NCBI GenBank assembly: GCA_963624045.1
Contig: CAVFNI010000006.1
Coordinates: 6,166 to 70,165 of the forward strand
Source: Bacteroidaceae bacterium
GTDB taxonomy: Bacteria > Bacillota_I > Bacilli_A > RFN20 > CAG-826
DNA length: 64,000 nt
Reading direction: 5' to 3'
The notes below the pieces were generated by a model. That model did not search any database, was not told the origin of the DNA, and saw only the letters and a list, made by a program, of their open reading frames with translations. The position numbers were made by a program, and so were the translations under genes. Below, piece by piece: positions 1 through 64,000 of this stretch. Positions within the stretch are counted from its first letter, which is position 1. Each line of letters starts with the position of its first letter.

Positions 1-40
1 GCCTTGTAAGGGCGATGCTCTCCCGCTGAGCTAAGCATCC
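1..40 (-). tRNA. Partial tRNA-Val (anticodon TAC), 5' portion only. The gene runs off the window start.
   Basis: Reverse complement reads GGATGCT-TA-GCTC-AGCGGGA-GAGC-A-TCGCC-CTTACAA-GGCG: acceptor arm, D arm and anticodon arm with loop CTTACAA. It resembles B. subtilis tRNA-Val(UAC). A TTGACG-17-TATATT promoter lies about 30 nt upstream on the same strand. Confidence 0.5.
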
Positions 41-71
41 GCTAGAGATGACGCCTAAACGTGCGTCAATA

Positions 72-100
72 AATATACCATCGACCCCCTATCCCGTCAA
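72..100 (-). promoter_or_regulatory. Sigma-A-like promoter (TTGACG, 17-nt spacer, TATATT) reading toward the tRNA-Val.
   Basis: Reverse complement of 72-100 gives TTGACGggatagggggtcgatggTATATT. Confidence 0.5.
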
Positions 101-175
101 ATTGTTTTTATACGGTTTTAAAATCTCGTTGCCATCGAAGTAAAATAGCCGTAAGACAAGAGGTGTTTCGTTGAT

Positions 176-210
176 ATAAAAACTCCCATTCGTCAGATAA
201 ACGGATGGGG
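176..210 (-). terminator. Intrinsic terminator downstream of guaB.
   Basis: Minus strand: CCCATCCG-tttatctga-CGAATGGG followed by AGTTTTTAT. Confidence 0.6.
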
Positions 211-236
211 TTTTGCATGGTTTTTGAGATTTTTAG

Positions 237-1709
237 TTATTCGCCGTGTTTGGAATAATTAGGCGCTTCAACGGTGATATTGACATCATGCGGATGGCTT
301 TCGCGGAGCCCGGCGTTGGTGATTTGAACGAAATAAGCGTTCTTTCGTAAGGCCTCTAAGTCTTTGGCGCCGCAATAACCCATGCCACTGCGAATGCCGC
401 CGCATAATTGATAAATGGTGTCCGACAGCGGTCCTTTGAAGGCGACCCGTCCTTCGATCCCTTCGGGAACAAGTTTACGAGCGCTAGTGGAAGCGCTTTG
501 GAAATAGCGATCGGCGCTCCCCCGCTTCATCGCGGCTAAACTGCCCATTCCAACATAAGATTTAAAACGACGGCCTTGATATATGATTTCTTCGCCTGGC
601 GCTTCGACAGTGCCTGCAAGCAAAGAGCCAAGCATCACGCTATCGGCGCCGATGGCGAGCGCTTTGACGATGTCGCCGCTATATTTGATACCGCCATCGG
701 CAATTACCATGACGCCTTTATCGCGACAATAGGAACTCACTTCATCAACAGCCGAGGCTTGTGGCATGCCGACGCCGCTTACGACACGAGTCGTGCAAAT
801 CGAACCAGGGCCAATGCCGACTTTGACGCACGAAGCGCCGGCTTCGATAAGGTCATTGGCGGCCTCTTTAGTCACGATGTTGCCGGCAATGATCGGCAAC
901 GCCGGATAAGCGGCATGAATATCTCGGACAGTCTTAAGGATATTGGCGCTATGGCCATGAGCGCTATCGACCGTCAAAACGTCGACATCGGCTTCATAAA
1001 GGGCTTTGACCCGTTCTAATGTATTGCTTCCAACCCCGACGGCGGCACCGCATAGCAATCGGCCTTTCGAATCTTTGGCCGCTTGGGGATAATCCTTCTT
1101 CTTATCGATATCTTTAGAGGTGATTAAGCCAACCAAGATGCCGTTTTTATCGACAATCGGCAATTTCTCAATGCGGTTCTTCCATAAGATGAGTTGCGCT
1201 TCTTCTAAAGTGATACCTTCCTTGCCCGTAACTAAATTATCTTTGGTCATAATTTCTTCGACGGGCGTCTCGTCGGCCTTAAGGTAACGGATATCCCGGT
1301 TGGTTACGATGCCGATGAGTTTCATATTCCTATCGACAACCGGGAGTCCCGAGATGGAATAATGATGTAGCAAAGCCTCCGCTTCAGCGACAGTTTGCTC
1401 AGGACGGAGGGTAATAGGATCTAGGACCATGCCCGATTCGTTGCGTTTGACCAATTCAACGTTTTTCTTTTGGTCTTCGATCGACATATTCTTATGAATC
1501 ATACCGATCCCGCCTTCACGGGCTAAAGCGATGGCCATCGGCGCCTCGGTGACGGTGTCCATGGCGGCGCTAACAATGGGAATATTAAGAACGATCGACG
1601 GCGTTAGATATGTCTTGAGCGATACTTCGCTAGGCACCACTTCGGAGCGTTGCGGTATTAAAAGAATGTCGTCATAAGTAAGACCCAATTTGATGTCGCT
1701 TAATTTCAT
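237..1709 (-). CDS. guaB: IMP dehydrogenase.
   Basis: 490 aa with a TIM barrel and CBS pair. The catalytic-loop Cys motif [11 protein letters not shown] and the active-site loop GGIKYSGD are present. Confidence 0.95.
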
Positions 1710-1738
1710 GTTTTTCTCCTTTATACAAAAAACGGCGA

Positions 1739-2728
1739 CTAATCGCCGTTATTCGTTTTGAAATCCTCATTGGATGCGTAGGCCGCATAAACGGCGGAGA
1801 GGGGGTTATTGGTGACGATGCGATCGATGCATTCTGCTAACATGCTAGCTAATCGCACCACGCGCACGGTCTTAAGTTTGGAGAAACGCTCATCGAGAGG
1901 GATGGAATCGGTGACGATAATTTCTTCGAATGGGCCACTAGAAAGAAGATCGTAACAAGGATCGCTAAAGACGGCGTGGGTGGCAGCAATTTTGACGTTT
2001 TTGGCACCCGCCGCTAACAATGCATTGGCACCGATAACCGCGCTTTTGCCCGTGTCAATCATGTCGTCGATCATAACGCATTCCTTGCCTTTGACTTCGC
2101 CAATAATGCTCATCGCCTCAGGTTCGAGCTTAGAATTGCGCCGCTTATCGATGATGGCTAGTGGCGCATCCAATTGCTCAGCCAATAGTCTGGCGCGGGT
2201 AACGCCGCCATGATCAGGGGAGACTACCACGATATTCGAACAATCGGGATGCTCGCTCAATAAGGCGCGCCCAAGCAAAGGAACCGCCGTCAAATCGTCG
2301 ACCAAGCATGAGAAAAAGCCTTGGATTTGGGCGGCATGAAGATTGACGGTGACCACGCGGTCGACGCCCGCCGTCGTCAATAAGTGAGCGACTAAAGCAG
2401 CCGTAATCGGCTGACGCGGTTTGGCCTTGCGGTCTTGCCTAGCATAGCCAAAATAAGGGATGATGAGATTAATTTCCCTAGCGCTGCTTCTCCTTAAAGC
2501 GTCCACGAAAATCAAAGTTTCCATCAAATTGTCGTTAACGGGCGGGCAAGTCGATTGGATGATGAAGACATCCTTTCCCCGCACCGTCTCTAACGGCTCG
2601 ACGATGATTTCCCCCGATGGGAAATGCTTGATGCTTCTTTGACCCAAGGAAACATGTAATTTCTTGGCGATTGAAGAAGCCAAATCCTGGTTGGCGGATA
2701 ATGAGAATAAAATCGCATTGTCGAGCAT
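1739..2728 (-). CDS. prs: Ribose-phosphate pyrophosphokinase (PRPP synthetase).
   Basis: 329 aa. PRPP-binding motif IIDDMIDTGKS and a typical Prs N-terminus. Confidence 0.92.
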   Translation of the reverse strand: MLDNAILFSLSANQDLASSIAKKLHVSLGQRSIKHFPSGEIIVEPLETVRGKDVFIIQSTCPPVNDNLMETLIFVDALRRSSAREINLIIPYFGYARQDRKAKPRQPITAALVAHLLTTAGVDRVVTVNLHAAQIQGFFSCLVDDLTAVPLLGRALLSEHPDCSNIVVVSPDHGGVTRARLLAEQLDAPLAIIDKRRNSKLEPEAMSIIGEVKGKECVMIDDMIDTGKSAVIGANALLAAGAKNVKIAATHAVFSDPCYDLLSSGPFEEIIVTDSIPLDERFSKLKTVRVVRLASMLAECIDRIVTNNPLSAVYAAYASNEDFKTNNGD

Positions 2729-2791
2729 GATGACTACTTTCTCCTCTGTTTTTCAAGGCATTTACCTTTATGACATTTTATTATGCTACGA

Positions 2792-2806
2792 GACATTCAG
2801 AATGTC
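2792..2806. promoter_or_regulatory. Perfect 7-1-7 palindrome GACATTCaGAATGTC in the divergent prs/hpt promoter region. Candidate operator.
   Basis: Seen directly in the sequence. The core TTCAGAA resembles the centre of Firmicutes CodY boxes (AATTTTCWGAAAATT). Confidence 0.3.
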
Positions 2807-2931
2807 TTTCCAGAATTGCTTTTTTCTTTGAGATAGCGCTTTCTTTACCTAAACGCGAAAAAATGTCTTATATTGGATTATTAAATAAACGCGCCTAACG
2901 TCATTAGGCTATTCCAAAAGAGGTGAATCAA

Positions 2932-3489
2932 ATGCAAGAACTTGTGATGTCCCATGAAGAAATCATCGCAGCGACCGACCGCATCGGGAGGGAATTAAGC
3001 GAGCGCCTTAAAAACGACGAAAGGCTCCCCGTCTTCGTCTGCGTCATGAAAGGGGCGGCCAATTTCATGATCGACCTTATCGAACACCTATCCATCGACA
3101 CATTGGTCGACTATATCCAAATATCCAGCTATTCTGGCGATCAAAGCACTGGCAACATTGTCCTCAAACAAGATATTAAGCTAGATGTCGAAGGGCGCAG
3201 CCTCGTCATCGTCGAAGACGTCATTGACACAGGTCTATCCATGAAATATTTGATCGAACATTTCCAAAACAATTACAAGCCTAAGCAAATCATCGTCGCC
3301 GCTCTCCTAGATAAAGCGTGCGCAAGGAAAGTGCCCGTGCAAATCGATTATGTCGGCAAGACCTTAAAAGAAAACAAATTCGTCGTTGGATATGGGCTCG
3401 ATTACCGTGAGCTCCACCGCAACGACCCCTACATCTATGTGCCCACCCCCGAAGAGGTGCGTGCGATGGATGAGCTTATCGACCGCTAA
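2932..3489 (+). CDS. hpt: Hypoxanthine-guanine phosphoribosyltransferase.
   Basis: PRT-fold motif VIVEDVIDTGLS. The RBS GAGGTG lies 7 nt before the ATG at 2932. The ORF-track start at 2923 is a GTG inside that RBS. Confidence 0.9.
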   Translation: MQELVMSHEEIIAATDRIGRELSERLKNDERLPVFVCVMKGAANFMIDLIEHLSIDTLVDYIQISSYSGDQSTGNIVLKQDIKLDVEGRSLVIVEDVIDTGLSMKYLIEHFQNNYKPKQIIVAALLDKACARKVPVQIDYVGKTLKENKFVVGYGLDYRELHRNDPYIYVPTPEEVRAMDELIDR

Positions 3490-3490
3490 A

Positions 3491-3534
3491 AGAAAAGCAC
3501 CTTCCTTCGTTTGGCGAAAGAGAGGTGCTTTTTA
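3491..3534. terminator. Bidirectional intrinsic terminator between the convergent hpt and upp genes.
   Basis: AAAGCACCT...AGGTGCTTT, a 9-bp stem flanked by an A-run and a T-run. Confidence 0.7.
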
Positions 3535-3535
3535 A

Positions 3536-4183
3536 TTACTTAATCGTCCCGAAAATGCGGTCGCCAGCATCCCCAAGGCCGGGGCAGATGTAGGCGCGAT
3601 CATTCAATTCGCGGTCCAAAGCACCGATATATAGCGGCACATCGGGATTGGCTTTGACGAAGGCCTCCACCCCTTCGGGGGCCGCTATTATGCAGATGAA
3701 GGAAAGCTTTTTGGCGCCATGGCTCCTTAGCATCTTGATGGCGTCGATGGCGCTGCCTCCCGTCGCGAGCATCGGATCAAGGACATAAACGTCCATATCC
3801 TCAAGGCCGCTAGGGAGCTTGCAATAATATTCGTGCGGTTCATGGGTCACTTCATCGCGATATAAACCGATATGTCCAACATGGGCCGTCGGCACTAAGG
3901 CAGTCAAGCCATCGACCATCCCCATGCCAGCGCGGAGGATGGGAACGAAACAAAGTTTGCTTCCTTCCACCATCGGCTCAACGCTGTCTTCAATCGGAGT
4001 ATGGACGGTCACGGGAACCGTTTGGAGGCTACGAAGGGCTTCATAGCCTTCCATCATGGCAATTTCCTTGACGAATTGACGGAATTCGCCCGTAGGGGTC
4101 TCCTTCATCCGCAAATGGGAGATCTTGTGTTTGAGCAAAGGATGGGATAAGAGGGTAACGTTAGGATAGTCTTTGATGTTCAT
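3536..4183 (-). CDS. upp: Uracil phosphoribosyltransferase.
   Basis: UPRTase motifs are present (DPMLATGGS). Start chosen at MNIKDYPNV, which does not overlap the upstream permease stop. The ORF track extends it to 4237. Confidence 0.9.
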   Translation of the reverse strand: MNIKDYPNVTLLSHPLLKHKISHLRMKETPTGEFRQFVKEIAMMEGYEALRSLQTVPVTVHTPIEDSVEPMVEGSKLCFVPILRAGMGMVDGLTALVPTAHVGHIGLYRDEVTHEPHEYYCKLPSGLEDMDVYVLDPMLATGGSAIDAIKMLRSHGAKKLSFICIIAAPEGVEAFVKANPDVPLYIGALDRELNDRAYICPGLGDAGDRIFGTIK

Positions 4184-4196
4184 ATTTTTCTCCTGG

Positions 4197-5741
4197 TTAG
4201 TTATTGGAGCTAGGCTCTTGCGGTTGTTTAGGATCACGGAGCATAACGTTCATGAGAATGCCAAGGAGCATGCTGACGGCGGTTGAGGTGATGGTGACGG
4301 TCGTATCTTTGATAACGAAGCTGATGATGAGGCCGCCAATGCCCGCCACGAGGATGACGGAAGCCACGAAGATGTTTTTGGTCTTGGACATGTCGATCTG
4401 CTCGTTGATAAGCATTTTAACGCCGCTGGCTGCGATAAAGCCATATAGAAGCAAGGAAACGCCACCCGTAACGCAAGTCGGAATCGTCTGGACGACACAC
4501 ATGATGGGCGAAAGGAAACCGAGCAAGATGCTCATGATGCAAGCGAGGATGATGACTTTGACGCTGGCGACTTTAGTAACGCCAACGACGGCGACGTTCT
4601 CACCATAAGTCGTATTGGCCGCGCCGCAAAGGAGACCGCTGACGGCGGTGGCGATGCCATCCCCCGCCAAAGTCCTCGAAAGGCCGGGGTCTTCTAAGAG
4701 GTCGCGTCCAATGATGCCAGAAAGGTTCTTATGGTCGCCGATATGCTCACAAATCGTAACTAAGGAAACGGGAATGAAGAGGAGCGCGATGCTGCCGATT
4801 TGGCCACCTGTCACGGAGACGGCGGCGTTGAAATTCTCAGGTAAGAAAACAAAGCTAGGCAAATCGATGAAGCTCTTGACGCCGATGTTGGTGAAATTAT
4901 TGACGATCGGCGAGAAGTCGACGATATGGAAATAATCGTTGTGGCAACCATAATATCCGATGGCGGTGAAGATCGCCGCGGTCAGATATCCGGCAAGCAT
5001 GCCGACGACGAAGGGAATGAGACTCAAGGTCTTTTTGCCGTAATGCGCGCAAATGGCGGTGACGGCCATGCCGACTAGGCCCGATAAAATGGCGATAAGG
5101 TTATAACTGTCGCCGCTGCCGCTAGAAGCCATAAGGTTATTGACGGCGCTGACGCTTAAGCCAAGGCCAATGACCATGATGACGGGTCCGATGACAACGG
5201 TCGGAAGAAGTTTGTTGAGCCATTCGACCCCGGCGAAGCGGATGACGATGGCCACGATGACATAAACGAGGCCGACCATAGCCATGCCGATTGGCAAAGC
5301 CCAAAGGTTGCCCATATAACCGATGACGGTGTCGCCGGCGAGCGCCTCAACGATTTGTCCTTCAGCGCCCATTTTGACAGGAATGGCCCCCAAAGCAAGG
5401 CCGCCGCACATCGGGGCGATATAAGCGAAGCTGGAAGCTAAGAAGACCGGGCTTTTCATCTTCGTAAGAAGAATATAAATAAGGGTACCAACGCCTGCTG
5501 CGACTAATGTCGGCGCGATCATCGTCTGCGCTAAGCTAACGCCATTGATATTGACGTAAGGAACAACGGCGCCCGAATTGGCGAACCCGTTCCCTACCGT
5601 CGCCGAAGAAAACACCAGTAATGGTACGGTGATGCAAGCGACAAACATCGCCAGCACGTGTTGAATAGCCAAGATGATCCATTCGGAGATCTTCTTGGGG
5701 CTCTCATTCACATCTAGAATGAGCTTTTTTGCTTGGTCCAT
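4197..5741 (-). CDS. Uracil/xanthine permease of the NCS2 family (PyrP/UraA-like).
   Basis: 514 aa polytopic membrane protein. The N-terminus and LQHxLAMF motif resemble UraA/PyrP. It is co-directional with upp and immediately upstream of it. Confidence 0.8.
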   Translation of the reverse strand: MDQAKKLILDVNESPKKISEWIILAIQHVLAMFVACITVPLLVFSSATVGNGFANSGAVVPYVNINGVSLAQTMIAPTLVAAGVGTLIYILLTKMKSPVFLASSFAYIAPMCGGLALGAIPVKMGAEGQIVEALAGDTVIGYMGNLWALPIGMAMVGLVYVIVAIVIRFAGVEWLNKLLPTVVIGPVIMVIGLGLSVSAVNNLMASSGSGDSYNLIAILSGLVGMAVTAICAHYGKKTLSLIPFVVGMLAGYLTAAIFTAIGYYGCHNDYFHIVDFSPIVNNFTNIGVKSFIDLPSFVFLPENFNAAVSVTGGQIGSIALLFIPVSLVTICEHIGDHKNLSGIIGRDLLEDPGLSRTLAGDGIATAVSGLLCGAANTTYGENVAVVGVTKVASVKVIILACIMSILLGFLSPIMCVVQTIPTCVTGGVSLLLYGFIAASGVKMLINEQIDMSKTKNIFVASVILVAGIGGLIISFVIKDTTVTITSTAVSMLLGILMNVMLRDPKQPQEPSSNN

Positions 5742-5776
5742 GCCTAAGCCCTCCTTTTCTTTCCCATCCCATTTTT

Positions 5777-5807
5777 AGAAAAAAGGGACCTAGAAGTCTA
5801 AGTCCCT
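5777..5807 (-). terminator. Attenuator-like intrinsic terminator in the 5' leader of the permease-upp operon.
   Basis: Minus strand: AGGGAC-ttagacttctag-GTCCCT followed by TTTTTTCT, about 30 nt before the RBS AAAGGAGGG. A second G-rich/U6 element (GTAGGGGGATTTTTT) lies further upstream and can pair with a distal GTCCCCCT. Confidence 0.45.
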
Positions 5808-6107
5808 GAAATTGATAAATGAGATGAATATTTGGGAAGAAGGAACCCGTAAAGAAGAAAAAATCCCCCTACGTTTGGTAAGAGGTTTCAGCTTCAAGCT
5901 CCGGAGTTCCATTTTTCTTTCCGGAAGAAAACTCTAACAAGGAAAGGGGACGGAAACAATCATTTTTTATAAACGATTTTCGACCTCAAAAATATTTTCC
6001 AAACCTCTTTCCAAAGGAAAGGGGAGGCAAGATGAAAGATGTAACCAAAAATGAAAGTGCTTTCACCACCAAAGGGGGTGGTTTTCTTTTAAAATTAGGC
6101 AGTCGAA

Positions 6108-6173
6108 GTCGTATATGCCGGTAATATGGTCCAGCAGTCTCTACGCCCTCTCCTCAAAACTGGGCACTACGAC
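6108..6173 (+). ncRNA. Purine (guanine-type) riboswitch-like aptamer upstream of the PbuG-like permease.
   Basis: P1 GUCGUA/UACGAC. The P2 loop UAAUAUGGU is identical to pbuE/xpt L2. J2/3 is GUCUCUAC and J3/1 is ...CACUA. P3 has a non-canonical loop. Total 66 nt. Confidence 0.45.
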
Positions 6174-6188
6174 GAAAATCCCTAGGAG

Positions 6189-6214
6189 CGAAACGGCAGC
6201 TCTTTCGGCTTTTT
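6189..6214 (+). terminator. Terminator of the riboswitch expression platform.
   Basis: CGAAA-cggcagctc-TTTCG GC TTTTTG. Confidence 0.4.
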
Positions 6215-6277
6215 GTCTCTCTGACCTTCTTACCCCATTATGCTTCTGACAGCATTCTTCTCATAAGGAGGGTAACC

Positions 6278-7825
6278 ATGGAAGAAGCAATTATGGCCGA
6301 ATCTCCGTCTAATGGAAATGGATCTTGGAGCCCCAAAACTGGTTTCGGGCGCTTTTTAGACCGCTATTTCCACATCTCCGAAAGAGGCTCTAGCATCGTT
6401 AGGGAACTCATCGGTGGTCTCATCATCTTCTTGGCGATGTTTTACATCTTGCCGCTTAATTCCAACATGCTTTCGGGCGACTGGGCCAACATTCTCACCG
6501 GCGTCGACACCGCTTCTAACGTCAAAACGTCTATCGATGGCGTTGTATCGATCCTAATCTATGGCGATGTCTGGGCAACCGTCAGCGAAGTCCGCGCCGC
6601 CATCTTCGCCGCTACCGCCATCAGCGCCGCCGTTACCACCATCTTGATGGGATTCTATGGCAAACTCCCAGTTGGTCTTGCCAGCGGCCTTGGCATCAAT
6701 TCTTTAGTTGCCTACACCGTCATGCTTGGCATGGGCTTTAACCTCGCTCAATCGATGTGCATCGTCTTGCTTGACGGCGTTCTCTTCTTAATCATCAGCC
6801 TTACTCCTTTACGCGCTTGGATTGTCAGAAACATCCCTAAATCGCTTAAATTCGCCATTTCCGCCGGCATTGGCTTCTTCATCGCCTTTATCGGCTTCCA
6901 AAACATCGGCATCATCGTTCCAAGCACCGCGACCGCCGTTACCTTTGGCGATTTTACTAGCCCCGCCGTCATCATGGGCATCGTCGGTGTCGTCATCGTT
7001 TTGGTCCTTTCTTCTTTGCCACAAAATAAGAAATGGTCTTTCTGGGTCTCCAAATTCGCCGTCATCATCAGCATCGTTTTAATGGGCGTCGTCTGCGCTT
7101 CGATGGGTCAAGCTGGCGTCGCTGGCATGCCAACCTTCTACGATTCTAGCTACCACATCAGCGAACTTGGCAACATCGGTAAAATCTTTGGCTGCTGCTT
7201 CTATGGATTCGATGCCTTCGCCAACCCCATGGCCATCGCCTTCACCTTCGCTCTTCTCTTCGTCGATTTCTTCGACACCGCCGGCACCTTAGTCGGCGTT
7301 GAAGCGGGAGCGGGCATGGTCGATGACAATGGCAACATCACCGTCAACGATCGTCCGGCGATGGTCACCGATGCCATCGGCACTTGCTTTGGCGCCGTTT
7401 GCGGCACCACCACCGTCACCTCCTTCGTCGAAAGCACCACCGGCGTCGCCGCTGGGGCGAGGACGGGCTTAGCTGCCGTCGTGACTGGTTTGCTATTCGC
7501 CTTGAGCTTAGCCATCTATCCGGCCCTTGGCATGTTCTCCTCTAGCTCCGTCACAGGGCTAGCGCTCGTCTATGTCGGCGTTTGCATGTTCAAAAACCTC
7601 GAGAAACTCGAATGGCACGACTGGATCGCTGTCGGAAGCGGCTTCTTCACCATCTTGGTGATGACCATCTCCTATAGCATCAGTGATGGCATCGCTTGGG
7701 GCTTTATCTCCTACACCATCATGACTTTGGCCGCTGGCAAATTCAAAAAGAGCGACATCACCGTCGCTTGCTGCTCCGCCGCCTTCTTGGCCATCTATAT
7801 AATGAAGGCTGCGTTAAAGATTTAA
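6278..7825 (+). CDS. Guanine/hypoxanthine permease of the NCS2 AzgA/PbuG type.
   Basis: 515 aa. The N-terminus FGRFLDRYFHISERGSSIVRELIGGLIIFLAMFYIL matches the PbuG/PbuO family. RBS AGGAGG lies 6 nt upstream. Confidence 0.85.
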   Translation: MEEAIMAESPSNGNGSWSPKTGFGRFLDRYFHISERGSSIVRELIGGLIIFLAMFYILPLNSNMLSGDWANILTGVDTASNVKTSIDGVVSILIYGDVWATVSEVRAAIFAATAISAAVTTILMGFYGKLPVGLASGLGINSLVAYTVMLGMGFNLAQSMCIVLLDGVLFLIISLTPLRAWIVRNIPKSLKFAISAGIGFFIAFIGFQNIGIIVPSTATAVTFGDFTSPAVIMGIVGVVIVLVLSSLPQNKKWSFWVSKFAVIISIVLMGVVCASMGQAGVAGMPTFYDSSYHISELGNIGKIFGCCFYGFDAFANPMAIAFTFALLFVDFFDTAGTLVGVEAGAGMVDDNGNITVNDRPAMVTDAIGTCFGAVCGTTTVTSFVESTTGVAAGARTGLAAVVTGLLFALSLAIYPALGMFSSSSVTGLALVYVGVCMFKNLEKLEWHDWIAVGSGFFTILVMTISYSISDGIAWGFISYTIMTLAAGKFKKSDITVACCSAAFLAIYIMKAALKI

Positions 7826-7846
7826 TCAAAACATCATAAGGAATTT

Positions 7847-7877
7847 GGGGAGAGGATGATATTTCTCTCCCCTTTTT
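7847..7877 (+). terminator. Intrinsic terminator after the permease gene.
   Basis: GGGGAGAG-gatgatattt-CTCTCCCC followed by TTTTT. Confidence 0.75.
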
Positions 7878-7905
7878 GCTAAGATATCGTGAATTGGAGA
7901 GAAGC

Positions 7906-9447
7906 ATGGAAAGAGAAATGATCGTCGTCCTCGATTTCGGAGGGCAATATAACGAATTAATCGCCAGGCGCGTGCGGGATTTATCCGTCTATAGCGAGGT
8001 CTGGCCCTATAACGTCCCTTTAACGAAATTAGAAGACCCACGTATAAAGGGGATCATCTTCACGGGCGGCCCGCGCAGCGTCTATGAAGAGGGCGCCCCC
8101 AGTGTCCATAAAGAAATCTTCGCCCTTGGCAAACCGATTCTAGGCATTTGCTATGGAGCGCAGGAAATGGCTTACCAACTAGGCGGAGAGGTCATTCCCT
8201 GCGAGAAAAAGGAATTCGGATTGACATCTATAAAGAATCTTTGCGCCTCTCCTTTGCTTAAGGATATCCCCCTCACCCATAACGTCTTCATGTCCCATGG
8301 CGACCATGTCGAGAGATTGCCTGATGGATTTAGTGTCATTGCCTCCAGCGAAACGACGAAAAACGCCGCTTTTGCGGACGAAAATAGAAAATTGTACGGT
8401 GTTCAATTCCATCCCGAAGTGGAACATTCCGTCTATGGGAAGCAAATTCTGGCCAATTTCGTCTATGATATCGCCAAATGCAATAAATCATGGCAAATGG
8501 AGGATTATATCAACGAAAGCATCGCCGCCATTCGTCGAAAAGTCGGCGATAATTACGTCCTATGCGCCCTCTCTGGCGGCGTCGATAGCGCAGTCACTGC
8601 CGCCCTTATCGATAAAGCTATCGGCGAGCATCTTATCTGCGTCTTCGTTGACCATGGCTTATTAAGGAAAGATGAAGCCGTCGAAGTTCGGAAGGTCTTT
8701 GGAAAAGAAGGGCGATTCGCATTAGATTTTCGCCCCGTGGACGCTTCCAAGATGTTTTTGAAAGCCCTTGAAGGCGTAAGCGAGCCCGAGGAAAAACGCA
8801 AAATCATCGGCAAAACCTTCATCGATGTTTTTGAAAAGGAAGAAAAGAAGATCACAAAACCCTGTTTTTTGGCCCAAGGAACGATCTACCCCGATCGCAT
8901 CGAATCGGGGCTAGGGATCTCGGCTAAAATCAAATCCCACCATAATGTCGGCGGCTTGCCAAAGAATATCGATTTTTTAGGATTAATAGAGCCTCTCGAC
9001 CATCTATTCAAAGACGAAGTGCGGCGTCTTGGCCTCTCTTTGGGGTTACCTTCTTCCTTGGTCAATCGGCAACCCTTTCCCGGCCCGGGGTTAGGAATTC
9101 GTATCATCGGCGAGGTAACCCCCGAAAAAATCAAAATCGTCCAAGAAGCCGACGCCATCTTCCGCGAGGAAATGGCCAAAGGTGCCTTTGATAAGAACGC
9201 TTCTCAATATTTTGCCGCCCTCTCCAACATGAAAAGCGTCGGGGTCAAAGGGGATTACCGAAGCTATGAATACGCCGTCGTGCTTAGGGCCGTCCAAACC
9301 GATGATTTCATGACCGCCTCGCCCATGGCCCTCCCTTATGACTTCCTAACGAGGGTAAGCGACCGAATCGTCAACGAAGTCGCCGGTGTCAACCGCGTCC
9401 TTTATGATTTCACGAGCAAGCCGCCCGCCACGATCGAATTAGAATGA
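7906..9447 (+). CDS. guaA: GMP synthase (glutamine-hydrolysing).
   Basis: GATase1 domain plus ATP pyrophosphatase PP-loop SGGVDS. Start set at MEREMIVVLDFGGQY. The ORF-track start at 7876 lies inside the upstream terminator. Confidence 0.93.
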   Translation: MEREMIVVLDFGGQYNELIARRVRDLSVYSEVWPYNVPLTKLEDPRIKGIIFTGGPRSVYEEGAPSVHKEIFALGKPILGICYGAQEMAYQLGGEVIPCEKKEFGLTSIKNLCASPLLKDIPLTHNVFMSHGDHVERLPDGFSVIASSETTKNAAFADENRKLYGVQFHPEVEHSVYGKQILANFVYDIAKCNKSWQMEDYINESIAAIRRKVGDNYVLCALSGGVDSAVTAALIDKAIGEHLICVFVDHGLLRKDEAVEVRKVFGKEGRFALDFRPVDASKMFLKALEGVSEPEEKRKIIGKTFIDVFEKEEKKITKPCFLAQGTIYPDRIESGLGISAKIKSHHNVGGLPKNIDFLGLIEPLDHLFKDEVRRLGLSLGLPSSLVNRQPFPGPGLGIRIIGEVTPEKIKIVQEADAIFREEMAKGAFDKNASQYFAALSNMKSVGVKGDYRSYEYAVVLRAVQTDDFMTASPMALPYDFLTRVSDRIVNEVAGVNRVLYDFTSKPPATIELE

Positions 9448-9450
9448 TGG

Positions 9451-10350
9451 TTATAAGGCGAAGGCCGCCACTATCACGATCCCGCCTAGCAATAGCAACA
9501 GGCCGAATGGCATCTTTTTGCTGAATTTCTCTTTGAGGACAAGAAAGAGAAAGAGCATCGTCAAAGCGATGGAGAATTTGCCAACGGAGGTTATGGTAAC
9601 GGCATTTGACCCCTCGTAATTGAAGGCGGCGTATCCTAAAAACCAACAAACCCCGGTCATCACCCCCGAAAGGGTGAGAAACAACCAATTCCTTTTCCCA
9701 ACCGTTTTTAATTTGGGAATCTCTTTCTTAGCCAAAACGATGGCCATGGCGAAAAGAAAAACGGCCGTTGCCCTTAGGAAGGTACCAGATGAACTAGAGG
9801 TACTACCAATCCCAACTTGACGAAGAAAGACAACAATGCGGCGAAGGTGGCACTCAAAACGGCGTAAATCATCCATTTGTTCCCGTCTTTGATGGCCACA
9901 TCCTTCTTTTCGATCATAAGTAACGTTCCGCCAAGCATAAGAACCATAGCCAAAAGCGACATCGAAATAGTCAAAGGATCTCCATTATGCGTCGTTTCGT
10001 CATAAAAAACGAGGAAGAGAATGCTAGAGAGGACGAAGCTCGATTTATCGATGGGGGCGACTTGACTAATGTTGCCTAGTTACAAAGCGCGGTAATAGCA
10101 AAGCCATGATACCCCCGTTGCTAAACCCGATAAGGACAAAAAGAGATGATTTTGTCATGTTAGTTCGGGAAAAAACGAAAAGCTGCTGGCAGAAAGGCAT
10201 TAAAAGAGCCGAGCAAAATAGCACGATAAGCGTGCGGTAAGCCGAAGCGAAATCACTATTGACATCCTTAATGCCTATTTTAGCCAGGATATTCGTAAGA
10301 CTCGTCGCTATGGCGGAGCTAATAGCCATCAATACCCAAAGCATCGCCAT
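9451..10350 (-). pseudogene. Disrupted DMT/EamA-family transporter gene, split into three ORF fragments by frameshifts and stops.
   Basis: Three minus-strand ORFs (10350-10066, 9974-9774, 9876-9451) each encode hydrophobic EamA-like segments. The frame switches A-B-A with an in-frame stop at 10066. Confidence 0.55.
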
Positions 10351-10442
10351 AACTATATTCCCCTAGGAGAGAGCAAGAGGTCATTATTTCTTCTAGAGGA
10401 GAGAACGCTTATAGTTATCTAAGAACACGCGGGAGGAAGATT

Positions 10443-12023
10443 ATGTCGAAGCCAACGGTCGTTATCATCGGTGCCGGACCCGCCGGTTTAAGCGCCGCCT
10501 ATGAATTATCGAAGAACGGCGATTATGAAATCGTGGTCTTAGAAAGCGAGGAGCATGTCGGCGGCATTTCGCGAACGGCTTCTTATAAAGGCAACCGCAT
10601 GGATATCGGCGGCCACCGCTTCTTTAGCAAAAGCGAGCGAATCAACGCCTTATGGGAAGAGCTTATGCCCACCCAAGGTGCTCCCGCGCTCGACGATATC
10701 GCCTTGAAACGGGAAAAGAAATGGGCGATAGGTGGCCCCGATCCCGAAAAAAGCGATAACGTGATGCTTATAAGAGGACGCGTTTCCCGTATCTACTTCT
10801 TGAAGAAATTCTTCGATTATCCTATTTCCCTTAAACTACAAACCTTTGTCAATATGGGCCTTTGGCGCACTATCCGCTGCGGCTTTGGGTATTTGGGGAG
10901 CAGTTTGCATAAACGAAAAGAAGATTCGTTAGAGGATTTCTACATCAATCGTTTTGGCAAGCCCCTCTACCAACTATTCTTCGAAGATTATACCGAAAAG
11001 CTTTGGGGCGTCTCCCCGAAGGAACTCTCACCCGATTGGGGAGCCCAAAGAGTCAAGGGGCTATCCTTATGGAAGGCTTTGGGGTCCGCCCTTAGCAAAC
11101 CCTTCAAGAAAAAACCAAAAGATGTGGAAACCACCCTTATCGAGGAATTCAAATACCCCAAATACGGACCAGGGGAATTATACGAAAGAATGCGCGATAT
11201 CCTCGTCGAAAGAGGCGTCAAATTCTTCTATGGCAAACAAGTCTCCAAGATCGAATTAAACGAACAAGGCGCGATAACCGCCGTGATTTCCGCGGATAAC
11301 GAAAGATTCGTTGGCGATTATTTCCTTTCAAGCATGCCGATCAAAGACCTTTTCTTGGCCATCGGCGAGGAAAAAATGAGCAAAGAAGCCTTTAAGGCGG
11401 CCTCTACTTTGCCTTACCGCGACTTCATTACCGTCGGAATATTGTTAAACCGCCTAGCCATCAAAAACAAAACGAAGATCAAAACCCTCAATGATTTGGT
11501 GCCCGACAATTGGATTTACGTCCAAGAGAGATCGGTCAAGATGGGACGCATCCAAATCTTCAATAACTGGTCCCCATATATGGTCGCCGATCCCTTCCAT
11601 CAGGTTTGGATGGGACTAGAATATTTCGCCAGCGAAGGCGACGCGCTTTGGGAGATGGATCAAGATGATTTCATCGCCATGGCCGTAAACGAATTGCTTT
11701 CCATGGGCTTAATAGCCTCCAAAGAGGATGTGCTAGACGCCACGATGATCAAAGTGAAGAAAGCCTATCCCGCTTATTTTGGCTCCTATCAGGACTTCCC
11801 TAAGGTGCGCAAGGAATTAGATAAGATAAATAACCTATATTGCATCGGAAGGAATGGGCAACACCGTTATAACAACATGGACCATTCGATGCTGACTGGC
11901 CTTATTGCCGCCGATAACATCATTAATGGCATTGCCGACAAGAATAACATTTGGTCGGTCAACACCGAAAGCGATTATCACGAAGAAAAAAATGAAGATA
12001 ATCGGCCAACCCAATCCAAATAA
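10443..12023 (+). CDS. NAD(P)/FAD-dependent oxidoreductase of the amine-oxidase/phytoene-desaturase-like superfamily.
   Basis: N-terminal Rossmann dinucleotide motif VVIIGAGPAGLSAAYEL...VLES. 526 aa. Confidence 0.75.
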   Translation: MSKPTVVIIGAGPAGLSAAYELSKNGDYEIVVLESEEHVGGISRTASYKGNRMDIGGHRFFSKSERINALWEELMPTQGAPALDDIALKREKKWAIGGPDPEKSDNVMLIRGRVSRIYFLKKFFDYPISLKLQTFVNMGLWRTIRCGFGYLGSSLHKRKEDSLEDFYINRFGKPLYQLFFEDYTEKLWGVSPKELSPDWGAQRVKGLSLWKALGSALSKPFKKKPKDVETTLIEEFKYPKYGPGELYERMRDILVERGVKFFYGKQVSKIELNEQGAITAVISADNERFVGDYFLSSMPIKDLFLAIGEEKMSKEAFKAASTLPYRDFITVGILLNRLAIKNKTKIKTLNDLVPDNWIYVQERSVKMGRIQIFNNWSPYMVADPFHQVWMGLEYFASEGDALWEMDQDDFIAMAVNELLSMGLIASKEDVLDATMIKVKKAYPAYFGSYQDFPKVRKELDKINNLYCIGRNGQHRYNNMDHSMLTGLIAADNIINGIADKNNIWSVNTESDYHEEKNEDNRPTQSK

Positions 12024-12068
12024 CGCGGATTTGCTAATGATTTTACGAAATTCGTTAAATTTTACCGT

Positions 12069-13976
12069 TTGCTTATGAAACTAAAGATAAAGAAGCTAAT
12101 CGCCTCGATATCCACTTTGCTATTAGCGGTAGCAAGCGTTTTAATCACCTGCTTCGCCTTGATTAATAGCGATGTCAATATGAATAGCAAACAAGGCCTG
12201 CCCGACCTAAAAGGCGGCATCATCGATTTTAACGGCTACAACATCGGCGAGAAATACGTGAAGCAACATATGAAGGGAGAATACGAATTCTTCTATAAGA
12301 AGTGGATTGTCGAGGATAATTACCTCGGCGAACCCGATGCGAAAGTAAATGTCCCCCACCATTACCAAGACACCGTTATCGACGGGCAAAGGCTTCCTAA
12401 TGACGGCCATTCCTCTTATCGCGTATATATAAAAGGGTTGCCCGTCGGCACGAAAGTATGGTTCATTAACAACAATTTCGTCGGAGGGTTTTACGCTTAT
12501 ATAAATAAGGGATTGGTCGTCAAATACGGGACTAGAGAAAAAACGGGCAATTGCCTAAGTAACGGCGGCGATGACATGACGAAGGAATACGTCGTTCAAG
12601 ACGAGAGTCCATTGGAAGTTGTTTTCGAGGTTTCTTCCTCCTTCCAAGGCGGCCTAACTTCCCCGGCAAGGCTCGTCATCAACACCTTGGGGAGGAACCC
12701 GACCTCCCAATATCTGACCAATAATATCGGCTTCGTGATTTTAGGAATCGTCCTTTCTCTTCTCATCATCTCCTTCGTCGTGAATATCAACGTCTCGCGC
12801 AAGGATTTCTCTTTCGCCATCCTGATGGGGCTTATTTCCATTATGGTTTTCTTCTCAATCGACGTCTATTGGCGCATCCTTTCCATCGTCAAGCTAAATA
12901 CCTATAACCCCATCATCTTTATTACCCTGCTTATCTCAATATCTTTGGCCTTCGCCCTCTATTTTCATTTGGCCAAATCGCACAAAATCCAAGGAAACAA
13001 ATTTTATTGGATAGCCTTCTCCATCATCTCTTCCTTATCGATCGCTCTTTATTTCATCTTGATGGGTAGTTTCATGCAAGTGGTTCCCCTGATGCTATCC
13101 TTGCTTAATTTCTTAGTGCTGATGCCGCCATTGGCAAGCGGCATCTTCGAAGGGAAGAAAGTAAACATTGCCTTCCTTTTCATCATCTTTTGCTTATTGA
13201 CGTATTTTTCCATCACCTTCTTCGATCTCGAAAACATCATGATCGCCGGAACCGAGCAGGCCATTTCCTATGTTCTCTTGCCTTTGATTATCACAATTAT
13301 CGTCCTCTATCGTCTTTTTAGCGTCTCCCGCACCAAGAAATACATCAAGGCCATCGAAAAGGAAAAGGAAGCCGAACGCTTAAAAGCGGACGCTCTAAAA
13401 GAACAAATCAAACCCCATTTTGTCTTCAATTGCCTCACTAGCATCCAAAGCGCTTATAAAGAAAACACCGATAAAGGGGAGAAAATGATCACCATGTTTT
13501 CCAAACACCTTAGAAACAACCTTCAATCTTCCTCCTATGACCTCGTTCCTTTCGAAACCGAATTATCCAATATTCTTAATTACGTCAAATTAGAGAACGC
13601 CAGAAAGGAAAAGGAGATAGAGCTTTTGCTCGATTTAGAGGAAACAAATTTCTCTTTGCCTCCCTTAAGCTTAGAGCCTTTCGTCGAAAATGCCGTCAAG
13701 CATTCGCAAATCGAGACAAAAGAAGACGGATATATCGAATTATCCACTCATAAAGACGAAAGGCATATAATCATAACCATCGTCGATAACGGCGTAGGCT
13801 TCGATACGAAAAAAATAAGCAGCTCGTCGGTGGGCTTATCCAACGCCAAAGAGCGCTTAACCTTGATTTTGGGCGCCAAAACGAGAATCGAATCGGAAAT
13901 CGGCAAGGGAACCAAGATTCGTATATCCATCCCTTTCCCTAAACAGGAGGAAGCAAATGAACGCAATTGTAATTGA
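12069..13976 (+). CDS. Sensor histidine kinase, 7TMR-DISM type with a LytS/YehU-family kinase core.
   Basis: Signal anchor, then an extracytoplasmic domain of about 180 aa and a 7-TM block. The His_kinase (PF06580-like) H-box is KPHFVFNCLTSIQS, followed by a HATPase_c domain (DNGVGF). Confidence 0.85.
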   Translation: MLMKLKIKKLIASISTLLLAVASVLITCFALINSDVNMNSKQGLPDLKGGIIDFNGYNIGEKYVKQHMKGEYEFFYKKWIVEDNYLGEPDAKVNVPHHYQDTVIDGQRLPNDGHSSYRVYIKGLPVGTKVWFINNNFVGGFYAYINKGLVVKYGTREKTGNCLSNGGDDMTKEYVVQDESPLEVVFEVSSSFQGGLTSPARLVINTLGRNPTSQYLTNNIGFVILGIVLSLLIISFVVNINVSRKDFSFAILMGLISIMVFFSIDVYWRILSIVKLNTYNPIIFITLLISISLAFALYFHLAKSHKIQGNKFYWIAFSIISSLSIALYFILMGSFMQVVPLMLSLLNFLVLMPPLASGIFEGKKVNIAFLFIIFCLLTYFSITFFDLENIMIAGTEQAISYVLLPLIITIIVLYRLFSVSRTKKYIKAIEKEKEAERLKADALKEQIKPHFVFNCLTSIQSAYKENTDKGEKMITMFSKHLRNNLQSSSYDLVPFETELSNILNYVKLENARKEKEIELLLDLEETNFSLPPLSLEPFVENAVKHSQIETKEDGYIELSTHKDERHIIITIVDNGVGFDTKKISSSSVGLSNAKERLTLILGAKTRIESEIGKGTKIRISIPFPKQEEANERNCN

Positions 13977-14736
13977 TGACGAAAAAGAATCCCTTTTGCT
14001 ATTCGCCTCCCATCTCATCGACGTCCCTAACATCAGCCTCAACATCTTCTCATCGAAATGCGAAGAAGCCCTTTCTTATACCCGTAATAACCATGTTGAT
14101 GCCGCGTTCTTAGATATCGTTATGCCTAAGAATAACGGCATCGATATCGCCGAGGAACTAATCAAAATAAACCCTCATATCAAAATCATCTTCATCACGG
14201 GATATGCCCAAGACGTCGAGCGAATCAAAAGGAGATTGGGCAGGAATTTCTTTGATTTCTGCTATAAGCCATATGACGAAGAGACGATTAAAGGGATTTT
14301 GGTAAGACTCCTTAATGAAGAGAGAATCCGTGTTCGTTTTGTATCCTTCCCTCGCTTCGACGTCTATGTGAATGATGTCTTGCTCGATTTCGAAAGAACA
14401 AAAGCCAAGGAATTATTAGCTTTGCTCGTCGATCATCATGGAGGCGAGGTCAGTATGGAAGAGGCCATCACCAAATTATGGATCGACAAAAAGACGGATT
14501 TGGCCAAAAGGCTATATCGCGACGCCGTCAGCCGCCTCAAAATGAAATTGAGGCAATATGGCATCGAACACATCGTGACTTTCAACCGCGCGCGGGCTTT
14601 TTTAAACCTTAATGGCCTCTCTTGCGACTATTGGGATTATCTAAACAAGAAAAACACCGCCTTCCATGGCGAATACATGAGGCCCTATGAATGGGCCATT
14701 GAAACGGAAGAGAGACTCGTTTGCGAAATGGAATAA
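13957..14736 (+). CDS. DNA-binding response regulator (receiver domain plus SARP/OmpR-like winged helix).
   Basis: Receiver DD...D(FLDIVMP)...K. The C-terminal region FPRFDVYVNDVLLDFERTKAKELLALLVDHHGGEVSMEEAITKLW resembles the winged HTH of the SARP/BTAD/trans_reg_C family. It overlaps the kinase gene by 20 nt. Confidence 0.8.
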   Translation: MNAIVIDDEKESLLLFASHLIDVPNISLNIFSSKCEEALSYTRNNHVDAAFLDIVMPKNNGIDIAEELIKINPHIKIIFITGYAQDVERIKRRLGRNFFDFCYKPYDEETIKGILVRLLNEERIRVRFVSFPRFDVYVNDVLLDFERTKAKELLALLVDHHGGEVSMEEAITKLWIDKKTDLAKRLYRDAVSRLKMKLRQYGIEHIVTFNRARAFLNLNGLSCDYWDYLNKKNTAFHGEYMRPYEWAIETEERLVCEME

Positions 14737-14807
14737 AATAACCCCCTTCCGTTGGCTCTTTGTTGGCGCTTCATTTTATATACTCTCCGATAAGGTGGTT
14801 TTTACAT

Positions 14808-17138
14808 ATGAAAAAAGAAGCGTCAGCTAAGAAAAACAGGGGAATCCGCTACATCTGGATCCTTATAACGACGATTTTGTTAGTCGGAATAGCGTCGATG
14901 GCATTTGACAGAATATTGTTTTCAAATCAAACATATGCCTCAGCGACAGCCAACGTTTTCCTCATGACCTTGTTCGCCGGCTCCGTGACGGCTGCGGGCC
15001 CTCTCTTATTCATAAGACTGGTTACATGTTTCATAAGGAAAGACCGCGGAGTGCTCATCAAAAACCGCATTAGTTTGATTGTGGGCGACATCGCTATCTT
15101 CATCATTCTTCCGACATATGCCTATGTTTTTTATCAAACAATGGCCAAAAGGTGCGTGGAAGAGGGGGATTGCACGATGGGCTACACCGTCGCCGGGGAA
15201 GGGTTCTTGCATCTTTTTAGTGGCCAAAACGACTGGATCATCTATCTCTCCATAGCCTTAGCGGCCGCTTTAATCGTCGTTTGCATCTTGATGAACGTTC
15301 TTCATATCGTCAAAACCAAGCCAGTTCGTCTCGTCATCAAAGAAGAAAAGAGAATCGCCAAAGAGAAAAAAGACGCCATAAAAGAAGAAAAAAGAGCCGA
15401 AGCAGAGCGGCAGGCCACCATTTTAAAAGCCAAGAAAGACGAAGAAAGAAGAGTGCAAGAAGAAAAGGCTTTAGAAGAAAAGAAAGCCAAAGAAGAAGCT
15501 AAACGCCTCGAAAAAGAAAAACGAGAGAAGGAAGCGGAGGAGAAAGCCTTGGCGAAACAAGAGGCCGAGCAAAAGAGTCTTTCGCAAAAACAAGAAAAAC
15601 AAAAAGCGATGGCCGCCGAAAGAAAACCAAGCGACAAGCTGACCGTCACGAAAAAAGAAGAAATCCCCAGCAAAAACGCTACGGAACCAATCACCGTACC
15701 TCCCAAAAAGAAAGAACTTACGCCAGAAGAAACAAGAAAAACCGTGTATAGGTTCTTCTCGTTTTATTTCATCCTTTTAATGATCTACGAATTCCTTTTC
15801 CTTCCTTATTTCTCTGACGAACCTGAATTCGGGCTCTTAACACTTATGCTCGGCGCCATCGGTCTTATCGTGAACATCGTCTTCATGATTATGGCTTATA
15901 TGAATCCTAAGAAAATCCGACTCGCTTTCAAAGAACTGGCCATCAATTTCGCCGTCTCGCAGTTCATCTCATTATTGTTATCTTTCGTCTTTTCTCCCCG
16001 CCACTACGATTATTATGATTACTATGGGGGGAGGATCGATTCCACTCCGTTATTATTCGTCTTCCCATCGCTTCTACTCATCGCGGAAATTGTTCTGCTG
16101 ATTCTATTTAGAAAAAAGACAAAGGAAACGAACCTTATCAATATCGGCATGCTGGCGTTGCCTATTCTCTTTAACTTTGTTGTGGCCACCTCTTGCCTTT
16201 GCGAAGCCCCGTGCCTTTTCTTCTTTTTATATAATAACCCCAACGAGGCAAAGATCGTTTCAATCGTCTGCATCGTTTTCGGGGTCATCGCCCTCCTCTT
16301 CTTCGGATTAGGTGCCAAAGGCCTTTATCAATCCTTAGAATTATCCATTACATGCCCTCAAAAAGTTCGTTTGAGCGACGAGGAGAAACTCGCCGCCTTA
16401 AAGACGGAATTAGAGGAAGCCAACAAAAACGGCGATGTAGAAAAAGCAAGCAGAATCAACAAGAAGATCGCCGAATTATCGCAAACGGCCAAGCCGATTT
16501 CCTTCGAAGGGGAATCCAAATTCGATGGCGGTTTGCTGCAATTGATCGGCTGGAGGATCTTAGGCGCCTTAGTCACCGGCATCACCTTCGGCATCGGCTA
16601 TCCGTGGTCGGTCTGCTTTGTCGAAAGGTGGGTGACCAAACACACCACCATCAATGGACGTCGACTTAAGTTCAATGGCAAGGGCATTCAATTGTTCGGC
16701 AAATATATCATCTGGCTCTTGCTTACGCTAATCACCTTCGGCATCTATTCCTTCTGGCTCGTCATCAAAATGAAGAAATGGGTCATCTCTCACACCAATT
16801 TCGCCGATGCCTCGCCCGAGGAAGAAAGCGTCAAATCCAAATTCGATGGCCGCTTATTGCAACTCATAGGATATAACATCCTCGGTTTCCTTATTACCAT
16901 CTTTACCTTAGGCATCGGCTATCCTTGGGCCGAATGTCTCGTCGTCAATTGGGAAAGCAAACACACCATTATCAATGGCAAACGGGAAGCTTTCGATGGC
17001 AAGGGCATTCAATTGTTCGGCAAATATATAATCTGGCTCTTGCTTACGCTAATCACCTTCGGCATCTACGCCTTCTGGCTGTCGATAAAGATGAGAAAAT
17101 GGGTCACCTCCCATACGCATTTCTACGAAGAAAAATAA
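14808..17138 (+). CDS. Large polytopic membrane protein with an N-terminal TM block, a K/E-rich low-complexity linker, a second TM block and two tandem DUF898 (YjgN-like) repeats.
   Basis: Start at AAGGTGG-N9-ATG (MKKEASAKK). The C-terminal repeats contain GIGYPW...KHTxING...GKGIQLFGKYIIWLLLTLITFGIY.FW twice, matching the DUF898 signature (GIYYPW / NTxLEG). Confidence 0.7.
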   Translation: MKKEASAKKNRGIRYIWILITTILLVGIASMAFDRILFSNQTYASATANVFLMTLFAGSVTAAGPLLFIRLVTCFIRKDRGVLIKNRISLIVGDIAIFIILPTYAYVFYQTMAKRCVEEGDCTMGYTVAGEGFLHLFSGQNDWIIYLSIALAAALIVVCILMNVLHIVKTKPVRLVIKEEKRIAKEKKDAIKEEKRAEAERQATILKAKKDEERRVQEEKALEEKKAKEEAKRLEKEKREKEAEEKALAKQEAEQKSLSQKQEKQKAMAAERKPSDKLTVTKKEEIPSKNATEPITVPPKKKELTPEETRKTVYRFFSFYFILLMIYEFLFLPYFSDEPEFGLLTLMLGAIGLIVNIVFMIMAYMNPKKIRLAFKELAINFAVSQFISLLLSFVFSPRHYDYYDYYGGRIDSTPLLFVFPSLLLIAEIVLLILFRKKTKETNLINIGMLALPILFNFVVATSCLCEAPCLFFFLYNNPNEAKIVSIVCIVFGVIALLFFGLGAKGLYQSLELSITCPQKVRLSDEEKLAALKTELEEANKNGDVEKASRINKKIAELSQTAKPISFEGESKFDGGLLQLIGWRILGALVTGITFGIGYPWSVCFVERWVTKHTTINGRRLKFNGKGIQLFGKYIIWLLLTLITFGIYSFWLVIKMKKWVISHTNFADASPEEESVKSKFDGRLLQLIGYNILGFLITIFTLGIGYPWAECLVVNWESKHTIINGKREAFDGKGIQLFGKYIIWLLLTLITFGIYAFWLSIKMRKWVTSHTHFYEEK
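16677..16747 (+). repeat. Intragenic near-identical 71-bp direct repeat, copy 1 (DUF898 repeat unit).
   Basis: ggcaagggcattcaattgttcggcaaatatatCatctggctcttgcttacgctaatcaccttcggcatcta recurs at 16998-17068 with a single mismatch. Confidence 0.8.
16998..17068 (+). repeat. Intragenic near-identical 71-bp direct repeat, copy 2.
   Basis: Same sequence as the 16677-16747 copy, one mismatch. Confidence 0.8.
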
Positions 17139-17158
17139 AGAAATCCATCTTCCTTTCA

Positions 17159-17186
17159 AAGCCTTCTCACCTTAGAAGGCTTTTTG
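17159..17186 (+). terminator. Intrinsic terminator after the DUF898 gene.
   Basis: AAGCCTTCT-cacctt-AGAAGGCTT followed by TTT. Confidence 0.75.
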
Positions 17187-17318
17187 ATTGGCCAAAGCCT
17201 CTTTCGTCCTATCGTTTCTATAAAATCCTTCATCGTCCCCATTCGTATGAAAATCCCTTTAAGCGTGCGCGCGAAAAGCCTAAAATAGAGCCACCGAACT
17301 AGGAGGTTTGGAAAGAAT

Positions 17319-18206
17319 ATGTTAGTAAACGCAACGAGGATGTTAAAAATCGCCCACGAGAATCATTACGCGGTCGGACAATTTAACATCAACAACCTAG
17401 AATGGACGAAAGCCATTCTTTTGACGGCCCAAGAGCTTAATTCGCCGGTTATTTTGGGCGTAAGCGAGGGAGCAGCCAAATATATGGGCGGCTTCAAAGT
17501 CGTCGCCGCCATGGTCAAAGCCATGGATGAGAGCCTTAATATCAGCGTGCCAGTCGTCTTACATCTCGATCATGGCACTTACGAAGGTGCTAAAGCTTGC
17601 ATCGCGGCCGGATTTACTTCGATTATGTTCGACGGCTCGCATTTCCCTTTCGAAGAAAACATCAAGAAAACCAAAGAATTGGTCGCCTTGGCTCACGACA
17701 AAGGCCTATCCATTGAAGCGGAAGTTGGCGCTATCGGGGGGACCGAGGACGGCGTGACGGCCGATGGCGAGGTCGCCGATCCCGAAGAATGCAAAAAGAT
17801 CGTCGCTTTAGGCGTCGATTTCTTAGCGGCCGGCATTGGCAATATCCACGGCATCTACCCCACCGATTGGAAAGGACTTCATTTCGACGCCCTCGAGGCT
17901 ATCTCCAAAGCCACGGACGGGATCCCTCTCGTCCTTCATGGCGGCACGGGCATCCCCGATGATCAAATCAAACACGCCATTCACGATGGCATGAGCAAAA
18001 TCAACGTCAACACCGATTGCCAACTTGTCTTCGCTCAAGCCACCATCGATTATTGCGCGGCCGGAAAAGCCTCTCCCACTGCCGATAACGAATCCAAAGG
18101 CTATGATCCTCGCAAGCTTCTTAAGCCCGGATTCCTCGCCATCCAAGCGAAGGTCAAAGAAAAGATGGAACTCTTCGGTTCCATCGGCAAAGCCGATCTC
18201 GACTAA
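17319..18206 (+). CDS. fba: Fructose-bisphosphate aldolase, class II.
   Basis: 295 aa with class II FBA metal and substrate motifs (HLDHG, GxHG). RBS AGGAGG. Confidence 0.93.
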   Translation: MLVNATRMLKIAHENHYAVGQFNINNLEWTKAILLTAQELNSPVILGVSEGAAKYMGGFKVVAAMVKAMDESLNISVPVVLHLDHGTYEGAKACIAAGFTSIMFDGSHFPFEENIKKTKELVALAHDKGLSIEAEVGAIGGTEDGVTADGEVADPEECKKIVALGVDFLAAGIGNIHGIYPTDWKGLHFDALEAISKATDGIPLVLHGGTGIPDDQIKHAIHDGMSKINVNTDCQLVFAQATIDYCAAGKASPTADNESKGYDPRKLLKPGFLAIQAKVKEKMELFGSIGKADLD

Positions 18207-18220
18207 ATTACCATTCCAAA

Positions 18221-18246
18221 GGCTCGCCGCGATGCGGGCCTTTTTT
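18221..18246 (+). terminator. Intrinsic terminator after fba.
   Basis: GGCTCGC-cgcgat-GCGGGCC (7-bp stem with a G-U pair) followed by TTTTTTG. Confidence 0.6.
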
Positions 18247-18280
18247 GTCGGCAAAGAAGAACCGCTCGTTTCACTCTTTT

Positions 18281-18321
18281 TTGCAACGAGCAGACCTCGT
18301 TGCATTTTTGCTTGCAACGAG
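18281..18321 (+). promoter_or_regulatory. Leader element with three copies of the decamer TTGCAACGAG in direct-inverted-direct arrangement. The first pair forms a terminator-like hairpin followed by T5.
   Basis: TTGCAACGAG-cagac-CTCGTTGCA-TTTTTGC-TTGCAACGAG, immediately upstream of the RBS and ATG of the AlbA_2 gene. Alternative pairing of copy 3 with the inverted copy is possible. Confidence 0.4.
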
Positions 18322-18346
18322 ACATAATTTAAACGGAGGTAATCCA

Positions 18347-19600
18347 ATGGAAAAAGAAAACAAGCATCTAGAATACAAAGAAAACGCAACTAAATCCTAC
18401 CTTAAGACGGTATCGGCCTTCGCAAACTATCATACCGGCAGAATCGTGTTCGGTATCACCGACGATTATCAAATCCTGCCAATCAAAGACCAAAAAGCCT
18501 TCCGTGAAAACCTCGAAAATCAAATAAATGATTCGATCGCCCCCCAACCAGAATATTCTTTATCAAGCAACCAGGATGGCACAATCACCCTTGCGGTCTA
18601 TAAAGGAGAAAACCAACCATATCTATATCATGGTAAGGCCTTTAAAAGGAACGATACAGCAACAATAGAATGCGATGACTTAGAATTAAGAAGACTGATA
18701 CTTCTCGGCAAGAAAATCGACTATGAGACTTTGCCTTATAGCAAAGGGAGCCTTTCTTTTTCGTTCATTGGAACGCAATTAAAAAAGCGAATGGGGTTGG
18801 AAAATTTTTCGTTGGATACCTTAAAAACGCTTGAACTATATAGTGATAAGAGGGGCTATAACAACGCCGCCGCCTTACTTGCCGACACCAATTCCTTTCC
18901 TGGCCTAGATATTGCCGTATTTGGCGACAACGAAAACATTATAAAAGAACGGTATAGCTTCTTCGGGCGCTCATTGGTCGAGCAATATTTTTCCGCGATC
19001 GAAGTTTTCAAAAGATATTATTCGTACGAAGAGATCAGAGGCGCTCTCCGTGAAAAGAAGGTTTTGATTCCGGAAGAAGCTTTTCGTGAAACCATTGCCA
19101 ATTCTTTGATTCACCGCACATATGACGTCAAAGCAAACACCAAAATAGCGATGTATCCTGACCACATTTTGGTTTCCTCACCAGGCGGACTACCAGTCGG
19201 AATCAACAAGGAGCAATACTTAGATGGCGATTTTTCAGTATTAAGAAACCCTATCATCGCCAATGTTTTTCATCGTCTTGGCATCGTGGAAGTCTTTGCA
19301 ACTGGAATAAACCGTATTAAGTCATCATATAAGACAAGCTATTCCAAACCAACATTCATCGTCAAAGACGATTCGATTGGAGTTCTTTTGCCATTAACGA
19401 AAAAAGAAACCGATTTAAGCGAAAACGAACAAAAAATCCTCGATAAAATGAAAAACGCCACCGCATATTCCAGACAAGAGCTTGAAAAAATGTCCTACTT
19501 AAGCAAACCATCGTTAATCAGGGCAATCAACAATCTAATTGATAAAGGAATTGTTTGCAAAATCGGTAAATCTTCCAAAACCGCCTATATTCGAAAATAA
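18347..19600 (+). CDS. Putative transcriptional regulator with an N-terminal Schlafen-like AlbA_2 (divergent AAA_4) domain and a C-terminal HATPase_c_4/HTH domain (COG2865 'RecG-like' regulator).
   Basis: Start at GGAGGT-N6-ATG (MEKENKHLEYKE). The HLEYKE, FANYHTGRIVFG and C-terminal wHTH-like segments are typical of this family. The ORF-track start at 18245 lies inside the leader hairpins. Confidence 0.6.
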   Translation: MEKENKHLEYKENATKSYLKTVSAFANYHTGRIVFGITDDYQILPIKDQKAFRENLENQINDSIAPQPEYSLSSNQDGTITLAVYKGENQPYLYHGKAFKRNDTATIECDDLELRRLILLGKKIDYETLPYSKGSLSFSFIGTQLKKRMGLENFSLDTLKTLELYSDKRGYNNAAALLADTNSFPGLDIAVFGDNENIIKERYSFFGRSLVEQYFSAIEVFKRYYSYEEIRGALREKKVLIPEEAFRETIANSLIHRTYDVKANTKIAMYPDHILVSSPGGLPVGINKEQYLDGDFSVLRNPIIANVFHRLGIVEVFATGINRIKSSYKTSYSKPTFIVKDDSIGVLLPLTKKETDLSENEQKILDKMKNATAYSRQELEKMSYLSKPSLIRAINNLIDKGIVCKIGKSSKTAYIRK

Positions 19601-19809
19601 CAGTCGCGTCCATAAATGGATTTGAGCGCAAATAAACATCTAGAAATAAATATCCTTATAACGACATTTTCAATTAACCGATTTGACAGCCATTTCCCTA
19701 TGTGCTACTTTAATAGTGAAGCCACGGCTTCAAAGAGCGCTTTATTTTCTACACCGACTGTCAATTGGGGCTAGAACAGGAGGTGATGGCTAGTTGATAA
19801 GGCGCTCTT

Positions 19810-19851
19810 TTTTAATGAAAACCCTTCGTTGGCGATAGGCTAACGAAGGGG
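19810..19851 (-). terminator. Intrinsic terminator downstream of pepF, in the convergent intergenic region.
   Basis: Minus strand: CCCTTCGTT-agcctatcgcc-AACGAAGGG followed by TTTTCATTAAAAAAG. Confidence 0.65.
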
Positions 19852-19861
19852 TGATGTAGCA

Positions 19862-21568
19862 TTAATCGACGTTATAGGAGGATAAAATCTTCTTTAAAGG
19901 AGTAATCGTCTTTTTTAAGACGCCATCATCGAAAGGCACTTTAAGGCCATCCTTCCTCACCAATTCGCAGAAAGGATATTTTCCGCCCATCTTGCAAAGC
20001 TTGAGGTATTTCTTCCAGGCTTTTTCGTGGTTCTTGCGATCGAGGATAAAGAATTGGAAGGCCAACACCTGAGCCAAGGTGTAGTCGATGTAATAGAAGG
20101 GGCTAGTGAAGATATGCGATTGGGTTAGCCAACGATGGCCGCTATACATATATGGGCAATCCTTTTCCGCCTCCACTTTCCAAGGGGTGTATTTAAGCTC
20201 CAATTGATGCCATTTCTCATCGCGCTCAGCAGGCGAGGCGTCAGGGTTTTCATAAACCCAATGCTGGAATTCGTCGACCGTCACGCCATAAGGCAAGAAG
20301 GAAATCGAATCGGCCAAATGGACATATCGATATCTTTCTGGCGAATCAAAGAAGAGATCCATATACGGCTCAGCAAAGAATTCCATCGACATCGAATCGA
20401 TTTCGCAGCTTTCCATCGTCGGCATGCGATATTCGGGAATCTTGATGTTGCGGGCCATATAGGCTTGGAAACTATGGCCGAATTCATGGGTCAAGACGTC
20501 AACATCGCCGCTCGTGCCATTGAAATTAGAGAAGATGATCGGGCATTTATGGACGGGGAAATAAGTCATATAGCCACCGCTTTGCTTGCCTGGTTTAGCG
20601 TCTAAGAACATCAAATGATGCTCATCCATGAAACGGAAGAAGAAAGAGGTATCAGGCGATAAAGCATCATACATCTTTTTAGCGGCTTCCACTTTCTCGG
20701 CAGTGCTTCCCTTAGGCAAGGGATTGCCATCGACGAAATGCACGCCCATATCGGTGATGTGCGGTTCTTTGATTCCTAAGTGCTTAAGTTGTTTCTTGAC
20801 GATGTCGCCAACGAAAGGGGTAACGACTTCTTGGATTTGCTTGCGGTAATTGGCTACCATTTCGGCGTTATAATCGAAACGGTTCATTCTAATATAACCG
20901 AGTTCAACGTAATTCTTATAACCAAGTTTCTTGGCCATTTGATCGCGGACTTTGACTAATTCGTCATAAATTCCTTCCAATTCGTCTTTTCTCGTCTCTA
21001 GATACCCGTAATACGCCTCTTCCGCCTCTAAACGGGTTTGGCGATCTTTGTCGGAGAGGAATTTCCCCATCTGCGGCAAATTATAAGTTTCATTGCGGAA
21101 AGGAACCTTAATGGAGGCGATGGCCGCATCGTAACGCATCTGCAATTCGTTTTCCTTTTGGGCTTCCTCCACCACCCTTTCGTCGAAGGCTTTAAGAGAA
21201 TATTCGTACATGGTAAAGAGGAAAGACCCCAATTTCTCCTCAAGCTCTTTGCGGTAAGGCGAAGCGACGAATAATTTGGTGAATCCTTGCATCTCCAAAG
21301 AAATAAGAGGGAGCATCTCATTGATTTTGTTCATCGCCTTCTCATATTTCTTATTGGTTGTCTCCAAGCTGAAGAGGACTTGGATATGTGTGATATCGTC
21401 GGTTATCTTATCGTTTAATTTGCTCATCTTCTTATAAGCGAGCAAGCTCTCTTGGGCGTTTTTAGCTTCCTTAAGCTCCGTGATGATGGACGACATCTTT
21501 TTCTTGATGCCTTCTAGTGAAGGGACATGGAAGGTCCAATCCTCGAATTTCTGTAATTCTTTTGCCAT
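19862..21568 (-). CDS. pepF: Oligoendopeptidase F (M3B metallopeptidase).
   Basis: 568 aa with zinc-binding motif HEFGH. Confidence 0.9.
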   Translation of the reverse strand: MAKELQKFEDWTFHVPSLEGIKKKMSSIITELKEAKNAQESLLAYKKMSKLNDKITDDITHIQVLFSLETTNKKYEKAMNKINEMLPLISLEMQGFTKLFVASPYRKELEEKLGSFLFTMYEYSLKAFDERVVEEAQKENELQMRYDAAIASIKVPFRNETYNLPQMGKFLSDKDRQTRLEAEEAYYGYLETRKDELEGIYDELVKVRDQMAKKLGYKNYVELGYIRMNRFDYNAEMVANYRKQIQEVVTPFVGDIVKKQLKHLGIKEPHITDMGVHFVDGNPLPKGSTAEKVEAAKKMYDALSPDTSFFFRFMDEHHLMFLDAKPGKQSGGYMTYFPVHKCPIIFSNFNGTSGDVDVLTHEFGHSFQAYMARNIKIPEYRMPTMESCEIDSMSMEFFAEPYMDLFFDSPERYRYVHLADSISFLPYGVTVDEFQHWVYENPDASPAERDEKWHQLELKYTPWKVEAEKDCPYMYSGHRWLTQSHIFTSPFYYIDYTLAQVLAFQFFILDRKNHEKAWKKYLKLCKMGGKYPFCELVRKDGLKVPFDDGVLKKTITPLKKILSSYNVD

Positions 21569-21572
21569 AATT

Positions 21573-21944
21573 TTATTTCCTTTCTATTTTCCTAAATTGA
21601 ATGTCCTTCGCCTTATTTGCCTTTCTTTTGTTTAAAGTCATCGGCAAGATCGGAAGCACTTCGTCCGATAGTCGCAAGAAACCGCCATTCTTGGCGGTCG
21701 TATAATCGCAAACGAGATATCCATGCCGCTTTAAAGTGGCAATCATGAGTTTGATGGATTTCGATTTCTTACTTGGCAAATAGCCAAAGGAATCCGCTTC
21801 CCATAAAACGAATGGCACAGTGGCCGAACCGGTGAGCAACGACACCAAGCCGTCTTCGTTCATCTCGTATCCTAAGCGATACGCTTCGGCAACGGCGAAG
21901 AGGAGATGAATATGTCGAAGGGGTATCTTTCTCTTCTTCTCCAT
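21573..21944 (-). CDS. Hypothetical protein.
   Basis: Start moved to the internal MEKKRK so that it does not overlap the divergent nfu gene. 124 aa, basic, with no recognisable motif. Confidence 0.4.
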   Translation of the reverse strand: MEKKRKIPLRHIHLLFAVAEAYRLGYEMNEDGLVSLLTGSATVPFVLWEADSFGYLPSKKSKSIKLMIATLKRHGYLVCDYTTAKNGGFLRLSDEVLPILPMTLNKRKANKAKDIQFRKIERK

Positions 21945-22047
21945 GCACGGATTATAAAGCAAAACGAAGATAATGAAACGCGAAAAAGAAGGAAAGACAT
22001 CGTATTTCTTGAAAGGATGATGGCAGGAAACTAGAATACAAGGCGTT

Positions 22048-22344
22048 ATGGAAGACATCGAAAGACAAATCGACATCGTATTAGACAAAATCCGCCCTTT
22101 CTTGCAACGGGAAGGCGGCGATGTGGAATTGATCGGTTTCAAAGATGGCGTCGTCTACATTCGAATGGTTGGCGCGTGCGAAGGCTGCGCCTATGTCGAT
22201 CAGGATATTTCTAGCGGCGTCGAAGTAATCTTAATGGAAGAGGTACCTGGAATCATTCGTTGCGACGCATCGATGAATGTGCCGGAAGACGTCATGAATG
22301 CATATATCGAACGAAAAAAGCAAGAAAATAGCGACAATATATAA
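22048..22344 (+). CDS. NifU-like Fe-S cluster carrier (Nfu-type).
   Basis: 98 aa. The CxxC motif GACEGCAY sits in an Nfu/NifU C-terminal fold. Confidence 0.8.
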   Translation: MEDIERQIDIVLDKIRPFLQREGGDVELIGFKDGVVYIRMVGACEGCAYVDQDISSGVEVILMEEVPGIIRCDASMNVPEDVMNAYIERKKQENSDNI

Positions 22345-22373
22345 AAAACGGGCTTAAAAAAGCCTGTTTTTTA
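22343..22373. terminator. Bidirectional terminator shared by nfu and the convergent suhB-like gene.
   Basis: AAAAAA-CGGGCTT-aaaa-AAGCCTG-TTTTTTAT. The suhB stop codon lies within the stem. Confidence 0.65.
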
Positions 22374-23136
22374 TATCGTTAAGCAGAATATAGCCATCAT
22401 GATTATAGACATCGTCGCGGTTATACGCATAATGACTGCCATCGGGTTTTATCATATATCCGCCCGCTTCAGTGACGATGAGATCGCCAGGCGCGACGTC
22501 CCACTCCTTAGTGCCGCCGCTAAAACGATAAAACATATCGGCCTCGCCTTTAGCGATGGCTAAGAATTTGGTGGCAGCCCCTAGAATTCGCACTTCGGCG
22601 ATTTCTTTTTCATGGCGCTTAATCAATTCCTTTTCCTTCTCCACGGAGAAGCTTCTAGACAAGAGGCAAATGTAAGGAGGGGTATTTCGCTTGCTGGCCG
22701 ATAAGCGGCGTAATTTGCCATCTTTGTTTCTAAGATACGCCCCTTCTCCTTTAATGGCGTAAGACAATTCGCCCTTCACGGGGACGTTAATCACTCCCAC
22801 GACGATCTCATGCTTATATGCCAAAGCAATGTTGGTGGTGAATTCATCGTTATGATGGACGAATTCCTGGGTGCCATCCACTGGATCGACGATGAAGACA
22901 TAATCGTTAGAAAGCCTCTCTTTAGTGTCTTTGCTCTCCTCCGTCAAGAAGGCGTATTCAGGGAATTTCGTATGAAGATAGGTACGGATAATGGCATCGG
23001 CCTCTTTGTCCGCTTTAGTGACCACCGAATGGTCTTCCTTCAAATCGACGGCGAAATCAGTATGGTATATCTCCAATATCCTCTTTTGGGCCAAAAGGGC
23101 CGCTTCTTGCATCGCTTCTAATTCTTTTTCCCACAT
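22354..23136 (-). CDS. Inositol monophosphatase-family protein.
   Basis: IMPase motifs DPVDGT and WDVAPG. Start at MWEKELE with GGAG 8 nt upstream. The upstream HAD gene's stop TGA overlaps ATGAATATG. Confidence 0.85.
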   Translation of the reverse strand: MWEKELEAMQEAALLAQKRILEIYHTDFAVDLKEDHSVVTKADKEADAIIRTYLHTKFPEYAFLTEESKDTKERLSNDYVFIVDPVDGTQEFVHHNDEFTTNIALAYKHEIVVGVINVPVKGELSYAIKGEGAYLRNKDGKLRRLSASKRNTPPYICLLSRSFSVEKEKELIKRHEKEIAEVRILGAATKFLAIAKGEADMFYRFSGGTKEWDVAPGDLIVTEAGGYMIKPDGSHYAYNRDDVYNHDGYILLNDIKNRLF

Positions 23137-23138
23137 AT

Positions 23139-23936
23139 TCATTGCTCCAAAAACCAATTGTTTATTGCATAAGATACGCCGTCATCGTGACAAGAAAGGG
23201 TCACTTTCTTAGCCACGGCTTGGCATTCAGGGGTGGCGTTGCCCATGGCAATGCCATAAAAATCCTTAAGCATTTTGACATCATTGCCTTCGTCGCCGAA
23301 AGTCACGATGTCATTATAATCGCTCACGCCAATTAACGAGGCCAATTGAGTTATGCCATAGGCTTTATCGACTTTCTTTTCCATATATTCACAAAACCTC
23401 GGGGTGCTTCTGACGCTAGTCAAATCCTTCGGAGCAGGATGATTCATCAAATCGCTAACGAGGGCAATATCCTCACTTACCGCCATGAATTTCATGATTC
23501 GATCAGATGGCTTCAAAGGATTTTCCTTAAGCAAACGGACCTGAACATTATTCCAAATCCGCTCATTGCGAAGAGCCATGGAATCCTCAAATCCGCAAAC
23601 TTCGGTGGCGGTAAAGCAATAAATGTCCATTCCTTTTTCGATCAAAGGCAGATGGTCGTTATGGAATTTCTCAAAGACGGCGAAGGGAAAGCCATTATCG
23701 TATATGAGTTTCCCCTTGTTATCGTAAACAGCCGCCCCATTCAAGGAGACAGCGTAAAGCCTCTCTTGAATCAAAGGTTTTAAAAAAGGCGCTATGCCGC
23801 TATAAGGACGACCGCTGGCGATCGTGACGAAATGGCCTCTTTTTTGCAAATTCCTAATCGCATCAATAGTCGACTGCCGAAAGGAACCTCCCGCTTCTAG
23901 GATTGTCCCGTCGATATCAAAACAGAATAATTTCAT
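23139..23936 (-). CDS. Cof-type HAD-IIB family hydrolase.
   Basis: Motif I FCFDIDGTIL. C-terminal GDEGNDVKML. Confidence 0.85.
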   Translation of the reverse strand: MKLFCFDIDGTILEAGGSFRQSTIDAIRNLQKRGHFVTIASGRPYSGIAPFLKPLIQERLYAVSLNGAAVYDNKGKLIYDNGFPFAVFEKFHNDHLPLIEKGMDIYCFTATEVCGFEDSMALRNERIWNNVQVRLLKENPLKPSDRIMKFMAVSEDIALVSDLMNHPAPKDLTSVRSTPRFCEYMEKKVDKAYGITQLASLIGVSDYNDIVTFGDEGNDVKMLKDFYGIAMGNATPECQAVAKKVTLSCHDDGVSYAINNWFLEQ

Positions 23937-23953
23937 ATTTTTCCCATAATTAC

Positions 23954-23983
23954 AAAAAAGAAGCTTTGCAGCTTCCTTTTTTT
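23954..23983. terminator. Bidirectional intrinsic terminator.
   Basis: AAAAAA-GAAGC-tttgca-GCTTC-CTTTTTTT. Confidence 0.5.
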
Positions 23984-23996
23984 CGTTCTCGTTAAT

Positions 23997-24227
23997 TTAT
24001 TTGAACCAGAACGGATAATCGAAAAGAAGAATGCAGACGATATCGAGGATCCATCCGACAGTTCCTGCCGCGATAATCCAAAGAATCGCTAAGATTAATT
24101 GAATCGCGCTGCCATTCTTAATGGATTTGGCAATACGCCAAATGGCCCACGTGATATCGAGGATCCAAAGGCAAAGAACGACCTTAAGCCATTTCGGATT
24201 CTTTTCCATCCACTTGCAATATCCCAT
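23997..24227 (-). CDS. Small two-TM membrane protein (hypothetical).
   Basis: Start at GGAG-N7-ATG (MGYCKWMEKNPK). Two hydrophobic helices. Confidence 0.45.
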   Translation of the reverse strand: MGYCKWMEKNPKWLKVVLCLWILDITWAIWRIAKSIKNGSAIQLILAILWIIAAGTVGWILDIVCILLFDYPFWFK

Positions 24228-24336
24228 TTTTGTACTCCTTCCTAGAACAATTATACTCAATCAGACGTTTTGTTTAAGAAAATGCGTTAACAATTTTCAC
24301 GATAGACAAAAAGCAAAAACGAAAACATGGAAAGCG

Positions 24337-24768
24337 TTATTTCACGCCCAAAGAAGAAAGGGTTTCTTCGGGAGCTTTTTCTTCCAAGCCTTCTTCAGAA
24401 GAAGGCATCCCCTCTTCATCGGGTTCCAATAATTTGCCTTCGATTTCGGCGTTATATTCCTTCTCTTCCTTCTTATCCTCTTCGTCGTCGTCACTTTCGT
24501 CGACATCGGTGTAAACGTCATTGACGTCGATATGGACTTTATCGTAAGTATGGCGGGAGCGAAGGTCCCATTTATTGTCGGTCAAAGCGACGAAATGGCC
24601 ATCAAGGGTTAGTTGCGTGTAGAAATCGCCGATGCGCTCGTCGCGTTCCGCCTCATTCATGTCGAGAGCTTTGACCACGGCGTCATAAAGTTCTTGAAAA
24701 GTGAGCTCATGATTAGAAGCGGTCATCACTTCGTGGGCGACGTCAAGCATGCTTTTTTGGTTGTTCAT
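24337..24768 (-). CDS. rpoE: DNA-directed RNA polymerase delta subunit.
   Basis: N-terminal HARE-HTH (LTFQELYDAV...) and a long acidic D/E-rich C-terminal tail, characteristic of Firmicutes RpoE. Confidence 0.85.
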   Translation of the reverse strand: MNNQKSMLDVAHEVMTASNHELTFQELYDAVVKALDMNEAERDERIGDFYTQLTLDGHFVALTDNKWDLRSRHTYDKVHIDVNDVYTDVDESDDDEEDKKEEKEYNAEIEGKLLEPDEEGMPSSEEGLEEKAPEETLSSLGVK

Positions 24769-24795
24769 TTTTATTCTCCTAATTTTTAATCGTTT

Positions 24796-26424
24796 TTACA
24801 TCCGTTCAGGGGCGGATACGCCAATTATTGCCAAGGCATTACGCAAGACGATTTGACAAGCCTTGATCAGGGAGAGGCGGCTAGCCGTGCCCTTCTCGTC
24901 TATACGGTCGATGATCTTCGTCGAGGCGTAATATTCGTGGATCAATTGCGACAAACGGTCGATATAGCCAGCCACTTTATGCGGTGCCCTAGCCTTCGCC
25001 GCGCCCTCTATCATACTAGGAAAATCCATCAGTTGCTTCAAAATATCGTCTTCTTTTCCTTCGAGGAAGGCGTTTTCGTCATATTGGATACCAATATCGG
25101 CGCCTAACGCCAAAAGCGAAGAACAACGGGCATGCGCATATTGAGCGTAATAAACGGGGTTTTCTTTGCTATGGCTAGTTGCAAGATTCATATCGAAATC
25201 CAAATGGGTGTCGCCAGAACGGGCGCTAAAGAAATAACGAACGGCATCCTTCCCCACTTCGGCGACAAGTTCGCGGTGGGTGATCGATTTGCCGGTCCTT
25301 TTGCTCATTTTGACTTCTTGACCGTCACGATAAACACGAACCATCTGATAGATTTCCGCCTGCAAAATGTCGGGGGAGAAGCCCTTCATCATCATCGCGC
25401 TCTTCATACGGGCCACATAGCCATGATGGTCGGCCCCCAATAAATCAACGAGGAAATCATAACCGCGGGAAAGTTTCTCGTAGTGATAGCAAACATCGGG
25501 CATGAAATACGTATAGAGTCCATCTTTCTTGATGATCGGTCGGTCCTTATCATCCAAGAAAGCGCTCGTTTTTAGATATGTTGCGCCATCTTGCGTATAG
25601 ACATAGCCCGCTTCCTTAAGCTCTTCGATGGTTTTTTCGATGCGATTATTCTTCCGAATATCGGATTCATAGCTATAACGATCGAAGACCACTCCGAAAT
25701 CAAATAGATCTTTCTTGATTTTCGCAAGTTCATGATCGATGCCGAAACGGATGAAAAAATCATGACTTTCTTGATTATCTGCCAAATAACGATCGCCATA
25801 TTCCTTTTGTATTTCTTTGGCGATGTCGATCAGATCGACGCCATGGTAATCATCTTCCGCTAGGGAAAGCGGCTCGCCATAAAGCTCATGATAGCGCGCT
25901 CTAAGGGAATGGCCTAGATGCTCGACTTGGTTGCCGCAGTCGTTGACGTAATATTCGCGGGTGACATCATATCCAGCTTTCTTATATAAAGATGCCACCG
26001 CATCTCCCAAAGCGGCCCCGCGCGTATGACCCAAATGTAAATCACCCGTGGGATTGGCGCTCACGTATTCAACGTTTACCTTGACGCCTTTCTTTTTGCC
26101 ATCGCCATAAGCGTCCCCCGCTTGCAAAATTACTGGGATAATGGCGGAAAGAGCCGCTTTCTTCATGAAGAAATTAATGAAGCCAGGACCGGCGATTTCA
26201 ATTTTCTCAATGGCCGTCTCATCAATCTTCGTCACAATCTCCTTGGCGAAATCGAGAGGGGTTTTACCGTGCTTTTTGGCAAATTTCAAAGCGAAATTGC
26301 TGGCATAATCGCCATGAAGAGGGTCTTTCGAGCGATCGATTTTAATTTCCGATACAGGGATGTCGTATCCATTAAGCGAGGCGGCTTTTGCTAGCGCCTC
26401 CATCAATAAATTTTCGTTATTCAT
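24796..26424 (-). CDS. argS: Arginine--tRNA ligase.
   Basis: HIGH motif variant (PTGDLHLGH), KMSKR motif, DALR anticodon-binding domain. Start at MNNENLL with GGAG 7 nt upstream. Confidence 0.93.
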   Translation of the reverse strand: MNNENLLMEALAKAASLNGYDIPVSEIKIDRSKDPLHGDYASNFALKFAKKHGKTPLDFAKEIVTKIDETAIEKIEIAGPGFINFFMKKAALSAIIPVILQAGDAYGDGKKKGVKVNVEYVSANPTGDLHLGHTRGAALGDAVASLYKKAGYDVTREYYVNDCGNQVEHLGHSLRARYHELYGEPLSLAEDDYHGVDLIDIAKEIQKEYGDRYLADNQESHDFFIRFGIDHELAKIKKDLFDFGVVFDRYSYESDIRKNNRIEKTIEELKEAGYVYTQDGATYLKTSAFLDDKDRPIIKKDGLYTYFMPDVCYHYEKLSRGYDFLVDLLGADHHGYVARMKSAMMMKGFSPDILQAEIYQMVRVYRDGQEVKMSKRTGKSITHRELVAEVGKDAVRYFFSARSGDTHLDFDMNLATSHSKENPVYYAQYAHARCSSLLALGADIGIQYDENAFLEGKEDDILKQLMDFPSMIEGAAKARAPHKVAGYIDRLSQLIHEYYASTKIIDRIDEKGTASRLSLIKACQIVLRNALAIIGVSAPERM

Positions 26425-26908
26425 TTCCATTCTCCTTGCATACCAATATCGTGGCAATGGCTTTGATGGCCTCCTTCTTGCCGACGGCGTCAAGGCCTTC
26501 GTTAGTCATCGCCTTAATGGAGATATCGTCAATCTTAATCCCTAACAAAGAGGCGATGTTTTGACGCATCGTCAAGATATATCCCGATAAATGCGGTTCT
26601 TCGGCGCAAATAGACGAATCGATATTCGTAAGTCGATAGCCTTGCTGACAAACGATGTCATAGCACTTCTTTAAGATGATGGAACTAGAAATCCCCTCGG
26701 TGCTCGGATCGGAAGGCGGAAAGAGGGCGCCGATATCACCTTGGGCCACGCTCCCTAACAAAGCGTCGCTAATCGCATGATAAAGAACATCGGCATCGCT
26801 ATGCCCTAATAACCCTTTAGAATATGGAATGCTTACCCCACCAATAATCAAAGGGCGCCCTGCCACTAAAACGTGGATATCCTCGCCATAACCAATTCGA
26901 AATTCCAT
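26417..26908 (-). CDS. ispF: 2-C-methyl-D-erythritol 2,4-cyclodiphosphate synthase.
   Basis: 163 aa with IspF motifs (GYGEDIH, HSDADV). Confidence 0.9.
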   Translation of the reverse strand: MEFRIGYGEDIHVLVAGRPLIIGGVSIPYSKGLLGHSDADVLYHAISDALLGSVAQGDIGALFPPSDPSTEGISSSIILKKCYDIVCQQGYRLTNIDSSICAEEPHLSGYILTMRQNIASLLGIKIDDISIKAMTNEGLDAVGKKEAIKAIATILVCKENGNE

Positions 26909-26909
26909 C

Positions 26910-28076
26910 TTATTTGCTCACATTAAAACGGAAAAAGACGATATCGCCGTCTTTCATCGGGTATTCTTTCCCTTCGCTTCGCATCTTGCCCGCCTCTTTG
27001 ACGGCCACTTCGACTTTCTGTCCCAAAGGGGCGTCCCCTTCCTTCATCGGAAAGGATTTGCTCGCTTCGTAAAAATCGGCGAAGGAATAAACCTCAGCGC
27101 GGATAAATCCTTTTTCGAAATCGCTATGGATAACACCGGCACATGATGGGGCCAACATCCCATTGCGGAAGGTCCACGCCCGGCATTCGTCGCTTCCGCA
27201 CGTTAGGAAAGTCGATAAATTCAAAAGCTTATAGGCCGCTTTAACCAATTTATCCAAGCCAGATTCGGTTTGTCCCATCGATTCAAGAAAATCCTTCTTA
27301 TCAGAGAGATTATCAAGTTGGGATATCTCATATTCGATTTGGCAGGACAACGGAATCACAATAGCCCCTTCATCGTTAGCCTTCTTCGTGACCGCTTGAT
27401 AATATTTAGAAGCGGATAAATCGGCATAATCATCAGCAGCCACGTTAGCGACATATAAAATCGGCTTCAACGACAAAAGGAAGAAATTCTTTTTGGCATA
27501 GGCCAATTGTTCATCGCTTAGGCCTTTGACTAAACGAGCTGACTTGCCCTCCTCCAAAACGGACTTGAGGGCGGTTAGAATCGGCATTTCGTAGATGGCT
27601 TCTTTATCATGAGCGATACGCGCACGAGTTTCTTGCTTGGCGATTCGAGCATTAACCGAATCCAAATCGGCCATCGAAAGTTCCAAATCAATGACTTCGA
27701 TATCGTTAATGGGATCGACCGGTTCGTCGTTATAGCGCAAGACAGAAGGGTTTTCGAAACAACGAACCACTTCCACAATCGCATCGCATTCTCTGATGGC
27801 CGCCAAAAACTGATTTCCTAAACCTTCGCCTTTGGAGGCGCCTTTGACAAGCCCGGCGATATCATAAAATTCAAATGTGGCGTTAATTTTTTTCTTAGGG
27901 GCAAAATATTTGGTCAAATAATCGAGTCTTTCATCGGGTACCGTCACCACGCCGGTGTTGGGGTTGATGGTGGCAAAAGGATAATTCTCCGCCAAGACGT
28001 GCGAATTGGTGATCGCATTAAACAAAGTCGATTTGCCAACATTGGGTAAACCGACAATTCCTGCTTTAAGTGCCAT
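26910..28076 (-). CDS. ychF: Ribosome-binding ATPase YchF (Obg-family GTPase).
   Basis: G1 motif GLPNVGKST, TGS domain, C-terminal GDIVFFRFNV. Confidence 0.92.
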   Translation of the reverse strand: MALKAGIVGLPNVGKSTLFNAITNSHVLAENYPFATINPNTGVVTVPDERLDYLTKYFAPKKKINATFEFYDIAGLVKGASKGEGLGNQFLAAIRECDAIVEVVRCFENPSVLRYNDEPVDPINDIEVIDLELSMADLDSVNARIAKQETRARIAHDKEAIYEMPILTALKSVLEEGKSARLVKGLSDEQLAYAKKNFFLLSLKPILYVANVAADDYADLSASKYYQAVTKKANDEGAIVIPLSCQIEYEISQLDNLSDKKDFLESMGQTESGLDKLVKAAYKLLNLSTFLTCGSDECRAWTFRNGMLAPSCAGVIHSDFEKGFIRAEVYSFADFYEASKSFPMKEGDAPLGQKVEVAVKEAGKMRSEGKEYPMKDGDIVFFRFNVSK

Positions 28077-28100
28077 AAATACCTTCTACTTCCGTTTCGT

Positions 28101-28117
28101 TAGAGATTATATCTCTA
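28101..28117. promoter_or_regulatory. 7-3-7 inverted repeat TAGAGAT-tat-ATCTCTA in the ychF upstream region.
   Basis: Seen directly in the sequence. Function unknown. Confidence 0.25.
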
Positions 28118-28142
28118 GATAACGTCCATTCAAACACGAAAA

Positions 28143-28176
28143 AACATAATAAAAACCTCCGCGTAAGGCAGAGGTT
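28143..28176 (-). terminator. Intrinsic terminator after the cold-shock gene.
   Basis: Minus strand: AACCTC-tgccttacgcg-GAGGTT followed by TTTTATTATG. Confidence 0.6.
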
Positions 28177-28192
28177 CAGTCTTGTTCAACGA

Positions 28193-28393
28193 TTAGTCAA
28201 CTTTTTTAACGTTCTTAGCGCGTGGACCACGTTCGGATTCTTCGACTTCGAACTCGACGGCTTCGCCTGGTTCGGCAGTCTTGTATTCGTCCATGATCAA
28301 GGCGCTATAATGGAAAAAGTAGTCTTTGTTGTCTTCAGCGTGAATGAAGCCATAGCCTTTTTCCTTGTTGAACATTTTGACTGTTCCCTTCAT
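28193..28393 (-). CDS. Cold-shock protein (CspA family).
   Basis: 66 aa. RNP motifs KGYGFI and YFFHYSAL. TATAGT -10 box and a 5'UTR of about 50 nt. Confidence 0.95.
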   Translation of the reverse strand: MKGTVKMFNKEKGYGFIHAEDNKDYFFHYSALIMDEYKTAEPGEAVEFEVEESERGPRAKNVKKVD

Positions 28394-28495
28394 ATGCTCC
28401 TTACCTTCCTGGTTCTCTCTTGCGAAACAACCGCTTGATACTATAGCACGCTTTGGAAAAGGGAAGAAAGATAAAAAATAGAGATTTTTCGGGTT

Positions 28496-31273
28496 TTATG
28501 TTTCCTCCTCCCGACTAAAACCGCTTTTACGAAGCATTAATTTGATAAAAACGCCAGCCAATAGCAAAGAAAGCAGATAAACGAAAAACAAGCTGAAATG
28601 CGGTAAAAAATCCATTTGAAAAGATGACGACAAGCCAAACGAATCCCTTATCGCCCCCTCGAAAAAGACTTCCACGAAGCTTAAAGAGAAGAAGGCCGTC
28701 CCAAAGGCGGAACTTAAAAGAAGGAAAACGCCCGAAAAATGACTATCGAAAATTCTTTCTTTCGAAAAACCCAAGCAAAACAAATAACGTCCTTCCGCTT
28801 TGTTTTCTACGATATGTAGCAATGAAACGGCTAGCAAAAGCAAAAAACTAGAGAGCAAGCAAACGCCCGAGGCAAAAGAAAGAATCGTGGAAATATATCC
28901 CACCACTTGGGCGACGCTTTCGGAGATGATAGAGCTAGGATCGATGAAAGAATAGGATGGGTAGCGCGAGGATAAATGCGCAAGCAGTTCCTTGGCGTTC
29001 GCTTCATCCTTTAGAAGCAAAAGGCATTCGCGCGGTTCCAAAGAGAAAACGCTCATCCCTAATCGCGCCCGAAAGAAATCGATGAGCCAATACGAATCGC
29101 TTACAATCACGTCGTTTTCTAATGATGAAACGCCAACGACCTTAAGCTCGGCAAAGCCGTAATCACGATAGAGCGTTCCCTCAAGCAGATTGGTTTCTCG
29201 CGCTCCTGCGACATAGACGCTTTTGGGATTGCCTAACCGTTCATAAAGAGGACGCGAAAGAACGATTTCATCTAACCCATTGGGCGCCACGCCCTCAGAA
29301 ACGCTCGATAGATCGCTCGAGAAGGTCAAGGCGGCGCTCCTTGGCCTTAGATAGCTTCCTATGGCGAGTCCATCGGGGATCTCTGGCAAAATCGCCATCG
29401 CTTCCTTGCCCACTTTGGAAACGGAATCGGCGTATTCGGCGACGGTGCTTTGCTCTTTGCCTAGAATGAAAGGCTCTCGAAATCCCATCGCCATTGCCGC
29501 CGGATAAGCACGGTAAGCCCCCTCTCCTAAAGGTGTAAGCGAAAGGAAACGCGATGAATTAGCAATAGCATCGATATCTTCTTGCTTTAAGCCAAAACGA
29601 TTGGCAGAAAAAACGAAATAACGGCAATCGGCACGCCGAACGCCGATATCGTTATGACTTTGATCATAACGGTAGGAATCCTTGTCAAAGAGATAATCGC
29701 GCCACCCCTCTTTCCTCGTTTGCGTTAAAAAGTCTTCCTCGTCGCGAATGTCACGAAAACCATAAGCCTTATGGAGCGTCCAAGGCGTCGAAAAGGAAGA
29801 TCCATCACTAGAAGGCAAACGCATCCTTTCCTCATATATGGCTTCATTCCAAAGGGTGTCGAGATGAAAGATCGTCGGCGTTTCGAATTCCATTATTCCT
29901 TTAATGAAAAAGCTTTCGTGGTCGTAGTATCCCCAATCCGCATTCTCCGTCCAAAGTTCTATCGCCAATTTGTGGTTCAAAAGAAAAGAGGCGACGGCCT
30001 GATAATTGCTTTCGACATAAAAACATTTAGCTAAATCGCGCATCACCTTTTGGGGAAAGCCCAAAACGATGTCATCGACTTCTAGCACCTTCGGCCTAGA
30101 GGGAAAGACGGCATTCGTAGGATAATCGGATAAAAGCAAATAATCGTTGATGCTTCTAGCGCTCATCGAAGCAAATGAATATCGCTTAGAGCCATAACGG
30201 ATGGACATATCGTTGGCGTCTTTGAACATCTGCTCAAAAGAAGAAAGATAGGATGCGCATAGTTCAAGAGAATCGTCATAATTATTAGCCAAAAGACGCA
30301 ATTTATTTTGAGAGGCGGAAAGAACGTTGGATAAAGACGGTTGGTTGCTATTTCGTAAGGACATCACAATCGACCCTTCGCCCGTCAAAGAAGAAAAAGC
30401 CGTCTCGATTTTCTTAGAAACATCTCGAGAAAGGAACAAGCTTAAACCAAAAGCCAGGAAAGAAAACGATAGAAGCGCAACCGATAACCCCGTTCTGATT
30501 TTCTTTGCCTTGAATAAATGCGCGGCATGTTTGAGCCAAAAAAGAAAGGAAGAGGAACGCTTTTGCTTCTTTAATGGCACGTCGCTCTGCTTTTCTTCTA
30601 AAGAAAATAGAGGCTTTTTGCAGGTGATTTTATGATTTTCAATCAAATAAACGGCATCGGCTGCCTTGCTAAAAAGAACTTCATCGTGGCTGCTAACAAG
30701 AACTAGCCGCCTTTTAGATGTGCGCTTAAGTAGCTCTAATAAACAAAGGGCAATATCGGGATCGAGGGCCCCCGTCGGTTCGTCACAAAGAAGAAAGGCG
30801 GGATCGTTGATGATGGCGCGTACAAAGGAGAGACGTTGTTTTTCGCCACCCGAGAGAGTAAAAGCCAACGCCTTCTTTTTGTTTGCCAATCCCACATCAC
30901 TTAATAAAGCTTCCGCCCTTATTTTCTTCTCTTTAGATGATAGCTTCTCCCCCTCCAATGGCATCATAGCGTTATCGAGAACGCTTTCATGAGGCAACAA
31001 ATCGAAATTCTGACGCAAAAAACCAATGTTTTGTAGCCGAAAATCCGATCTTTCGGTTTCCGACATCCGTTTAAAGAAACGACCAAAACAACATACCTCC
31101 CCGTCATAATCGATATCGATACCCGATAGCATCTCAAAGAGGGTGCTTTTCCCCGAGCCGCTTGCGCCCAAAAGCAAAATGAGACCTTTTGACGGCAAAG
31201 CCAAATTAACGTCTTGATAGATCTTTTGCTGACCAAAAGCCTTGTTAATATTCCTTAATTCCAAAGCGCTCAT
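28496..31273 (-). CDS. Fused ABC transporter ATP-binding/permease protein (MacB/FtsX-like) with an extracytoplasmic domain of about 550 aa.
   Basis: Walker A GASGSGKST, signature LSGGEKQR, Walker B LLCDEPT, H-loop SSHDE. The C-terminal FtsX-type 4-TM region follows. ATGA start overlaps the stop of the upstream paralog. Confidence 0.85.
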   Translation of the reverse strand: MSALELRNINKAFGQQKIYQDVNLALPSKGLILLLGASGSGKSTLFEMLSGIDIDYDGEVCCFGRFFKRMSETERSDFRLQNIGFLRQNFDLLPHESVLDNAMMPLEGEKLSSKEKKIRAEALLSDVGLANKKKALAFTLSGGEKQRLSFVRAIINDPAFLLCDEPTGALDPDIALCLLELLKRTSKRRLVLVSSHDEVLFSKAADAVYLIENHKITCKKPLFSLEEKQSDVPLKKQKRSSSFLFWLKHAAHLFKAKKIRTGLSVALLSFSFLAFGLSLFLSRDVSKKIETAFSSLTGEGSIVMSLRNSNQPSLSNVLSASQNKLRLLANNYDDSLELCASYLSSFEQMFKDANDMSIRYGSKRYSFASMSARSINDYLLLSDYPTNAVFPSRPKVLEVDDIVLGFPQKVMRDLAKCFYVESNYQAVASFLLNHKLAIELWTENADWGYYDHESFFIKGIMEFETPTIFHLDTLWNEAIYEERMRLPSSDGSSFSTPWTLHKAYGFRDIRDEEDFLTQTRKEGWRDYLFDKDSYRYDQSHNDIGVRRADCRYFVFSANRFGLKQEDIDAIANSSRFLSLTPLGEGAYRAYPAAMAMGFREPFILGKEQSTVAEYADSVSKVGKEAMAILPEIPDGLAIGSYLRPRSAALTFSSDLSSVSEGVAPNGLDEIVLSRPLYERLGNPKSVYVAGARETNLLEGTLYRDYGFAELKVVGVSSLENDVIVSDSYWLIDFFRARLGMSVFSLEPRECLLLLKDEANAKELLAHLSSRYPSYSFIDPSSIISESVAQVVGYISTILSFASGVCLLSSFLLLLAVSLLHIVENKAEGRYLFCLGFSKERIFDSHFSGVFLLLSSAFGTAFFSLSFVEVFFEGAIRDSFGLSSSFQMDFLPHFSLFFVYLLSLLLAGVFIKLMLRKSGFSREEET

Positions 31274-33324
31274 TCTTCTTTCAATTCCTTAGATAACGAT
31301 TTTCTCGATAGCCATAACAACGGAAGGCGAGCCGCAAACAAAATAAGCAAGGCGAGCATCAGTAAGAAAAAACACGGCAAAAAGAGAGGAATCCCCGCAA
31401 AAGAAAGGTATGGAATACTGATAAGGCCGTCCAAAGAGAAACGCGCATTAAGCAAAGAAGAGCAAAGGTGAGCGAGTGGATAAGAAAGAAGGAAGGCAAA
31501 AAGTAGAGAGAGCAAAGAATTGATGGCTAGACGGTCTTCAAAGAAACGGATGCGCCAGCCCTTCGGCATCCCTAACGTGTCTAGGAGAGCCAAAAACCTC
31601 CTTTGCTCGATGAAAGAGGAATTAATTAGAGCAGATAAAGCGGAAAAAGCCAAAGCTATTTCCGCGGCAAGGAAAGGCAATAAGGCCGTTTTGGTGGCTT
31701 GCCACAAAGAAGAAAAGGCTTCTTGCGACGACCATAGAACGTTGCTTAATTCATAATCAAGAGGCATATCATTAGCGGCCTTCTTAAGTGCCCTTGCGTC
31801 GCTTTCGTCAAAAAAGAGATGATAGGAATAAGATGATATCTCTTCACTAGACGAGGAATTTTCCACCAACGAATACACGTTACTATCGGCAACCGCCATC
31901 TCCTTGGCCTTCATCTCGAAAGCCGGATAGCTATAATAAACGCGCGGCAAGGAAAGGAAGGCGAAATCCTTGACGATGCCTAAAACAATGAACCGGAAAG
32001 AGAAAGAAAAATCATATTTCTCTTCGCGATACAACAGATTGGTTTCATAGGAAACTTCAATAAGCGCTTCAATGGGATCCTCTAATAGAGCAGCCATCGC
32101 TTCGTTAACCAACACATAATCTAAGCAAGAACCGCTAGGGCATTCGCCTTCGAGCAAGAAATGACGGCTACGGTTTGACAAGGAGATGTCCCAAATGGGG
32201 CAAAATGAGACGCTTTCTCTTAGATATCCATTTTGGCGGTATGGTAAAGAAGAAGGGAAAAAGAAAGAATAATCGTTTTCCAAATGGGCGCTAGGAAAGG
32301 AAGATAACATTTTTACGGCTTCGTTCTTCGTGGGTCTCTCCATGCGCGTCAAATATAAGGAAGTGCCGCTTATCTCCGTTTTCTTTTTCTTAGCGAGGCT
32401 AGAGGAAAGATATAGCAACGAGCGGTCTTCTCCGTCGCTTAAAAAAGCCGAGCCCCCTTCCCAAAAACCAAAAAACAACAGCAAAGAAAGGAACATCATC
32501 GTCCCGATGGCAAAGGAAATGACATCTTTCCTCCGTTCTTTCTTAAATTTCCTTTTTCCTAACATCCTTAGTAGCGAAAAGCCGCCGCTTCTATTTCTCT
32601 TTTCCTTTCTATCGCTAACGGGGAGAGGCGTCTTTGCCTCTTCCTTTTGTTTTCCTTTCCTTACTAATGACAAGCTTCCTTTCTCTAACCTAAGAAAAAC
32701 ATCAGCGAACTTTTTAGCAAGGTCTAAATCGTGGCTAACCATCAAAACCAGATGGGTTTTAGCGTACTTTTTGAGAATTTCCATAATAAAGATGGCGTTC
32801 TTATGATCGAGGGCCCCCGTCGGCTCATCACAAAATAGAAGCGGAGGCTCTTTGATGACGGCCCTTAAAAAAGCCACTCTCGATTTCTCTCCGCCACTCA
32901 ATAAAGAAGCCTTTTTATAGACGAGCTGAGACAGAGAAAAATCCGCGAATAATCTTTCCGCCCGCTTAATGGCATCGGCTTTCGTTTCGCCATTTATGAG
33001 CAAGGGAATGATGACGTTCTCGATGGCGGTCAAATCTCCATCCAAATGATGATGTTGGAAAAGGAAAGCCACATTCCTCTGACGATAAAGGCCGGCTTCT
33101 TTCTGGCTGAGGCACATAACGTCCTTTCCTTCATAGAGGATTTCGCCATCATCGGCTTTCTCTAATGTCGCCAAGATATGAAGGAAAGTGCTTTTGCCCG
33201 ATCCGCTAGGCCCCGTCACAATAAAAAGCCCAGAAGAGGGAAAATCGATATGGACGTTAGCAAATAAAAGACGCTTCTTATCGCCCTCGACAATGCTTTT
33301 GCTTAAATTCCTAACCGATAGCAT
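31270..33324 (-). CDS. Fused ABC transporter ATP-binding/permease protein (MacB/FtsX-like), paralog.
   Basis: Walker A GPSGSGKST, signature LSGGEKSR, Walker B LLFCDEPTGALD. C-terminal FtsX-like TM helices with an extracytoplasmic domain of about 250 aa. Confidence 0.85.
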   Translation of the reverse strand: MLSVRNLSKSIVEGDKKRLLFANVHIDFPSSGLFIVTGPSGSGKSTFLHILATLEKADDGEILYEGKDVMCLSQKEAGLYRQRNVAFLFQHHHLDGDLTAIENVIIPLLINGETKADAIKRAERLFADFSLSQLVYKKASLLSGGEKSRVAFLRAVIKEPPLLFCDEPTGALDHKNAIFIMEILKKYAKTHLVLMVSHDLDLAKKFADVFLRLEKGSLSLVRKGKQKEEAKTPLPVSDRKEKRNRSGGFSLLRMLGKRKFKKERRKDVISFAIGTMMFLSLLLFFGFWEGGSAFLSDGEDRSLLYLSSSLAKKKKTEISGTSLYLTRMERPTKNEAVKMLSSFPSAHLENDYSFFFPSSLPYRQNGYLRESVSFCPIWDISLSNRSRHFLLEGECPSGSCLDYVLVNEAMAALLEDPIEALIEVSYETNLLYREEKYDFSFSFRFIVLGIVKDFAFLSLPRVYYSYPAFEMKAKEMAVADSNVYSLVENSSSSEEISSYSYHLFFDESDARALKKAANDMPLDYELSNVLWSSQEAFSSLWQATKTALLPFLAAEIALAFSALSALINSSFIEQRRFLALLDTLGMPKGWRIRFFEDRLAINSLLSLLFAFLLSYPLAHLCSSLLNARFSLDGLISIPYLSFAGIPLFLPCFFLLMLALLILFAARLPLLWLSRKSLSKELKEE

Positions 33325-33358
33325 CCTACACTTATATATAGGGTGCGTTTATCAAAAA

Positions 33359-34654
33359 TTATTCCTCTTTTTCTTTAGGTGACACGGCCAACTTCTCGAC
33401 GGCCCCGTTTCTATCGACAGCCAAAACCTTGATGGAATAGCCTTTATAGGATACCTCATCCCCTGGTTTGGCGAATTTATCATCCAATAATTCGACGATA
33501 TAGCCGCCAATCGTGACGTATTCGGTGTCAGTTTCGTCGAAATCGATGCCTAGGAGATTGCAAAAATCCTCCAACGTCAAAGAACCGTCGACGATATAGC
33601 CACCGTCTTTCTTCTTAAGGTATTTGGCTTCGGGGTCATCTTTCTCATCCCAGATTTCCCCGACGATTTCCTCTAAGATGTCCTCCATCGTGATGAGCCC
33701 TTCGACACCGCCATATTCATCCATGACGATGCCAAAATGCTTCTTCTGCCTCTTGAAGGCCTTAAGGACGTCATTGATCTCCGCGCTACGCGGGAAGCGC
33801 AACGGCTCTTCCAACAAATTCTCCAAATTAAGCAATTGGCCACTCATCTTAGCCAACATGAGATTCTTCGTCTTGACGAAACCGATGATGTTATCGATGG
33901 TGTCACGGTATACGGGGACGCGGCTATAATGATAGACCTTTGGGTTATTGGAGACTTCTTCGATATCCTCGTCGATATCGATGGCAAAAACGTCGACGCG
34001 CGGCGTCATCACCTCATAGGCTTCCGTGTGGGTATAGCGGATCGTCTCATGAAGAATGTTCGCCTTTTCCTCATCGACCACGCCTTGTTCTTCGATGCCG
34101 TCGACCATTTCATGCAAATCGTCTTCGCTTATGGCAATATCCGAAACGTTTTTGATGATCGGCTTCGAAAGAAGGTCACCGAAACCGCTCACTAAGAAAG
34201 TGATGGGGAAAGTAAGCCAAGAAAGAACCTTCAAAGGAAGCGAATACCACGCCACCAATTTGAGGTTATAAATTTTGCCAAAGCTCTTAGCAATGATCTC
34301 GCCAAAAGTGATTTTGACAACGAGACAAATCATCGAAGCGACGAAGCCCCACAATTCCGCTTCAGAGGAGGTGCCGCTAAAAAGCTCGACGCAGATGGTG
34401 ACGCCTAGCAAGGTGCTGACCGAATCTAGACCGGCGTTGACGGTGTCGTTCAATAGCAAAATCGTAGAAATCGTCTGAGGATAATGATCGGAGAGTTTCT
34501 TCGCGGTCTTTAGGCGTTGGCTGTTTGGTTGCTTACGGCACATCTCCTCTAACCTAATGGCGCTTACCGAACCATAAGCCATATCGCTACTCGAAAACCA
34601 AAAAGAAAGGAGAAGAAGAACGAAAAGAGCTATAGAATAAATAGTGATTAGCAT
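33359..34654 (-). CDS. CNNM/CorC-family (hemolysin-C-like) membrane protein: DUF21 + CBS pair + CorC_HlyC.
   Basis: 431 aa. N-terminal 4-TM DUF21, tandem CBS, C-terminal transporter-associated domain. Confidence 0.85.
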   Translation of the reverse strand: MLITIYSIALFVLLLLSFWFSSSDMAYGSVSAIRLEEMCRKQPNSQRLKTAKKLSDHYPQTISTILLLNDTVNAGLDSVSTLLGVTICVELFSGTSSEAELWGFVASMICLVVKITFGEIIAKSFGKIYNLKLVAWYSLPLKVLSWLTFPITFLVSGFGDLLSKPIIKNVSDIAISEDDLHEMVDGIEEQGVVDEEKANILHETIRYTHTEAYEVMTPRVDVFAIDIDEDIEEVSNNPKVYHYSRVPVYRDTIDNIIGFVKTKNLMLAKMSGQLLNLENLLEEPLRFPRSAEINDVLKAFKRQKKHFGIVMDEYGGVEGLITMEDILEEIVGEIWDEKDDPEAKYLKKKDGGYIVDGSLTLEDFCNLLGIDFDETDTEYVTIGGYIVELLDDKFAKPGDEVSYKGYSIKVLAVDRNGAVEKLAVSPKEKEE

Positions 34655-35766
34655 CTTTTTTCTCCTTTCTTATAAATGGTCTTTCGGTCATTGGATTCGT
34701 CGATGTCTTCGACCAATTCTTCTAAAATATCTTCCATGGAGACGATGCCCACGACTTGGCCACCGCTCATGACGACCCCTAAATGAGTTAAGGCGGCGTT
34801 AAGTTTTTCAAAAGCGTCATTCAAAGTCATATCGATATCGATATAAACCGGTTGCTCCATGATGGAACGGAAATCCAAATGCGGGTCTTTGGCATATTCC
34901 TCGAAATAGATTTTGACCACCAAGACACCAATGATGTTTGTCTTCTCTTCGTCGTAAATAGGCAAACGCGAATAAGGGCAATCCATGATGGTTTTATTAA
35001 TATCGGCAATCGAAAGATTGGCGGCGTTGAGGGCAAAGGTATCCGCCAAAGAGGTATAAACTTGACGAACTTTGACCTGATCAAAGGAAAAGACGTTATC
35101 GATTAATTCCGTTTCGTCGTTTTCAAAAAGGGCTTCAGCTGGTTTTTCCTCGTCATCTTCATCCATAGGCTCATCGACAACGGCTTGTTTGGTGCTTTCG
35201 ATGATCTCCTCTTTGGACAAAAGGTTTTGATCGGTCACTTTGAAAATCTTATGGACCAAAAAGAGGATAGAACGGAACAAAAGAATAATCGGATAGGCAG
35301 GGAGGGAAAAGATGAAAACAGGATAGGCCAAGAACGCCGCCATGCGATTGGGTAAGGATTTGCTAAGGATTTTTGGCAAAGTATCACTTACAACGTACAC
35401 CAAAGCAGCCATCACGATGGTCGATAAGATGGCATCAAGACCGGAAAAAAGACCCCATTCCTTACTAAGCTCATAAAATAGCATAGCACTTAAGTAGGAC
35501 ATGATTGTTTGGACAATGTTGTTACCAACTAAGATCGAAACCAAAGTGTTATCGAATTTGTCGACCAATCGGCAAACCAATTTGGCGGTAAAATTGCCCT
35601 TATTGGCCAAAGCCTGAAAATGGTAACGATTGCAATTGGAAAAGGCGTTTTCGCTAGCGCTAAAAAGGGCGCTGACAAATAACAAGACGGCAACGATGAT
35701 CCAACAAACCCAACTCGGCATCCCCCAGATGGTCGAAGCATCCGCGGAAAGCGTATTGTTTAGCAT
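34648..35766 (-). CDS. CNNM-family DUF21 + CBS-pair membrane protein (no CorC_HlyC domain), tandem paralog.
   Basis: Start uncertain: ATG MLNNTL at 35766, or a GTG 21 nt upstream that has an AAGGAGAA RBS. The ORF track extends to 35853. Confidence 0.7.
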   Translation of the reverse strand: MLNNTLSADASTIWGMPSWVCWIIVAVLLFVSALFSASENAFSNCNRYHFQALANKGNFTAKLVCRLVDKFDNTLVSILVGNNIVQTIMSYLSAMLFYELSKEWGLFSGLDAILSTIVMAALVYVVSDTLPKILSKSLPNRMAAFLAYPVFIFSLPAYPIILLFRSILFLVHKIFKVTDQNLLSKEEIIESTKQAVVDEPMDEDDEEKPAEALFENDETELIDNVFSFDQVKVRQVYTSLADTFALNAANLSIADINKTIMDCPYSRLPIYDEEKTNIIGVLVVKIYFEEYAKDPHLDFRSIMEQPVYIDIDMTLNDAFEKLNAALTHLGVVMSGGQVVGIVSMEDILEELVEDIDESNDRKTIYKKGEKRC

Positions 35767-35892
35767 CGTACACGAATCAGGGTCCACGTCGGTAATTCTC
35801 CTTGAATGGCGAATAGTATAGCAAAAATTGTCAATATAGCAAATTATGGCCACTTCTCTTCACGCGCTTATGCCGATCAAATAAGCAAATAA

Positions 35893-35923
35893 CGCAAAAA
35901 ATAAGCGGGTTGGCCCGCTTATT
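35893..35923 (-). terminator. Intrinsic terminator downstream of the lipoprotein gene.
   Basis: Minus strand: AATAAGCGGG-ccaa-CCCGCTTATT followed by TTTTTGCG. Confidence 0.8.
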
Positions 35924-35943
35924 AAGGATTTTATCCGTTCCTT

Positions 35944-38430
35944 TTATGACACTGGATAAACCTGGGTGAAGGTCATTTGGAAGTTATATAGAGGAATATC
36001 CGGATGAATCGTAACGATGAACGAATCTGGGCCGGTATAACCAGTATAGATTGTGGATTTTCCCGAAAGCACTTTCGCTATTTTATTTTCCTTTTGGCGC
36101 TCGGTGCCATCTTGATTGTACATAGCGTGGTAATTTTTATCGGTGATATCTTCACCATCTCTATTCACGATATTAAATTCAAAGAACTTGCCTTCGGGAA
36201 GGGTAATCTCATAGAAACCATATTGGCCGGTGTTTATGCTTGTGGCGCCAGTTCCCTCACTCGGAGAGAAAGTATAAGTCTTTTCGTCAGCGCTCATAGC
36301 GAAAGTTCCGTGCGTAACCATATATCCGCAACCGCCATCGAGTTCCTCATTGCAATAGCCGGTTTTGTAATACCCATCAAGGTGCGTATGAACGCTCGTT
36401 ACCTTACCCACCAAAGCGGCTTTGCCACTAGAAGCGGCCAAGAAGCTGACGAATTCGTCACCTACTTGCACGGGGTAGGCATTGCCGGGATTAAATTCGA
36501 AGGTGACCTTCCTTTCTTCGCCAGTTGGTATCGATGAAACATGTTTATTGTCACTATCTCTAATTTCGATAATTTCGGCATTATTTACTTGCATTCCTTT
36601 GCCGCTAAGATCACTAAAGCTGTTATTACCAGAGGCATAAGTCATTGAAAGATCGGGGACAAAATAAAGGCGGGGCTTCTCGTAATATTTATATTCGTAG
36701 GTCGAAAGGTTCTTTAATGTCACGTCGAATTGCGGAATGGATTTAGCGCTTTCGGCATCTCCCCATATAGATAAACCGGCGCCTCCATAAACGGAATTAA
36801 ACAATTCTTTTATATCCGAAGAATCTGGGGAAATTAAATAAAGCTTGACGAAATCGTATTCGAATCTTCCTGCTCTATCGATGCTATTGCCGTTATTATC
36901 TTCAATTTTCTCCACTTGCGCCGGCTTTACGATGTGCGAGAAATAAACGGTATCGCCGACGGCCACTTGCCCAGCTTGAATGTAACCTGTCGAAATGACT
37001 TCGGTATATGTGCTGTTTATTTTTGCCGTTTGAACGAGGCGGAATGTCTCGTCGTTAAGAACCTCCAGGGTGAGCGTCATGCCATCCCATTCTTCAGGCT
37101 CCTCGTATGTGTAATTACCATCAGAAAGAAGCAAATGTTCAGATGAGAATTCGTGCGTACCGATCTGCCACATTTCTTTGTCGCCTTGTTGGGCGTCGTC
37201 ATACAAATAGACGTCGTCCCCTGGCAAAACACCATCCTCTTCGGTGAAGCGATAGATGAGGTCGTAATGTCTCTCCAAAGCGCTACGGGTGAATTTCCCA
37301 CTCTTAGCGGAAGAAGGGAGAGTCAAGGTCCTCTTGGTGGAAATCGTATATGTGTCCTTATCCAAAACGAGCTTATAATTCGCGGCGTCATCGCCTGATA
37401 AGGTTATGTTTCCTTTAGAAAGGGAGGCGCTCGCAGTTACGTAGGAATAACCATAATCGACATCAACGTTAATGTCGTCTCCATCAACCGCGCCATATTT
37501 AACCAGAACATCAGTCTTTTCGTCTTTGACGTTAGAAATCGTTTTGGTACTGGTGCCATCATAAACTTTATCGAGGTTTAGCCCCGTGCCCAAAACACGT
37601 TGCTCAATCACGAAAGTCACTTGCATTTCGTTGGCTTTAAAATCCTCGCCCTCAGAGATAGCCGCCTTAATTTTGTATGTGCCGACGTTTTTAGGCGCAT
37701 CGGCGGCCTCATACCAAGCGGAATCTCCCTCTTTTTGATAGGTAACGGTAACGGCGCCATTCTGGCAAGAGAAACTATCCGCGTTGATAAAAGCGCTGAT
37801 CTTTCTGCCATCATAAATGCCTTTCAATTGATCTTGGCTTATTAGCAATGTGATCGGCGAATCCTTCTTTTCGAGCATCGGGATGGTTTCGTTTTTCTCA
37901 TAGGAGCAAGTAAGGCAAGTATAATGTTGCGATCCATTCGCCGTGTATGTAGCTGGCGTATCGACAACTGGCTCCGTCGAGAAATTATGCTCGGCATAAG
38001 AATCCTTTTCGTCGGTATGGGCGCAAGTGGCCTTATGCCAATGATGGGTTTCGTTTTGCTCCCAGTTTTCGGTATCGAAGGTATGAACGTGCTCTATCAC
38101 CGGAAGAACTTCCTCCTTCTTATAAGAGCAGGTCAAACAGGTATAGGTCTTAATGCCCGTCTCGGTCTCGGTAGCGGGTTTCGTTTCCGTCCCCTCGTCG
38201 AAATTGTGTTTGGCTTTCTCGGAGACGTCGGTATGACCGTTTGCGAGGCACTTTTTCCAGTGATATTCCTCATCATACGTGTAGGTATCGCTGTAACTAT
38301 GCTTCACCTCCGAAGACGACGGCGTAGAATCGCTAGAGGCAGAGCCACTATCGGATGATTCCCGATGTCCGCATGCGGAAAGCATACCAAGCATGGCAAG
38401 AGAGGACGCCAAAAGCAGTTTTTTGTTCAT
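35944..38430 (-). CDS. Large surface lipoprotein with two Cys/His-rich repeats, YDG/MBG-like repeats and a C-terminal region of about 450 aa of unknown fold.
   Basis: Start at MNKKLLLASSLAMLGMLSACGH, a canonical lipoprotein signal with lipobox LSAC. The repeats read HxWHKxxCxxxHTD...HNF...TYTCLTCSY.K.E and KVYDGTST. 828 aa from this start. Confidence 0.75.
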   Translation of the reverse strand: MNKKLLLASSLAMLGMLSACGHRESSDSGSASSDSTPSSSEVKHSYSDTYTYDEEYHWKKCLANGHTDVSEKAKHNFDEGTETKPATETETGIKTYTCLTCSYKKEEVLPVIEHVHTFDTENWEQNETHHWHKATCAHTDEKDSYAEHNFSTEPVVDTPATYTANGSQHYTCLTCSYEKNETIPMLEKKDSPITLLISQDQLKGIYDGRKISAFINADSFSCQNGAVTVTYQKEGDSAWYEAADAPKNVGTYKIKAAISEGEDFKANEMQVTFVIEQRVLGTGLNLDKVYDGTSTKTISNVKDEKTDVLVKYGAVDGDDINVDVDYGYSYVTASASLSKGNITLSGDDAANYKLVLDKDTYTISTKRTLTLPSSAKSGKFTRSALERHYDLIYRFTEEDGVLPGDDVYLYDDAQQGDKEMWQIGTHEFSSEHLLLSDGNYTYEEPEEWDGMTLTLEVLNDETFRLVQTAKINSTYTEVISTGYIQAGQVAVGDTVYFSHIVKPAQVEKIEDNNGNSIDRAGRFEYDFVKLYLISPDSSDIKELFNSVYGGAGLSIWGDAESAKSIPQFDVTLKNLSTYEYKYYEKPRLYFVPDLSMTYASGNNSFSDLSGKGMQVNNAEIIEIRDSDNKHVSSIPTGEERKVTFEFNPGNAYPVQVGDEFVSFLAASSGKAALVGKVTSVHTHLDGYYKTGYCNEELDGGCGYMVTHGTFAMSADEKTYTFSPSEGTGATSINTGQYGFYEITLPEGKFFEFNIVNRDGEDITDKNYHAMYNQDGTERQKENKIAKVLSGKSTIYTGYTGPDSFIVTIHPDIPLYNFQMTFTQVYPVS

Positions 38431-38475
38431 GGTAATTATCCATTCCTTTCTAGTAATAGAATACAAGAAAGAACT

Positions 38476-38483
38476 CCCCCCCC
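38476..38483. repeat. C8 (G8 on the coding strand) homopolymeric tract in the lipoprotein promoter/5' region.
   Basis: ctCCCCCCCCgc on the plus strand, about 45 nt upstream of the lipoprotein ATG and adjacent to TTGACT. The surrounding 100 bp are extremely AT-rich. Confidence 0.8.
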
Positions 38484-38584
38484 GCAAGAGTCAAATATAA
38501 AAATTTTTATTTTTACAAATTAATATTTTATCTATTTATTATTGAATTATTTTAATAAATGTAATTGTATTTTAATCTTGTCAA

Positions 38585-38800
38585 TCAAAAACCAATCGGT
38601 CCTTCGTGTTTGGCGATAACCTTTTTTAGCGAATGATTGAAATGGTCGCGGTCCATCATAATGACGTTGCCACACCCCAAACATCTGATTTTGATATCCG
38701 CACCCACGCGGACGATTTGAAAACGCTTGAAATGATTGGCGCAAGGATGGGATTTCTTCATCTCCACCTCATCGTATAAAGAATAAATTATTTGTTCCAT
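38585..38800 (-). CDS. DUF951-family small zinc-ribbon protein.
   Basis: 71 aa. EVEMKKSHPCANHF...RVGADIKIRCLGCGNVIMMDRDHF matches the conserved DUF951 pattern (CxN...GADIKIxCxGCxxxIMM). Confidence 0.6.
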   Translation of the reverse strand: MEQIIYSLYDEVEMKKSHPCANHFKRFQIVRVGADIKIRCLGCGNVIMMDRDHFNHSLKKVIAKHEGPIGF

Positions 38801-40401
38801 GGCTCCTCTTCCATCAAAACGGCGTTAGGCGTTTTAGGTAAGCCTGGCATCCGTAAAATGGAGCCCGACAAAGGAATCACGAAATCCGCGCCGCTAGCGA
38901 GCTCAATATCGCGGATATGGAAGGCTTCATCGATAGGGGCGCCTATTTTTTTAGGATCGTCGCTAAGGGACATCGGCGTCTTGGCCATGCACACATAGGC
39001 ATCGCGATACGGAGAGGTTTCTAGGAAATTTAGCTTTTTAAGAGCTTCCTCGCTATAGATGACTTCGTTAGAACGATAAATCTCTTTGGCAATCGTCTCG
39101 ATTTTGCCCTGGATGGAAGAAACCTTCTCGTATAGCGGTTTATAAGCGGATGGCTTTTGGCACGCTTCAATGACTTTCTTTGCCAAATCGGTCGTGCCTT
39201 CCCCACCTTTGTTAACCCCTTCGCTGAGAGCGAAAGACGCACCCATTTTGGTTAATTTGCTAGATAAAAAACTAATCTCGTTATCGGTGTCGGAAGCGAA
39301 GCGATTGATGGCGATAACAACATTGACGCCGAATTTCATGAGGTTTTCATAATGGATTTTTAGATTTTCGAAACCTTTATCTATTGCCGCTTCATTTTCT
39401 TTTTCTAATTCTTCGAAAGGAACGCCGCCATGGAGCTTAAGGGCGCGAACGGAAGCAACAAGCACGATGGCGGATGGCGAGAAATCGCCAACCCTTGAAA
39501 CGATATCCAAAAATTTCTCGGCGCCTAAATCGCTACCAAAACCTGCTTCAGTGATGACATATGGAGCGATTGAGAGGGCGAATTTCGTGGCGATGACGCT
39601 GCTAGCGCCATGAGCGATGTTGGCGAAAGGCCCGCCATGCAACAAGACAGGGTTCCCTTCGCTTGTTCTCACCAAATTCGGCTTGAAAGCGTGCTTCATC
39701 AATCGCATCACGGCGTGAGTCAAACGCAAATCCTCGACAGTAATCGGTTTATCATCATAAGAATAAGCGACGACGATACGCTTAAGACGATTTAAGAAAT
39801 CATCTTTCGAAGTCGCTAAGCACAAGATGGCCATCAGTTCGCTAGCCACGCTGATATTGAAACCGTCTTTGCGCGGCACTCCATCAGTCTTGCCGCCTAG
39901 TCCGACCTCGATATGACGAAGGCTACGGTCATTCATGTCGATGGCCCTCTTCCATAAAATCCTCGCGGGGTCGATATTTAGGGGATTGCCAAAATATAAG
40001 CTATTGTCCAAACATGAGGAAATGAGGTTATTGGCTGAGGTTATGGCATGGATGTCGCCTGTAAAATGAAGGTTGATCTCCTCTTCGGGCAAAAGGGAGG
40101 CTTTCTTAGCCCCCGTCGCCCCGCCTTTCATGCCGAAAACCGGCCCTAAAGCCGGCTCACGCAAGCAAAGCAAGGCTTTCTCTCCGATTTTATAAAAACC
40201 TTCGGTGAGACCTATGGCTGTAGTCGTCTTCCCTTCCCCTGCCTTAGTCGGGGTCATGGCCGTCACCAAAATCAAATGCCCTGACTTATTGTTAACGGGC
40301 ACTTTATCGATATCAATTTTGGCTATCTCTTGGCCATAAGGCTCTAAAGCTATGGAAGGTATTCCGATCTGCCTAGCGACGCTTTCGATTAAAAGTTCCA
40401 T
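38788..40401 (-). CDS. fhs: Formate--tetrahydrofolate ligase.
   Basis: 537 aa. Motifs PTKAGEGKTTT and FTHSA-like. Confidence 0.93.
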   Translation of the reverse strand: MELLIESVARQIGIPSIALEPYGQEIAKIDIDKVPVNNKSGHLILVTAMTPTKAGEGKTTTAIGLTEGFYKIGEKALLCLREPALGPVFGMKGGATGAKKASLLPEEEINLHFTGDIHAITSANNLISSCLDNSLYFGNPLNIDPARILWKRAIDMNDRSLRHIEVGLGGKTDGVPRKDGFNISVASELMAILCLATSKDDFLNRLKRIVVAYSYDDKPITVEDLRLTHAVMRLMKHAFKPNLVRTSEGNPVLLHGGPFANIAHGASSVIATKFALSIAPYVITEAGFGSDLGAEKFLDIVSRVGDFSPSAIVLVASVRALKLHGGVPFEELEKENEAAIDKGFENLKIHYENLMKFGVNVVIAINRFASDTDNEISFLSSKLTKMGASFALSEGVNKGGEGTTDLAKKVIEACQKPSAYKPLYEKVSSIQGKIETIAKEIYRSNEVIYSEEALKKLNFLETSPYRDAYVCMAKTPMSLSDDPKKIGAPIDEAFHIRDIELASGADFVIPLSGSILRMPGLPKTPNAVLMEEEPWNK

Positions 40402-40437
40402 GTCGTTATTTTCCTCTTACTAAATATTCTATGGTAT

Positions 40438-41124
40438 TCATTTGAGAAGTTCACTAATCGCTAGATATGCGAGCAGCAATCCCGCCGCCGAAGGGACCAT
40501 CATCATCGAAGATGGGGTAAAGCGTCTAATCAACGGCAATTCCTTGGAAGCCACTACCCTAACATCCTTCAATTTGATTCCCTTCTCCCTTAATATCTTC
40601 CGAAGTTTTTTGGCCAAAGGGTCGCCGCTTGTCTTATCGAGGGTCGTTTGATATACGGCGCTAGGATCAAGGCGATTGCCCATCCCCAGTGACACAAAAA
40701 GAGGTTTTCCTGATGATGATGCCGCTTCAATAAGGGCGACTTTGGCCGACAAATCATCCACGGCATCCACCCAAATGTCAGCGTCGAGGAATTCGGGCCG
40801 CTTCAAAGACGAAGAATCGATCTTCAAATTAAGCGTCTTAACTTGGCTATCAGGCCTAATCGAATAAGCGCGACGAAAAGCCACCTCGCTTTTGCTTTTG
40901 CCAATATCTTTATATTCAAAAAGCATCTGTCGGTTCAGATTGCTTTCCTCAACGTTATCGAAATCAACGCCGATAAGCGAAGAAACGCCGCTTCTTAAAA
41001 GGGCTTCATAGCATGTTCCGCCGACGCCGCCTAAACCAAAAACCACCACTTTTCCCGCGCGGATTTTCATTAATCCCTCTTCGCCTAACAATGGCAATAT
41101 CCGTTCATCGATATGAGAAATCAT
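40438..41124 (-). CDS. tcdA: tRNA threonylcarbamoyladenosine dehydratase (ThiF/MoeB-family E1-like).
   Basis: Rossmann motif VFGLGGVGG. Start at AAGGAGG-N6-ATG (MISHIDER), overlapping the miaA 3' end. The ORF track extends to 41256. Confidence 0.8.
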   Translation of the reverse strand: MISHIDERILPLLGEEGLMKIRAGKVVVFGLGGVGGTCYEALLRSGVSSLIGVDFDNVEESNLNRQMLFEYKDIGKSKSEVAFRRAYSIRPDSQVKTLNLKIDSSSLKRPEFLDADIWVDAVDDLSAKVALIEAASSSGKPLFVSLGMGNRLDPSAVYQTTLDKTSGDPLAKKLRKILREKGIKLKDVRVVASKELPLIRRFTPSSMMMVPSAAGLLLAYLAISELLK

Positions 41125-41980
41125 CAACAACCTCCTTAGCGGAATGCACTTCTTTCGTTTGAAACTGGTGACGGAAGAAAGTCTCTTGACGTTTGACGTA
41201 ATGCCTAGTGTCCATGACGATGGCTCGCTTAACCTCATCCAGACCGATGAGCCCATCGCGATAGGGAAAAAATTCTTTGATGCCGATCGCGCTATAAACG
41301 CCCTTGATCGTTTTTACCCCTGCAATCTGCGGCATAACCTCCTTTTCAAGGCCGTCATCAAACATCTTCTCCATCCTTCGTTCAATTCTTTCATACAATT
41401 CTTCGCGATTAGGCGATAACCGATAAAAAGCGGTCGGATAAATCGGGGCGTGCTTTTGTTTGGATAAAAAGGAGGTTTTGCTTTCTCCTAGCGCCAAGCA
41501 GATTTCCAATGACCTTAACACCCGACGGCGGTTCTGGAAAGGGATCTTCTTGGCCTCCAATGGATCTAATTCCTCTAATTTTTGATGCAAGGACAAATCG
41601 TCCATCGTCAAATATGGCGACATATTCACCTTAGAAGTATCGAGAGTCAAATCATAATCGTAAATGGCGCTGCGGATGTATAAACCGCTTCCGCCAACAA
41701 GAATCGGCGTTTTCTTCCTATTTAGGACTTCTTCGATTTTCTTTCTCGCGTCTTTTTGGTAGCGATGTAGGTCATAAGGATCCAAAGAGGAGACAAAGCG
41801 AAAAAGATGATGCGGTACTTTTCTAATCATCGCTTCATCGGGGCACATGGTGGCGATAGGAAAGTCCCGATAGACCTGAAAGGCGTCGGCGTTAATGATT
41901 TCGCCATCAATCTGTGAGGCCACCTCGATTGCCGTCTTACTTTTGCCTGAGGCCGTCGGTCCCATCAAGACCAAAATCAT
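41105..41980 (-). CDS. miaA: tRNA dimethylallyltransferase.
   Basis: P-loop GPTASGKS. 291 aa. Confidence 0.92.
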   Translation of the reverse strand: MILVLMGPTASGKSKTAIEVASQIDGEIINADAFQVYRDFPIATMCPDEAMIRKVPHHLFRFVSSLDPYDLHRYQKDARKKIEEVLNRKKTPILVGGSGLYIRSAIYDYDLTLDTSKVNMSPYLTMDDLSLHQKLEELDPLEAKKIPFQNRRRVLRSLEICLALGESKTSFLSKQKHAPIYPTAFYRLSPNREELYERIERRMEKMFDDGLEKEVMPQIAGVKTIKGVYSAIGIKEFFPYRDGLIGLDEVKRAIVMDTRHYVKRQETFFRHQFQTKEVHSAKEVVDDFSYR

Positions 41981-43713
41981 TTAAGAACCTCAGCAATAGC
42001 TTTTAATTCACTTCCCGCTTCATCTTTAAGCACTTGGTAATTCGCCAAGGCGGGGTGAGAATTGATTTCCTTTTCGAGCGCCAATAACCGCTCCTTAGCC
42101 TCTTGGTGTTTGTCGACATCACCGATTGAAAGAGCCAACTCCTTCTTGGCGGCGGCGTATTTTTCCCCTAATTCCGTAAGGTAAGGATCATTAGAAAGGC
42201 TTTCGCTAAGCTTTTTAAATTGCTTTAGCAAAGGATCAACTCCCATCAAATATGCCACGTCTTTGGCTTTTTCTAGCAAAGGGTCACCTATTAATTCGCC
42301 ATGCAGAGAATATGTCTTCGAGGCGTTTATTTTCACAGGGACAATCGCGCCCTTCAAATATGCTGGCCCATCGAAATGAATCAATTTGCCATTTCGGGCG
42401 TATCCGCTTAGCTTATTGGGGTCTTTTTTGCTTGGTCCCTCAACCAATACGTCGATGGTTTTTCCTAGCATTTCCTCGCTGGATTTAGCCGTTAGGTCAT
42501 CAACGACCGCCTTTAAGCGAAGGAATCTCTCTTTGGTAACTTCCGGATCGACCTGTTTCATTTTGGCGGCCGGAGTCCCTATGCGCGGCGAATAAATAAA
42601 GGTATAAGCGCTAGAATAGCCCACTTCTTTCATCAAACTTAAAGTGTCGGAGAATTCCTCTTCCGTCTCGCCAGGAAAGCCGACGATGATATCCGTAGTC
42701 AAAGCGATATCCGGTATCTTCTTCTTGATGCGGGAGACCAAATCGAGATATTCTTCGCGACTATATCTTCTCCCCATGCGGCGAAGGCAAGATGAGGAAC
42801 CGCTTTGGACGGGGAGATGGAGCCAATGATCGATATTGGGATATTTGGCCATCGCTTCGATCATCTCATCGGTGAATTGGCTGGGATAGGAAGTCAAGAA
42901 CCTTAGGCGTGGCACCCCCAAAGCCGCGACCCTCTCCAACAAGGAAGCAAAGGTTGTGCCATCATGCAAATCAAGCCCATAGCTATTGACGTTTTGTCCT
43001 AATAAGGTGATTTGCTTATATCCCGTTTCGACTAATTCGCGGCATTCTTTCAACACGTCTTCCATTTTGCGGCTTCTTTCCCTGCCGCGCGTATAAGGCA
43101 CGATGCAATAAGTGCAAAATTTATCGCACCCATAGGAGATATTGACATAGGCTTCATAAGAAGATAATCGTAGCGATGGCATCTGTTCAACCACTTCGCT
43201 TGAGAAGGAAGAAGACGAAACCACCGCCCGTTTTTCTTCGATCACTTTGCTTAAGAGCGATGGCAGTTTGTTTATCTCATGGGTTCCGATGATCAAAGAA
43301 ATGAATGGGTAAGTCTTTAGCAAAGATTCGGCCACCCCTTCTTCCCCCATCACGCAGCCAGATAAAACCAACAAAAAGGATGGATTCTTCTCTTTATTGG
43401 CTTTAAATGAGCCGATTTCGCCATAAATCTTCTCTTCGGCGTTTTCGCGCACGGCGCAGGTATTGATGATGGCGATATCCGCCTCTTCAGGTTTATCGGT
43501 ACGAAGGAAGCCCGCTTTCGCAAGATACCCCGCCATCGTCTCCTCGTCCCGATAATTGGCTTGGCAACCGTAGGTGCGGATATAAAATTTCTTCCCTGCG
43601 CCAAAAACACATAAATTCAAAGGGATACGTCCGTCATCGTAAGAACGTTGGACGGGCGGCCTTTGGGCGGCGGTAGTTTTATTTGGTGTTTCCAGAATGA
43701 GCGCCTTTTTCAT
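41977..43713 (-). CDS. miaB: tRNA-2-methylthio-N6-dimethylallyladenosine synthase MiaB with a C-terminal YmcA/YlbF (Com_YlbF, Ric)-like extension.
   Basis: MTTase N domain (YIRTYGCQAN), radical SAM CDKFCTYC, TRAM domain, then an extra helical segment of about 100 aa (...LALEKEINSHPALANYQVLKDEA...) with the YmcA/YlbF pattern. Confidence 0.8.
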   Translation of the reverse strand: MKKALILETPNKTTAAQRPPVQRSYDDGRIPLNLCVFGAGKKFYIRTYGCQANYRDEETMAGYLAKAGFLRTDKPEEADIAIINTCAVRENAEEKIYGEIGSFKANKEKNPSFLLVLSGCVMGEEGVAESLLKTYPFISLIIGTHEINKLPSLLSKVIEEKRAVVSSSSFSSEVVEQMPSLRLSSYEAYVNISYGCDKFCTYCIVPYTRGRERSRKMEDVLKECRELVETGYKQITLLGQNVNSYGLDLHDGTTFASLLERVAALGVPRLRFLTSYPSQFTDEMIEAMAKYPNIDHWLHLPVQSGSSSCLRRMGRRYSREEYLDLVSRIKKKIPDIALTTDIIVGFPGETEEEFSDTLSLMKEVGYSSAYTFIYSPRIGTPAAKMKQVDPEVTKERFLRLKAVVDDLTAKSSEEMLGKTIDVLVEGPSKKDPNKLSGYARNGKLIHFDGPAYLKGAIVPVKINASKTYSLHGELIGDPLLEKAKDVAYLMGVDPLLKQFKKLSESLSNDPYLTELGEKYAAAKKELALSIGDVDKHQEAKERLLALEKEINSHPALANYQVLKDEAGSELKAIAEVLK

Positions 43714-43910
43714 ATTGCTGCCTCCATAACGAAGTTTAATTATTTTTGCGCGCTTACGCGAGAGAAAGAAGCGCGTGACTCAAACAAAGTGTATCGATGT
43801 ATTTGTACTAACTAAAATCGTCCTCGCTTCCCTTGCTAAAGGTCATTAAGGAAAGATGGACCGCGTGGCGGCCCATCATTTTCTTTGCGTTCCTAAAGCG
43901 GGGACGCCCA

Positions 43911-45476
43911 TTATTTAGCAGTCTCCACCGCGCGATATTCGCGAATGACGGATACTTTGATTTGACCAGGATAAGTCATCGTAGTCTCGATTTGCTCGCG
44001 AAGCTGTTGCGCCATCTTAATCGCTTCAACATCGCTTACCTTCTCAGGAATCACCATCACGCGGATTTCGCGGCCCGCTTGCATGGCGTAGGCTTGTTGC
44101 ACGCCCTCATATCCTTTGGCAATCTCCTCAAGCTTGGTGATACGCTTGGTGTAATTCTCCAAAGATTCGCTGCGGGCGCCAGGACGGGCGGCGCTTAAAG
44201 TATCGGCGGCCATCACCAAATGGGCGATCACGCTCTTAGCGGGAACATCGCCATGATGCGATTCAATAGAATTGACGACCACTTCCGGTTCATTGTATTT
44301 ACGAGCTAATTCAGCACCGAGTTGAACGTGGCTGCCTTCTTGTTCAAAATCGACGGCCTTGCCGATGTCATGAAGCAAGCCGGCGCGCTTAGCTAAATTC
44401 TGATCGAGGCCGAGTTCAGCGGCCATGATACCGGTTAGATATGCCGCCTCAATAGAATGCTGCAAGACATTTTGGCCATAGGATGTGCGGTATTTTAAGC
44501 GACCTAAAATGCTAAGAAGCTCGCGGTTAATGTGGGCCAAACCCAAACGGTTGGCGGCATCGATGCCAGCACGCGTACAATCGGCTTGGACGTCGTTACG
44601 GAATTTGTTGGCGACCTCTTCGATACGGCCCGGCTGGATGCGGCCATCCTTAACCAATGCTTCCAGGGTGCGCTTGGCCACTTCGCGGCGAATCGGATCA
44701 AAACAAGAAATCGTGATTACTTCTGGAGTGTCGTCAATCACCAAATCGACCCCCAACGTCGCTTCTAGGACGCGGATGTTACGGCCTTCGCGCCCGATGA
44801 TGCGGCCCTTAAGTTCGTCGGTCGGCAAAGAGATGACGGCCACCGAACGTTCTGTGGTAACCTCTTGGGCGTATTTATCGCAAGCTAAAGACAAAAGGTC
44901 TTTGGCCTTCTCTTCGGCCGTTTGCTCCGCTTCGTCCTCGGCGTTTTTGATATAAGCGGCGATTTCGCTCGACATCTTGTTTTCGACGCGGGCCATGATT
45001 TCGTCGTGAGCTTCCTTGACAGACATTCCACTTACCTTTTCTAGTTCGGCGATGATGCCATCGATTTTCTCGCTCAATTCCTGACTCTTCTTGTCGGTTT
45101 CTTCGATTTTCTTATCGAGCATGTCGTTTTTGGCGTCAAGGGACGTTTCCTTCTTTAATAAGGCGTTGTCCCTTTGATTGATCGCCTCTTCGCGGGCATC
45201 CAATTTGTTTTGCTGCAATTGTGCCTCTTGCTTCATCAAACGAATTTCGTTTTGCGCCTCTTGCTTCATTTCGAAAGCGATTTGCTTGGCGTCTAGTTCG
45301 GCGTTTTTAGTCGTCCGTTCCGCTTTAATTTCCGCGTCACGGATGATTTGCTTAGCCGTCTTTTCGCTCGTTTTAACCTTCGTTCCACCAACTAAATGGA
45401 GGAAGAGGTAGACTAAAGCGCCACCGATAACGAGCGCCACAACGGAGGCAATGAGGATCCAATACCAATTGATCAT
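43911..45476 (-). CDS. rny: Ribonuclease Y.
   Basis: N-terminal TM, coiled coil, KH domain (GREGRNIR), HD domain (HD...). 521 aa. Confidence 0.95.
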   Translation of the reverse strand: MINWYWILIASVVALVIGGALVYLFLHLVGGTKVKTSEKTAKQIIRDAEIKAERTTKNAELDAKQIAFEMKQEAQNEIRLMKQEAQLQQNKLDAREEAINQRDNALLKKETSLDAKNDMLDKKIEETDKKSQELSEKIDGIIAELEKVSGMSVKEAHDEIMARVENKMSSEIAAYIKNAEDEAEQTAEEKAKDLLSLACDKYAQEVTTERSVAVISLPTDELKGRIIGREGRNIRVLEATLGVDLVIDDTPEVITISCFDPIRREVAKRTLEALVKDGRIQPGRIEEVANKFRNDVQADCTRAGIDAANRLGLAHINRELLSILGRLKYRTSYGQNVLQHSIEAAYLTGIMAAELGLDQNLAKRAGLLHDIGKAVDFEQEGSHVQLGAELARKYNEPEVVVNSIESHHGDVPAKSVIAHLVMAADTLSAARPGARSESLENYTKRITKLEEIAKGYEGVQQAYAMQAGREIRVMVIPEKVSDVEAIKMAQQLREQIETTMTYPGQIKVSVIREYRAVETAK

Positions 45477-45591
45477 AATAAATCTATCTCCTTATTCAAA
45501 AGATCCTTCCCAAAAAGAAAGATATGCTATGAGCATATTTATAACGGATATACCCGAGATAAAGCTCTGAATATGCAACCCTAATGGGATA

Positions 45592-45606
45592 GGTACCTTT
45601 TGGTAC
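45592..45606. promoter_or_regulatory. Palindrome GGTACC-TTTT-GGTAC within the 365-nt rny leader/promoter region.
   Basis: Seen directly in the sequence. Possible operator or RNA hairpin. Confidence 0.25.
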
Positions 45607-45803
45607 GCCATCATTGTAAACCTTAAATAAAAAATGGGCTATAGATAGTTTCATGAGAAAGGGCATATAGCCAATAAACGCACGCCAAAAGAATCTCACC
45701 TGCGCCCCAAAAACATCATCAAAAGAAAAAATATGGCGCTTTTGACGGGGTTATTGCGAAAATTGGCACCCTTTGGAAAATTTAAATTAAGCAAACCTTC
45801 TAA

Positions 45804-45832
45804 TCAAAAAAAGGGGCGCGCCCCTTTTTTTC
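45804..45832. terminator. Bidirectional intrinsic terminator (recA 3' end).
   Basis: AAAAAAA-GGGGCGCGCCCC-TTTTTTT, a perfect GC palindrome with A-run and T-run flanks. Confidence 0.85.
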
Positions 45833-45841
45833 GTTCAATGG

Positions 45842-46876
45842 TTAATCCTCATCTGAAGAAACGCTTTCGCCTTTCATGGCCTCGCGTATCTTTTTCTCCA
45901 TGGCGTCCGCCACGTCTTTATTTTCTTTGAAGTAGGCTTTGGCAGCTTCGCGGCCATTGCCGATCTTCTGCCCATCCAATTCATACCAATTGCCGCTCTT
46001 GCTAAGGAATGAATGTTCTAAGGCTAGATCGACGATTTCCCCTTCACGAGAAATGCCTTGCCCGTATATGACATCGACGCTGCAATTGCGGAAAGGCGGG
46101 GCAACTTTATTCTTAACGACCTTCACTCGCACGGTGTTCCCGATGATGTCGGAACCTTGCTTGATGGCCTCTTGCCGCCTTAAATCAACGCGGATAGACG
46201 CATAGAATTTGAGGGCGCGCCCGCCAGTCGTGACTTCGGGATTGCCATACATCACGCCGACTTTTTCTCGCAGCTGATTAATGAAGATCACCAAACAATT
46301 AGTGCGCGAAAGGATGCCGGCCAATTTGCGCATGGCTTTGGACATCAAACGCGCTTGCAGCCCAACTTGGTTATCGCTCATCACACCATCGAGTTCTTGT
46401 TGGGGAACCAAAGCCGCCACCGAATCGACGATGATGATGTCGATGGCGCCGCTATTGGCGAGCATCTCCACGATCTCAAGAGCCTGTTCACCACTATCTG
46501 GTTGCGAAAGGATGAGTTCATCAATATTAACGCCCAGTTTCTCAGCATATTCCGGATCAATCGCGTGCTCAGCATCAACATAAGCAGCCCTTCCGCCCAT
46601 CTTTTGCGCTTCGCTAACGGCCTCTAAAGCCAAAGTCGTTTTGCCTGAACTTTCAGGACCATAAATTTCAACGATTCTCCCTTTTGGATAACCGCCGATG
46701 CCCAAAACCTGATCGATCAATAAGCTTCCCGAAGGAATGACGTCAACATCGACATGGGGTTTCTCCCCCATCTTCATGACGGCCCCTTTCCCATAGGCCT
46801 TCTCGATTTCCCGAATCGCCCTCGCTAAAGCCTCGTCTTTGTTTGGTTGGATTTCTTCTTCAATTTTTTTAGCCAT
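45842..46876 (-). CDS. recA: Recombinase RecA.
   Basis: Walker [10 protein letters not shown]. 344 aa. RBS GGAGG. Confidence 0.97.
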
Positions 46877-46932
46877 GATTAATGTGCCTCCACTATTCCT
46901 ATAGGTGTCTTTTGACGAAAATGAATCGCTTT

Positions 46933-47412
46933 TTATTCTTCGAAGATAGCGATGAGCTGATCAAGCATCATGTCGACACAAGCGTCGCGCACCTCGTTTC
47001 TCATCAAAGTGAAATCCTGTTGCATCTGCATGCGCCCCCAGGGAGTGGCTATCGTCATGTTGACCCTTCCTACCGGGGCCATGCCAAGTTCGCTAGAAGG
47101 TCCGGCGTTGCCTGTAAAGGAAACGCAGACATCGACGCCCAATTTATGACGCCCGCCTTGAGCCATTTCATTGGCCACTTGCTGAGAAACGACCCCATAA
47201 TCCTTAATTGTCTCCGGATTAACGCCGGCTAAAGCGACTTTCTCTTCGCTCCAATAAGTGACTAACGAGCCTTTGAAAACCTTACTGGCACCAGGAACGC
47301 TTGTAATCGCGCTGGCGAAAAGACCGCCAGTTAAAGATTCCACCGCCCCTAAAGTGAGGCCTTTGTTGGAAAGAGATGAAATTACCCTTCGCGCTTTTTC
47401 GTTTTCAATCAT
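46933..47412 (-). CDS. Standalone CinA C-terminal domain protein (nicotinamide-nucleotide amidohydrolase PncC-like).
   Basis: 159 aa CinA_C (ESLTGG, TGxAGP). No MoCF N-terminal domain. Sits between pgsA and recA as cinA does in B. subtilis. Confidence 0.85.
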
Positions 47413-48035
47413 TTCTCGCCCTCCTTGAGCACATGACGGTTGCTAATAATATAAACGATTCCGGATACGACCGACATCAATGTGGCCATATATACGAAAA
47501 TCATCGCGATGCGGCAATATGGCGACCACGAGGCATCGAAATAGCTAAAGGGCCAACCGTTGAGGAAAACCATAGGGATAGCCACCATTTGCAAGACCGT
47601 TTTAGCCTTACCGAAGATGTTGGCGGCCAAAATAAGACCTTTGCCAGCAGCAATGAAACGAAAGGCATCAACGATCAGATCGCGAGCGATCATAAGAAGG
47701 GCGCAAAAGAAAGGAATAGTAAGATTATTGGCGTCAAAATGCGGCAACATCAAATAAAGCAAAGACGCATTGACTAACAATTTGTCGGCAATCGGATCGA
47801 GGAATTTTCCTAAATCGGTGACTTGGTGCCATTTTCTAGCCAAATAGCCATCAAGAAAGTCCGTCAATGAAGCGAAAATAAAAACGACGCAAGCAATCAA
47901 ATAAACCAAATTGACTGGTCCGTATGTTGGAATCGATAAATTGGGAATGAAATCCAAAACGATCAATGCGCCAAATAGCAAAGCCACGATGAGGATGCGG
48001 CAGCAAGTAATTTTCGTAGGAATATTGATTTTCAT
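47409..48035 (-). CDS. pgsA: CDP-diacylglycerol--glycerol-3-phosphate 3-phosphatidyltransferase.
   Basis: CDP-alcohol phosphotransferase motif DxxDGxxAR...G...D...D. Start at MKINIPTKIT, because the ORF-track start at 48053 lies inside rnpB. Confidence 0.88.
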   Translation of the reverse strand: MKINIPTKITCCRILIVALLFGALIVLDFIPNLSIPTYGPVNLVYLIACVVFIFASLTDFLDGYLARKWHQVTDLGKFLDPIADKLLVNASLLYLMLPHFDANNLTIPFFCALLMIARDLIVDAFRFIAAGKGLILAANIFGKAKTVLQMVAIPMVFLNGWPFSYFDASWSPYCRIAMIFVYMATLMSVVSGIVYIISNRHVLKEGEK

Positions 48036-48046
48036 AATGTTTGAGT

Positions 48047-48390
48047 GGAGCATCCGGCCCGATAAGCCATGTTCTGTCGAGGGCGAACATTCATCTCAGG
48101 TTTCCCTGGAAGGGTCGTCTTCATTTGGATTTCCCTTCTTCCCCTACCAAATTTGGGTTTCTCGCTTGTGGGGTTTACCGCGTTTCACCTTGTTGTCGCC
48201 AACAAGCTCGTCTCTGTGGCACCTTGGGGAGAATCGTCTACGGGAGACTCCTCTCACGCCGTCACGCGCTCCGGGCGTGCCTAGGCTTATTGATTAACCT
48301 AGCGCAATCACTACATCCGTCGCAGGATGTGCGAGCATGGACTTTCCTCTGGTTTCCCAGCGGTCGCCTGGGCCGGATTAGCCGCTTCGT
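48047..48390 (-). ncRNA. rnpB: RNase P RNA, type B (Bacillus-type).
   Basis: Reverse complement contains AGAGGAAAGUCCAUGCUCGCAC (P4 region, identical to B. subtilis), a P3 hairpin CCCAGgcgaccgCUGGG, ends able to form P1, and the second P4 strand near the 3' end. Lies between the gpsB-like gene and pgsA. Confidence 0.85.
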
Positions 48391-48782
48391 TTTTTGAGGG
48401 TCGATGGGTCATAGCCTTCGCTATAAAGGAATCCTTCCAATTGGTTGACGCGTTGGATGTAACGCATGTTCTCGGCGTTCGGAACGTCGCCCGGTTTAAT
48501 CGATTCGAGTTTTTTCCTCATCACCGAATTCTCCCGTTCGAGTTCCCGCATCCTTTCGTAATCGCTTTGGTAGGATGCCGTTTTGCCACATTCCTTGGAA
48601 TAAGCTTGACGCAATTCCTCAATTTGGGCGTCCTTGGAAGAGATGATGCTCTCAAAAGCGTCGTAATCGCGAATGATTCGATCCAAGAAAGCGTCCACTT
48701 GTTCGGGATTATATCCCTTGACGTCCTTCTCGAATTTCTCTTTGTAGATGGTGTCGATTGAGAGTTCTACTTTCTTTTCCAT
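48378..48782 (-). CDS. DivIVA-domain protein, GpsB-like.
   Basis: N-terminal DivIVA motif KEKFEKDVKGYNPEQVDAFLD. 134 aa. The stop codon abuts or overlaps the 5' end of rnpB. Confidence 0.7.
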   Translation of the reverse strand: MEKKVELSIDTIYKEKFEKDVKGYNPEQVDAFLDRIIRDYDAFESIISSKDAQIEELRQAYSKECGKTASYQSDYERMRELERENSVMRKKLESIKPGDVPNAENMRYIQRVNQLEGFLYSEGYDPSTLKKRSG

Positions 48783-48881
48783 GGCGCCCTTAAATTATAT
48801 TTAAGCCCTTCTTAGCTTACAAGCACTCAAAACGTCAGCCATATAGGCAAAGAAGCGATGATGGACTAAAATGTGATCGAT

Positions 48882-49607
48882 ATGAAAATTCTTAACAAGG
48901 CCATCAAAAACGCCGATTGTCTCGTCTTCATGGATTTGGAGGCGACCGCTCTCAGCCATGAATTGATTGAAATCGGCGCTTACCGCGTGCTTTTACATGA
49001 CGATGGCACACCGAAGAAAATCCACCTTCCTTTCAAGCGCTACGTCAAAGCGAAATCGCCTATTGGCAAAATCGTCGTCGATATGACCGGCATCACCGAA
49101 GAAATGCTAAAACGAAATGCCATTCCTTTTGAAAAAGCCATGGAGGATTTTCGTGATTATGTAGGCAATTATTGGAAAAGCGCCCGTTTTTTGACCTTTG
49201 GCCCTCACGATATGGTGATCCTTCATTCCACGATGGCCATTAATCGCGATGCCAACCCCGAATTCGTAAGGCATATTTCCGGCCGTTATTTGGATTTTCA
49301 AGGCTTTTTAAGTCAATACATCCAAGACCGCAACGGCAATCCTTTATCTTTGTCCAATTACCTAAAAACATTTGAACTTTCTTTTGAAGGGCAAGAGCAT
49401 GACGCCTGCGCCGATGCTTATAACCTATATCGCCTATATGAATCGCTATTCAAACGAAAAGATATCTTGATTAAACAATACGAAATGACCTTATCGCATA
49501 ACCACAAATTGCCCACTCCTTTGAAAGAAGCCTTCCGTCGCTTAAATGAGGGGGAAGATCTGACGGTGGAAAAATGGCGCAAAGCCATCGGGGAGACCTT
49601 CGAATGA
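48882..49607 (+). CDS. DEDDh-family 3'-5' exonuclease (DnaQ/KapD-like).
   Basis: Exo I DLEAT, Exo III HDACADA. ATG at 48882; the ORF track uses a GTG at 48873. Confidence 0.75.
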   Translation: MKILNKAIKNADCLVFMDLEATALSHELIEIGAYRVLLHDDGTPKKIHLPFKRYVKAKSPIGKIVVDMTGITEEMLKRNAIPFEKAMEDFRDYVGNYWKSARFLTFGPHDMVILHSTMAINRDANPEFVRHISGRYLDFQGFLSQYIQDRNGNPLSLSNYLKTFELSFEGQEHDACADAYNLYRLYESLFKRKDILIKQYEMTLSHNHKLPTPLKEAFRRLNEGEDLTVEKWRKAIGETFE

Positions 49608-50224
49608 ACATCCACTATCCGCCAGGCATCCATCCAAAAGCAAAGGCCAATATCGAATCAAAAGGAAAAAAAATAAGCCCTTTAAAGGGACGCCGCATCT
49701 ATAGCGCGGCTAACCGCGGTCAATCTTTCGAAGACGACATTAACGAAACCAATGAATATTATCGCGAAAATGATTTGGCCATCGTCTATAAAAGGCCCAC
49801 TCCTATCAATATCGTCAAGGTTGATTATTCCCAAGGCGCCATCATCACCAAAGCGTATTTCGAAACGCAAAGCACCACTGATTATAACGGTGTCATTCAA
49901 GGAAAATATGTTGATTTCGAAGCCAAAAGCACCCACTCAAAAACCTCCTTGCCGCTCAATAACATCGCTAAGCAGCAAATAACGCACCTTGAAGCCGTAA
50001 TCAGAAACGGAGGCATCGCCTTCTTTTTAATCGAATTGACTTTGTTCTCCGAGGTTTATTTGTTGCCGGCCAAATATGTATGCGATTTTTATCGACAAAA
50101 GCCCCGCAAATCGATTCCCTTTTCCGAAATCAAGAAAAACGGGTACGCCGTTAAGGAAGGATATCGTCCGCGCATCGATTACCTACCCGTCGTTTTGGAA
50201 GTCTTCTTCCACCACAAACAATGA
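49604..50224 (+). CDS. recU: Holliday junction resolvase RecU.
   Basis: Motifs YKRPTPI, DYNGVIQGKYVDFEAK and FFLIE. ATGA overlap with the upstream exonuclease gene. Confidence 0.88.
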   Translation: MNIHYPPGIHPKAKANIESKGKKISPLKGRRIYSAANRGQSFEDDINETNEYYRENDLAIVYKRPTPINIVKVDYSQGAIITKAYFETQSTTDYNGVIQGKYVDFEAKSTHSKTSLPLNNIAKQQITHLEAVIRNGGIAFFLIELTLFSEVYLLPAKYVCDFYRQKPRKSIPFSEIKKNGYAVKEGYRPRIDYLPVVLEVFFHHKQ

Positions 50225-50826
50225 TCTTTGAGCCCGCATTCGTCGCATTTCGGCTTAACGGCCGTGCAAATATTTCGCCCAAAGGCAATTAAGGCGTGAT
50301 GCAAAAATGCTCTTTCTTCGGACGGGAAAGATTTCTCTAAAATACGCTCGATTTGCAATGGATTTTCGTTTTTTCGCGCATAACCAAGGCGTTTGGATAT
50401 CCTCGCTATGTGCGTGTCAACAGGCAAAAAGGGTTGCTTTGCCCTTTCTACCAAGAAGACGCCGGCGGTTTTTCTTCCGACGCCCGGCAAAGCGATAAGT
50501 TTCTCTCGGTCAAAAGGGATAAGACCATGATATTCGCTTTCAAGCCTTTGCGATAAATTGAGAAGGTTTTTGGCTTTGTTATGGTATAGCCCGAGGCTTT
50601 TGATCAATTCTTCGATATCGGCAAGGGAGGCTTTTGACATCGCCAAAGACGAAGGATAACGAGCAAAGAGATTGCCGCTCACCTTATTAACGGCAGCATC
50701 GGTAGTTTGAGCGCTCAAAACAATGGCCACTAAACACTCGAAATCGTTATGAAAGAGAAGTTCGCAATGAGCGTCATGGAAACGCGCATGCAAATAAGAA
50801 GAAACGTCTTGACTCTTTTTTGTCAA
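50179..50826 (-). CDS. nth: Endonuclease III.
   Basis: HhH-GPD plus 4Fe-4S cluster loop CTAVKPKCDECGLKDHC. Confidence 0.92.
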   Translation of the reverse strand: MTKKSQDVSSYLHARFHDAHCELLFHNDFECLVAIVLSAQTTDAAVNKVSGNLFARYPSSLAMSKASLADIEELIKSLGLYHNKAKNLLNLSQRLESEYHGLIPFDREKLIALPGVGRKTAGVFLVERAKQPFLPVDTHIARISKRLGYARKNENPLQIERILEKSFPSEERAFLHHALIAFGRNICTAVKPKCDECGLKDHCLWWKKTSKTTGR

Positions 50827-50827
50827 C

Positions 50828-51487
50828 TCATTCCCCCCACATGCTTTTGGTTAAAGCGATGGTCGCTTCGATGTCTTTATCCCAATTGTCGTTGATTGCG
50901 CTAGCCCCTTCCTTGAGAAGATCGTTTTCCTTGCGGCGGGCTTTAAGAGTCTTCTCGACGGCCCGAATGGTTTTCTTGCCGCTTTTGATGGTATCTAGCA
51001 AAGCGTTCTTAATTTCATCCACCGAATATGAAGAATTAAGCCATTCGGAAATAGTATCCCTCTCTAGCGGAGATAAAGTGCGGGATAGGCGTTCTTCGAA
51101 AAAGGAAAGCAAGCCCGAAAGAAGATTGGCCTCGTTCTCGCCCACTAACGATAGACGTTGCCTCTCTAATGTATCGGCGAAGATGGCATAACATTTTTCT
51201 CTTAGCGGAGCAATTGAGGTTTCCATCTTCTCTTTCATAGCGAAGGTAAGGAAGCCTCGCTTAAGCATCGAATCCATCAACTTGTTGATCTCACTAGGGC
51301 TTTTGCCCATCTTCAAAGAAAGCATGTCGGCGTTGATGAAATGATTGCCTTGTTCTAAAAGGTGATCGATCATGAGGACCACAATCGCTTCTTCGTCACT
51401 AAGTCCTATTTTCTTATATGTCTCCAAGAGAACATAAGCAAAAGGAACGGCGTTTTGATAGGGATTTTTCATATTTGTCCTTTCCAT
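50828..51487 (-). CDS. dnaD: DNA replication protein DnaD.
   Basis: DnaD_dom C-terminal motif (LSPLE...ISEWL..SYS.DEIKNAL). Upstream of nth, as in B. subtilis. Confidence 0.8.
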   Translation of the reverse strand: MERTNMKNPYQNAVPFAYVLLETYKKIGLSDEEAIVVLMIDHLLEQGNHFINADMLSLKMGKSPSEINKLMDSMLKRGFLTFAMKEKMETSIAPLREKCYAIFADTLERQRLSLVGENEANLLSGLLSFFEERLSRTLSPLERDTISEWLNSSYSVDEIKNALLDTIKSGKKTIRAVEKTLKARRKENDLLKEGASAINDNWDKDIEATIALTKSMWGE

Positions 51488-52089
51488 CCTTTCTTCCTTT
51501 CTTCATCTAATTTAGCAGGAGATATTTCCTTTAGAAGAGGTCTTAATTCCATGATTGCTCGAGCACTGTCTTGATCCAAAACAAATCCAAGCGAAGAGGC
51601 GAAACGTTCTGCTCTAGCGATTCGCAAGGGGTCTTCTTTGATACGCAAATATGGGTCGCCGATAAAACGAATTATTCCCTCTTGCAAATCATCCATCCCA
51701 TGGTGGTAATCCAGAACGCGATAGTCCTTATCTAAATACAGTGCGTTGATGGTAAAATCACGTCGGCAAGAATCCTTTCGGGGGTCTTTGATGAAGAGAA
51801 TATCATCGGGATGACGGTGATCGGCGTATTCCCTTTCCTCGCGAAGCGTCGCTATGTCACAATGTCTATCAAGGATTTTTGTTTTCAAAACGCCATATTT
51901 AGCAAAAACACCATTAGCATCTGGCAAAAAAATAAGACTTTCCTTAGGCAAAGCATCGGTAACGAAATCAAAGTCATGAACTTCCTTATTGAGCAAATAA
52001 TCCCGTACCGATCCGCCGACTAAATAAAGAGAAAATCCCTTCCGGGAATATATTTCATTAAGATAATCAAAAACCGGCAAGCGCTTCAT
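51469..52089 (-). CDS. Short class-II nucleotidyltransferase (CCA-adding / poly(A) polymerase head-and-neck only), 206 aa.
   Basis: Motifs GGxVRD (LVGGSVRDYLL), DxD (HDFDF), RRD (RRDFTINALY) and ED/ERxxR (EDPLRIARAERFA) are present. There are no body/tail domains, and the ORF ends overlapping the dnaD start. Confidence 0.7.
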   Translation of the reverse strand: MKRLPVFDYLNEIYSRKGFSLYLVGGSVRDYLLNKEVHDFDFVTDALPKESLIFLPDANGVFAKYGVLKTKILDRHCDIATLREEREYADHRHPDDILFIKDPRKDSCRRDFTINALYLDKDYRVLDYHHGMDDLQEGIIRFIGDPYLRIKEDPLRIARAERFASSLGFVLDQDSARAIMELRPLLKEISPAKLDEERKKGWKGQI

Positions 52090-52125
52090 AAAGATATTTT
52101 AGCATGCTCAAAAGGAAAGCTCATT

Positions 52126-52154
52126 CGAAAGAAAAGGCCCCGCGTAGCGGAGCC
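52126..52154 (-). terminator. Intrinsic terminator after hup.
   Basis: Minus strand: GGCTCCGC-tac-GCGGGGCC followed by TTTTCTTTCG. Confidence 0.65.
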
Positions 52155-52179
52155 TGAGTGTTCAACTTCTTTAAAACAA

Positions 52180-52452
52180 TTAGTTGAGCTTCTCTTTGAG
52201 GCCTTTGGAAACCTTGAAAGAGACGGAAGTGCTGGCTGGGATGCTGATCTTCTCTTGGGTAGAAGGATTGGTTCCCTCGCGAGCGGCGCGATGCTTCTTC
52301 TCGAAGATGCCAAAACCAGAGATTTTGACGGCATCACCCTTGACAAGGGCTTCGGTGACGACGTCCACAACGGCGTCGACAGCAGCTTCGGCATCTCTCT
52401 TGGAGAGTTCGGCTTTCGCGGCAACGGCTTCGATTAATTCAGCTTTATTCAT
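52180..52452 (-). CDS. hup: DNA-binding protein HU.
   Basis: 90 aa. MNKAELIEAVA...GFGIFE...R.GRNP.T. Confidence 0.95.
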   Translation of the reverse strand: MNKAELIEAVAAKAELSKRDAEAAVDAVVDVVTEALVKGDAVKISGFGIFEKKHRAAREGTNPSTQEKISIPASTSVSFKVSKGLKEKLN

Positions 52453-52658
52453 TGAGTTTTTCCTCCTTATAGCTAAATCGATACAATTAAATTATCATCT
52501 CTTGACCTTTGTGACAAGAGTGGTTTTGCAAAAAAAGTGCGATGGTAACAAGATATTTCGCCATTTTTGGGAGCTAAAAACATTTTTGAATTGTAAAAAT
52601 CTAGATTTTATCGATGTTTTTTCCGCAAAAAATTCATATAGTGCCGATGACATGAAGA

Positions 52659-53966
52659 TCATTTGCGCAGTCGATAAATAATATGAATTGGCGTACCATC
52701 GAAGTCGAAAGAATCACGCAGACGGTTTTCCAGATATCGGGTGTAAGAGAAATGGGCCGTCTCAGGATTATTGCAAAAGAACACGAACGTCGGAGGGTTG
52801 ACCGAAACCTGATTGGCGAAAACAATTTTTAAACGCCCATGATTGAAATTTGGGGAAGGGTTCATCGCTTGAGCATCGCGGATGATGTCGTTTAGAAGCG
52901 GCGTCGGTATCCTTCGTAAACTTGCCTCGTGCACCATCTTGATCTTAGGAAGAATGGCTTCTACGCCGGCGCCGCTAGAAGCGCTCACGAAAAGAATCGG
53001 AGCATAATCGAGGAATTTAAATTGCTCACGAATGTCTTTGACGAATTCCTCTTTGCTCTTTCCTTGAGCTTTGGCCAAATCCCATTTATTCACAATAACA
53101 ATGATGGGTTTATGTTCGTCGACCGCATAGCCGACGACATGTTTGTCTTGTTCTAAAATCGGCGAGGATGCGTCGAGCAAAAAGAGGACAATTTGACTGC
53201 GTTCAATCGATGACAAAGCGCGTAAGGCGGCATATTTATCGATAGCTTCGAAGATCTTGCCCCTCTTTAATAATCCAGCCGTATCAATCAAAACGTAATT
53301 GTCGCCATCACGAGAAAAAGGAGTATCGATAGCATCTCTTGTGGTGCCGGAAATAGGCGATACGAGCGTTCTTTCCTTGCCTAAAATTCGATTCGAAAGG
53401 GAGCTTTTCCCTACATTTGGGCGTCCAATCAAGGAAAAGGTGATAGCGTTTTCGTATGTGGGGATTTCTTTCTCGGGCAGAGCGTGAATAATAGCATCGA
53501 GCAAGTCACCGATGCCAATGCCATGGGCCCCGCTTACGAGGTAGGGATCGCCAAAGCCTAGCGAATAAAATTCGGCGGCGTTGGCAGCCTCTTCAATGTT
53601 GTCTATTTTATTGACGGCTAGGAAAATAGGTTTCTTTTGGCCATAAAGCATTTTTGCGATGAAGCGATCATCGCCGCTTAAGCCTTTTTTACCATCGACG
53701 ACAAAGACGATCAAATCGCTTTCTTGCAAAGCTAGTTCGACTTGCGCCCTAATTAAATCTTGAAATGGCACGTCTTTGGCCTGAATACCGCCCGTATCGA
53801 TCAAGGTAAAGGTCTTCGTAAGCCATGTGCATTTGCCGTAAATGCGGTCGCGAGTAACGCCCGGCGTCGGCTCAACGATCGATTTTCTTTCCCCGACGAA
53901 ACGATTAAAAAGGGTGCTCTTGCCTGACGAAGGAGATCCAATGAAGCTGACCGTTCCTAAAGCCAT
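52659..53966 (-). CDS. der: Ribosome-biogenesis GTPase Der (EngA).
   Basis: Two tandem GTPase domains (GxPNVGKS twice) plus a KH-like C-terminus. Confidence 0.93.
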   Translation of the reverse strand: MALGTVSFIGSPSSGKSTLFNRFVGERKSIVEPTPGVTRDRIYGKCTWLTKTFTLIDTGGIQAKDVPFQDLIRAQVELALQESDLIVFVVDGKKGLSGDDRFIAKMLYGQKKPIFLAVNKIDNIEEAANAAEFYSLGFGDPYLVSGAHGIGIGDLLDAIIHALPEKEIPTYENAITFSLIGRPNVGKSSLSNRILGKERTLVSPISGTTRDAIDTPFSRDGDNYVLIDTAGLLKRGKIFEAIDKYAALRALSSIERSQIVLFLLDASSPILEQDKHVVGYAVDEHKPIIVIVNKWDLAKAQGKSKEEFVKDIREQFKFLDYAPILFVSASSGAGVEAILPKIKMVHEASLRRIPTPLLNDIIRDAQAMNPSPNFNHGRLKIVFANQVSVNPPTFVFFCNNPETAHFSYTRYLENRLRDSFDFDGTPIHIIYRLRK

Positions 53967-54646
53967 CAGGCGACTCCTTTGCCAGTCTTTTCTTTGATGA
54001 TGCGAAGAACTTCGGCGACCACTTCTTCCACATTCATATCAGATGTATCAAGAAGAACGCTATCAGGAGCGGCTTTCAAAGGCGCGAAATCGCGGTGGGA
54101 ATCGATATAATCGCGTTGACGAACGTTTTCTTTGACTTCTTCTAATGTCGTAGGAATGCCCTTTTGAACATTTTCTTCGTATCGGCGCATAGCTCTAGTA
54201 TCCACCGAGGCAATCTGAAAGATTTTCACTTGGGCATGAGGCAAAACGTAGGTTCCTATATCGCGACCATCCATCACCACCGAACGTTTCGTGGCCATCT
54301 CTCTTTGCAATTCCACCAATTTCAAACGGACGGGCTTCATGGCCGCAATATAACTGACGTTTCCAGAAACAGGAGCTTCTCTGATGGCTTCGGTAACATC
54401 TTCGTCATTGCAATATACGCGATTATCTTCGGCCAATTCGATTTTAATTGTCGGGATCAAAGTGACGGCTTCTTGCTCGTTTTGTGGATTAAGGCCCCTC
54501 TTAATAACAGCGTAAGTAAAAGCCCGGTACATCGCGCCCGTATCGATATAAGTCATTTTGAGTTTTTCAGCGACTTTCTTAGCTACGGTACTTTTGCCTG
54601 CCGCAGCAGGCCCATCGATTGCGACTGCAATTATTTCTTCTGCCAT
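53966..54646 (-). CDS. cmk: Cytidylate kinase.
   Basis: P-loop IAIDGPAAAGKST. Start at MAEEII. The ORF track begins 9 codons upstream. Confidence 0.9.
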   Translation of the reverse strand: MAEEIIAVAIDGPAAAGKSTVAKKVAEKLKMTYIDTGAMYRAFTYAVIKRGLNPQNEQEAVTLIPTIKIELAEDNRVYCNDEDVTEAIREAPVSGNVSYIAAMKPVRLKLVELQREMATKRSVVMDGRDIGTYVLPHAQVKIFQIASVDTRAMRRYEENVQKGIPTTLEEVKENVRQRDYIDSHRDFAPLKAAPDSVLLDTSDMNVEEVVAEVLRIIKEKTGKGVA

Positions 54647-54648
54647 TA

Positions 54649-54957
54649 TTATTTCCTCACCCACAAAAACCAAAGAGCAATCATACCTGCCACCGCTACG
54701 ACTAGCAAAACAAATTTAAAAATGAGCGCTCTTCTCTTTTTGGAAAGATAGACGCCCCAAGGGGTTACCTTTTTCGTGGGCAAGCCTTTGGCCGTGACAG
54801 CGCTAGAAGCGCGGCCTTTCTCCAATAATAGAGCTGTCTCTTCATCAGAAGCGTTCGTAAAATGTGGCTTATTCTTGAATTTGTCGGCTGGGGTAGCAGC
54901 AATTTTCGAGCGATATCGCGCCCATTTCTCCATCCTGGTTTTCATAGACTCCAACAT
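54649..54957 (-). CDS. Small hypothetical protein with a C-terminal TM anchor.
   Basis: 102 aa. Basic N-terminal region and a single C-terminal hydrophobic helix. No homolog recognised. Confidence 0.4.
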   Translation of the reverse strand: MLESMKTRMEKWARYRSKIAATPADKFKNKPHFTNASDEETALLLEKGRASSAVTAKGLPTKKVTPWGVYLSKKRRALIFKFVLLVVAVAGMIALWFLWVRK

Positions 54958-55151
54958 TCTAGCCGTTTTTCTTGGCTCTAAAAAGACTCATGTCGCTTTT
55001 GTCAAAACCATTTTTATAAAGGCGTTTGTCAATGAAAATTTAAAACGAGAAATTTGATGCTTCGGGAACGATTTCGAACCGAAACACTCAAAAAAGTATA
55101 TTGAATTTTCAGATAGACCCATCTAACACCCTAATTAGAAGAAATGAAGAT

Positions 55152-56588
55152 ATGAAAATTATCGGCAGGAAGAAAGAAAACGAAGAATTAATGCGTCTCT
55201 ACAAAAGCGGCAAACCAGAATTGGTAGCCGTTTATGGTCGTAGAAGAGTTGGCAAAACATTTCTTATCAACGCCTTGTTCGCCGGCAAAATAACCTTTTC
55301 TCATACTGGGGTCTCCCCCGACGACTTAGCAAAATCGGGTGAAAAGAAAATGAAGCTCCAATTGAGCGCATTCTATGGTTCTTTGCTTTCGCAAGGCATG
55401 CGGCCGAGCAAAAAACCTGGCTCTTGGATCGAAGCCTTAACTTTGCTGATCGAATTTTTGGAAAGCAAGAAAAACGGGCAAAGGCAGGTCGTCTTCATCG
55501 ACGAGCTACCATGGATCGATACCATCCGCTCTGATTTCATATCATCTTTCGGCTGGTTTTGGAATCAATGGGCTTGCAAGCAAAATGATCTGATGCTGAT
55601 CGTATGCGGTTCGGCGAATTCTTGGATCAATGGCCATCTGATTAACGCTCACGGTGGATTATATAATCGTCTGACTTATACCCTTCGCCTCACATCATTT
55701 TCATTAAAAGAATCGTTGGATTACCTTGCGAATAAAAACGCCAAAACAAGCAAATATAAAGTCGCGATAATCGACATGGTCCTCGGCGGGATACCATATT
55801 ACCTGGAATATTATCAAGAGAATCTATCGATAGAAGAAAACATCGATAACTTCTTTTTCAAAGATAATGCCAAGTTAAGATCCGAATTCAATAACCTTTT
55901 CAGTTCGACCTTCGCCGATGACAAATTAACAAAAAGAATAGTTATTGCCTTAGCCGGACGCAACAAAGGATATACGAGAAAAGAATTGTTGGAAGCTATA
56001 GGCGCATCCGATGGCGAAGCTATATCCAAATGCCTGGAAGCGCTTAAATATAGCGACTTCGTCATCGAATATGTTCCATTCATGGAAAAGAAAAACAAAA
56101 GATATTACAAGGTAGTAGACCCCTTTTGCTTCTTCTATCTCAAATTTGTCCATAACCAAAAGTCTTTGAACAAAGACATGTTCTTTGATTGCGAGAATTC
56201 CTCTTGGAGAGGGCTCGCTTTCGAAAACCTATGCCTCTATCATCTCAATGAAATCAAATCGGCACTTGGTATAAGGTCCGTTAACACCATCCAATTTTCA
56301 TGGTGCGCCAAAGAAAGCGCCGCTCTTCACGGAGCCCAAATAGACCTCCTAATCGAAAGAAAAGACAATATAATCTCTTTATGCGAGATGAAATTCTATA
56401 ACAAAGAATTCAAAGTGGATAAGCAATATCATTTAAACCTAATGAATAAAATCGAACAACTAGCTTCGCATTCTAAAAAGAAATACACCATTATCCCAAC
56501 GCTAATCACAACTTTCGGCTTGCAAAAAAGCGATTATTTCGATGATTTTGGGGCGGTCATAACGTTAGATGACCTCTTTATGGAATAA
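55152..56588 (+). CDS. AAA+ ATPase of the COG1672 type (archaeal-type ATPase domain plus DUF234).
   Basis: Walker A GRRRVGKT, Walker B VVFIDE, C-terminal DUF234-like region. Start uncertain: MKIIGRK at 55152, or the ORF-track start at 55101. Confidence 0.7.
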   Translation: MKIIGRKKENEELMRLYKSGKPELVAVYGRRRVGKTFLINALFAGKITFSHTGVSPDDLAKSGEKKMKLQLSAFYGSLLSQGMRPSKKPGSWIEALTLLIEFLESKKNGQRQVVFIDELPWIDTIRSDFISSFGWFWNQWACKQNDLMLIVCGSANSWINGHLINAHGGLYNRLTYTLRLTSFSLKESLDYLANKNAKTSKYKVAIIDMVLGGIPYYLEYYQENLSIEENIDNFFFKDNAKLRSEFNNLFSSTFADDKLTKRIVIALAGRNKGYTRKELLEAIGASDGEAISKCLEALKYSDFVIEYVPFMEKKNKRYYKVVDPFCFFYLKFVHNQKSLNKDMFFDCENSSWRGLAFENLCLYHLNEIKSALGIRSVNTIQFSWCAKESAALHGAQIDLLIERKDNIISLCEMKFYNKEFKVDKQYHLNLMNKIEQLASHSKKKYTIIPTLITTFGLQKSDYFDDFGAVITLDDLFME

Positions 56589-56725
56589 TCGACACCAGGG
56601 AGGTTAAATTATCAATATTATAGTTAGCCATAACTAACGAAAAGATTAGATGCCATCTATACTTTAGTGATTGAAAGACAGCGCTTTTCGTTCTAAAATT
56701 ACGTCGTTTCAAACGGAGGAAAACC

Positions 56726-56911
56726 ATGAAAAAAGTCAAGGTCAACGCTGAGGCCTGCATCGGATGCGGCCTTTGCATCGGCAATGCCCCAGACGTCTTC
56801 GCCTTCAGCGATGACGGCAAAAGCGAGGTAATCGGAGAAGTCGCCGACGAAACCGTCGTCGAAGAGACCATCGCCTCTTGCCCAGTTGCCGCAATTGAGT
56901 GGGACGACTAA
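56726..56911 (+). CDS. Small 4Fe-4S ferredoxin.
   Basis: 61 aa, CIGCGLC...C...CP. RBS GGAGGA. Confidence 0.85.
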   Translation: MKKVKVNAEACIGCGLCIGNAPDVFAFSDDGKSEVIGEVADETVVEETIASCPVAAIEWDD

Positions 56912-56923
56912 TTCGAGAAATCA

Positions 56924-56949
56924 AATCGGGCTTCACGGCCCGATTTTTT
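56924..56949. terminator. Bidirectional terminator between the ferredoxin and the RibU-like gene.
   Basis: AATCGGGC-ttcacg-GCCCGATT followed by TTTTTT. Confidence 0.7.
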
Positions 56950-57652
56950 ATTGCCTAACTTCCTCGAAACGCAAGGCTTTATGAAGAGCCTTGTATATAA
57001 AGAAGGTTAAGAACAAAACGGCTCCATCTTTAATGAGATTGAGAGGCAAAACACAATAGAATCCATAGGACCAACCAAGATCGCTAACCGAGGCATTGGC
57101 CATTTGGCACAAAGCTAGCAACTGGCTTTGATCGTAACCCATAACGGCGATATAGAAAGGTAACATCACGTATATATTGAGCAACAAAGCGGCTAAATTT
57201 TGCGTTAATAACGAAACGAGAAAACCAATAAAAACACCTTTGAGGTTTCTTTTCTTGCGATAAATAATCGTGGCCACCACCACAAAAGAAAGGCTAAGAC
57301 AAAAATCCGTCAATTCGCCTACGCCCAGGGTGCTGCTCATCGGAAGCTTAATGAGCGTTTTAACGAGCAAAACGACAACGGCCGTCCAAGGACCATAAGC
57401 ATAGCCGGCCACAAAAGCGGGTATCTCATCAAAGTGAAGAGAAAGAAAAGAAGGAAGGAACGGCAATTTAAGATTAAAGACGGGGACGATATATAAAATC
57501 GTTGATATAGCGCCGAAGATCCCCGCCCGAGCCGCTAATTTTGCATAATTAAACGATGTGTTGCCTCTTTCTTTGAAGAAAACGGCGAAAAGGGCCACCG
57601 AAAAAACGATAAAAGCCGCCAATGAGACGAATTCACGAGATCCTATGGTCAT
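56948..57652 (-). CDS. ribU: ECF-transporter substrate-specific (S) component, riboflavin type (RibU-like).
   Basis: 234 aa, 6 TM. LSLHFDEIPAFVAGYAYGPWTA resembles RibU/YpaA. An FMN riboswitch lies directly upstream. Confidence 0.75.
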   Translation of the reverse strand: MTIGSREFVSLAAFIVFSVALFAVFFKERGNTSFNYAKLAARAGIFGAISTILYIVPVFNLKLPFLPSFLSLHFDEIPAFVAGYAYGPWTAVVVLLVKTLIKLPMSSTLGVGELTDFCLSLSFVVVATIIYRKKRNLKGVFIGFLVSLLTQNLAALLLNIYVMLPFYIAVMGYDQSQLLALCQMANASVSDLGWSYGFYCVLPLNLIKDGAVLFLTFFIYKALHKALRFEEVRQ

Positions 57653-57656
57653 ATAT

Positions 57657-57798
57657 TCCTCCTGCTTCAGGAGGTAAAAGAAACGTTTTGGCCTCTCTTA
57701 TCCGGACTTTACCGTTGGCATCGGAATTGCGCCGATTCATGCTTTCGCTTGCGGGCTATACCGCCAGTCGGCGTATCTAACGCCGCCCTGAAGCGAAC
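57657..57798 (-). ncRNA. FMN riboswitch (RFN element) with an RBS-sequestering helix.
   Basis: Minus strand: CGCUUCAGGGCGG.GUUAGAUACGCCGACUGGCGGUAUAGCCCGCAAGCGAAAG ... GCCAACGGUAAAGUCCGGAUAAGAGAGGC. This matches the conserved RFN halves of the B. subtilis ribD leader (GGGGCAGGGUGAAAUUCCCGACCGGCGGUAGUAAAGC / CCGACAGUGAAAGUCUGGAUGGGAGAAGG). It is followed by ACCUCCUG-aag-CAGGAGG, which pairs with the SD. A TATAAT -10 sits just upstream. Confidence 0.8.
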
Positions 57799-57835
57799 AA
57801 ATTATACGCCAATTGCCAACGCAAAAGAAAAGGAA

Positions 57836-58645
57836 TTAATCGCCGTTGGCAAACCCTTCAAAATATCTCTTAGCTTCTTCTTCGTTAGAAAAGGAAAGAA
57901 CCACGCGATTATTCTCAAGAGTGATTTTCTTCGGTTTGACATTGCCTTTTACAGGGCGCCCCGCCAAAGAACGAACCATCTCTTCGGTAGCGCGCACCGA
58001 TAATTTCTCTTCATGAATCCTTTTTGCCGCCAAGAGAATATCTTCTTGGCTAAGACAAAGCAAAGCGCGTGCGTGCCCAAAGCTCAATTCTCCCGATGAA
58101 ACTTCTTTGATAATCGAATCAGGCAAGGAAAGTAGCCGCATGGTATTTGTCACCTGACTACGTGATTCATGAGATATTCTAGCCAGGATTTGCTGGGAAT
58201 ATTGGAATTTCGTCGATAATGCATTATATATATAAGCCATTTCCAAAATGTTCGATTCGCGTTGATCGCGCGTATCGGCAAGCAGAATCAAAAGCATTTC
58301 TTCGTCCCCCATCGATGAAACGATCGTAGGAACCGTCTCTAGCCCCGCGGCTTTAGCGCCAAAATAACGTTTTCTTCCCAATATCAATTCGTAATGCGAA
58401 CCTTTTTCCCGCACCAAAATGGGGCTGAAAATACCTTTCTCACGAATGGATTTCCCTAACTCGTCCAAGCGATTTTTAGGGAAGTGAACCCTTTTGATAT
58501 AAGCGTTGTCATCGATAAGCGATAATGGCAGATTTTTGCTATTAAGCGATTGATATTCCCTTTCCATCTCGGCGATAACATCGAACTTGGAGAAACGAGA
58601 AACCAATTCCGAAAGTGAGGCTGATCGCTTTTTCTTAGCGTTCAT
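57836..58645 (-). CDS. parB: Chromosome partitioning protein ParB (Spo0J).
   Basis: ParB N-terminal motif GERRxRA-like (ILGRKRYFGAKAAG) and HTH. Confidence 0.85.
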   Translation of the reverse strand: MNAKKKRSASLSELVSRFSKFDVIAEMEREYQSLNSKNLPLSLIDDNAYIKRVHFPKNRLDELGKSIREKGIFSPILVREKGSHYELILGRKRYFGAKAAGLETVPTIVSSMGDEEMLLILLADTRDQRESNILEMAYIYNALSTKFQYSQQILARISHESRSQVTNTMRLLSLPDSIIKEVSSGELSFGHARALLCLSQEDILLAAKRIHEEKLSVRATEEMVRSLAGRPVKGNVKPKKITLENNRVVLSFSNEEEAKRYFEGFANGD

Positions 58646-59405
58646 GGTCGATGATTTCCTTAGCCAAAGACAAATAAGCGATCGCTCCTTGTGAGGAGGG
58701 GCGGAAAGAACAAACGGATAAACCGTGCATCGAAGCTTCGGGAATCGAAATGTTTCTAGGGATTACGACGTCGAAGGTGTTCTCTTTAAAAAGGCCTCGG
58801 ACTTCCCTGGCGATTTCCGTATCCAAAGAATTACGCGCGTCGTACATCGTCAATAAGAACCCTTCGATTTTAAGGGACGGATTGAAGTCGTTTTGAATCC
58901 TGTTGATAGAAGAAAGAATGGCAGCCACCCCTTCCATGGCGAAGAATTCGCATTGAACAGGGATAATAATGGAGGAGGATGCCGCTAAAGCGTTGATGTT
59001 AAGCAAGCCCAAAGAGGGGGGACAATCGATGATGATGTAATCATAATTATCGTCCATTTGCGACAAAACGTTCTTTAGCAAGAAGAAAGGTTTAACGATG
59101 CCTTTATTTTGAATGGCGATATCGAGATTGGCCAATTTTAGGTTGCTTGGCAAAATATCGAGATCCTTTTCTTTCGTCTCTCGCACCGCTAAATCAATCG
59201 ATATGTCCCCTAACAAAACGTCGTAAACGGTCTTGGGCAAGGAGAGAGCGTCGATTCCCAAACCGCGGGAAGCGTTGCCTTGAGAATCGAAATCGATAAG
59301 CAAAACGCGGCGCCCGCTTCGCGCCAAAGCGCTCGAGAGATTGATGGCGGTCGTCGTTTTGCCAACCCCGCCCTTTTGATTGGCGATGGAAATGATTTTG
59401 CTCAT
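58635..59405 (-). CDS. parA: Chromosome partitioning ATPase ParA (Soj).
   Basis: Deviant Walker A KGGVGKTT. 256 aa. Confidence 0.93.
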   Translation of the reverse strand: MSKIISIANQKGGVGKTTTAINLSSALARSGRRVLLIDFDSQGNASRGLGIDALSLPKTVYDVLLGDISIDLAVRETKEKDLDILPSNLKLANLDIAIQNKGIVKPFFLLKNVLSQMDDNYDYIIIDCPPSLGLLNINALAASSSIIIPVQCEFFAMEGVAAILSSINRIQNDFNPSLKIEGFLLTMYDARNSLDTEIAREVRGLFKENTFDVVIPRNISIPEASMHGLSVCSFRPSSQGAIAYLSLAKEIIDHER

Positions 59406-59450
59406 GTGGATTTATGGTATCACTCTTAAGAGCCTATAAAAAGGAAGCTT

Positions 59451-60149
59451 CTACAAAGGCTTTTTAAGAATTTCTGGATACGGCCTAGGGAAACGGTGCG
59501 GCGTCTCTTTTTCCTTTTGAAAAAGGAAGAGGCATCTTTCACCAGCGCCTTCGGGCAATTGATACACCTCTTTTTTTATAAGCTTTAAATTTAAAACGGC
59601 AATAGCCTTCTTAGCGGCGCATAACTCTTCGTCGCCATTGGCGCCTTTCAAAGCCAAGACGTATCCTCCCACGCGTGGCAAGGAGGCGCAGATTTCTAAA
59701 AGGATGGGCAAAGGTGCCACCGCCCTTGCAGTCACGATATCGAAACCGCCGGCTTTCTTAAAATTCTCCACTCGAGAATTAACCACATTAACATTATTAA
59801 GCGATAGTGCGTCTTTGACGTTAGATAAAAAATCGCATTTTTTCTTGGTGGCATCTAATAAAGTAATGTGCGCATCGGGCGAAAAGATAGCAAACGGAAT
59901 GCCGGGAAATCCAGCGCCAGAACCAAAATCTAAAACGTTCTTGTCACCAATTTCGATGCATTTTAAAGGATATAGCGAATCATAAAAATGTTTGATAAGT
60001 ATATCCGATTCCATAGTGATGGAGGTTAGATTGAATTGCCGGTTGCTAGTCAAAATCATCTCTTGATAGAGGCGTAATTTTTCTATCTTCGCCATATCGG
60101 CATTGGGCAAGAATTCTTTTAGCAACGAAAAGAGAGTTTCATAATTCAT
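59451..60149 (-). CDS. rsmG: 16S rRNA (guanine527-N7)-methyltransferase.
   Basis: SAM-binding motif DFGSGAGFPG. Sits immediately downstream of mnmG, the usual mnmG-rsmG arrangement. Confidence 0.9.
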   Translation of the reverse strand: MNYETLFSLLKEFLPNADMAKIEKLRLYQEMILTSNRQFNLTSITMESDILIKHFYDSLYPLKCIEIGDKNVLDFGSGAGFPGIPFAIFSPDAHITLLDATKKKCDFLSNVKDALSLNNVNVVNSRVENFKKAGGFDIVTARAVAPLPILLEICASLPRVGGYVLALKGANGDEELCAAKKAIAVLNLKLIKKEVYQLPEGAGERCLFLFQKEKETPHRFPRPYPEILKKPL

Positions 60150-62029
60150 AATTGCCCCCTCCTTTTTAGGTTCAGCAAAATGATCGCCACATCCGTCGGG
60201 TTGACGCCCGAAATGCGGGCCGCTTGGCCAATCGAAGAAGGGCGAATTTTATCTAACTTCTCCCGCGCCTCCAAACGCAGGCCGTCCATATGCAGGTAAT
60301 CGAAATCGGAAGGCAAGCGTACCTCTTCTCTTTTTTTCTCATCTAAAGCGTCTTTGGTAGCCAAGGCGATATATCCCTCGTACTTGATCACCGTTTCAAG
60401 TGTCAGCTTATCTTGTGCGGACAAAGCAAAAGATGTCAGTTCTGGCATATATTTTTCGATTTTTTCATATTCAACGAAGGGACGTTTCAACAATTCGAAA
60501 GCGTTATGCCCACTCGATATGTCATGATAACCAAGCGACGATAAATATTCGCCAATGCCACTTTTGGGGGAAATATTATGAGTCGAAAGGTATTCTTTGG
60601 CACCTTCGATTCTTTCTTTTCTCCTAAGGAAGCATCGATAACGATTTTCGTCGGCCAAACCGATTTCATGACTCTTTTCGGTCAAACGAAAATCGGCGTT
60701 ATCGTGACGAAGAAGCAAACGATATTCGGCCCTAGAAGAAAGAAGACGGTATGGCTCCTCCGCCCCTTTTGAGACAAGATCATCGATCATGACGCCGATA
60801 TAGGCCTCATCTCTTCTTAAAACAAACGGAGGCAGCCCATCGATATAGCGGGCAGCGTTAATGCCAGCCATGAGGCCTAGCGCAGCGGCCTCCTCATAGC
60901 CGCTAGTACCGCAGATCTGACCGGCCACGTATAGGCCTCTATATGTTTTAATGGCCAACGAAGAATCGAATTGGAAGGAAGCGAGGGCATCATATTCGAT
61001 TTGATAGGCGTCTTTTAGAATCGCCGCCTGTTCTAATCCAGGCAAAGTATGGACAAGCCGAACTTGCATATCATGGTCAAAACCAGTGCTAAATCCTTGT
61101 AAATAGATGGAGTCTCCATCTTCCGTTTCCGGCTCTAAAAAAAGCTGATGCCTTTCCTTATCGGGGAAGCGAAGGATCTTCGACTCAATCGAAGGGCAAT
61201 ACCGCGGCCCGCTCGATTGAATAAGACCATTGGTGACCGCGCTCTCGGGAAGATTTTCGAGAATCAGTTTCTTAGTGTTGTCATTCGTATAAATCAAATA
61301 GCAAGGAAGCTGTTTCTCTAGCGGAGTGAATTCTTTGGTTAGATATGAGAAAGCCAATTCGCCATCCATCCCGTTTTCAACCTTGGCCTTAGAAAAATCG
61401 ATGGTCTTTTTGCTAATACGTGGCGGAGTGCCCGTTTTCAAGCGGAAAAGAGCGATTCCCATCCTCTTTAAAGCGGCGCTTAATCCGATAGCCGAGGCTT
61501 CGCCATCAGGTCCGCCAGGCGTGCACGCATGTCCTTTAAGAATAGAACTTTCCATATAGGTGCCAGTGGTAAGAATGACCGCCTTGGCGCGAATCTCTTC
61601 ATCATTTTGAAGCCTGACGCCATGAACTTCGTTTTCATCGTATAGCAAATCGACAACCATGCCTTCGCGCACTTCGATATCGGAATGGTTGAAAATGATA
61701 TCTTGGACATGCCTAGGATAACCGATTTTATCGACTTGGGCGCGTAGGCACTGGACACCCGGGCCTTTGCGCGTGTTCAAAAACTTTATTTGCAAAGGAT
61801 GATGATCGGAGAGAATCCCCATCATTCCGCCTAAGGCATCGATTTCACGAACCACGATTCCCTTGGCGCTACCTCCGATATGCGGATTGCAAGGCGTATT
61901 GGCAATCATCTTCTTGTTCAAGGTCAATAAAAGAACCTTTTTGTGAAGATGAGACAAAGCGAAAGCGCTCTCTACTCCAGCGTGTCCTCCACCGACTACT
62001 ATCGCATCAAAATCGTAATTTCCCTGCAT
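60146..62029 (-). CDS. mnmG: tRNA uridine 5-carboxymethylaminomethyl modification enzyme MnmG (GidA).
   Basis: FAD motif VVGGGHAG. 627 aa. Confidence 0.95.
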   Translation of the reverse strand: MQGNYDFDAIVVGGGHAGVESAFALSHLHKKVLLLTLNKKMIANTPCNPHIGGSAKGIVVREIDALGGMMGILSDHHPLQIKFLNTRKGPGVQCLRAQVDKIGYPRHVQDIIFNHSDIEVREGMVVDLLYDENEVHGVRLQNDEEIRAKAVILTTGTYMESSILKGHACTPGGPDGEASAIGLSAALKRMGIALFRLKTGTPPRISKKTIDFSKAKVENGMDGELAFSYLTKEFTPLEKQLPCYLIYTNDNTKKLILENLPESAVTNGLIQSSGPRYCPSIESKILRFPDKERHQLFLEPETEDGDSIYLQGFSTGFDHDMQVRLVHTLPGLEQAAILKDAYQIEYDALASFQFDSSLAIKTYRGLYVAGQICGTSGYEEAAALGLMAGINAARYIDGLPPFVLRRDEAYIGVMIDDLVSKGAEEPYRLLSSRAEYRLLLRHDNADFRLTEKSHEIGLADENRYRCFLRRKERIEGAKEYLSTHNISPKSGIGEYLSSLGYHDISSGHNAFELLKRPFVEYEKIEKYMPELTSFALSAQDKLTLETVIKYEGYIALATKDALDEKKREEVRLPSDFDYLHMDGLRLEAREKLDKIRPSSIGQAARISGVNPTDVAIILLNLKRRGQL

Positions 62030-62033
62030 TTCC

Positions 62034-63443
62034 TTATCCGATTGAATTAGACATGTCGAGTTTTATCAAGCGATTTAATTCAATCGCGTATTCCATCGGC
62101 AATTCTTTGGCGAATGGTTCGATGAAACCCATGATGATGGAATTAGTAGCTTCTTCCTCGCTTAAACCGCGCGACATTAAATAAAATAATTGCTCCTCAT
62201 TTATCTTCGAGACGGTGGCTTCGTGCTCGATGAAGCTGCTGGCGTTATGAATTTCGTTTTTCGGATAGGTGTCGCTTTTGGACTTATCGTCGATGATAAG
62301 GGTATCGCATTCGACGTGCGAGTGGGCGTTTTCGGCGCCAGGAAGCATCCGCACCGTCCCGCGGTAATTGGCCACACCGCCATGTTTGCAAATCGATTTC
62401 GAGATGATATTGGAGGAAGTGTCTTTCCCCATATGGATCATTCTTGCACCATTATCTTGAAATTGATTATAACCGCCGACGGCGATCGAAATGACCGAGC
62501 CTTTGGCGCGCTCGCCTTTTAAGATACAAGCAGGGTATTTCATGTTCCTCATCGAACCGATGTTCCCGTCCACCCATTCCATCAAGGCATCATCTTCCAC
62601 CACCGCTCTTTGCGTGACTAAATTAACGATGTTACCCGACCAATTCTGCACAGTTGTATAACGGCATTTCGCCCGTGGTAAGACAATGATTTCCACCACC
62701 GCGGCATGCAAAGATTCTTTGCTATATATCGGAGCCGTGCACCCCTCGACATAATTGATCGAAGAATCTTCATCACAAATGATCAAAGAACGTTCGAATT
62801 GTCCGCTTTTTTCGTTGTTGATGCGGAAATAAGATTGCAAAGGCTTCTCAAGATGAACACCTTTAGGCACGTAAATGAAGGAACCGCCGCTCCAAACAGC
62901 GCCATTAAGGGCAGCGAATTTATTGTCGGTAAAAGGCACGACTGAACCGAAATATTTCCTGAATAGGTCGGGGAATAATTTGAGTCCCATGTCGGTCGAT
63001 AAGAAAATAACGCCTTTCTTTTCCACCTCTTCGAGCATGTTGTGGTAAACCACTTCTGATTCGTACTGCGTAGTAACTCCGGAAAGAAATTTCTGCTCGG
63101 CTTCGGGAATGCCGAGTTTGCTAAAGGTCTCTTTGACGGCATGAGGCACCTCGTCCCAGGATTGCGCCTCCGTTTGGGCCACTTTCGTATAATAGGTATA
63201 ACTATCAAAATCCAAAAACGAGAGATCGGGTCCATAAGAAGGCAAAGGCATCTTCAAAAAAGCCCGCAAAGCCTTCAAGCGATATTCGAGCATCCAATCT
63301 GGCTCCCCTTTTATCTTGGAAATTTCCCGGACGACCTGCTCATTAAGCCCTTTGCCGGTGCTATACAAACTTTTCTGATCGGTTTTAAAGTCGTACTTGT
63401 AATCGTCATTCAGAAAAGAGACGTCGCTATCGTTAATGCTCAT
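62034..63443 (-). CDS. sufB: Fe-S cluster assembly protein SufB.
   Basis: SufB/SufD beta-helix C-terminal region. Start at [11 protein letters not shown]. The ORF track begins 12 codons upstream. Confidence 0.9.
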
Positions 63444-63885
63444 GGCTCTCCTCCTTAAGCAATAATTCGCGCATGGCATCCCAACCCATCGTGGCGCAAT
63501 GAACCCTGGCGGCTTGCTTGCCGGTGTTTATAAAAACGATAGCTTCGTCAAGCACAGTTTCGTCGAATGGTTTCTCGGAAATCATCAAGAGATATTGTTC
63601 GATCAAATACAAGCCTTCTTTGGCGTCCATGCCAATAAGGCGATCGCACATGATATCCGTTGAAGCGCTGGAGATAGTACAAGCGACGCCTTCCCATCTA
63701 GCATCGACGACTTTGTCGTTTTGATATTTCAAATAGACGTCGAAAGAATCGATGCAATTAACGCTGTCGGTATGGACGGAAATATATTCGCTCCCATTGG
63801 TAGGCTTACCTTTATGACGAGGCGAAGAATAATGGTCCATAATGATTTCACGCATGATTTGCGGGGTTATTTCAAAAATAGGCAT
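63433..63885 (-). CDS. sufU: SUF-system Fe-S assembly scaffold SufU (NifU/IscU-like).
   Basis: 150 aa with three conserved Cys (NCID, GVACT, VHCA). Confidence 0.85.
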
Positions 63886-64000
63886 CGAGGAATTCCTTTC
63901 CGTGCTTCACAGCATCAACCAATTCATCAATCTCTTCATAGGTGGTATAAAAATAGAAACTCGCGCGGACAGTCGCTGGCGTCCCTAAAAAATCGGTGAG
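63872..64000 (-). CDS. sufS: Cysteine desulfurase SufS, C-terminal end. The gene continues beyond the window.
   Basis: Reverse-complement translation ...[33 protein letters not shown] matches a typical SufS C-terminus. Its stop overlaps the sufU start. Confidence 0.7.
   Translation of the reverse strand, partial: LTDFLGTPATVRASFYFYTTYEEIDELVDAVKHGKEFLDAYF

Follow-up and report, generated by a model that had tools for sequence, protein, structure and literature searches.

A predicted guanine-I riboswitch in the leader of an operon for a purine permease and GMP synthase in uncultured gut Bacilli

Guanine-I riboswitches, known from the pbuG and xpt-pbuX leaders of Bacillus subtilis, lower the expression of purine uptake and synthesis genes when guanine is plentiful, and a permease together with guaA is a typical target (PMC9295807). 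In their binding pocket, C74 pairs with guanine or hypoxanthine, while a U at position 74 goes with adenine (PMC10556655). The loops L2 and L3 are held together by the kissing contacts G37-C61, G38-C60, U34.A65, A33.A66 and A35.A64, which make up two tetrads plus the A35.A64 pair (PMC3683926). The rest of the scaffold is more permissive: P1 stems of 2 to 9 bp occur in nature, P2 tolerates mismatches and position 24, one of the least conserved core positions, is a non-critical spacer stacked between G72 and A73 (PMC2018637).

We analyzed an element in a 64-kb stretch of DNA (64,000 nt, called the window throughout) that shares with these leaders the three-way junction, an L2 of AAUAUGG docking an L3 of the form CCNNAAA, and the residues U22, A23, G46-C53, U47, U49, C50, U51, A52, A73 and C74. 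Like them, it has a putative terminator-type expression platform and the pairing of a PbuG-type permease with a gene for guanine-nucleotide synthesis, and it has the C48 of B. subtilis pbuG. Unlike these leaders, the window has no A24, a P1 of 6 bp, two adjacent pyrimidine-pyrimidine mismatches in P3, a weak terminator and no clear antiterminator.

Other relatives are instructive at single positions. The natural guanine aptamer CA-uraA, to which we liken the element by its description (Mulhbacher & Lafontaine 2007, PMC2018637), likewise lacks A24; its host lineage and downstream gene differ from those of the window. The add riboswitch of Vibrio vulnificus likewise has a non-canonical U31.U39 pair at the top of P2 and pyrimidines at positions 62 and 63 of L3 (U62, U63; PMC3683926), but it has U74 for adenine, keeps A24 and is a translational ON switch, whereas the window has C74 and a terminator. 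The 2'-dG-I, -II and -III, xanthine-II, guanine-II and 8-oxoguanine riboswitches use the same three-stem scaffold, are found mostly in Firmicutes and mostly act through terminators; the changes that define these specificity variants are all absent from the window.

Read from its sequence, the element at 6108-6173 is a genuine but ordinary guanine-I riboswitch of RF00167. We consider it very probable that it is a canonical one, placed in the leader of a permease and GMP synthase operon and acting, as predicted, as a termination OFF switch. The window aptamer leaves the understanding of the family unchallenged, and its value is mainly one of annotation: a lineage of uncultured gut Bacilli would control purine uptake and GMP synthesis by a standard guanine riboswitch.

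Family match, architecture and covariation

We compared the whole window with all 4227 Rfam families and found a full-length match to RF00167 (Purine) on the forward strand at 6089-6189, covering model positions 1-102 of 102 with a score of 53.9 bits against a gathering score of 37 (E = 2.1e-6). A permissive local scan returned no rival Rfam family at the aptamer. All three helices, P1, P2 and P3, are recovered in the MFE fold of the aptamer (Table 1), and the P2 of the window carries a U.U pair (U6122.U6130) on top and one C.A mismatch. The folding z-score, obtained in a thermodynamic test of the aptamer alone, is an unremarkable -0.87; since it is uninformative, the case for the aptamer is carried by covariation.

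Table 1. Positions of the aptamer, its parts and the neighboring features in the window
Feature	Position	Strand	Evidence and remarks
Putative -10 box, TAAAAT	6090-6095	+	Clade conservation; inferred
Copy of the P1 5' strand, GUCGAA	6102-6107	+	Sequence comparison; directly 5' of P1
Guanine-I (purine, RF00167) riboswitch aptamer	6108-6173	+	Rfam, MFE fold and clade covariation; 66 nt
P1, GUCGUA/UACGAC	6108-6113/6168-6173	+	Sequence and Rfam alignment; 6 bp
J1/2	6114-6115	+	Rfam alignment
P2	6116-6122/6130-6136	+	Rfam alignment
L2, AAUAUGG	6123-6129	+	Sequence and Rfam alignment
J2/3, GUCUCUAC	6137-6144	+	Sequence and Rfam alignment
P3, GCCCUCU/ACUGGGC	6145-6151/6159-6165	+	Covariance-model and clade alignments
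L3, CCUCAAA	6152-6158	+	Covariance-model and clade alignments; 7 nt
J3/1, A-C	6166-6167	+	Sequence and Rfam alignment; C74 = 6167
Intrinsic-terminator-like hairpin and U-run	6180-6214	+	Folding; core hairpin -8.4 kcal/mol
Shine-Dalgarno AAGGAGGG; ATG of the permease gene	6265-6272; 6278-6280	+	Sequence, ORF list
AzgA/PbuG-type purine (guanine/hypoxanthine/adenine) permease gene	6278-7825	+	Pfam, PDB relatives; first regulated gene
guaA, glutamine-hydrolysing GMP synthase	7876-9447	+	NCBIfam NF000848, 727 bits; Pfam GATase and GMP_synt_C

A protein search with the permease returned 15 loci from MAGs of uncultured human-gut Bacilli at 70-97% protein identity, 14 of which include upstream DNA (L010 has none). 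A pattern scan of metagenomes added 12 further loci, giving a total of 18 distinct leader sequences. The RF00167 match is found at the same position in 13 of the 14 orthologous leaders, at 39-61 bits. In the leader of locus L013 (2600-3000), whose permease has 70% identity, a purine aptamer was not found; riboswitch control in this lineage is lost or was never gained, and it is therefore dispensable there.

We scored a structure composed of the canonical helices, the kissing pseudoknot and the G46-C53 pair. Across the 18 distinct sequences, 90.3% of cells are paired, compared to 36-55% when the partners are slid, and the covariation score is 0.309, compared to 0.138 for shuffles, with none of 500 shuffles reaching the observed value. 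Double (compensatory) changes occur at nine pairs, including six of the seven pairs of P3 and two in P2; a pair analysis of the first 14 sequences agrees with this result. The five inner pairs of P1 hardly vary, with a single change from U-A to U-G, and consequently covariation supports P1 neither way.

Much of this architecture had been read from the letters in the first-pass annotation. Its P1 helix, GUCGUA/UACGAC, is seen in the sequence and in the Rfam alignment, and its L2 motif UAAUAUGGU is present as AAUAUGG flanked by a U.U pair, the same as the Rfam consensus L2 (the L2 of xpt is GAUAUGG). The J2/3 it had given reads as GUCUCUAC at 6137-6144, and the C of J3/1 that it had placed next to P1 is the position-74 equivalent (6167). 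It had proposed a comparison with RF00167, where the match scores above the gathering score, and a comparison of orthologous leaders, where the P1/P2/P3 architecture is kept with covariation. Folding also recovers the terminator hairpin that it had placed downstream (6180-6208, U-run at 6210-6214). Finally, the gene that it had called a guanine/hypoxanthine permease is of the NCS2/AzgA type, both by Pfam (PF00860 Xan_ur_permease, 78.9 bits) and by its best PDB relatives, the adenine/guanine permeases AZG1 and AZG2 (E about 1e-43).

The same Rfam comparison places two other RNAs on the reverse strand of the window, a class B RNase P RNA (48058-48375, 222.8 bits) and an FMN riboswitch (57686-57799, 78.3 bits). 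Neither is unusual, and both are in keeping with a Bacillota genome.

Operon, terminator and predicted switching

No NCBIfam model was found for the permease ORF, and its identity was therefore resolved from the PDB sequence relatives. The guaA gene, which begins 50 nt 3' of the permease gene, is probably part of the same operon. A uracil permease gene and upp lie upstream and are divergent.

In the mechanism that we propose, the 66-nt aptamer would fold as a three-way junction with its L2 and L3 kissing loops docked, and guanine or hypoxanthine would pair with C74 (6167), enclosed by U22, U47 and U51. Ligand binding would lock the short P1 helix, and the hairpin and U-run at 6180-6214 would then terminate transcription. 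Termination would lower purine uptake and GMP synthesis at high guanine, making the element an OFF switch. By analogy with the described guanine-I leaders, from which its direction and mechanism are drawn, a guanine/hypoxanthine-dependent transcription-termination OFF switch is the most likely function.

The terminator-like hairpin consists of CCcuAGGAGC (6180-6189) and GCUCUUucGG (6199-6208) around a 9-nt loop, followed by a C and UUUUU (6210-6214). A consensus terminator scan misses this hairpin because the scan's loop limit is 8 nt. By its folding energy of -8.4 kcal/mol, and with just five U, the terminator is a weak one. We found a similar hairpin with a U-rich tail, 1-38 nt past P1, in 17 of the 18 distinct leaders even though their sequences diverge, and the full-leader MFE consists of aptamer plus terminator in most leaders. 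In the window, the Shine-Dalgarno sequence and the ATG are located more than 50 nt further downstream of the terminator.

Three different searches found no antiterminator above composition-matched shuffles, and two candidates were rejected. The first pairs CUCCU (6150-6154, in the P3 5' strand and L3) with AGGAG (6184-6188, in the terminator 5' arm), and a similar complementarity can be seen by eye in several lineages. Whole-aptamer duplex energies are no better than those of shuffles (fraction at or below the observed value, 0.23-0.98), and a test restricted to the P3 5' strand and L3 against the terminator arm gave p = 0.06-0.98. The apparent pairing is composition-driven, arising because a pyrimidine-rich segment faces a purine-rich one. 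The second candidate pairs the P1 5' strand and its upstream copy with the 5' arm and loop of the terminator (GCGA...CGGC). This fold is the MFE of the nascent transcript in the window, 0.7 kcal/mol better than the P1 state; it is matched by 38% of shuffled downstream segments and is not conserved across lineages.

A further feature of the leader is the segment directly 5' of P1. A hexamer reading TAAAAT, TAGAAT or similar is kept across the clade 2-8 nt 5' of the GUCGA copy and marks the putative -10 box; the promoter scan returned no promoter on the forward strand because there is no -35 match. The upstream copy is GUCGAA in window-type leaders; L011-type leaders have GUCGAUAG or GUCGAUGG. 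The copy could pair with C74-U75-ACGAC (6167-6173) to form an alternative, binding-incompetent helix, which we denote P1*. In the L011 subgroup, the UAG or UGG of the segment extends P1 by way of CUA or CCA, and this extension covaries.

The aptamer could be genuine while its output is something other than a simple terminator/antiterminator OFF switch, either a three-state scheme built on P1* or control by Rho or at translation. Such an output would give a role to the GUCGA directly before P1, which is the same in each of the 18 distinct leaders even though its flanks diverge, and it would sit well with an undetected antiterminator and a weak terminator. In a nearest-neighbor model, P1* and P1 differ by no more than 1.4 kcal/mol in 16 of 17 leaders, but near-equal energies are trivial here because the copy is almost identical to the 5' strand of P1, and covariation cannot be scored for P1*, both strands of which are invariant. 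In leaders of the L011 type, moreover, the putative -10 box is only 2-4 nt from GUCGA, so that the copy may be partly untranscribed, and the hairpin with its U-tail is kept in 17 of the 18 leaders. We judge an output of this other kind to be unlikely, and a functional P1* decoy helix, while possible, to be distinctly doubtful. In work by Reining and colleagues from 2013, the add riboswitch is reported to have three states, among them an apo fold that cannot bind ligand and draws on nucleotides of the 5' leader; the P1* idea for the window clade would be conceptually similar. The termination OFF switch remains the reading that we prefer.

Loop-loop docking, junction and ligand class

The first-pass annotation had described a 13-nt P3 loop, UCUCCUCAAAACU, lacking CCGUAAAU, and had considered altered loop-loop docking. 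The alignments resolve this segment into a 7-bp P3 with two adjacent mismatches (U6149.U6161 and C6150.C6160), closed by the pair U6151-A6159, and a 7-nt L3. The L3 of the window, CCUCAAA, aligns without gaps to the consensus CCGUAAA, from which it departs at positions 62-63 only. The docking residues C60, C61, A64, A65 and A66 are retained in L3, as are A33, U34, A35, G37 and G38 in L2, so that all ten contact residues are present in the window, and the kissing pairs are paired in 100% of cells across the 18 sequences.

We found that the kissing pair G37-C61 changes to A-U in L011 and L021, a clean natural covariation in a kissing-loop pair, which indicates that canonical docking is under selection in the clade. 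Judged from these residues and their covariation, the loop-loop interface of the window aptamer is canonical. The altered docking of the earlier reading is not borne out, while its guanine-type (C74) aptamer, its terminator and its PbuG/AzgA-type permease stand.

The compensatory changes mark P3 as a regular helix under selection in this clade, of which the window carries the weakest version. The window is alone among the 18 distinct sequences in having a non-pair (U.U) at the fifth position of P3, where its closest relative, L014, has A-U, and the MFE model retains just 4 bp of the window's P3. Together with the complete loss of the aptamer at the orthologous locus L013, these observations are what a decaying or weakened copy would present, one in which adjacent mismatches beside L3 destabilize docking and regulation has become leaky or lost. 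We consider decay very unlikely, however, as the junction and loop residues, the terminator and the operon are all intact, and the 53.9-bit score exceeds the 39-43 bits of L001, L003 and L007, whose P3 has one mismatch. The C.C mismatch is common to the window and L014 and lies in a column that is unpaired in 5 of the 18 sequences, which argues that mismatches are tolerated there; a single-base assembly or consensus error is also possible. An intact guanine-I aptamer with a weak P3 is the reading that we retain.

Separate deviations were observed in two other parts of the clade. In the sub-lineage of L001, L003 and L007 (aptamers at about 2838-2903), L3 is shortened from 7 to 5 nt (CCUUG) with loss of A64-A66, L2 is AAGAUGG (U34 to G) and the RF00167 scores are 39-43 bits. 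From these sequences, the loop-loop interface is genuinely altered in the three loci, unlike that of the window. In the L020 aptamer (1657-1722), G.A stands in place of the first pair of P3 (G54-C72) and the 3' strand of P1 reads UACGGC, which is another tolerated deviation.

The junction of the window is nearly complete. U22 (6114), A23 (6115), G46-C53 (6137/6144), U47 (6138), the run U49, C50, U51 and A52 (6140-6143, with U51 at 6142) and A73 (6166) are all present in the Rfam and clade alignments. Across the clade, U22, A23, G46-C53, U47, U49, C50, U51, A52 and C74 are consensus-like and found in 18 of 18 sequences, and A73 in 17 of 18 (G in L020). J2/3 and J3/1 have zero insertions relative to the RF00167 model. 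Position 48 is a C in the window, as it is in B. subtilis pbuG (PMC2018637). The only junction deviation of the window, missed in the first-pass annotation, is the absence of A24: J1/2 is one nucleotide short (UAUA-U compared to the consensus UAUAAU), and it is so throughout the clade. We do not regard this deletion as a novel variant, as CA-uraA provides a precedent (PMC2018637).

The ligand-contact positions U22, U47, U51 and C74 are present and the junction is free of insertions, which together place the aptamer in the guanine-I type. The other classes built on the scaffold are ruled out at their defining positions. An adenine riboswitch is excluded by the C at position 74 (6167), which is found in 18 of 18 clade sequences. 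The 8-oxoguanine class has lost U47 and goes with an 8-oxoguanine deaminase gene (PMC10556655); the window has a full-length J2/3 with U47 at 6138 and a permease downstream. The 2'-dG-II class has C51 and a two-nucleotide insertion in J3/1, compared to U51 at 6142 and a J3/1 of merely A-C (6166-6167) in the window. Xanthine-II riboswitches combine U51G with insertions in J2/3 and J3/1 (PMC9295807), and guanine-II riboswitches have insertions in both segments; the window retains U51 and has neither insertion. By every sequence criterion tested, the aptamer is guanine-I, and its ligand and affinity would be those expected of that class.

That the missing A24 and the weakened P3 shift ligand specificity or affinity within the same family, for example toward hypoxanthine or xanthine or toward a weaker guanine sensor, is highly improbable: a one-nucleotide junction deletion can alter the ligand, as the loss of U47 does in the 8-oxoguanine class (PMC10556655), the A24 deletion is invariant clade-wide and thus selected or at least fixed, and substitution of A24 in xpt abolishes 2-aminopurine binding (PMC2018637), but the natural Clostridium acetobutylicum CA-uraA aptamer without A24 binds 2-aminopurine as well as xpt or better (K_D of 2.78 uM compared to 7.83 uM; PMC2018637), A24 makes no ligand contact and only stacks between G72 and A73, the first-shell nucleotides are all canonical with none of the J2/3 and J3/1 insertions of the variant classes, and a purine permease with guaA is the usual gene set of guanine-I riboswitches.

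For the guanine-I reading, the oddities of the window (no A24, C48, U62-C63, the P2 and P3 mismatches and the U.U on top of P2) are within documented family variation. They add natural cases in which A24 is deleted from the junction, L3 varies at positions 62-63 and the P2 and P3 helices tolerate mismatches, and these could be useful for modeling how much sequence change the purine aptamer tolerates.

Elements upstream of the promoter

A 14-bp palindrome, TGAAAGTGCTTTCA, is located on the forward strand at 6052-6065. It precedes the putative -10 box by about 24 nt and P1 by 56 nt, and it is the only exact site in the 64-kb window. In 17 loci, the exact form TGAAAGNNCTTTCA, with TG, TA or TC at its center, occupies the corresponding site, some 56-67 nt 5' of P1, and is kept while the intergenic DNA around it diverges. 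Variants occur in L017, which has TGAAAGTACTTACA, and in the L011-type subgroup, which retains AAACCGCTTTCA only. From its form and conservation, the palindrome looks like a transcription-factor operator, and as such it would bring the riboswitch promoter under a second level of control. In sequence it resembles a cre/LacI-family operator minus the central CG. A literature search with the palindrome sequence returned nothing bacterial or relevant.

One could combine these elements into a switching scheme particular to the clade, in which the P1* decoy, the missing A24 and the weak terminator together replace an antiterminator and the palindromic operator adds a further input. We hold this scheme to be quite unlikely. 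If it were true, the decoy, formed by the GUCGA copy (6102-6106) at the extreme 5' end of the transcript, would give a binding-incompetent apo state and help to tune the guanine threshold, and the operator at 6052-6065 would be a protein-based second input at the promoter.

Two further features lie in this region. A terminator-like hairpin on the forward strand at 6065-6082, composed of ACCACCAAAGGGGGTGGT followed by TTTCTTTT, directly precedes the putative -10 box and shares base 6065 with the end of the palindrome. Conservation of this hairpin is limited to the closest relative, L014; it may shield the riboswitch promoter from transcription that arrives from upstream. A 30-codon ORF on the forward strand (6032-6124) has a strong Shine-Dalgarno sequence, AGGGGAGG, and runs into the aptamer; we rejected it as a real gene, its start and frame not being conserved in L001 or L002, and it is probably due to chance.

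The divergent uracil permease/upp operon has a leader of its own on the reverse strand (5742-6030, at least 250 nt), in which no Rfam match, PyrR included, was found at E<=10. This leader contains two terminator-like hairpins (5885-5865 and 5807-5784), both with a U-run behind them and both kept in L014, L001 and L002. In the second stem, GGGAC/GTCCC changes to AGGAC/GTCCT, a compensatory change. We regard the upp-operon leader as a candidate pyrimidine-responsive attenuator.

Follow-up and report, generated by a model that had tools for sequence, protein, structure and literature searches.

A putatively phase-variable, lipid-anchored surface protein with ZBD-type Cys/His repeats and a remotely EF-Tu-like head

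Homopolymer-driven phase variation is documented mostly in pathogens and mycoplasmas, and homopolymers that act from within promoter spacers are known from vlp of Mycoplasma hyorhinis (poly-A) and from porA and opc of Neisseria meningitidis (poly-G/C). The lack of a secretion signal in EF-Tu has fed a long-standing debate on whether it is a true adhesin. Surface EF-Tu has been reported to bind mucins and fibronectin as a 'moonlighting' adhesin (review PMC6822514). The IgA protease of Thomasclavelia ramosa carries two domains, ZBD1 and ZBD2, that were proposed as a new fold and a putative structural-zinc spacer (PMC12237041, PMC12415215; both 2025). The ZBD consists of three-stranded subdomains with predicted zinc sites of two His and two Cys, its rod shape was seen by SAXS and it was given a spacer role (PMC12237041, PMC12415215), while zinc binding by these domains is predicted only and 'pending experimental validation' (PMC12237041). 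Here we describe a gene that touches on all of these systems. It lies in a stretch of 64,000 nucleotides (the window), and its host, an uncultured Bacillota bacterium of the gut, probably belongs to the order Erysipelotrichales.

The lipoprotein gene and its repeat-bearing N-terminal part

The coding sequence occupies 35944..38430 on the (-) strand, with the ATG at 38430 and the stop at 35944-35946, and encodes 828 aa; orthologues that align with the window protein over its full length are 91% and about 69% identical. The ATG is preceded by a conserved Shine-Dalgarno-like AGAAAGGA (38444..38451, (-)), invariant in 10 of 10 aligned upstream regions. A TTG at 38487 was rejected as start of the reading frame, since it is an artefact of a reading that runs through the G tract described below. 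The protein begins with MNKKLLLASSLAMLGMLSAC, and residues 1-20 (38371..38430, (-)) have the positively charged n-region, hydrophobic h-region and lipobox of a lipoprotein signal peptide (MNKK-LLLASSLAMLGM-LSAC, with the lipobox, pattern [LVI][ASTVI][GAS]C, within about 35 residues). This pattern is conserved in the orthologues, all of which keep the lipobox cysteine (C20) in the form LSAC or LAAC, and NCBIfam gave weak matches to lipoprotein N-termini in the same region. C20 would be lipidated after Sec export. A Ser-rich low-complexity linker follows (residues 21-42, 38305..38370, (-), GHRESSDSGSASSDSTPSSSEV), where conservation among the aligned orthologues is lowest. The gene is monocistronic and ends with its own intrinsic terminator-like hairpin and T run (35900..35923, (-); 10-bp stem with 5 G-C pairs, TTTTTGCG tail). 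Its neighbours encode FTHFS, DUF951 and CNNM/CBS proteins, and no terminator was found between it and the upstream FTHFS-DUF951 genes.

The original prediction described a surface lipoprotein with a duplicated, plausibly metal-binding Cys/His module of about 70 aa per repeat, and this description held. Besides the lipobox found in all orthologues there are two repeats, at residues 43-113 (38092..38304, (-)) and 114-190 (37861..38091, (-)), which share 46% identity over 63 aa (BLASTP E 7e-15). From 77 proteins with 428 copies of the repeat a family HMM was made, and the two repeats match it with E 6e-24 and E 5e-22, respectively. The conserved positions of the family (H, W, HW, C, C/H, H and CxxC) are those listed in the prediction. 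Column frequencies in 431 copies give a conserved ligand set of H1, H14, C18, C/H20, H29 and C52-x2-C55, represented by H44, H57, C61, H66, H75, C98 and C101 in repeat 1 and by H116, H130, C136, H138, H148, C172 and C175 in repeat 2. The module plausibly binds metal, putatively zinc.

Pfam and NCBIfam contain no model for the Cys/His repeat. It had been stated that the domain combination could not be placed, which has to be revised for this module: a profile of 28 double repeats, the window sequence included, matched the IgA protease of PDB 9qa6 with E 3.2e-29, at stretches 846-978 and 1070-1142 of 9qa6_A. By profile comparison, the module is homologous to ZBD1/ZBD2 (= CTD2/CTD4) of the T. ramosa enzyme. 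Profile and structure searches had been proposed for the N-terminal repeats; besides the ZBD homology these yielded an AF2 model with a pLDDT of 93.1, all-beta with small sheets and five main strands per repeat, and a Foldseek search of that model against PDB with nothing below E 0.1. This lack of a solved structural homologue agrees with the reports on the IgA protease (PMC12237041, PMC12415215).

In every architecture examined among the 77 homologues, the Cys/His array adjoins a membrane or wall anchor. It starts at a median residue 30 in the N-terminally lipidated homologues (n=22), where a median of 638 residues comes after it, and in the LPXTG proteins (n=41) 69 residues separate its end from the C-terminus. 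That the arrays are always anchor-proximal fits a stalk role for the repeats. They number 1-12 per protein and are combined with heads that include unrelated enzymes, the domains on these homologues being GH18, M23, NlpC/P60, transglutaminase-like and metallophosphatase.

The repeats are followed, as predicted, by MBG- and YDG-like domains. The MBG-like domain comprises residues about 195-280 (37591..37848, (-); Pfam MBG_3 E 8e-5) and the YDG domain, with the motif KVYDGTST, residues about 281-364 (37339..37590, (-); Pfam YDG E 0.005). Measured by the gathering thresholds of PF18887 and PF18657, both stay below the cut-off of 25 bits, with 23.1 bits on residues 201-260 and 17.5 bits on residues 285-357; YDG in the orthologue P0003 comes to 24.6 bits (cut-off 25; E 3e-5). 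Residues 11-413 were aligned by hhalign to P0063, a gut-metagenome lipoprotein with significant YDG domains (E 1.7e-20), at 99.35% probability (E 6.7e-21, 337 columns). The subsequent beta-rich segment (residues 365-457, 37060..37338, (-)), of which the first part alone aligns to the P0063 YDG domain, is possibly a degenerate YDG-like domain. A comparison of residues 365-458 with the protein's own YDG domain was not significant (10 of 60 shuffles reached the score), and a PDB-sequence search with the middle region returned zero matches.

The C-terminal head

About 450 aa had been described as having no recognisable domain. For direct searches this still stands, but about half of that region can be read as diverged EF-Tu domains 2 and 3 (D2 and D3). 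When the full protein and its C-terminal half were scanned against Pfam and NCBIfam, matches were sub-threshold and none was significant; as to EF-Tu domains, the window protein stays under every Pfam cut-off and has no NCBIfam threshold match. A whole-length match to an enzyme or substrate-binding-protein family, which would have contradicted the original prediction, was absent from Pfam, NCBIfam and PDB sequences. An exhaustive phmmer search with residues 401-828 against 1.84 billion representatives recovered its own cluster alone, and a profile search with the C-terminal region P0004 alone; scanning metagenomes with the alignment of this region yielded nothing. PDB sequences gave no matches to the five-orthologue full-length profile, repeats included, and one meaningless glycosyltransferase to the C-terminal profile. 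The sub-threshold Pfam matches at the D2-like barrel were GTP_EFTU_D2, EF-G_D2 and Peptidase_U32_C, the best having E 0.0037 in one orthologue, and EF-G_D2 appearing in three of five orthologues with E 0.05-0.09.

The connection to EF-Tu runs through a family of gut-metagenome lipoproteins, represented by L029:1340-3343 (668 aa), L015:3972-6863 (964 aa) and P0063 (770 aa). Their heads match NCBIfam EF-Tu with E 2e-25 and solved EF-Tu chains with E 3e-21, residues 348-537 corresponding to EF-Tu 201-392; the L029 head has 28.3 bits to Pfam D3 (cut-off 27) and E 3e-21 to EF-Tu in PDB. When relatives of the P0063 head were searched for, genuine EF-Tu swamped the output. Compared by hhalign, the five-orthologue profile of the window protein and the profile of these heads scored 42.0 (E 5.1e-5) over 270 colinear columns, whereas block-shuffled controls averaged 17.7 +/- 2.8 and reached at most 25.5 (z 8.7). 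Taken singly, D2 matched the D2 of the head family with P 1e-4 (z 5.5) and D3 its D3 with P 6e-4 (z 5.8), in each case with 0 of 60 shuffles reaching the score, and mismatched-domain controls were flat. A second hhalign run reproduced the colinear alignment with E 0.0067 and a probability of only 5.7%. In a database of 534 proteins, 16 head-family proteins ranked directly after the own family of the C-terminal HMM. Single sequences (P0063, P0005 or P0054) gave weak matches to the C-terminus (E 0.02-0.3), and P0063 and EF-Tu combined in one profile also matched weakly (E 0.005, z about 3 against shuffles). In direct comparison with EF-Tu, D2 still scored above its shuffled control (P 0.003, z 3.6, 0 of 60 shuffles), and D3 was null, its score of 12.4 lying below the null mean of 14.2.

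We therefore assign, on profile evidence, a D2-like beta-barrel to residues about 460-545 (36796..37053, (-)) and, transitively via the D3 of the head family, a D3-like beta-barrel to residues about 567-682 (36385..36732, (-)). Residues ~460-682 would thus go back to a copy of EF-Tu D2-D3 that has diverged strongly, by a link that is remote and transitive. Of the profile and structure checks proposed for the C-terminal region, the profile comparison provided this link, but the structural one brought little: the AF2 model of residues 455-828 from five sequences was of low quality (pLDDT 46.6), and Foldseek found nothing for it at E <= 0.001.

The remaining ~145 aa (residues 683-828, 35947..36384, (-)) form an orphan C-terminal domain, for which sequence and profile searches found no significant homologue. 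It starts with H681-x-H683...C693...C701, a motif that is invariant in 5 orthologues; nowhere else is the C-terminal half so well conserved. Its tail was also compared with those of P0063 (2 of 80 shuffles reached the score), the head family (z 0.6) and L015/L016 (null). The AF2 model reaches a pLDDT of about 60-80 in this region, again of low quality, and its weak Foldseek matches (E 0.01-0.05) to the C. perfringens enterotoxin C-domain, collagen-binding-domain and CUB-type beta-sandwiches are a lead.

The upstream G tract

A phase-variable element upstream of the gene had been predicted, and the poly-G tract found there (G8 in the window, 38476..38483, (-)) does behave as a hypermutable simple repeat, varying in length between near-identical strains. 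According to consensus assemblies of different samples, the tract is G7, G8 (three loci), G9 (three), G10 or, in one allele, interrupted (GTGGGGGG), with G8, G8, G9 and GTG6 in one sub-lineage and G9, G10 and G8 in the other; the L006/L007 lineage is without it. In three strain pairs that are 99.3-99.6% identical the tract is the sole indel in 5.5 kb, and a fourth pair combines a tract indel with a 1-nt change in the T-run of the terminator. Its position is conserved even in orthologues that are only 69% identical. The search for paralogues with other poly-G tracts was negative within the 64-kb window, which has no other G/C tract of at least 7 nt, and no upstream G/C tract was seen at the 30 ZBD-lipoprotein genes checked at the loci of the gut lipoproteins with EF-Tu-like heads.

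At 38458..38487 (-) we infer a promoter-like site, consisting of a -35-like TTGCGG (38482-38487), an 18-nt spacer and a -10-like TATTCT (38458-38463). The spacer would contain most of the tract, which the -35-like hexamer overlaps, and it measures 17 nt in the tract-less L006 and 17, 18, 19 and 20 nt with G7, G8, G9 and G10. TTGACT (38488-38493) was rejected as -35 element, as it lies 25-37 nt from any -10-like hexamer at a distance that is not conserved. A translational role of the tract through the TTG at 38487 was rejected as well, since this codon has no ribosome-binding site and the additional residues would come before the signal peptide.

The tract could instead be neutral, merely hypermutable or error-prone, and expression constitutive via read-through or an AT-rich promoter further upstream, which we regard as unlikely. 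By chance 1.43 G8-type tracts are expected per 64 kb, so the presence of the tract alone is not beyond chance, and it is its position and polymorphism that count. The hexamers are weak (3/6 and 4/6 of the consensus) and a consensus scan did not call the site, one lineage does without the tract, and the missing terminator after DUF951 could allow tract-independent expression. However, TTGC, the G run and TAT(T/C)CT are conserved blocks amid otherwise diverged upstream DNA, the tract-less allele holds exactly 17 nt between the hexamers plus a TG extended -10, and the 5.5-kb locus is otherwise free of homopolymers that reach 8 nt (A/T) or 6 nt (G/C).

Proposed role and comparison with known systems

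Taken together, we consider it fairly probable that the gene encodes a phase-variable, lipid-anchored adhesin with a ZBD-MBG-YDG stalk, a head made of EF-Tu-like and orphan domains, and expression tuned by the G tract. The protein would be exported by Sec and lipidated at C20, and would stand as a lipid-anchored rod on the cell surface. Its N-terminal two-thirds (Ser-rich linker, two ZBD, MBG, YDG and one beta segment) would form the stalk, with Cys/His zinc sites stabilising the ZBD repeats, and would hold the lineage-specific C-terminal head off the membrane and through the wall. This head would consist of the two EF-Tu D2-D3 barrels and the orphan beta domain with its HxH...C...C motif. Slipped-strand changes in the G7-G10 tract would alter the TTGCGG-TATTCT spacing and thereby tune or switch expression. 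Ligand binding probably resides in this head, which makes an adhesin the most likely function.

The protein might alternatively be a variable shield or decoy, an abundant switchable coat that evades antibody (IgA) or phage. Mycoplasma Vlp lipoproteins, which are switchable coat proteins, are the model for such a function. The hypermutable tract, the monocistronic gene with its own terminator and its different chromosomal sites between lineages would all suit it, and so would the fast evolution of the head, which is 64-69% identical between species and for which direct sequence search finds no homologue outside the clade. We nevertheless give this explanation a small chance, because the head is better conserved than the linker and has many invariant residues, which indicates a specific fold and function, and because the 64-kb window holds neither tandem paralogues nor size-variable repeats.

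A surface enzyme, with H681, H683, C693 and C701 of the orphan domain as catalytic metal centre of a peptidase or hydrolase on the stalk, appears quite improbable. It would explain why HxH...C...C is so well conserved, and many ZBD homologues do carry enzymes, but the sequence has no significant enzyme-family match in Pfam, NCBIfam or PDB sequences, its weak fold matches are binding-type beta-sandwiches, and the motif looks like the stalk's own structural sites of two His and two Cys. Pneumococcal Pht and AdcAII-type lipoproteins bind zinc to supply uptake. A comparable capture or storage of zinc, the original prediction's 'nutrient-capture' alternative, in which the His/Cys repeats bind metal reversibly and feed an uptake system, is the least probable function even for a lipoprotein with 23 His, 10 nearly all conserved Cys and an additional invariant HxH...C...C motif (residues 681-701), as a regular-expression search of the 828 aa found no HxxHxH triad, Pfam and NCBIfam no substrate-binding-protein or ZinT-like domain, and the gene's neighbours include no metal transporter, while the repeats occur 1-12 times on unrelated enzymatic heads, always beside the anchor, and the predicted IgA-protease sites are fully coordinated and were read as structural, neither paper regarding the module as a place of metal capture (PMC12415215, PMC12237041).

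A wider reading can be put forward more tentatively: gut Firmicutes may repeatedly have placed a duplicated EF-Tu D2-D3 on a zinc-stapled stalk as an exported, lipid-anchored adhesin head. The window gene would then belong to this undescribed family as a member that evolves fast and is phase-variable. A repeat with 428 copies in 77 proteins and no Pfam or NCBIfam model is now tied to the ZBD of one IgA protease, and its consistent placement on the anchor side, in lipoproteins as well as in LPXTG proteins, is comparative evidence for a stalk role. In addition, human-gut surface lipoproteins were found that have an exported EF-Tu D2-D3 paralogue as their head. Such a dedicated exported copy makes the question of EF-Tu as an adhesin testable, and should the mucin or matrix ligands of 'moonlighting' EF-Tu prove to be bound by these heads as well, this would be independent genetic evidence for extracellular binding by the D2-D3 fold and would offer a clean test system for it. 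The G-tract locus is a candidate for homopolymer phase variation in an Erysipelotrichales gut commensal, and our literature search on such variation in Erysipelotrichia gave nothing relevant.

Compared with the T. ramosa IgA protease (IgAse, UniProt Q9AES2), which comes from the same bacterial order as the host of the window protein, the homologous ~70-aa repeats have the same conserved His/Cys positions, the predicted all-beta small sheets and the anchor-adjacent spacer position. There, however, the ZBD is C-terminal before LPXTG and serves a metzincin protease, whereas here it is N-terminal after the lipid anchor and would carry a non-enzymatic head; moreover, where the first knuckle of the IgA protease has Cys as its second ligand, the window repeats have His (C61...H66, C136-x-H138). 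EF-Tu (PF03144, PF03143) is colinear in D2-D3 with residues about 460-682 via the intermediates, but it lacks a secretion signal (PMC6822514), while the window protein has a signal peptide and lipobox and no GTPase domain.

The gut lipoproteins with EF-Tu-like heads share the signal peptide, lipobox, two ZBD, MBG (in P0063 also YDG) and two-barrel head, with 28-38% identity to the window protein over residues 1-357. They differ in that EF-Tu can still be made out in their heads (E 1e-21 to 1e-25), that they end in other tails and that they are clustered in tandem with further ZBD lipoproteins; a literature search for exported EF-Tu-domain proteins, these included, gave no description and nothing relevant. 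With vlp, porA and opc the locus has in common a homopolymer between -35-like and -10-like hexamers before a surface (lipo)protein gene and 1-nt steps between strains, but here the locus comes from an Erysipelotrichales-like commensal of the gut, the tract is overlapped by the -35-like hexamer and any switching is putative. Lastly, like the 'periscope' stalks of SasG and Aap (G5-E; PMC12415215), the protein would project its head on a rod of beta-rich tandem repeats that lack a large hydrophobic core; unlike in these, the repeat has a different fold, is present in two copies, and zinc is proposed to act as an intradomain staple and not as a dimerisation bridge.

Gene, host and neighbourhood

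The lipoprotein gene is a single ORF on the minus strand (35944-38430) that encodes 828 amino acids and a stop codon. Its ATG at 38430 is preceded by AGAAAGGA, which is invariant across the ten upstream regions aligned. MNKKLLLASSLAMLGMLSAC, at the N-terminus, is a signal peptide of the lipoprotein type whose lipobox is kept in all orthologues. An automatic ORF listing placed the start at a TTG at 38487; this candidate was rejected because it reads through the G tract (the poly-G run upstream of the gene) and has no ribosome-binding site. A hairpin scan found a terminator-like hairpin with a T run at the end of the gene (35923-35900, minus strand), and directly downstream two overlapping CNNM/CBS (CorC/HlyC-type) paralogues are encoded on the same strand (33359-34654 and 34648-35853). 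The gene directly upstream (38585-38800, minus strand) encodes a small DUF951 protein that contains two CxxC pairs, and it overlaps the FTHFS gene at the end of the latter. Since no terminator-like hairpin was seen between the DUF951 gene and the G tract (38484-38584), read-through from the FTHFS-DUF951 genes into the lipoprotein gene is possible.

Three RNA elements in the window scored above the Rfam gathering threshold: a purine riboswitch (6089-6189, plus strand), an FMN riboswitch (57686-57799, minus strand) and RNase P class B (48058-48375, minus strand). The presence of RNase P class B places the host in the Bacillota. An orthologue with 70% identity was found in a MAG named Holdemanella (Erysipelotrichales). 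The MAGs that contain the orthologous loci L001, L002 and L003 (69-70% identical) bear the names Hallerella (Fibrobacterota), Sodaliphilus (Bacteroidota) and Holdemanella (Erysipelotrichaceae). L001 and L002 share the promoter layout of the window gene, and the Hallerella- and Sodaliphilus-labelled contigs are probably mis-binned.

Cys/His repeats and the proposed stalk

The duplicated Cys/His module of the original prediction is present as two repeats (residues 43-113 and 114-190) that are 46% identical to each other (E 7e-15). Of the 77 proteins from the first database search, only four are full-length relatives; most others match the repeats alone, usually several times. An iterated HMM collected 428 repeat copies, 1-12 per protein, with near-invariant positions H1, W7, H14-W15, C18, C/H20, H29 and C52-x2-C55. 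Neither Pfam nor NCBIfam holds a model for this repeat. A profile of 28 double repeats matched one PDB sequence, the IgA protease of Thomasclavelia ramosa (9qa6, E 3.2e-29), in two stretches, named ZBD1 and ZBD2 in PMC12237041 and CTD2 and CTD4 in PMC12415215. The repeats, part of a combination that the original prediction could not place in a described family, are thus homologous to these putative zinc-binding domains (ZBDs).

The ZBDs of the IgA protease consist of three-stranded beta subdomains joined at predicted 2His+2Cys zinc sites, form an extended rod in SAXS, are not needed for catalysis and were proposed to be a spacer or 'periscope' domain (PMC12237041, PMC12415215). The earlier suggestion that the repeats are plausibly metal-binding is consistent with these predicted sites. 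An AF2 model of residues 40-195 was confident (pLDDT 93.1) and all-beta. A Foldseek search of this model against the PDB gave no match below E 0.1; this agrees with PMC12237041 and PMC12415215 and implies that the ZBDs are unresolved in 9qa6. Among homologues that carry an N-terminal lipobox (22 proteins), the median start of the array is residue 30 and a median of 638 residues follow it. Among LPXTG proteins (41), the distance from the end of the array to the C-terminus is 69 residues. Most members of the LPXTG set belong to a single family, and the lipoprotein set comprises many architectures. ZBD arrays always adjoin the anchor, at whichever end it lies, as a stalk role predicts.

The repeats are followed by MBG_3 (residues 201-260) and YDG (residues 285-357), both just below the Pfam cut-offs. 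Residues 11-413 aligned with 99.35% probability to P0063, a 770-aa lipoprotein (L013:3001-5313) in which two ZBD repeats, MBG and three YDG domains follow one another in the same order. The YDG domains of P0063 are significant, and the YDG/MBG-like repeats that had been predicted are thereby recovered at profile level. Residues 365-457 may form a degenerate YDG-like unit; their internal comparison with YDG was not significant.

The C-terminal region and EF-Tu

The original prediction described about 450 residues without a recognisable domain. This held for direct searches: an exhaustive phmmer search with the C-terminal region recovered only its own cluster, as did a profile search, a PDB sequence search with the C-terminal 370 residues found nothing, and an AF2 model built from five sequences reached a pLDDT of 46.6. 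Through intermediates, however, residues ~460-682 align with domains 2 and 3 (D2 and D3) of EF-Tu. The C-terminus of P0063 contains significant EF-Tu D2 and D3 (Pfam E 9e-9 and 2e-9; NCBIfam EF-Tu E 1.6e-24), and since its gene sits inside a 20-kb contig it is no assembly chimera with tuf. P0078 (189 aa), encoded on a 1.1-kb contig, has the N-terminus of an ABC-transporter ATPase and a C-terminal tail of the P0063 type (79% identity); it is probably a frameshifted or chimeric gene prediction.

A metagenome scan with the full-length alignment as query gave 80 loci, several of them labelled as human-gut metagenome assemblies. The lipoproteins at these loci share the putative stalk, with 28-38% identity over residues 1-357 of the window protein, and in 17 ORFs (most ~668 aa, two ~965 aa) a clear EF-Tu D2-D3 follows it. 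This head family matched a custom EF-Tu HMM (E 1e-18 to 1e-26), NCBIfam EF-Tu (E 2e-25) and solved EF-Tu chains (E 3e-21, where residues 348-537 align with EF-Tu 201-392); Pfam D3 was above the cut-off in the L029 head. At L014:707-5376, L019, L020, L021, L026, L028, L029, L052 and other loci, several labelled human gut, the lipoprotein genes form tandem clusters. The encoded proteins start almost identically, with signal peptide, lipobox and ZBD repeat, and differ in their ends: an InlB B-repeat (Flg_new; ~314 aa), MBG and YDG (~708 or 794 aa), or EF-Tu D2-D3 with a 130-aa tail (~668 aa). These clusters resemble a family of paralogous surface proteins that have exchanged heads.

Within the window family, residues ~471-521 gave recurrent weak matches to GTP_EFTU_D2, EF-G_D2 and Peptidase_U32_C. 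Compared with EF-Tu alone, the C-terminus supported D2 (P 0.003, z 3.6) and gave no support for D3; a profile of P0063 plus EF-Tu was marginal (E 0.005, z ~3). The head-family profile aligned to the window-family C-terminus over 270 colinear columns (residues 455-788) with a score of 42.0 (E 5.1e-5), against 17.7 +/- 2.8 (maximum 25.5) for block-shuffled templates. Residues 464-544 matched head D2 (P 1e-4, z 5.5) and residues 567-682 head D3 (P 6e-4, z 5.8), scores reached by 0/60 shuffles in each case; the tail (residues 676-828) did not match the head tail (P 0.23, z 0.6, 16/60), and mismatched-domain controls gave z 2.0 and 0.1 (1/30 and 10/30). A standard profile comparison with fewer sequences and default settings returned the same alignment (E 0.0067). 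In a mixed database of 534 proteins, the C-terminal HMM ranked its own family first, 16 head-family proteins directly below it and genuine EF-Tu lower down. We consider it quite likely from these alignments that an EF-Tu D2-D3 module, strongly diverged, makes up residues ~460-682. A review stresses that EF-Tu lacks secretion signals (PMC6822514), which makes dedicated exported copies of interest; a literature search in a limited library found no description of exported EF-Tu-domain lipoproteins.

The last ~145 residues form an orphan domain that opens with the invariant H681-x-H683...C693...C701. No other stretch of the C-terminal half is as conserved as this motif (H681-T-H683...C693...C701; residues 681-701, window 36330-36390). 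It is placed at the junction of the second barrel and the orphan domain, and might serve as an additional metal staple of the 2His+2Cys type beyond the ZBD repeats. The only other lead on the orphan domain was a set of weak Foldseek matches to binding-type beta-sandwiches, from a mediocre model.

The G tract and the proposed mechanism

The G8 tract upstream of the gene (38476-38483, minus strand) was read in ten further loci, as assembly consensus lengths: G8 (L008), G9 (L011) and GTGGGGGG (L012) with window-type flanks; G9 (L005), G10 (L009) and G8 (L010) in a second sub-lineage ~91% identical to the window; and G9 (L001), G7 (L002) and none (L006/L007) in orthologues ~69% identical. Over 5.5 kb the tract was the only indel between L011 and the window (99.60% identical), L011 and L012 (99.54%) and L009 and L010 (99.34%); L009 and L005 differed additionally by one extra T in the terminator T run. 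The aligned upstream regions conserve TTGC, the G run, TAT(T/C)CT and the ribosome-binding site. We infer a candidate promoter with TTGC(G/A)(G/C) as -35 and TAT(T/C)CT as -10. The spacer between these hexamers would be 17 nt with G7, 18 with G8, 19 with G9 and 20 with G10, and the tract-less allele has exactly 17 nt plus a TG extended -10. A conserved position combined with length changes in steps of 1 nt and differences between strains gives the tract the signature of a putative contingency locus. The predicted phase-variable promoter thus gains from a conserved tract that varies in length between near-identical strains, but its hexamers are weak and were not called in a promoter scan; that the tract is non-regulatory seems improbable.

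Paralogues with other poly-G tracts, which had been envisaged, are absent from the 64-kb window: no other ORF has the repeat or a convincing lipobox, and the tract is the only G or C run there that reaches 7 nt. A G/C tract was also absent upstream of all 30 ZBD-lipoprotein genes checked at gut loci, so the tract is specific to the window orthologue group. In L012 (1440-1460) the interrupted tract has the same total length as G8 and may be a stabilised, 'phase-locked' allele. The Holdemanella-labelled contig L003 (1-14) begins 13 nt upstream of the ATG, so that the assembly breaks just downstream of the expected tract, which may reflect read heterogeneity. No paper on homopolymer phase variation in Erysipelotrichia was found in a limited library.

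Building on the observed anatomy, homologies, array polarity and tract polymorphism, we propose that Sec export and lipidation would fix the N-terminus in the membrane, that a stalk would be made up of the linker, a pair of ZBD rods stapled by zinc, MBG and YDG, and that the distal head, an EF-Tu-derived double barrel with the orphan domain, probably binds a ligand. Slippage of the G tract would alter promoter geometry, and expression would vary from cell to cell. We hold this reading of a stalked, ligand-binding surface protein with G-tract-varied expression, including its putative zinc binding, stalk mechanics and switching, with moderate confidence. A shield or decoy that switches and has no specific ligand is a rather unlikely alternative, and a surface enzyme is very unlikely. 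Least probable is a zinc-capture lipoprotein, and with it the nutrient-capture reading of the original prediction: the protein has no His triad, the ZBD sites appear fully coordinated and structural-type, and the gene context is unrelated to metal uptake.

By sequence the protein belongs to the family of ZBD repeats. It relates to the MBG and YDG families below the Pfam thresholds and at profile level only, and to EF-Tu D2-D3 as a remote, sub-threshold relative that falls short of the Pfam D2 threshold and matches at profile level only. By analogy, it would work like the 'periscope' adhesins of Gram-positive bacteria and the phase-variable lipoproteins of mycoplasmas.

Follow-up and report, generated by a model that had tools for sequence, protein, structure and literature searches.

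Simple-repeat promoter switches have been documented mostly in pathogens (Neisseria, Haemophilus, Treponema and mycoplasmas), phase variation in gut commensals is known chiefly from invertible promoters (invertons), and, to our knowledge, documented homopolymer promoter switches are scarce in uncultured commensal gut Bacillota. Of the described systems closest to the locus analysed here, Treponema pallidum tp0126 (encoding an OmpW homologue) and Neisseria meningitidis porA carry a poly-G tract between the -35 and -10 elements, for which a spacing of 17 nt is optimal (PMC7864442, citing Giacani 2015 and van der Ende 1995). A poly-C tract overlaps the -35 element of N. meningitidis opc, and poly-G tracts lie near the promoter elements of T. 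pallidum tprL and tprE,G,J (PMC7864442). The surface lipoproteins of mycoplasmas provide a further group, with poly-A in the promoter of Mycoplasma hyorhinis vlp and TA repeats in the promoter spacer of M. mycoides Vmm (PMC10502178).

We analysed a 64-kb stretch of DNA (hereafter, the window) in which a G/C homopolymer precedes the gene of a large lipoprotein. The features of the locus are as follows:

35896-35920, minus strand: intrinsic terminator, AAGCGGGCCAACCCGCTTA followed by T6, at the end of the lipoprotein gene
35944-38430, minus strand: gene of the 828-aa lipoprotein (open reading frame; signal peptide with lipobox LSAC)
38439-38451, minus strand: leader block AGAAAGGAATGGA (Shine-Dalgarno region), identical in every homologue and unique in the window
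38458-38463, minus strand: candidate -10 element TATTCT, conserved across the three genomic contexts and 27 nt from the ATG
38476-38483, minus strand: poly-G tract, G8 (C8 on the plus strand), the proposed slipped-strand repeat in the promoter spacer
38482-38487, minus strand: candidate -35 element TTGCGG, with TTGC invariant in homologues and the final GG shared with the 5' end of the tract
38489-38494, minus strand: TTGACT hexamer, at a position that is not conserved, 25 nt from TATTCT

The window DNA (~45% GC) has long open reading frames under translation table 11 (standard code). The best named relatives of its MnmG are from 'Bacilli bacterium' MAGs (63-65% identity), and its RNase P RNA is of class B, which fits a Bacillota genome. 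The preliminary description had likened the locus to switches of Mollicutes, Neisseria and Haemophilus; the idea of a switch carries over, but the host is an uncultured gut Bacilli member with the standard code rather than a mycoplasma-like organism. Three structured RNAs in the window scored above the Rfam gathering score, namely the RNase P class B RNA (48058-48375, minus strand), an FMN riboswitch (57686-57799, minus strand) and a purine riboswitch (6089-6189, plus strand). On the minus strand the genes run in the order miaB, miaA, a thiF-like gene, formate-tetrahydrofolate ligase, DUF951, the spacer, the lipoprotein, two CNNM/CBS transporters and ABC ATPases. The MiaB-like radical-SAM methylthiotransferase reading frame (41977-43713, minus strand) shows weak similarity to Com_YlbF at its C-terminal end (Pfam E = 3e-4, which misses the cut-off) and may represent a fusion.

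The lipoprotein is the only lipobox protein in the window. Its N-terminus, MNKKLLLASSLAMLGMLSAC, is a signal peptide with the lipobox LSAC, followed by a Ser-rich linker and by N-terminal repeats that are rich in His and Cys (YDEEYHW, NETHHWH, TCLTCSY) and ~40% identical to many gut Firmicute surface proteins, LPXTG proteins among them. Given the signal peptide, the LSAC motif, the Ser-rich linker and the shared surface-protein modules, the product is predicted to be surface-exposed. Pfam gave one sub-threshold match (MBG_3, an MBG domain) and otherwise no assignment for the C-terminal part; sequence comparison with the PDB yielded no match and comparison with NCBIfam nothing meaningful. An AlphaFold model built from a four-sequence alignment was unusable (mean pLDDT 40.5, pTM 0.27). 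A search of the lipoprotein coding sequence for tandem repeats found none. Because the gene ends in a clean terminator of its own, we regard it as a single-gene transcription unit requiring a dedicated promoter. Downstream of DUF951 no convincing terminator was detected ahead of the lipoprotein gene, and read-through from there could provide tract-independent expression of the lipoprotein.

The tract occupies 38476-38483 as an uninterrupted C8 on the plus strand (G8 on the coding strand), 45 nt from the lipoprotein ATG at 38430, in agreement with the preliminary description, which had also called the surroundings AT-rich. Indeed, the intergenic spacer (38431-38584), which begins at the stop codon of the DUF951 gene, has a GC content of 17.8% when the tract is left out, and the 101 nt upstream of the tract have 12.9%. 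The tract is flanked by ATATTTGACTCTTGC and by AGTTCTTTCTTG or AGCCATTTCC. It is the only G/C run of at least seven in the window; runs of six were depleted (5 seen versus ~11 expected), and runs of exactly seven were absent (~2.6 expected). Dinucleotide shuffles contained on average 1.43 G8 runs per 64 kb, with at least one in 61 of 100 shuffles, and a single G8 in 64 kb is therefore no compositional outlier. As G8 is not rare by composition, the case for a function rests on position, conservation and length polymorphism and not on run statistics. At eight bases the tract falls in the range in which homopolymers are prone to slippage (about 7-8 or more).

We compared the tract among contigs that encode the exact or a near-exact lipoprotein and among GTDB species representatives. 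The close comparison comprised seven assemblies in a 4.88-kb alignment, which separate into sub-lineages A and B. Each allele represents one assembly consensus, some of them from low coverage (for example, 4-7x in ENA assembly names), and the window and L001 may derive from one sample. Across strains, tract length was found to differ within both sub-lineages (G8, G9 and GTG6 in A; G8, G9 and G10 in B), distributed as follows:

Sub-lineage A, window and L001 (SRR13434610): G8
Sub-lineage A, L087 (GCA_963614415.1): G9
Sub-lineage A, L168 (GCA_963643055.1): GTGGGGGG (GTG6)
Sub-lineage B, L002 (SRR19415682): G9
Sub-lineage B, L169 (JGI 3300001525): G10
Sub-lineage B, L170 (SRR19415688): G8

Members of sub-lineage A differ by 20-35 substitutions over 4.88 kb and share the synteny of the window, and the tract is their sole indel site. 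Members of sub-lineage B are 18-31 substitutions apart over the same length. Divergence within the sub-lineages is 0.4-0.7% over 4.9 kb, and between them ~9%. Apart from the tract, the 170-nt upstream region shows no differences inside each sub-lineage. Across all seven assemblies, the only other length-variable site is the T-run of the terminator at 35896-35920 (T6, T7 or T8), and A/T runs of 6-7 elsewhere in the alignment are constant in length. Among these close strains the tract varies far more than its flanks and, as judged from the aligned consensus sequences, is far more mutable than its surroundings. A scan of JGI metagenome contigs for the exact leader motif gave no matches, and a protein-based scan of the same collection returned distant relatives (at most 38% identical) and no further tract alleles.

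Homologues of the lipoprotein with 69-70% amino acid identity were found in two other neighbourhoods, where the upstream sequence is unrelated to that of the window. The tract was kept at the same place in some of these homologues and lost in others:

Other neighbourhood (GGDEF upstream), L005/L007: G9
Third neighbourhood, L008: A+G7
Third neighbourhood, L003/L004, L171 and L172: no tract; ACTAGGG or ATTAGGG in its place

High mutability combined with retention over divergence and relocation is the signature to be expected of a contingency repeat, not of a chance run. The GTG6 allele and the ACTAGGG versions look like 'locked' forms.

Several observations concern the mobility and integrity of this module. 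The lipoprotein gene, its promoter and its leader together occupy three neighbourhoods (as seen in L003, L005/L007, L008 and L009 versus the window), which are FTHFS-DUF951/CNNM, 784-aa protein/His_Phos_1 and GGDEF/CMD. MAG bins with orthologous contigs are named inconsistently (Hallerella, Sodaliphilus, Holdemanella), which indicates mis-binning or unreliable labels. In two ENA assemblies (L173:1750-1865 and L174:1535-1632) the spacer after DUF951 matches lineage B up to ...TATATTTGAC and then continues as unrelated sequence (CGTTAAATGACAAAG...), with the contigs ending ~55 nt further on. This break falls exactly at the TTGAC|T boundary, and suggests either that the lipoprotein gene and its promoter form an insertion/deletion unit or that a strain-variable junction breaks assemblies. 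In L172 (1541-1560; assembly ERZ15610583) the poly-A that follows the start codon (ATGAAC-A7-TG in L003 and L171) is A6, which shifts the frame of the signal peptide; this may reflect another slippage site, one acting on translation, or else a pseudogene or an assembly error.

An alignment of all versions of the upstream region revealed an invariant TTGC directly 5' of the tract, a T-rich segment of 11-12 nt after it, a -10-like box and, just before the ATG, the conserved ribosome-binding region AGAAAGGAATGG. The -10-like box is TAT(T/C)CT, except in two tract-less versions in which it reads TATTAA (without the final T) and TATTAT, the latter matching the consensus at five of six positions and thus more closely than TATTCT. 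Between TTGCNN and the -10-like box, the spacer is exactly 17 nt in three tract-less versions and in the A+G7 version (L008), 18 nt with G8 (the window), 19 nt with G9 and 20 nt with G10. The elements that flank the tract are themselves weak, with TTGCGG matching TTGACA at three of six positions and TATTCT matching its consensus at four of six, and a generic consensus scan called neither; it is from their conservation that we infer a promoter. The allele with the best predicted spacing, G7, was not encountered in the assemblies of lineages A and B. The only other promoter located in the window, that of the FMN riboswitch, has a perfect TATAAT and no clear -35, so that promoters of this organism may not rely on a -35 element. 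The regions upstream of riboswitches and RNase P, inspected for the promoter consensus of the organism, displayed no clear -35 pattern.

The preliminary description had taken TTGACT as the -35 element, with the tract immediately 3' of it and tract length setting the distance to the -10. Tract length would indeed change a -35/-10 spacing, but the probable partner in this arrangement is TTGC(GG) and not TTGACT, from which the tract is separated by 5 nt (CTTGC). TTGACT lies too far from TATTCT, the hexamer at the 17-nt position is CTTTCT, and there is no -10-like hexamer 16-19 nt from TTGACT. Homologues also differ in how far TTGACT lies from the tract (5 nt in the window and lineage B, 16 nt in L005), and its counterpart in L003/L008 reads GTCAAT, ~23-25 nt from the tract position. 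With a variable distance to the tract and 25 nt to the -10, TTGACT is out of position to pair with the conserved -10 box, and we rejected it as the -35. Compared with L003/L005, the window lineage has apparently lost ~14-18 nt between TTGACTC(T) and TTGC.

On the basis of these data we propose, with a probability of roughly 60%, that G8 is a hypermutable repeat within a sigma-A-type promoter of the porA/tp0126 type that tunes or switches transcription of the lipoprotein. The promoter would consist of the -35 element TTGCGG (38487-38482), a spacer made up of the remaining tract bases and 12 further nt, and the -10 element TATTCT (38463-38458). Transcription is predicted to start ~20 nt upstream of the ATG, right before the invariant ribosome-binding block. 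As the DNA is replicated, slipped-strand mispairing would add or remove one G, and the predicted spacer would shift with the tract (17 nt for G7, 18 for G8, 19 for G9 and 20 for G10), G7 restoring the 17-nt spacing in lineages A and B. Such a change would alter promoter strength heritably and reversibly, so that the surface lipoprotein would be displayed in a graded or ON/OFF manner within the population. Direct observations are the tract and where it lies, its differing length between strains, its retention in diverged homologues and the conserved flanking hexamers, which are 17 nt apart where the tract is absent; the promoter function of the hexamers, the transcription start, the slippage mechanism and the effect on expression are what we infer from them. 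The length differences between strains and the retention in homologues of 69-70% identity thus speak for the lipoprotein switch of the preliminary description, minus its TTGACT detail. A switch is further favoured by the terminator and lipobox product of the gene itself, and by the lack of an Rfam family, an RNA structure or flanking inverted repeats that would offer another role for the spacer.

Several mechanisms that would assign the tract to another class were considered. An Rfam search of the spacer returned no credible family (best E = 4.5) and its predicted fold did not differ significantly from those of shuffled sequences (z = -0.88), which speaks against a known cis-regulatory RNA or attenuator; the sole terminator-like match across the tract depends on G-U pairs, and a terminator or attenuator at this place was rejected. 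As for an inverton, the only inverted repeats found were AT-rich and 10-11 nt long, none of them flanked the promoter, and orthologous loci contained no orientation variants. A frameshift switch inside the reading frame does not fit a tract that lies 45 nt upstream of the ATG and whose G9 and G10 alleles leave the gene intact. The related possibility that translation begins upstream, at a TTG at 38487, such that the tract is part of an 847-aa reading frame and length changes shift its frame, is exceedingly improbable. That frame does run through the tract in phase with the ATG, and gene callers extended some homologues upstream (P0086, P0090). However, the TTG is not preceded by a ribosome-binding site, both the ATG with its MNKK signal peptide and the invariant Shine-Dalgarno block lie downstream of the tract, and in the G9 and G10 alleles the upstream frame is disrupted but the 828/829-aa gene is whole. 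Moreover, a lipoprotein signal peptide is necessarily N-terminal. Sequencing or assembly artefacts in a homopolymer whose true length is invariant are also a very improbable source of the differences. Homopolymers are error-prone, several contigs have low coverage (4-7x) and consensus sequences are all that was compared, and an assembly error is possible for any single allele; it is unlikely for all four length/sequence states, which come from independent projects (NCBI MAGs, Logan runs and a JGI metagenome), or for the substitution-type variants, given that the G-to-T change in L168 and the A+G7 of L008 are not slippage-type errors. In addition, A/T runs of 6-7 within the 4.9-kb comparison kept a constant length.

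If the polymorphism is real, the tract may still be a neutral mutational hotspot that slips without affecting how the lipoprotein is expressed. In a spacer with ~18% GC one would expect a neutral G8-10 to be lost over time, whereas this tract persists over ~30% protein divergence and relocation at a fixed 12 nt from the -10 box, and we consider neutrality improbable, even if length polymorphism by itself shows mutability and not function, the T-run of the terminator varies as well, and the gene is apparently intact both where the tract is interrupted (L168) and where it has been lost (L003). Somewhat less improbable, but still unlikely, is a hypermutable tract that affects expression by a route other than sigma-A -35/-10 spacing. 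Here the tract might influence how a regulator binds or is phased (opc-like, possibly through TTGACT) or how the open complex forms (tprL-like); alternatively, transcription might begin further upstream in the AT-rich region (for example, from TTAATT-18-TATATT), which would place the tract in the 5' UTR. Known poly-G/C switches act in several ways (PMC7864442), the -35 candidate is weak, a TATATT box is located just upstream of TTGACT and TTGACTC recurs beside poly-G both in the window clade and in a pair of clostridial genes (L041/L044, see below). Set against this, the upstream sequences of the three contexts are unrelated, so that no upstream promoter is conserved; TTGC-N-TATYCT is conserved, with a spacing of exactly 17 nt where the tract is missing; and the spacer carries no RNA structure signal. 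We therefore retain the promoter-spacer switch as the preferred reading.

Poly-G in the promoter is not a general property of this protein family. In a survey of 157 genes with the same N-terminal module (~1.2 Mb of fetched loci, 160 nt upstream, G/C runs of at least six), the only genes outside the window clade with such a run were L041 and L044. These lie on separate contigs of a single MAG (JAZUAE01) of an unrelated, spore-forming 'Clostridia bacterium' and encode paralogous lipoproteins. The two products are only distantly related to the window lipoprotein, and their own signal peptides and N-terminal His/Cys modules are conserved while their C-termini differ. Both share the promoter tgtgttttagTTGACTC-Gn-(T)ATATGATA(C/T)(A/C)CT, located as follows:

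L041:3879-3910 and L044:707-735: promoter TTGACTC-Gn-(T)ATATGATAYMCT

In L041 the promoter reads TTGACT-C-G8-TATATGA-TACACT, with a 16-nt spacer and a TG motif before the -10, and in L044 the tract is G6 and the spacer 13 nt. The pair looks like a small poly-G-switched lipoprotein family, and suggests that the same design, here with a canonical -35, is a recurring strategy. In the window clade, in L005 and in L041/L044, a TTGACTC(T) motif precedes the tract at variable distance.

More tentatively, the promoter-tract-leader module (TTGC-Gn-12 nt-TATYCT-Shine-Dalgarno block) might be a portable contingency cassette that moves among genomic sites of gut Bacilli, with homopolymer switching recurrent in gut Bacillota; we hold this to be possible but doubtful. 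Such a module would travel with the His/Cys-module lipoprotein in an uncultured clade of gut Bacilli, and homopolymer phase variation would then be a recurrent strategy of uncultured commensal gut Bacillota that can be detected in metagenomes. Should the tract of the window work as proposed, an abundant uncultured lineage of gut Bacilli would vary a large surface lipoprotein stochastically through one-base slippage, with host antibody, phage and niche factors as candidate selective pressures. The locus lends itself to examination in existing reads and metatranscriptomes, and would also provide a simple marker of strain and of switch state. The mechanism itself is familiar, and no new one is revealed.

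Among described systems, tp0126 and porA resemble the locus in having a G tract of ~8-11 nt in the promoter of a surface protein, with graded or ON/OFF transcription (PMC7864442). They differ in that mapped transcription starts, reporter assays and within-strain heterogeneity are available for them, whereas the arrangement here is deduced from sequence; their hosts are spirochaete and proteobacterial pathogens, in contrast to an uncultured commensal of the gut Bacilli; and here the tract shares its 5' bases with the candidate -35 hexamer, an arrangement partly opc-like and unlike tp0126/porA. The opc and tprL promoters likewise contain a G/C homopolymer in non-transcribed promoter DNA, on whose length transcription depends (PMC7864442), but in those promoters the homopolymer is not a mere determinant of -35/-10 spacing. 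At this locus a spacing mechanism is favoured over the opc/tprL type by the conserved hexamers and by the 17 nt between them in tract-less versions, with an opc-like contribution possible alongside.

The vlp and Vmm genes also encode surface lipoproteins of Bacillota-derived bacteria, and their transcription is switched by indels in promoter repeats (PMC10502178). In these systems promoter, leader and signal peptide form a conserved module, as they do here in three contexts, and in JAZUAE01 the module heads two paralogues with different C-termini. The repeat there is poly-A or TA and here poly-G, and the present host uses the standard code at ~45% GC; the gene lacks in-gene tandem repeats for size variation, and one such gene lies in the 64-kb window. 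A Vlp/Vsp-like multigene family would have several paralogues per genome; here the module occupies three contexts, which may or may not belong to one genome. With the invertons of gut Bacteroidota and Bacillota the locus would share phase-variable expression of surface structures in gut commensals, but flanking inverted repeats are missing here and the variation is a 1-nt change in length instead of an inversion. With the promoter-spacer class, it shares a repeat of adequate length, hypermutability between close strains and, as its sequence suggests, a surface product. The location would correspond as well if TTGC(NN) and TATYCT, which are weak and uncalled by the scan but 17 nt apart in tract-less homologues, do serve as -35 and -10. 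The locus is thus probably a further case of this well-known class of switch.

Follow-up and report, generated by a model that had tools for sequence, protein, structure and literature searches.

In tRNA, MiaA makes i6A37 and MiaB turns it into ms2i6A37; MiaB requires two [4Fe-4S] clusters, of which the auxiliary one is thought to supply the sulfur. RicA (YmcA) of Bacillus subtilis is a protein of 143 aa, and the ricF and ricT genes of this bacterium are unlinked to ricA. The genes of the two protein families are adjacent in the B. subtilis ymcB (miaB)-ymcA (ricA) operon, which is documented with ymcA immediately downstream of ymcB (PMC2952846), and the conserved synteny and the translational coupling of the pair have been on record since 2010. 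B. subtilis RicA works within an Fe-S-bearing complex, RicAFT, in which its residue C141 at the C terminus ligates [4Fe-4S] cluster 2 (PMC6751060). It dimerises, or pairs with RicF, via helices a1, a2 and a5.

The locus analysed here encodes the two families as a single protein. The miaB-ricA gene pair is known, while its natural fused form is new; a search for a published description of a MiaB-RicA fusion found none. The window referred to below is the whole 64-kb stretch of DNA analysed.

The fused gene and its MiaB portion

The preliminary description of this locus had proposed a complete MiaB methylthiotransferase extended by a RicA-like Com_YlbF domain within one 578-aa ORF. The ORF was confirmed as single and intact, with the following organisation:

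41977..43713, minus strand: MiaB::RicA fusion gene, a single 578-aa ORF with the stop codon at 41977-41979 (ORF list)
43285..43590, minus strand: MTTase N-terminal domain (UPF0004), residues 42-143 (PF00919, E 5.5e-26), with C50, C86 and C120 as the auxiliary-cluster cysteines
42634..43146, minus strand: radical-SAM core, residues 190-360 (PF04055, E 1.9e-30), with the motif C196xxxC200xxC203
42289..42474, minus strand: TRAM RNA-binding domain, residues 414-475 (PF01938, E 5.9e-9)
41980..42282, minus strand: five-helix Com_YlbF domain of RicA (YmcA) type, residues 478-578, with the invariant D477-P478 at its start

PF00919, PF04055 and PF01938 constitute, in this order, the three-domain architecture of MiaB, and the completeness of the enzyme is borne out by the TIGR01574 equivalog, which scores 499.9 bits against a cut-off of 355.3 and aligns residues 42-475 with profile positions 1-437 of 437. 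The six cysteines C50, C86, C120, C196, C200 and C203 are all present and are invariant among 52 homologues, and the predicted model superposes on the MiaB structures 7mjz/7mjv with a TMt of 0.87. Judged by its sequence, the MiaB half belongs to the tRNA (i6A37-C2)-methylthiotransferase family and is predicted to form ms2i6A37.

An identical protein is called on the NCBI contig CAVECA010000003.1 of GCA_963614415.1, and JGI, ENA, Logan and NCBI assemblies, independent of one another, all have it as a single ORF. Among related loci, gathered with the junction-spanning alignment A3, the fusion recurs in uncultured Bacilli of the gut and rumen, where 68 species-level genomes carry it and identity falls as low as 49%; in 65 of them the ORF is intact (577-598 aa), and in the remaining three it runs off the contig. 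The 50%-identity representative library, in which other MiaB cluster members presumably stand for the full-length fused proteins, listed none of them and was unsuited to counting fusions. A return to split genes was seen in none of the 68 species, and the dN/dS of the tail is about 0.06-0.12, which indicates purifying selection. The fusion is thus genuine, lineage-wide and selectively maintained. That miaB and ricA are really two genes separated by a stop or a frameshift, and joined here by an artefact of sequencing, assembly or gene calling, has a negligible probability and is already refuted by the cross-genome conservation; the 89-aa stand-alone protein (P0121, 98% identical to the tail) called in one NCBI assembly, which would favour such a split, is due to a 73-N scaffold gap within the gene and was rejected as a natural 'stand-alone RicA'.

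NCBI taxonomy places Candidatus Alloenteromonas only under 'Bacillota incertae sedis'; this and kindred genera presumably belong to the GTDB order RFN20. A paper on the orders RFN20, RF39 and ML615J-28 makes no mention of yaaT, ylbF or ymcA in its text or supplement.

Family, fold and origin of the C-terminal domain

The linker between the last TRAM strand and the tail domain is only about three residues long. Scanned alone, the tail matches PF06133 (Com_YlbF) with 25.9-26.4 bits against a gathering threshold of 23.9, and the same family is matched by 32 of 40 related tails and by 85 of the 87 extended-family members of the profile; the whole-protein scan gives a borderline 21.5 bits. With the Pfam Com_YlbF score just below the threshold in the full-length context, standard annotation names the protein 'MiaB' only. 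Structural comparison of the C-terminal extension, which the preliminary description had suggested, reveals the five-helix Com_YlbF fold of the YmcA and RicF crystal structures, with the YheA-like structures 2iaz and 2oeq placed lower.

The sequence link of the window's tail alone to RicA is weak and intermediates are needed: a phmmer search of the PDB with the tail as the only query sequence recovered no RicA, profiles being required, and a tails-only profile gave E-values of 0.03 for RicA and 0.33 for RicF. Profile A4, which comprises the tails plus their free-standing relatives, scores B. subtilis RicA at 40.6 bits (E 2.4e-9) and RicF at 19.4 bits (E 0.0088), and the initial RicA-like assignment is upheld as RicA-type rather than RicF-type. 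By position as well as by sequence, the tail is orthologous to RicA (YmcA) of B. subtilis. A generic helical extension, or a RicF/YheA-type Com_YlbF paralogue, is hardly credible in view of the 21-bit lead of RicA over RicF with the wider profile, the near-complete Com_YlbF membership of the profile, the lower rank of the YheA-like structures and the free-standing homologues that hold the exact place of ymcA after miaB.

The nearest relatives of the tail are short free-standing RicA homologues of about 104 aa (E 1e-14 to 1e-7 against the tail profile), a family (P0127, P0133 and about 85 others) that surfaced in the 50%-identity representative library. A word-indexed homologue search gave one fragment for the tail and, for P0127, only that protein itself. 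In length these homologues equal the fused tail, with which they share the motifs KK in helix a3 and HPLxxNY before a5; they likewise end after helix 5, and a cysteine occurs among the final 15 residues in only 4 of 86, whereas their N-terminal 15 residues are less like the DPLxxKAKD junction helix of the fusion. In unfused relatives (loci L070-L072, from low-GC spore-formers) a Com_YlbF gene of 104-105 aa directly follows miaB, overlaps the miaB stop by 8-17 nt in a different reading frame and lies in the gene order ymdB-spoVS-miaB-ricA-cotE-mutS-mutL. This overlapping pair bears out the earlier suggestion that two neighbouring genes had fused. Ancestrally, miaB and ricA of Bacilli lie side by side, translationally coupled and overlapping in different frames; a small frame-changing event at the overlap would have merged them, probably once, and the fusion then became fixed in a clade of Bacilli, uncultured and living in gut and rumen.

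The fusion protein terminates directly behind helix 5. Among 117 fused tails, none carries a cysteine within the last 15 residues, and the alignment has no conserved cysteine column. Compared with B. subtilis RicA, the fused version is cut to the helical core of about 100 aa out of 143 aa and has lost the Cys141-type tail. Since it is without the C-terminal cysteine tail, the fused RicA cannot give the cluster 2 ligand to the Ric Fe-S centre. The tail thus defines a short, cysteine-less RicA subtype, which can have no part in the shared Fe-S cluster on which the current RicAFT model centres.

Gene neighbourhood

The genes and sites adjoining the fusion in the window are:

41105..41980, minus strand: miaA, the i6A37 dimethylallyltransferase gene (TIGR00174, 226.6 bits against a cut-off of 148.65)
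43911..45476, minus strand: rny (RNase Y; TIGR03319, 651.4 bits), immediately upstream of the fusion
43855..43877, minus strand: terminator-like hairpin in the rny/fusion interval, from a consensus scan (10-bp stem, 7 G-C pairs, T-rich tail; pattern match only)

The source of the MiaB substrate is encoded next to the fusion, the miaA ATG overlapping the fusion TGA as ATGA (junction sequence CTTAAATGATTTTGG), and miaA lies directly 3' of the fusion in 68/68 related loci. With this overlap, translation of the fusion is coupled to that of the enzyme acting one step earlier in the pathway. A ThiF-family gene after miaA was considered as TcdA; all its scores fell below the cut-offs and, with the failure of this assignment, a three-gene A37-modification operon was dropped.

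On the other side, rny was correctly identified at the outset as the next gene upstream, and it precedes the fusion in each related locus that reaches far enough upstream. The total of terminator-like sites in the region, to which the hairpin between the two genes belongs, is not above that of shuffled sequence.

A search of all ORFs with the tail profiles found no second Com_YlbF gene in the window or in 76 loci, and a tblastn search of the same window and loci gave no match for a PSP1/RicT gene; its query was a B. subtilis YaaT sequence, which Pfam identifies as PSP1 (126.6 bits). RicF/RicT-type genes were found neither in the 64-kb window nor, in the 68 genomes, at a distance of up to 10 kb from the fusion, a result of little weight as these genes are unlinked to ricA in B. 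subtilis. The physical coupling of a radical-SAM tRNA modifier to a Ric-like module, as originally put forward, stands in the sense of one polypeptide; a coupling to a Ric complex is only a possibility.

Probable roles of the fused protein and comparison with known systems

The fusion of the two families into one conserved protein suggests that MiaB and RicA work together. A natural fusion that selection has kept across a whole lineage, with a linker of three residues, represents classic 'Rosetta-stone' evidence for joint physical action, and the protein is probably a bifunctional MiaB-RicA, selectively maintained, in which the tail serves as an interaction module in a physical and functional partnership. 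By analogy with B. subtilis RicA, the tail would be a protein-protein interaction module placed beside the tRNA-binding TRAM domain, where it may either dimerise MiaB or dock MiaB onto a RicF/RicT-type partner; such docking could provide a link to the RNase Y machinery, whose gene adjoins the fusion. The fusion would then record a partnership of MiaB and RicA that, in species with separate genes, takes a non-covalent form. It makes these questions testable in model organisms, in terms of MiaB-RicA binding in B. subtilis or S. aureus, the dependence of ms2i6A on ricA, and Ric phenotypes in relation to tRNA modification.

The best surviving alternative, though an unlikely one, is a neutral fusion of convenience, in which both halves keep their independent jobs (MiaB on tRNA, RicA in the RicAFT/RNase Y complex) and the link provides 1:1 co-expression only. 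The overlap of 8-17 nt in the relatives makes a fusion mutationally cheap, and biofilm formation in B. subtilis reportedly needs ymcA but can do without ymcB (an unpublished remark), so that in this organism the two proteins do not depend on each other in every function. The accessible portion of a B. subtilis in-cell cross-linking/co-fractionation data set, moreover, lists YLBF_YMCA, and no MIAB_YMCA pair was found in that portion. Against this reading, the linker of about three residues with its invariant Asp-Pro keeps helix a1, which forms part of the interface of the RicA dimer, directly against TRAM, and so tight an attachment to an enzyme of 54 kDa would be likely to interfere with an unrelated complex; the fusion has also been kept across the 68 species, despite divergence down to 49% identity, without reversion, the sole apparent split being the scaffold gap.

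A broader and somewhat more doubtful proposal is that the ancestral and general job of RicA was that of a MiaB partner, in dimerising, in tRNA positioning or in renewal of the sacrificial Fe-S cluster. The RNase Y 'Y-complex' role in B. subtilis would have come later, RicF and RicT would be absent from the reduced-genome gut clade, and cysteine-less RicA would survive there only as a MiaB subunit. If true, this would tie the Ric proteins to tRNA modification and account for the long-noted, unexplained miaB-ricA synteny.

Improbable is the reading that the RicA module serves the Fe-S chemistry of MiaB, for example by bringing in a cluster carrier, or the SUF machinery, so that the auxiliary [4Fe-4S] can be rebuilt, with RicF and RicT absent or irrelevant in the clade. 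The Fe-S-bearing complex of RicA in B. subtilis, the two [4Fe-4S] clusters needed by MiaB, the conservation of all six cysteines and the position of the fusion in a tRNA-A37 modification operon with miaA in the clade all accord with it; the tail, however, shows neither a conserved cysteine nor any other evident metal ligand, it has no link here to any Fe-S carrier, and the idea is a speculation from context.

The bifunctional protein with the tail as an interaction module, which is the preferred reading, may be set against three described systems. Residues 1-475 are similar to the MiaB of Bacteroides uniformis (PDB 7MJV-7MJZ) over about 450 columns with 40% identity (TMt 0.87), but the solved MiaB structures and typical MiaB proteins stop at TRAM, whereas the fusion has an additional helical domain of 100 aa. 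The ymcB-ymcA pair of B. subtilis, present in S. aureus as well, comprises the same two families in the same order and in similar surroundings, with rny-ymdB followed by miaB and ricA in most relatives; it consists of two coupled genes, in contrast to the one polypeptide with a linker of roughly three residues seen here, and the fusion is directly followed by miaA and not by cotE-mutS-mutL. With the RicA of the RicAFT (YmcA-YlbF-YaaT) 'Y-complex', the specificity factor of RNase Y (PDB 2PIH, 6PRH, 6PRK), the tail shares the five-helix fold, the match to the RicA profile and an adjoining rny gene, while it differs in being without the C-terminal cluster-2 ligand and in having its N-terminus joined to an enzyme beside helix a1.

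Organisation and distribution of the fusion gene

The fusion gene is a single unbroken ORF of 578 aa (window 41977-43713, minus strand) with an ATG start preceded by GGAGG. The preliminary description had claimed a complete MiaB followed by a helical Com_YlbF/YmcA-type segment, and the first part of this claim was upheld. Three MiaB domains were identified using Pfam, TIGR01574 (the NCBIfam MiaB equivalog) spans residues 42-475 end to end with a score of 499.9 bits (cut-off 355), and the six cluster cysteines (C50, C86, C120, C196, C200 and C203) are all present and invariant across 52 homologues. A full-length AlphaFold model based on the alignment of the 52 homologues (pLDDT 87.8, pTM 0.84) superposes on Bacteroides uniformis MiaB 7mjz/7mjv (E ~1e-42, TMt 0.87, ~450 aligned columns, 40% identity). 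The MiaB part is, on these grounds, complete and canonical.

Pfam domains of the fusion protein and the gap upstream of its gene
Residues 42-143: UPF0004 (MTTase-N)
Residues 190-360: Radical_SAM
Residues 414-475: TRAM
Residues 480-575: Com_YlbF
Window 43714-43910: gap between rny and the fusion gene; ymdB missing, terminator-like hairpin 3' of rny present (pattern match only)

Among the 120 best homologues (62-100% identity), almost every one has the tail and a length of 571-592 aa; truncated calls account for the few that are shorter (e.g. the 516-aa homologue P0100). An exact copy of the window protein is found on NCBI contig CAVECA010000003.1 (GCA_963614415.1). A scan of related loci, with one genome per GTDB species, identified 68 fusion loci at 49% to 92% identity to the window protein. 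No frameshift or stop parts two genes in the window or in 65 of these loci, which hold a single ORF of 577-598 aa; the gene is cut by a contig end in the remaining three. The sole apparent split, an 89-aa stand-alone 'Com_YlbF' call (P0121), was rejected as a natural one, since a 73-N scaffold gap replaces ~267 nt of the fusion gene at that locus (L077 2674-2748; GCA_963643195.1, CAVIKP010000128.1). Against this background, an artefact of sequencing, assembly or gene calling has a negligible probability. The junction, (Y/F)S(L/M)xGxLxxDP, is constant throughout, the most divergent branches included, and this constancy speaks for one fusion event. The tail evolves faster than the MiaB body, yet is clearly constrained (dN/dS 0.06-0.12 versus 0.014-0.05, from pairs with unsaturated synonymous sites).

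The carriers are, without exception, metagenome-assembled genomes of uncultured gut or rumen bacteria, labelled as Bacilli, Bacillales, Erysipelotrichaceae or Mollicutes bacterium, Candidatus Enteromonas or Alloenteromonas. Several carrier records have plainly wrong species names; the batch 'H07xxx-L1_cleanbin' / 'G02630-L1_cleanbin' holds misnamed records (loci L014, L021, L023, L028, L032, L049 and others) titled Escherichia coli, Alistipes shahii, Bacteroides uniformis, Faecalibacterium prausnitzii, Roseburia hominis etc. These loci are of the Bacilli-type recA-rny-miaB::ricA-miaA and the organism names look wrong.

Identity and origin of the tail

The Com_YlbF score is borderline in a whole-protein scan (21.5 bits, under the gathering score of 23.9 bits), and most database copies therefore bear labels for the three MiaB domains and no others; a precomputed PF06133 tag is present in only 7 of the closest 120 homologues. 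The PF06133 search with the tail alone gave 25.9-26.4 bits (E ~1e-5; positions 2-98 of the 105-position model), and 32 of 40 diverse homologue tails matched the family singly (best 2.4e-9). AlphaFold models the tail with confidence (pLDDT 93.4) as five helices, the number also seen in the RicA crystal structure (PMC6751060). The Com_YlbF assignment is thus solid, as the preliminary description had proposed.

The tail alignment, searched as a profile against 1.84 billion representative proteins, matched mostly free-standing proteins of 100-110 aa (E 1e-14 to 1e-5). A profile of the window tail and 86 such relatives matched B. subtilis RicA over its full length (E 2.4e-9, 40.6 bits) in preference to RicF (E 0.0088, 19.4 bits), and Com_YlbF was matched by the tail itself and by 85 of the 86 relatives, so that a tail other than RicA is scarcely conceivable. 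The link obtained with a tails-only profile is weak (RicA 0.03 vs RicF 0.33) and a single-sequence search with the tail returned no match; the RicA assignment therefore depends on the intermediates and on synteny.

The genomic position was examined for two free-standing relatives (P0127 and P0133). Their genes lie directly 3' of a miaB encoding 480-484 aa, in the B. subtilis-like order ymdB-spoVS-miaB-ricA-cotE-mutS-mutL, and each begins in another reading frame before miaB has ended, the overlap of start codon and miaB stop being 8 and 17 nt, respectively (e.g. ...TTAATTAATGAATAATAAT...). In B. subtilis, ymcB-ymcA is a bicistronic pair (PMC2952846), described in the literature as translationally coupled and conserved in synteny, and S. 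aureus has miaB-ricA in the same arrangement. The tail, a Com_YlbF family member and positional orthologue of RicA, is thus the ymcA/ricA gene, probably merged into miaB when a small event changed the frame where the two genes overlap; the suggested fusion of neighbouring genes is borne out.

Genomic context

The miaA gene is directly 3' of the fusion in all 68 loci and rny is 5' of it in every locus reaching far enough (six are cut by a contig end), both identities being backed by equivalog models. The fusion TGA overlaps the miaA ATG in the window (ATGA, 41977-41980), and the two genes abut, 0-3 nt apart, in most of the 68 genomes. In most related genomes (L003-L069) ymdB (~260 aa) occupies a gap of ~790-920 nt between rny and the fusion; it is lost in the lineage of the window (window, L001, L002) and in L052/L054, leaving only 65-210 nt, and rny is indeed the next upstream gene here. 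With miaA directly after the fusion and rny before it, the RicA module lies within an operon for the two consecutive steps of ms2i6A37 synthesis, adjoining the RNase Y gene. No gene for RicF or RicT was found in the 64-kb window or, in the 68 genomes, at a distance of up to 10 kb from the fusion. The two genes are unlinked in B. subtilis.

A ThiF-family gene (40438-41124) follows miaA with a 20-nt overlap; its scores for TcdA, ThiF and MoeB are all under the respective cut-offs and support assignment to none of the three. A predicted lipoprotein of 847 aa (35944-38487, minus strand; signal peptide ending in ...LSACGH) matches no Pfam family convincingly, the MBG_3 match being weak. It carries a duplicated Cys/His-rich motif (...H.F....T.PAT.T..G...YTCLTCSY...) and is conserved in the sister assembly, whose gene call has a length of 828 aa. 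In the stretch formed by window 56900-64000 and the next 10 kb (L075), the genes mnmG-rsmG-parA-parB, typical of regions near the origin, are immediately preceded on their upstream side by sufC-sufD-sufS-sufU-sufB, the SUF operon for Fe-S assembly. The cumulative GC skew falls monotonically over the whole window, which places it on one replichore. Two adjacent short ORFs of 141 and 94 aa (9451-9876 and 10066-10350, minus strand) both match the EamA transporter family and may be a single EamA/DMT transporter gene that has been broken in two. Unrelated to the fusion are a 792-aa protein with DUF6693/DUF898 repeats (14760-17138, plus strand) and a Schlafen AlbA_2 + HATPase_c_4 protein (18245-19600, plus strand) by a class II fructose-bisphosphate aldolase gene.

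Probable function and comparison with B. subtilis RicA

The fusion is, as read from its sequence, a bifunctional polypeptide with an intact catalytic MiaB and a RicA-type helical domain. The linker in the full-length model, between the last strand of the tRNA-binding TRAM domain (470-474) and the helix from 478, is of ~3 residues, with D477-P478 invariant at the start of the RicA-type domain. RicA dimerises or pairs with RicF via helices a1, a2 and a5, while the a3-a4 flaps stay free (PMC6751060), and by analogy the tail is most likely a protein-interaction module, through which MiaB would form a dimer or attach to a RicF/RicT-type partner. We favour reading the fusion as the record of a physical partnership between MiaB and RicA, one that would also hold for proteins encoded by separate genes. 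That the fusion is neutral and its two proteins act independently has an appreciable, clearly smaller probability, and a role of the tail in Fe-S supply is improbable.

Full-text literature searches on YmcA/RicA together with MiaB/YmcB gave the synteny and the translational coupling and no account of a fusion, and the passages available of a B. subtilis cross-linking data set list YLBF_YMCA and no MIAB_YMCA pair. The MiaB::RicA architecture is visible in public data, some copies carrying the PF06133 tag, yet the sources name the copies just 'MiaB'. The fusion is real and lineage-wide, and provides useful Rosetta-stone evidence on a modest, long-standing open question.

Fe-S cluster 2 of the B. 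subtilis RicAFT complex is ligated by RicT C167, RicF C134 and C146, and RicA C141, the last at the very C terminus and with strong phenotypes in the C141S mutant (PMC6751060). The fused domain stops as soon as helix 5 ends. In all 117 fused tails the final 15 residues are free of cysteine, and no cysteine column is conserved; the same stretch includes a cysteine in only 4 of 86 short free-standing relatives. Thus, whereas B. subtilis RicA contributes a C-terminal ligand, the fused module, ending as it does without such a cysteine, cannot donate that ligand to cluster 2 and so lacks one defining functional feature of its B. subtilis counterpart.
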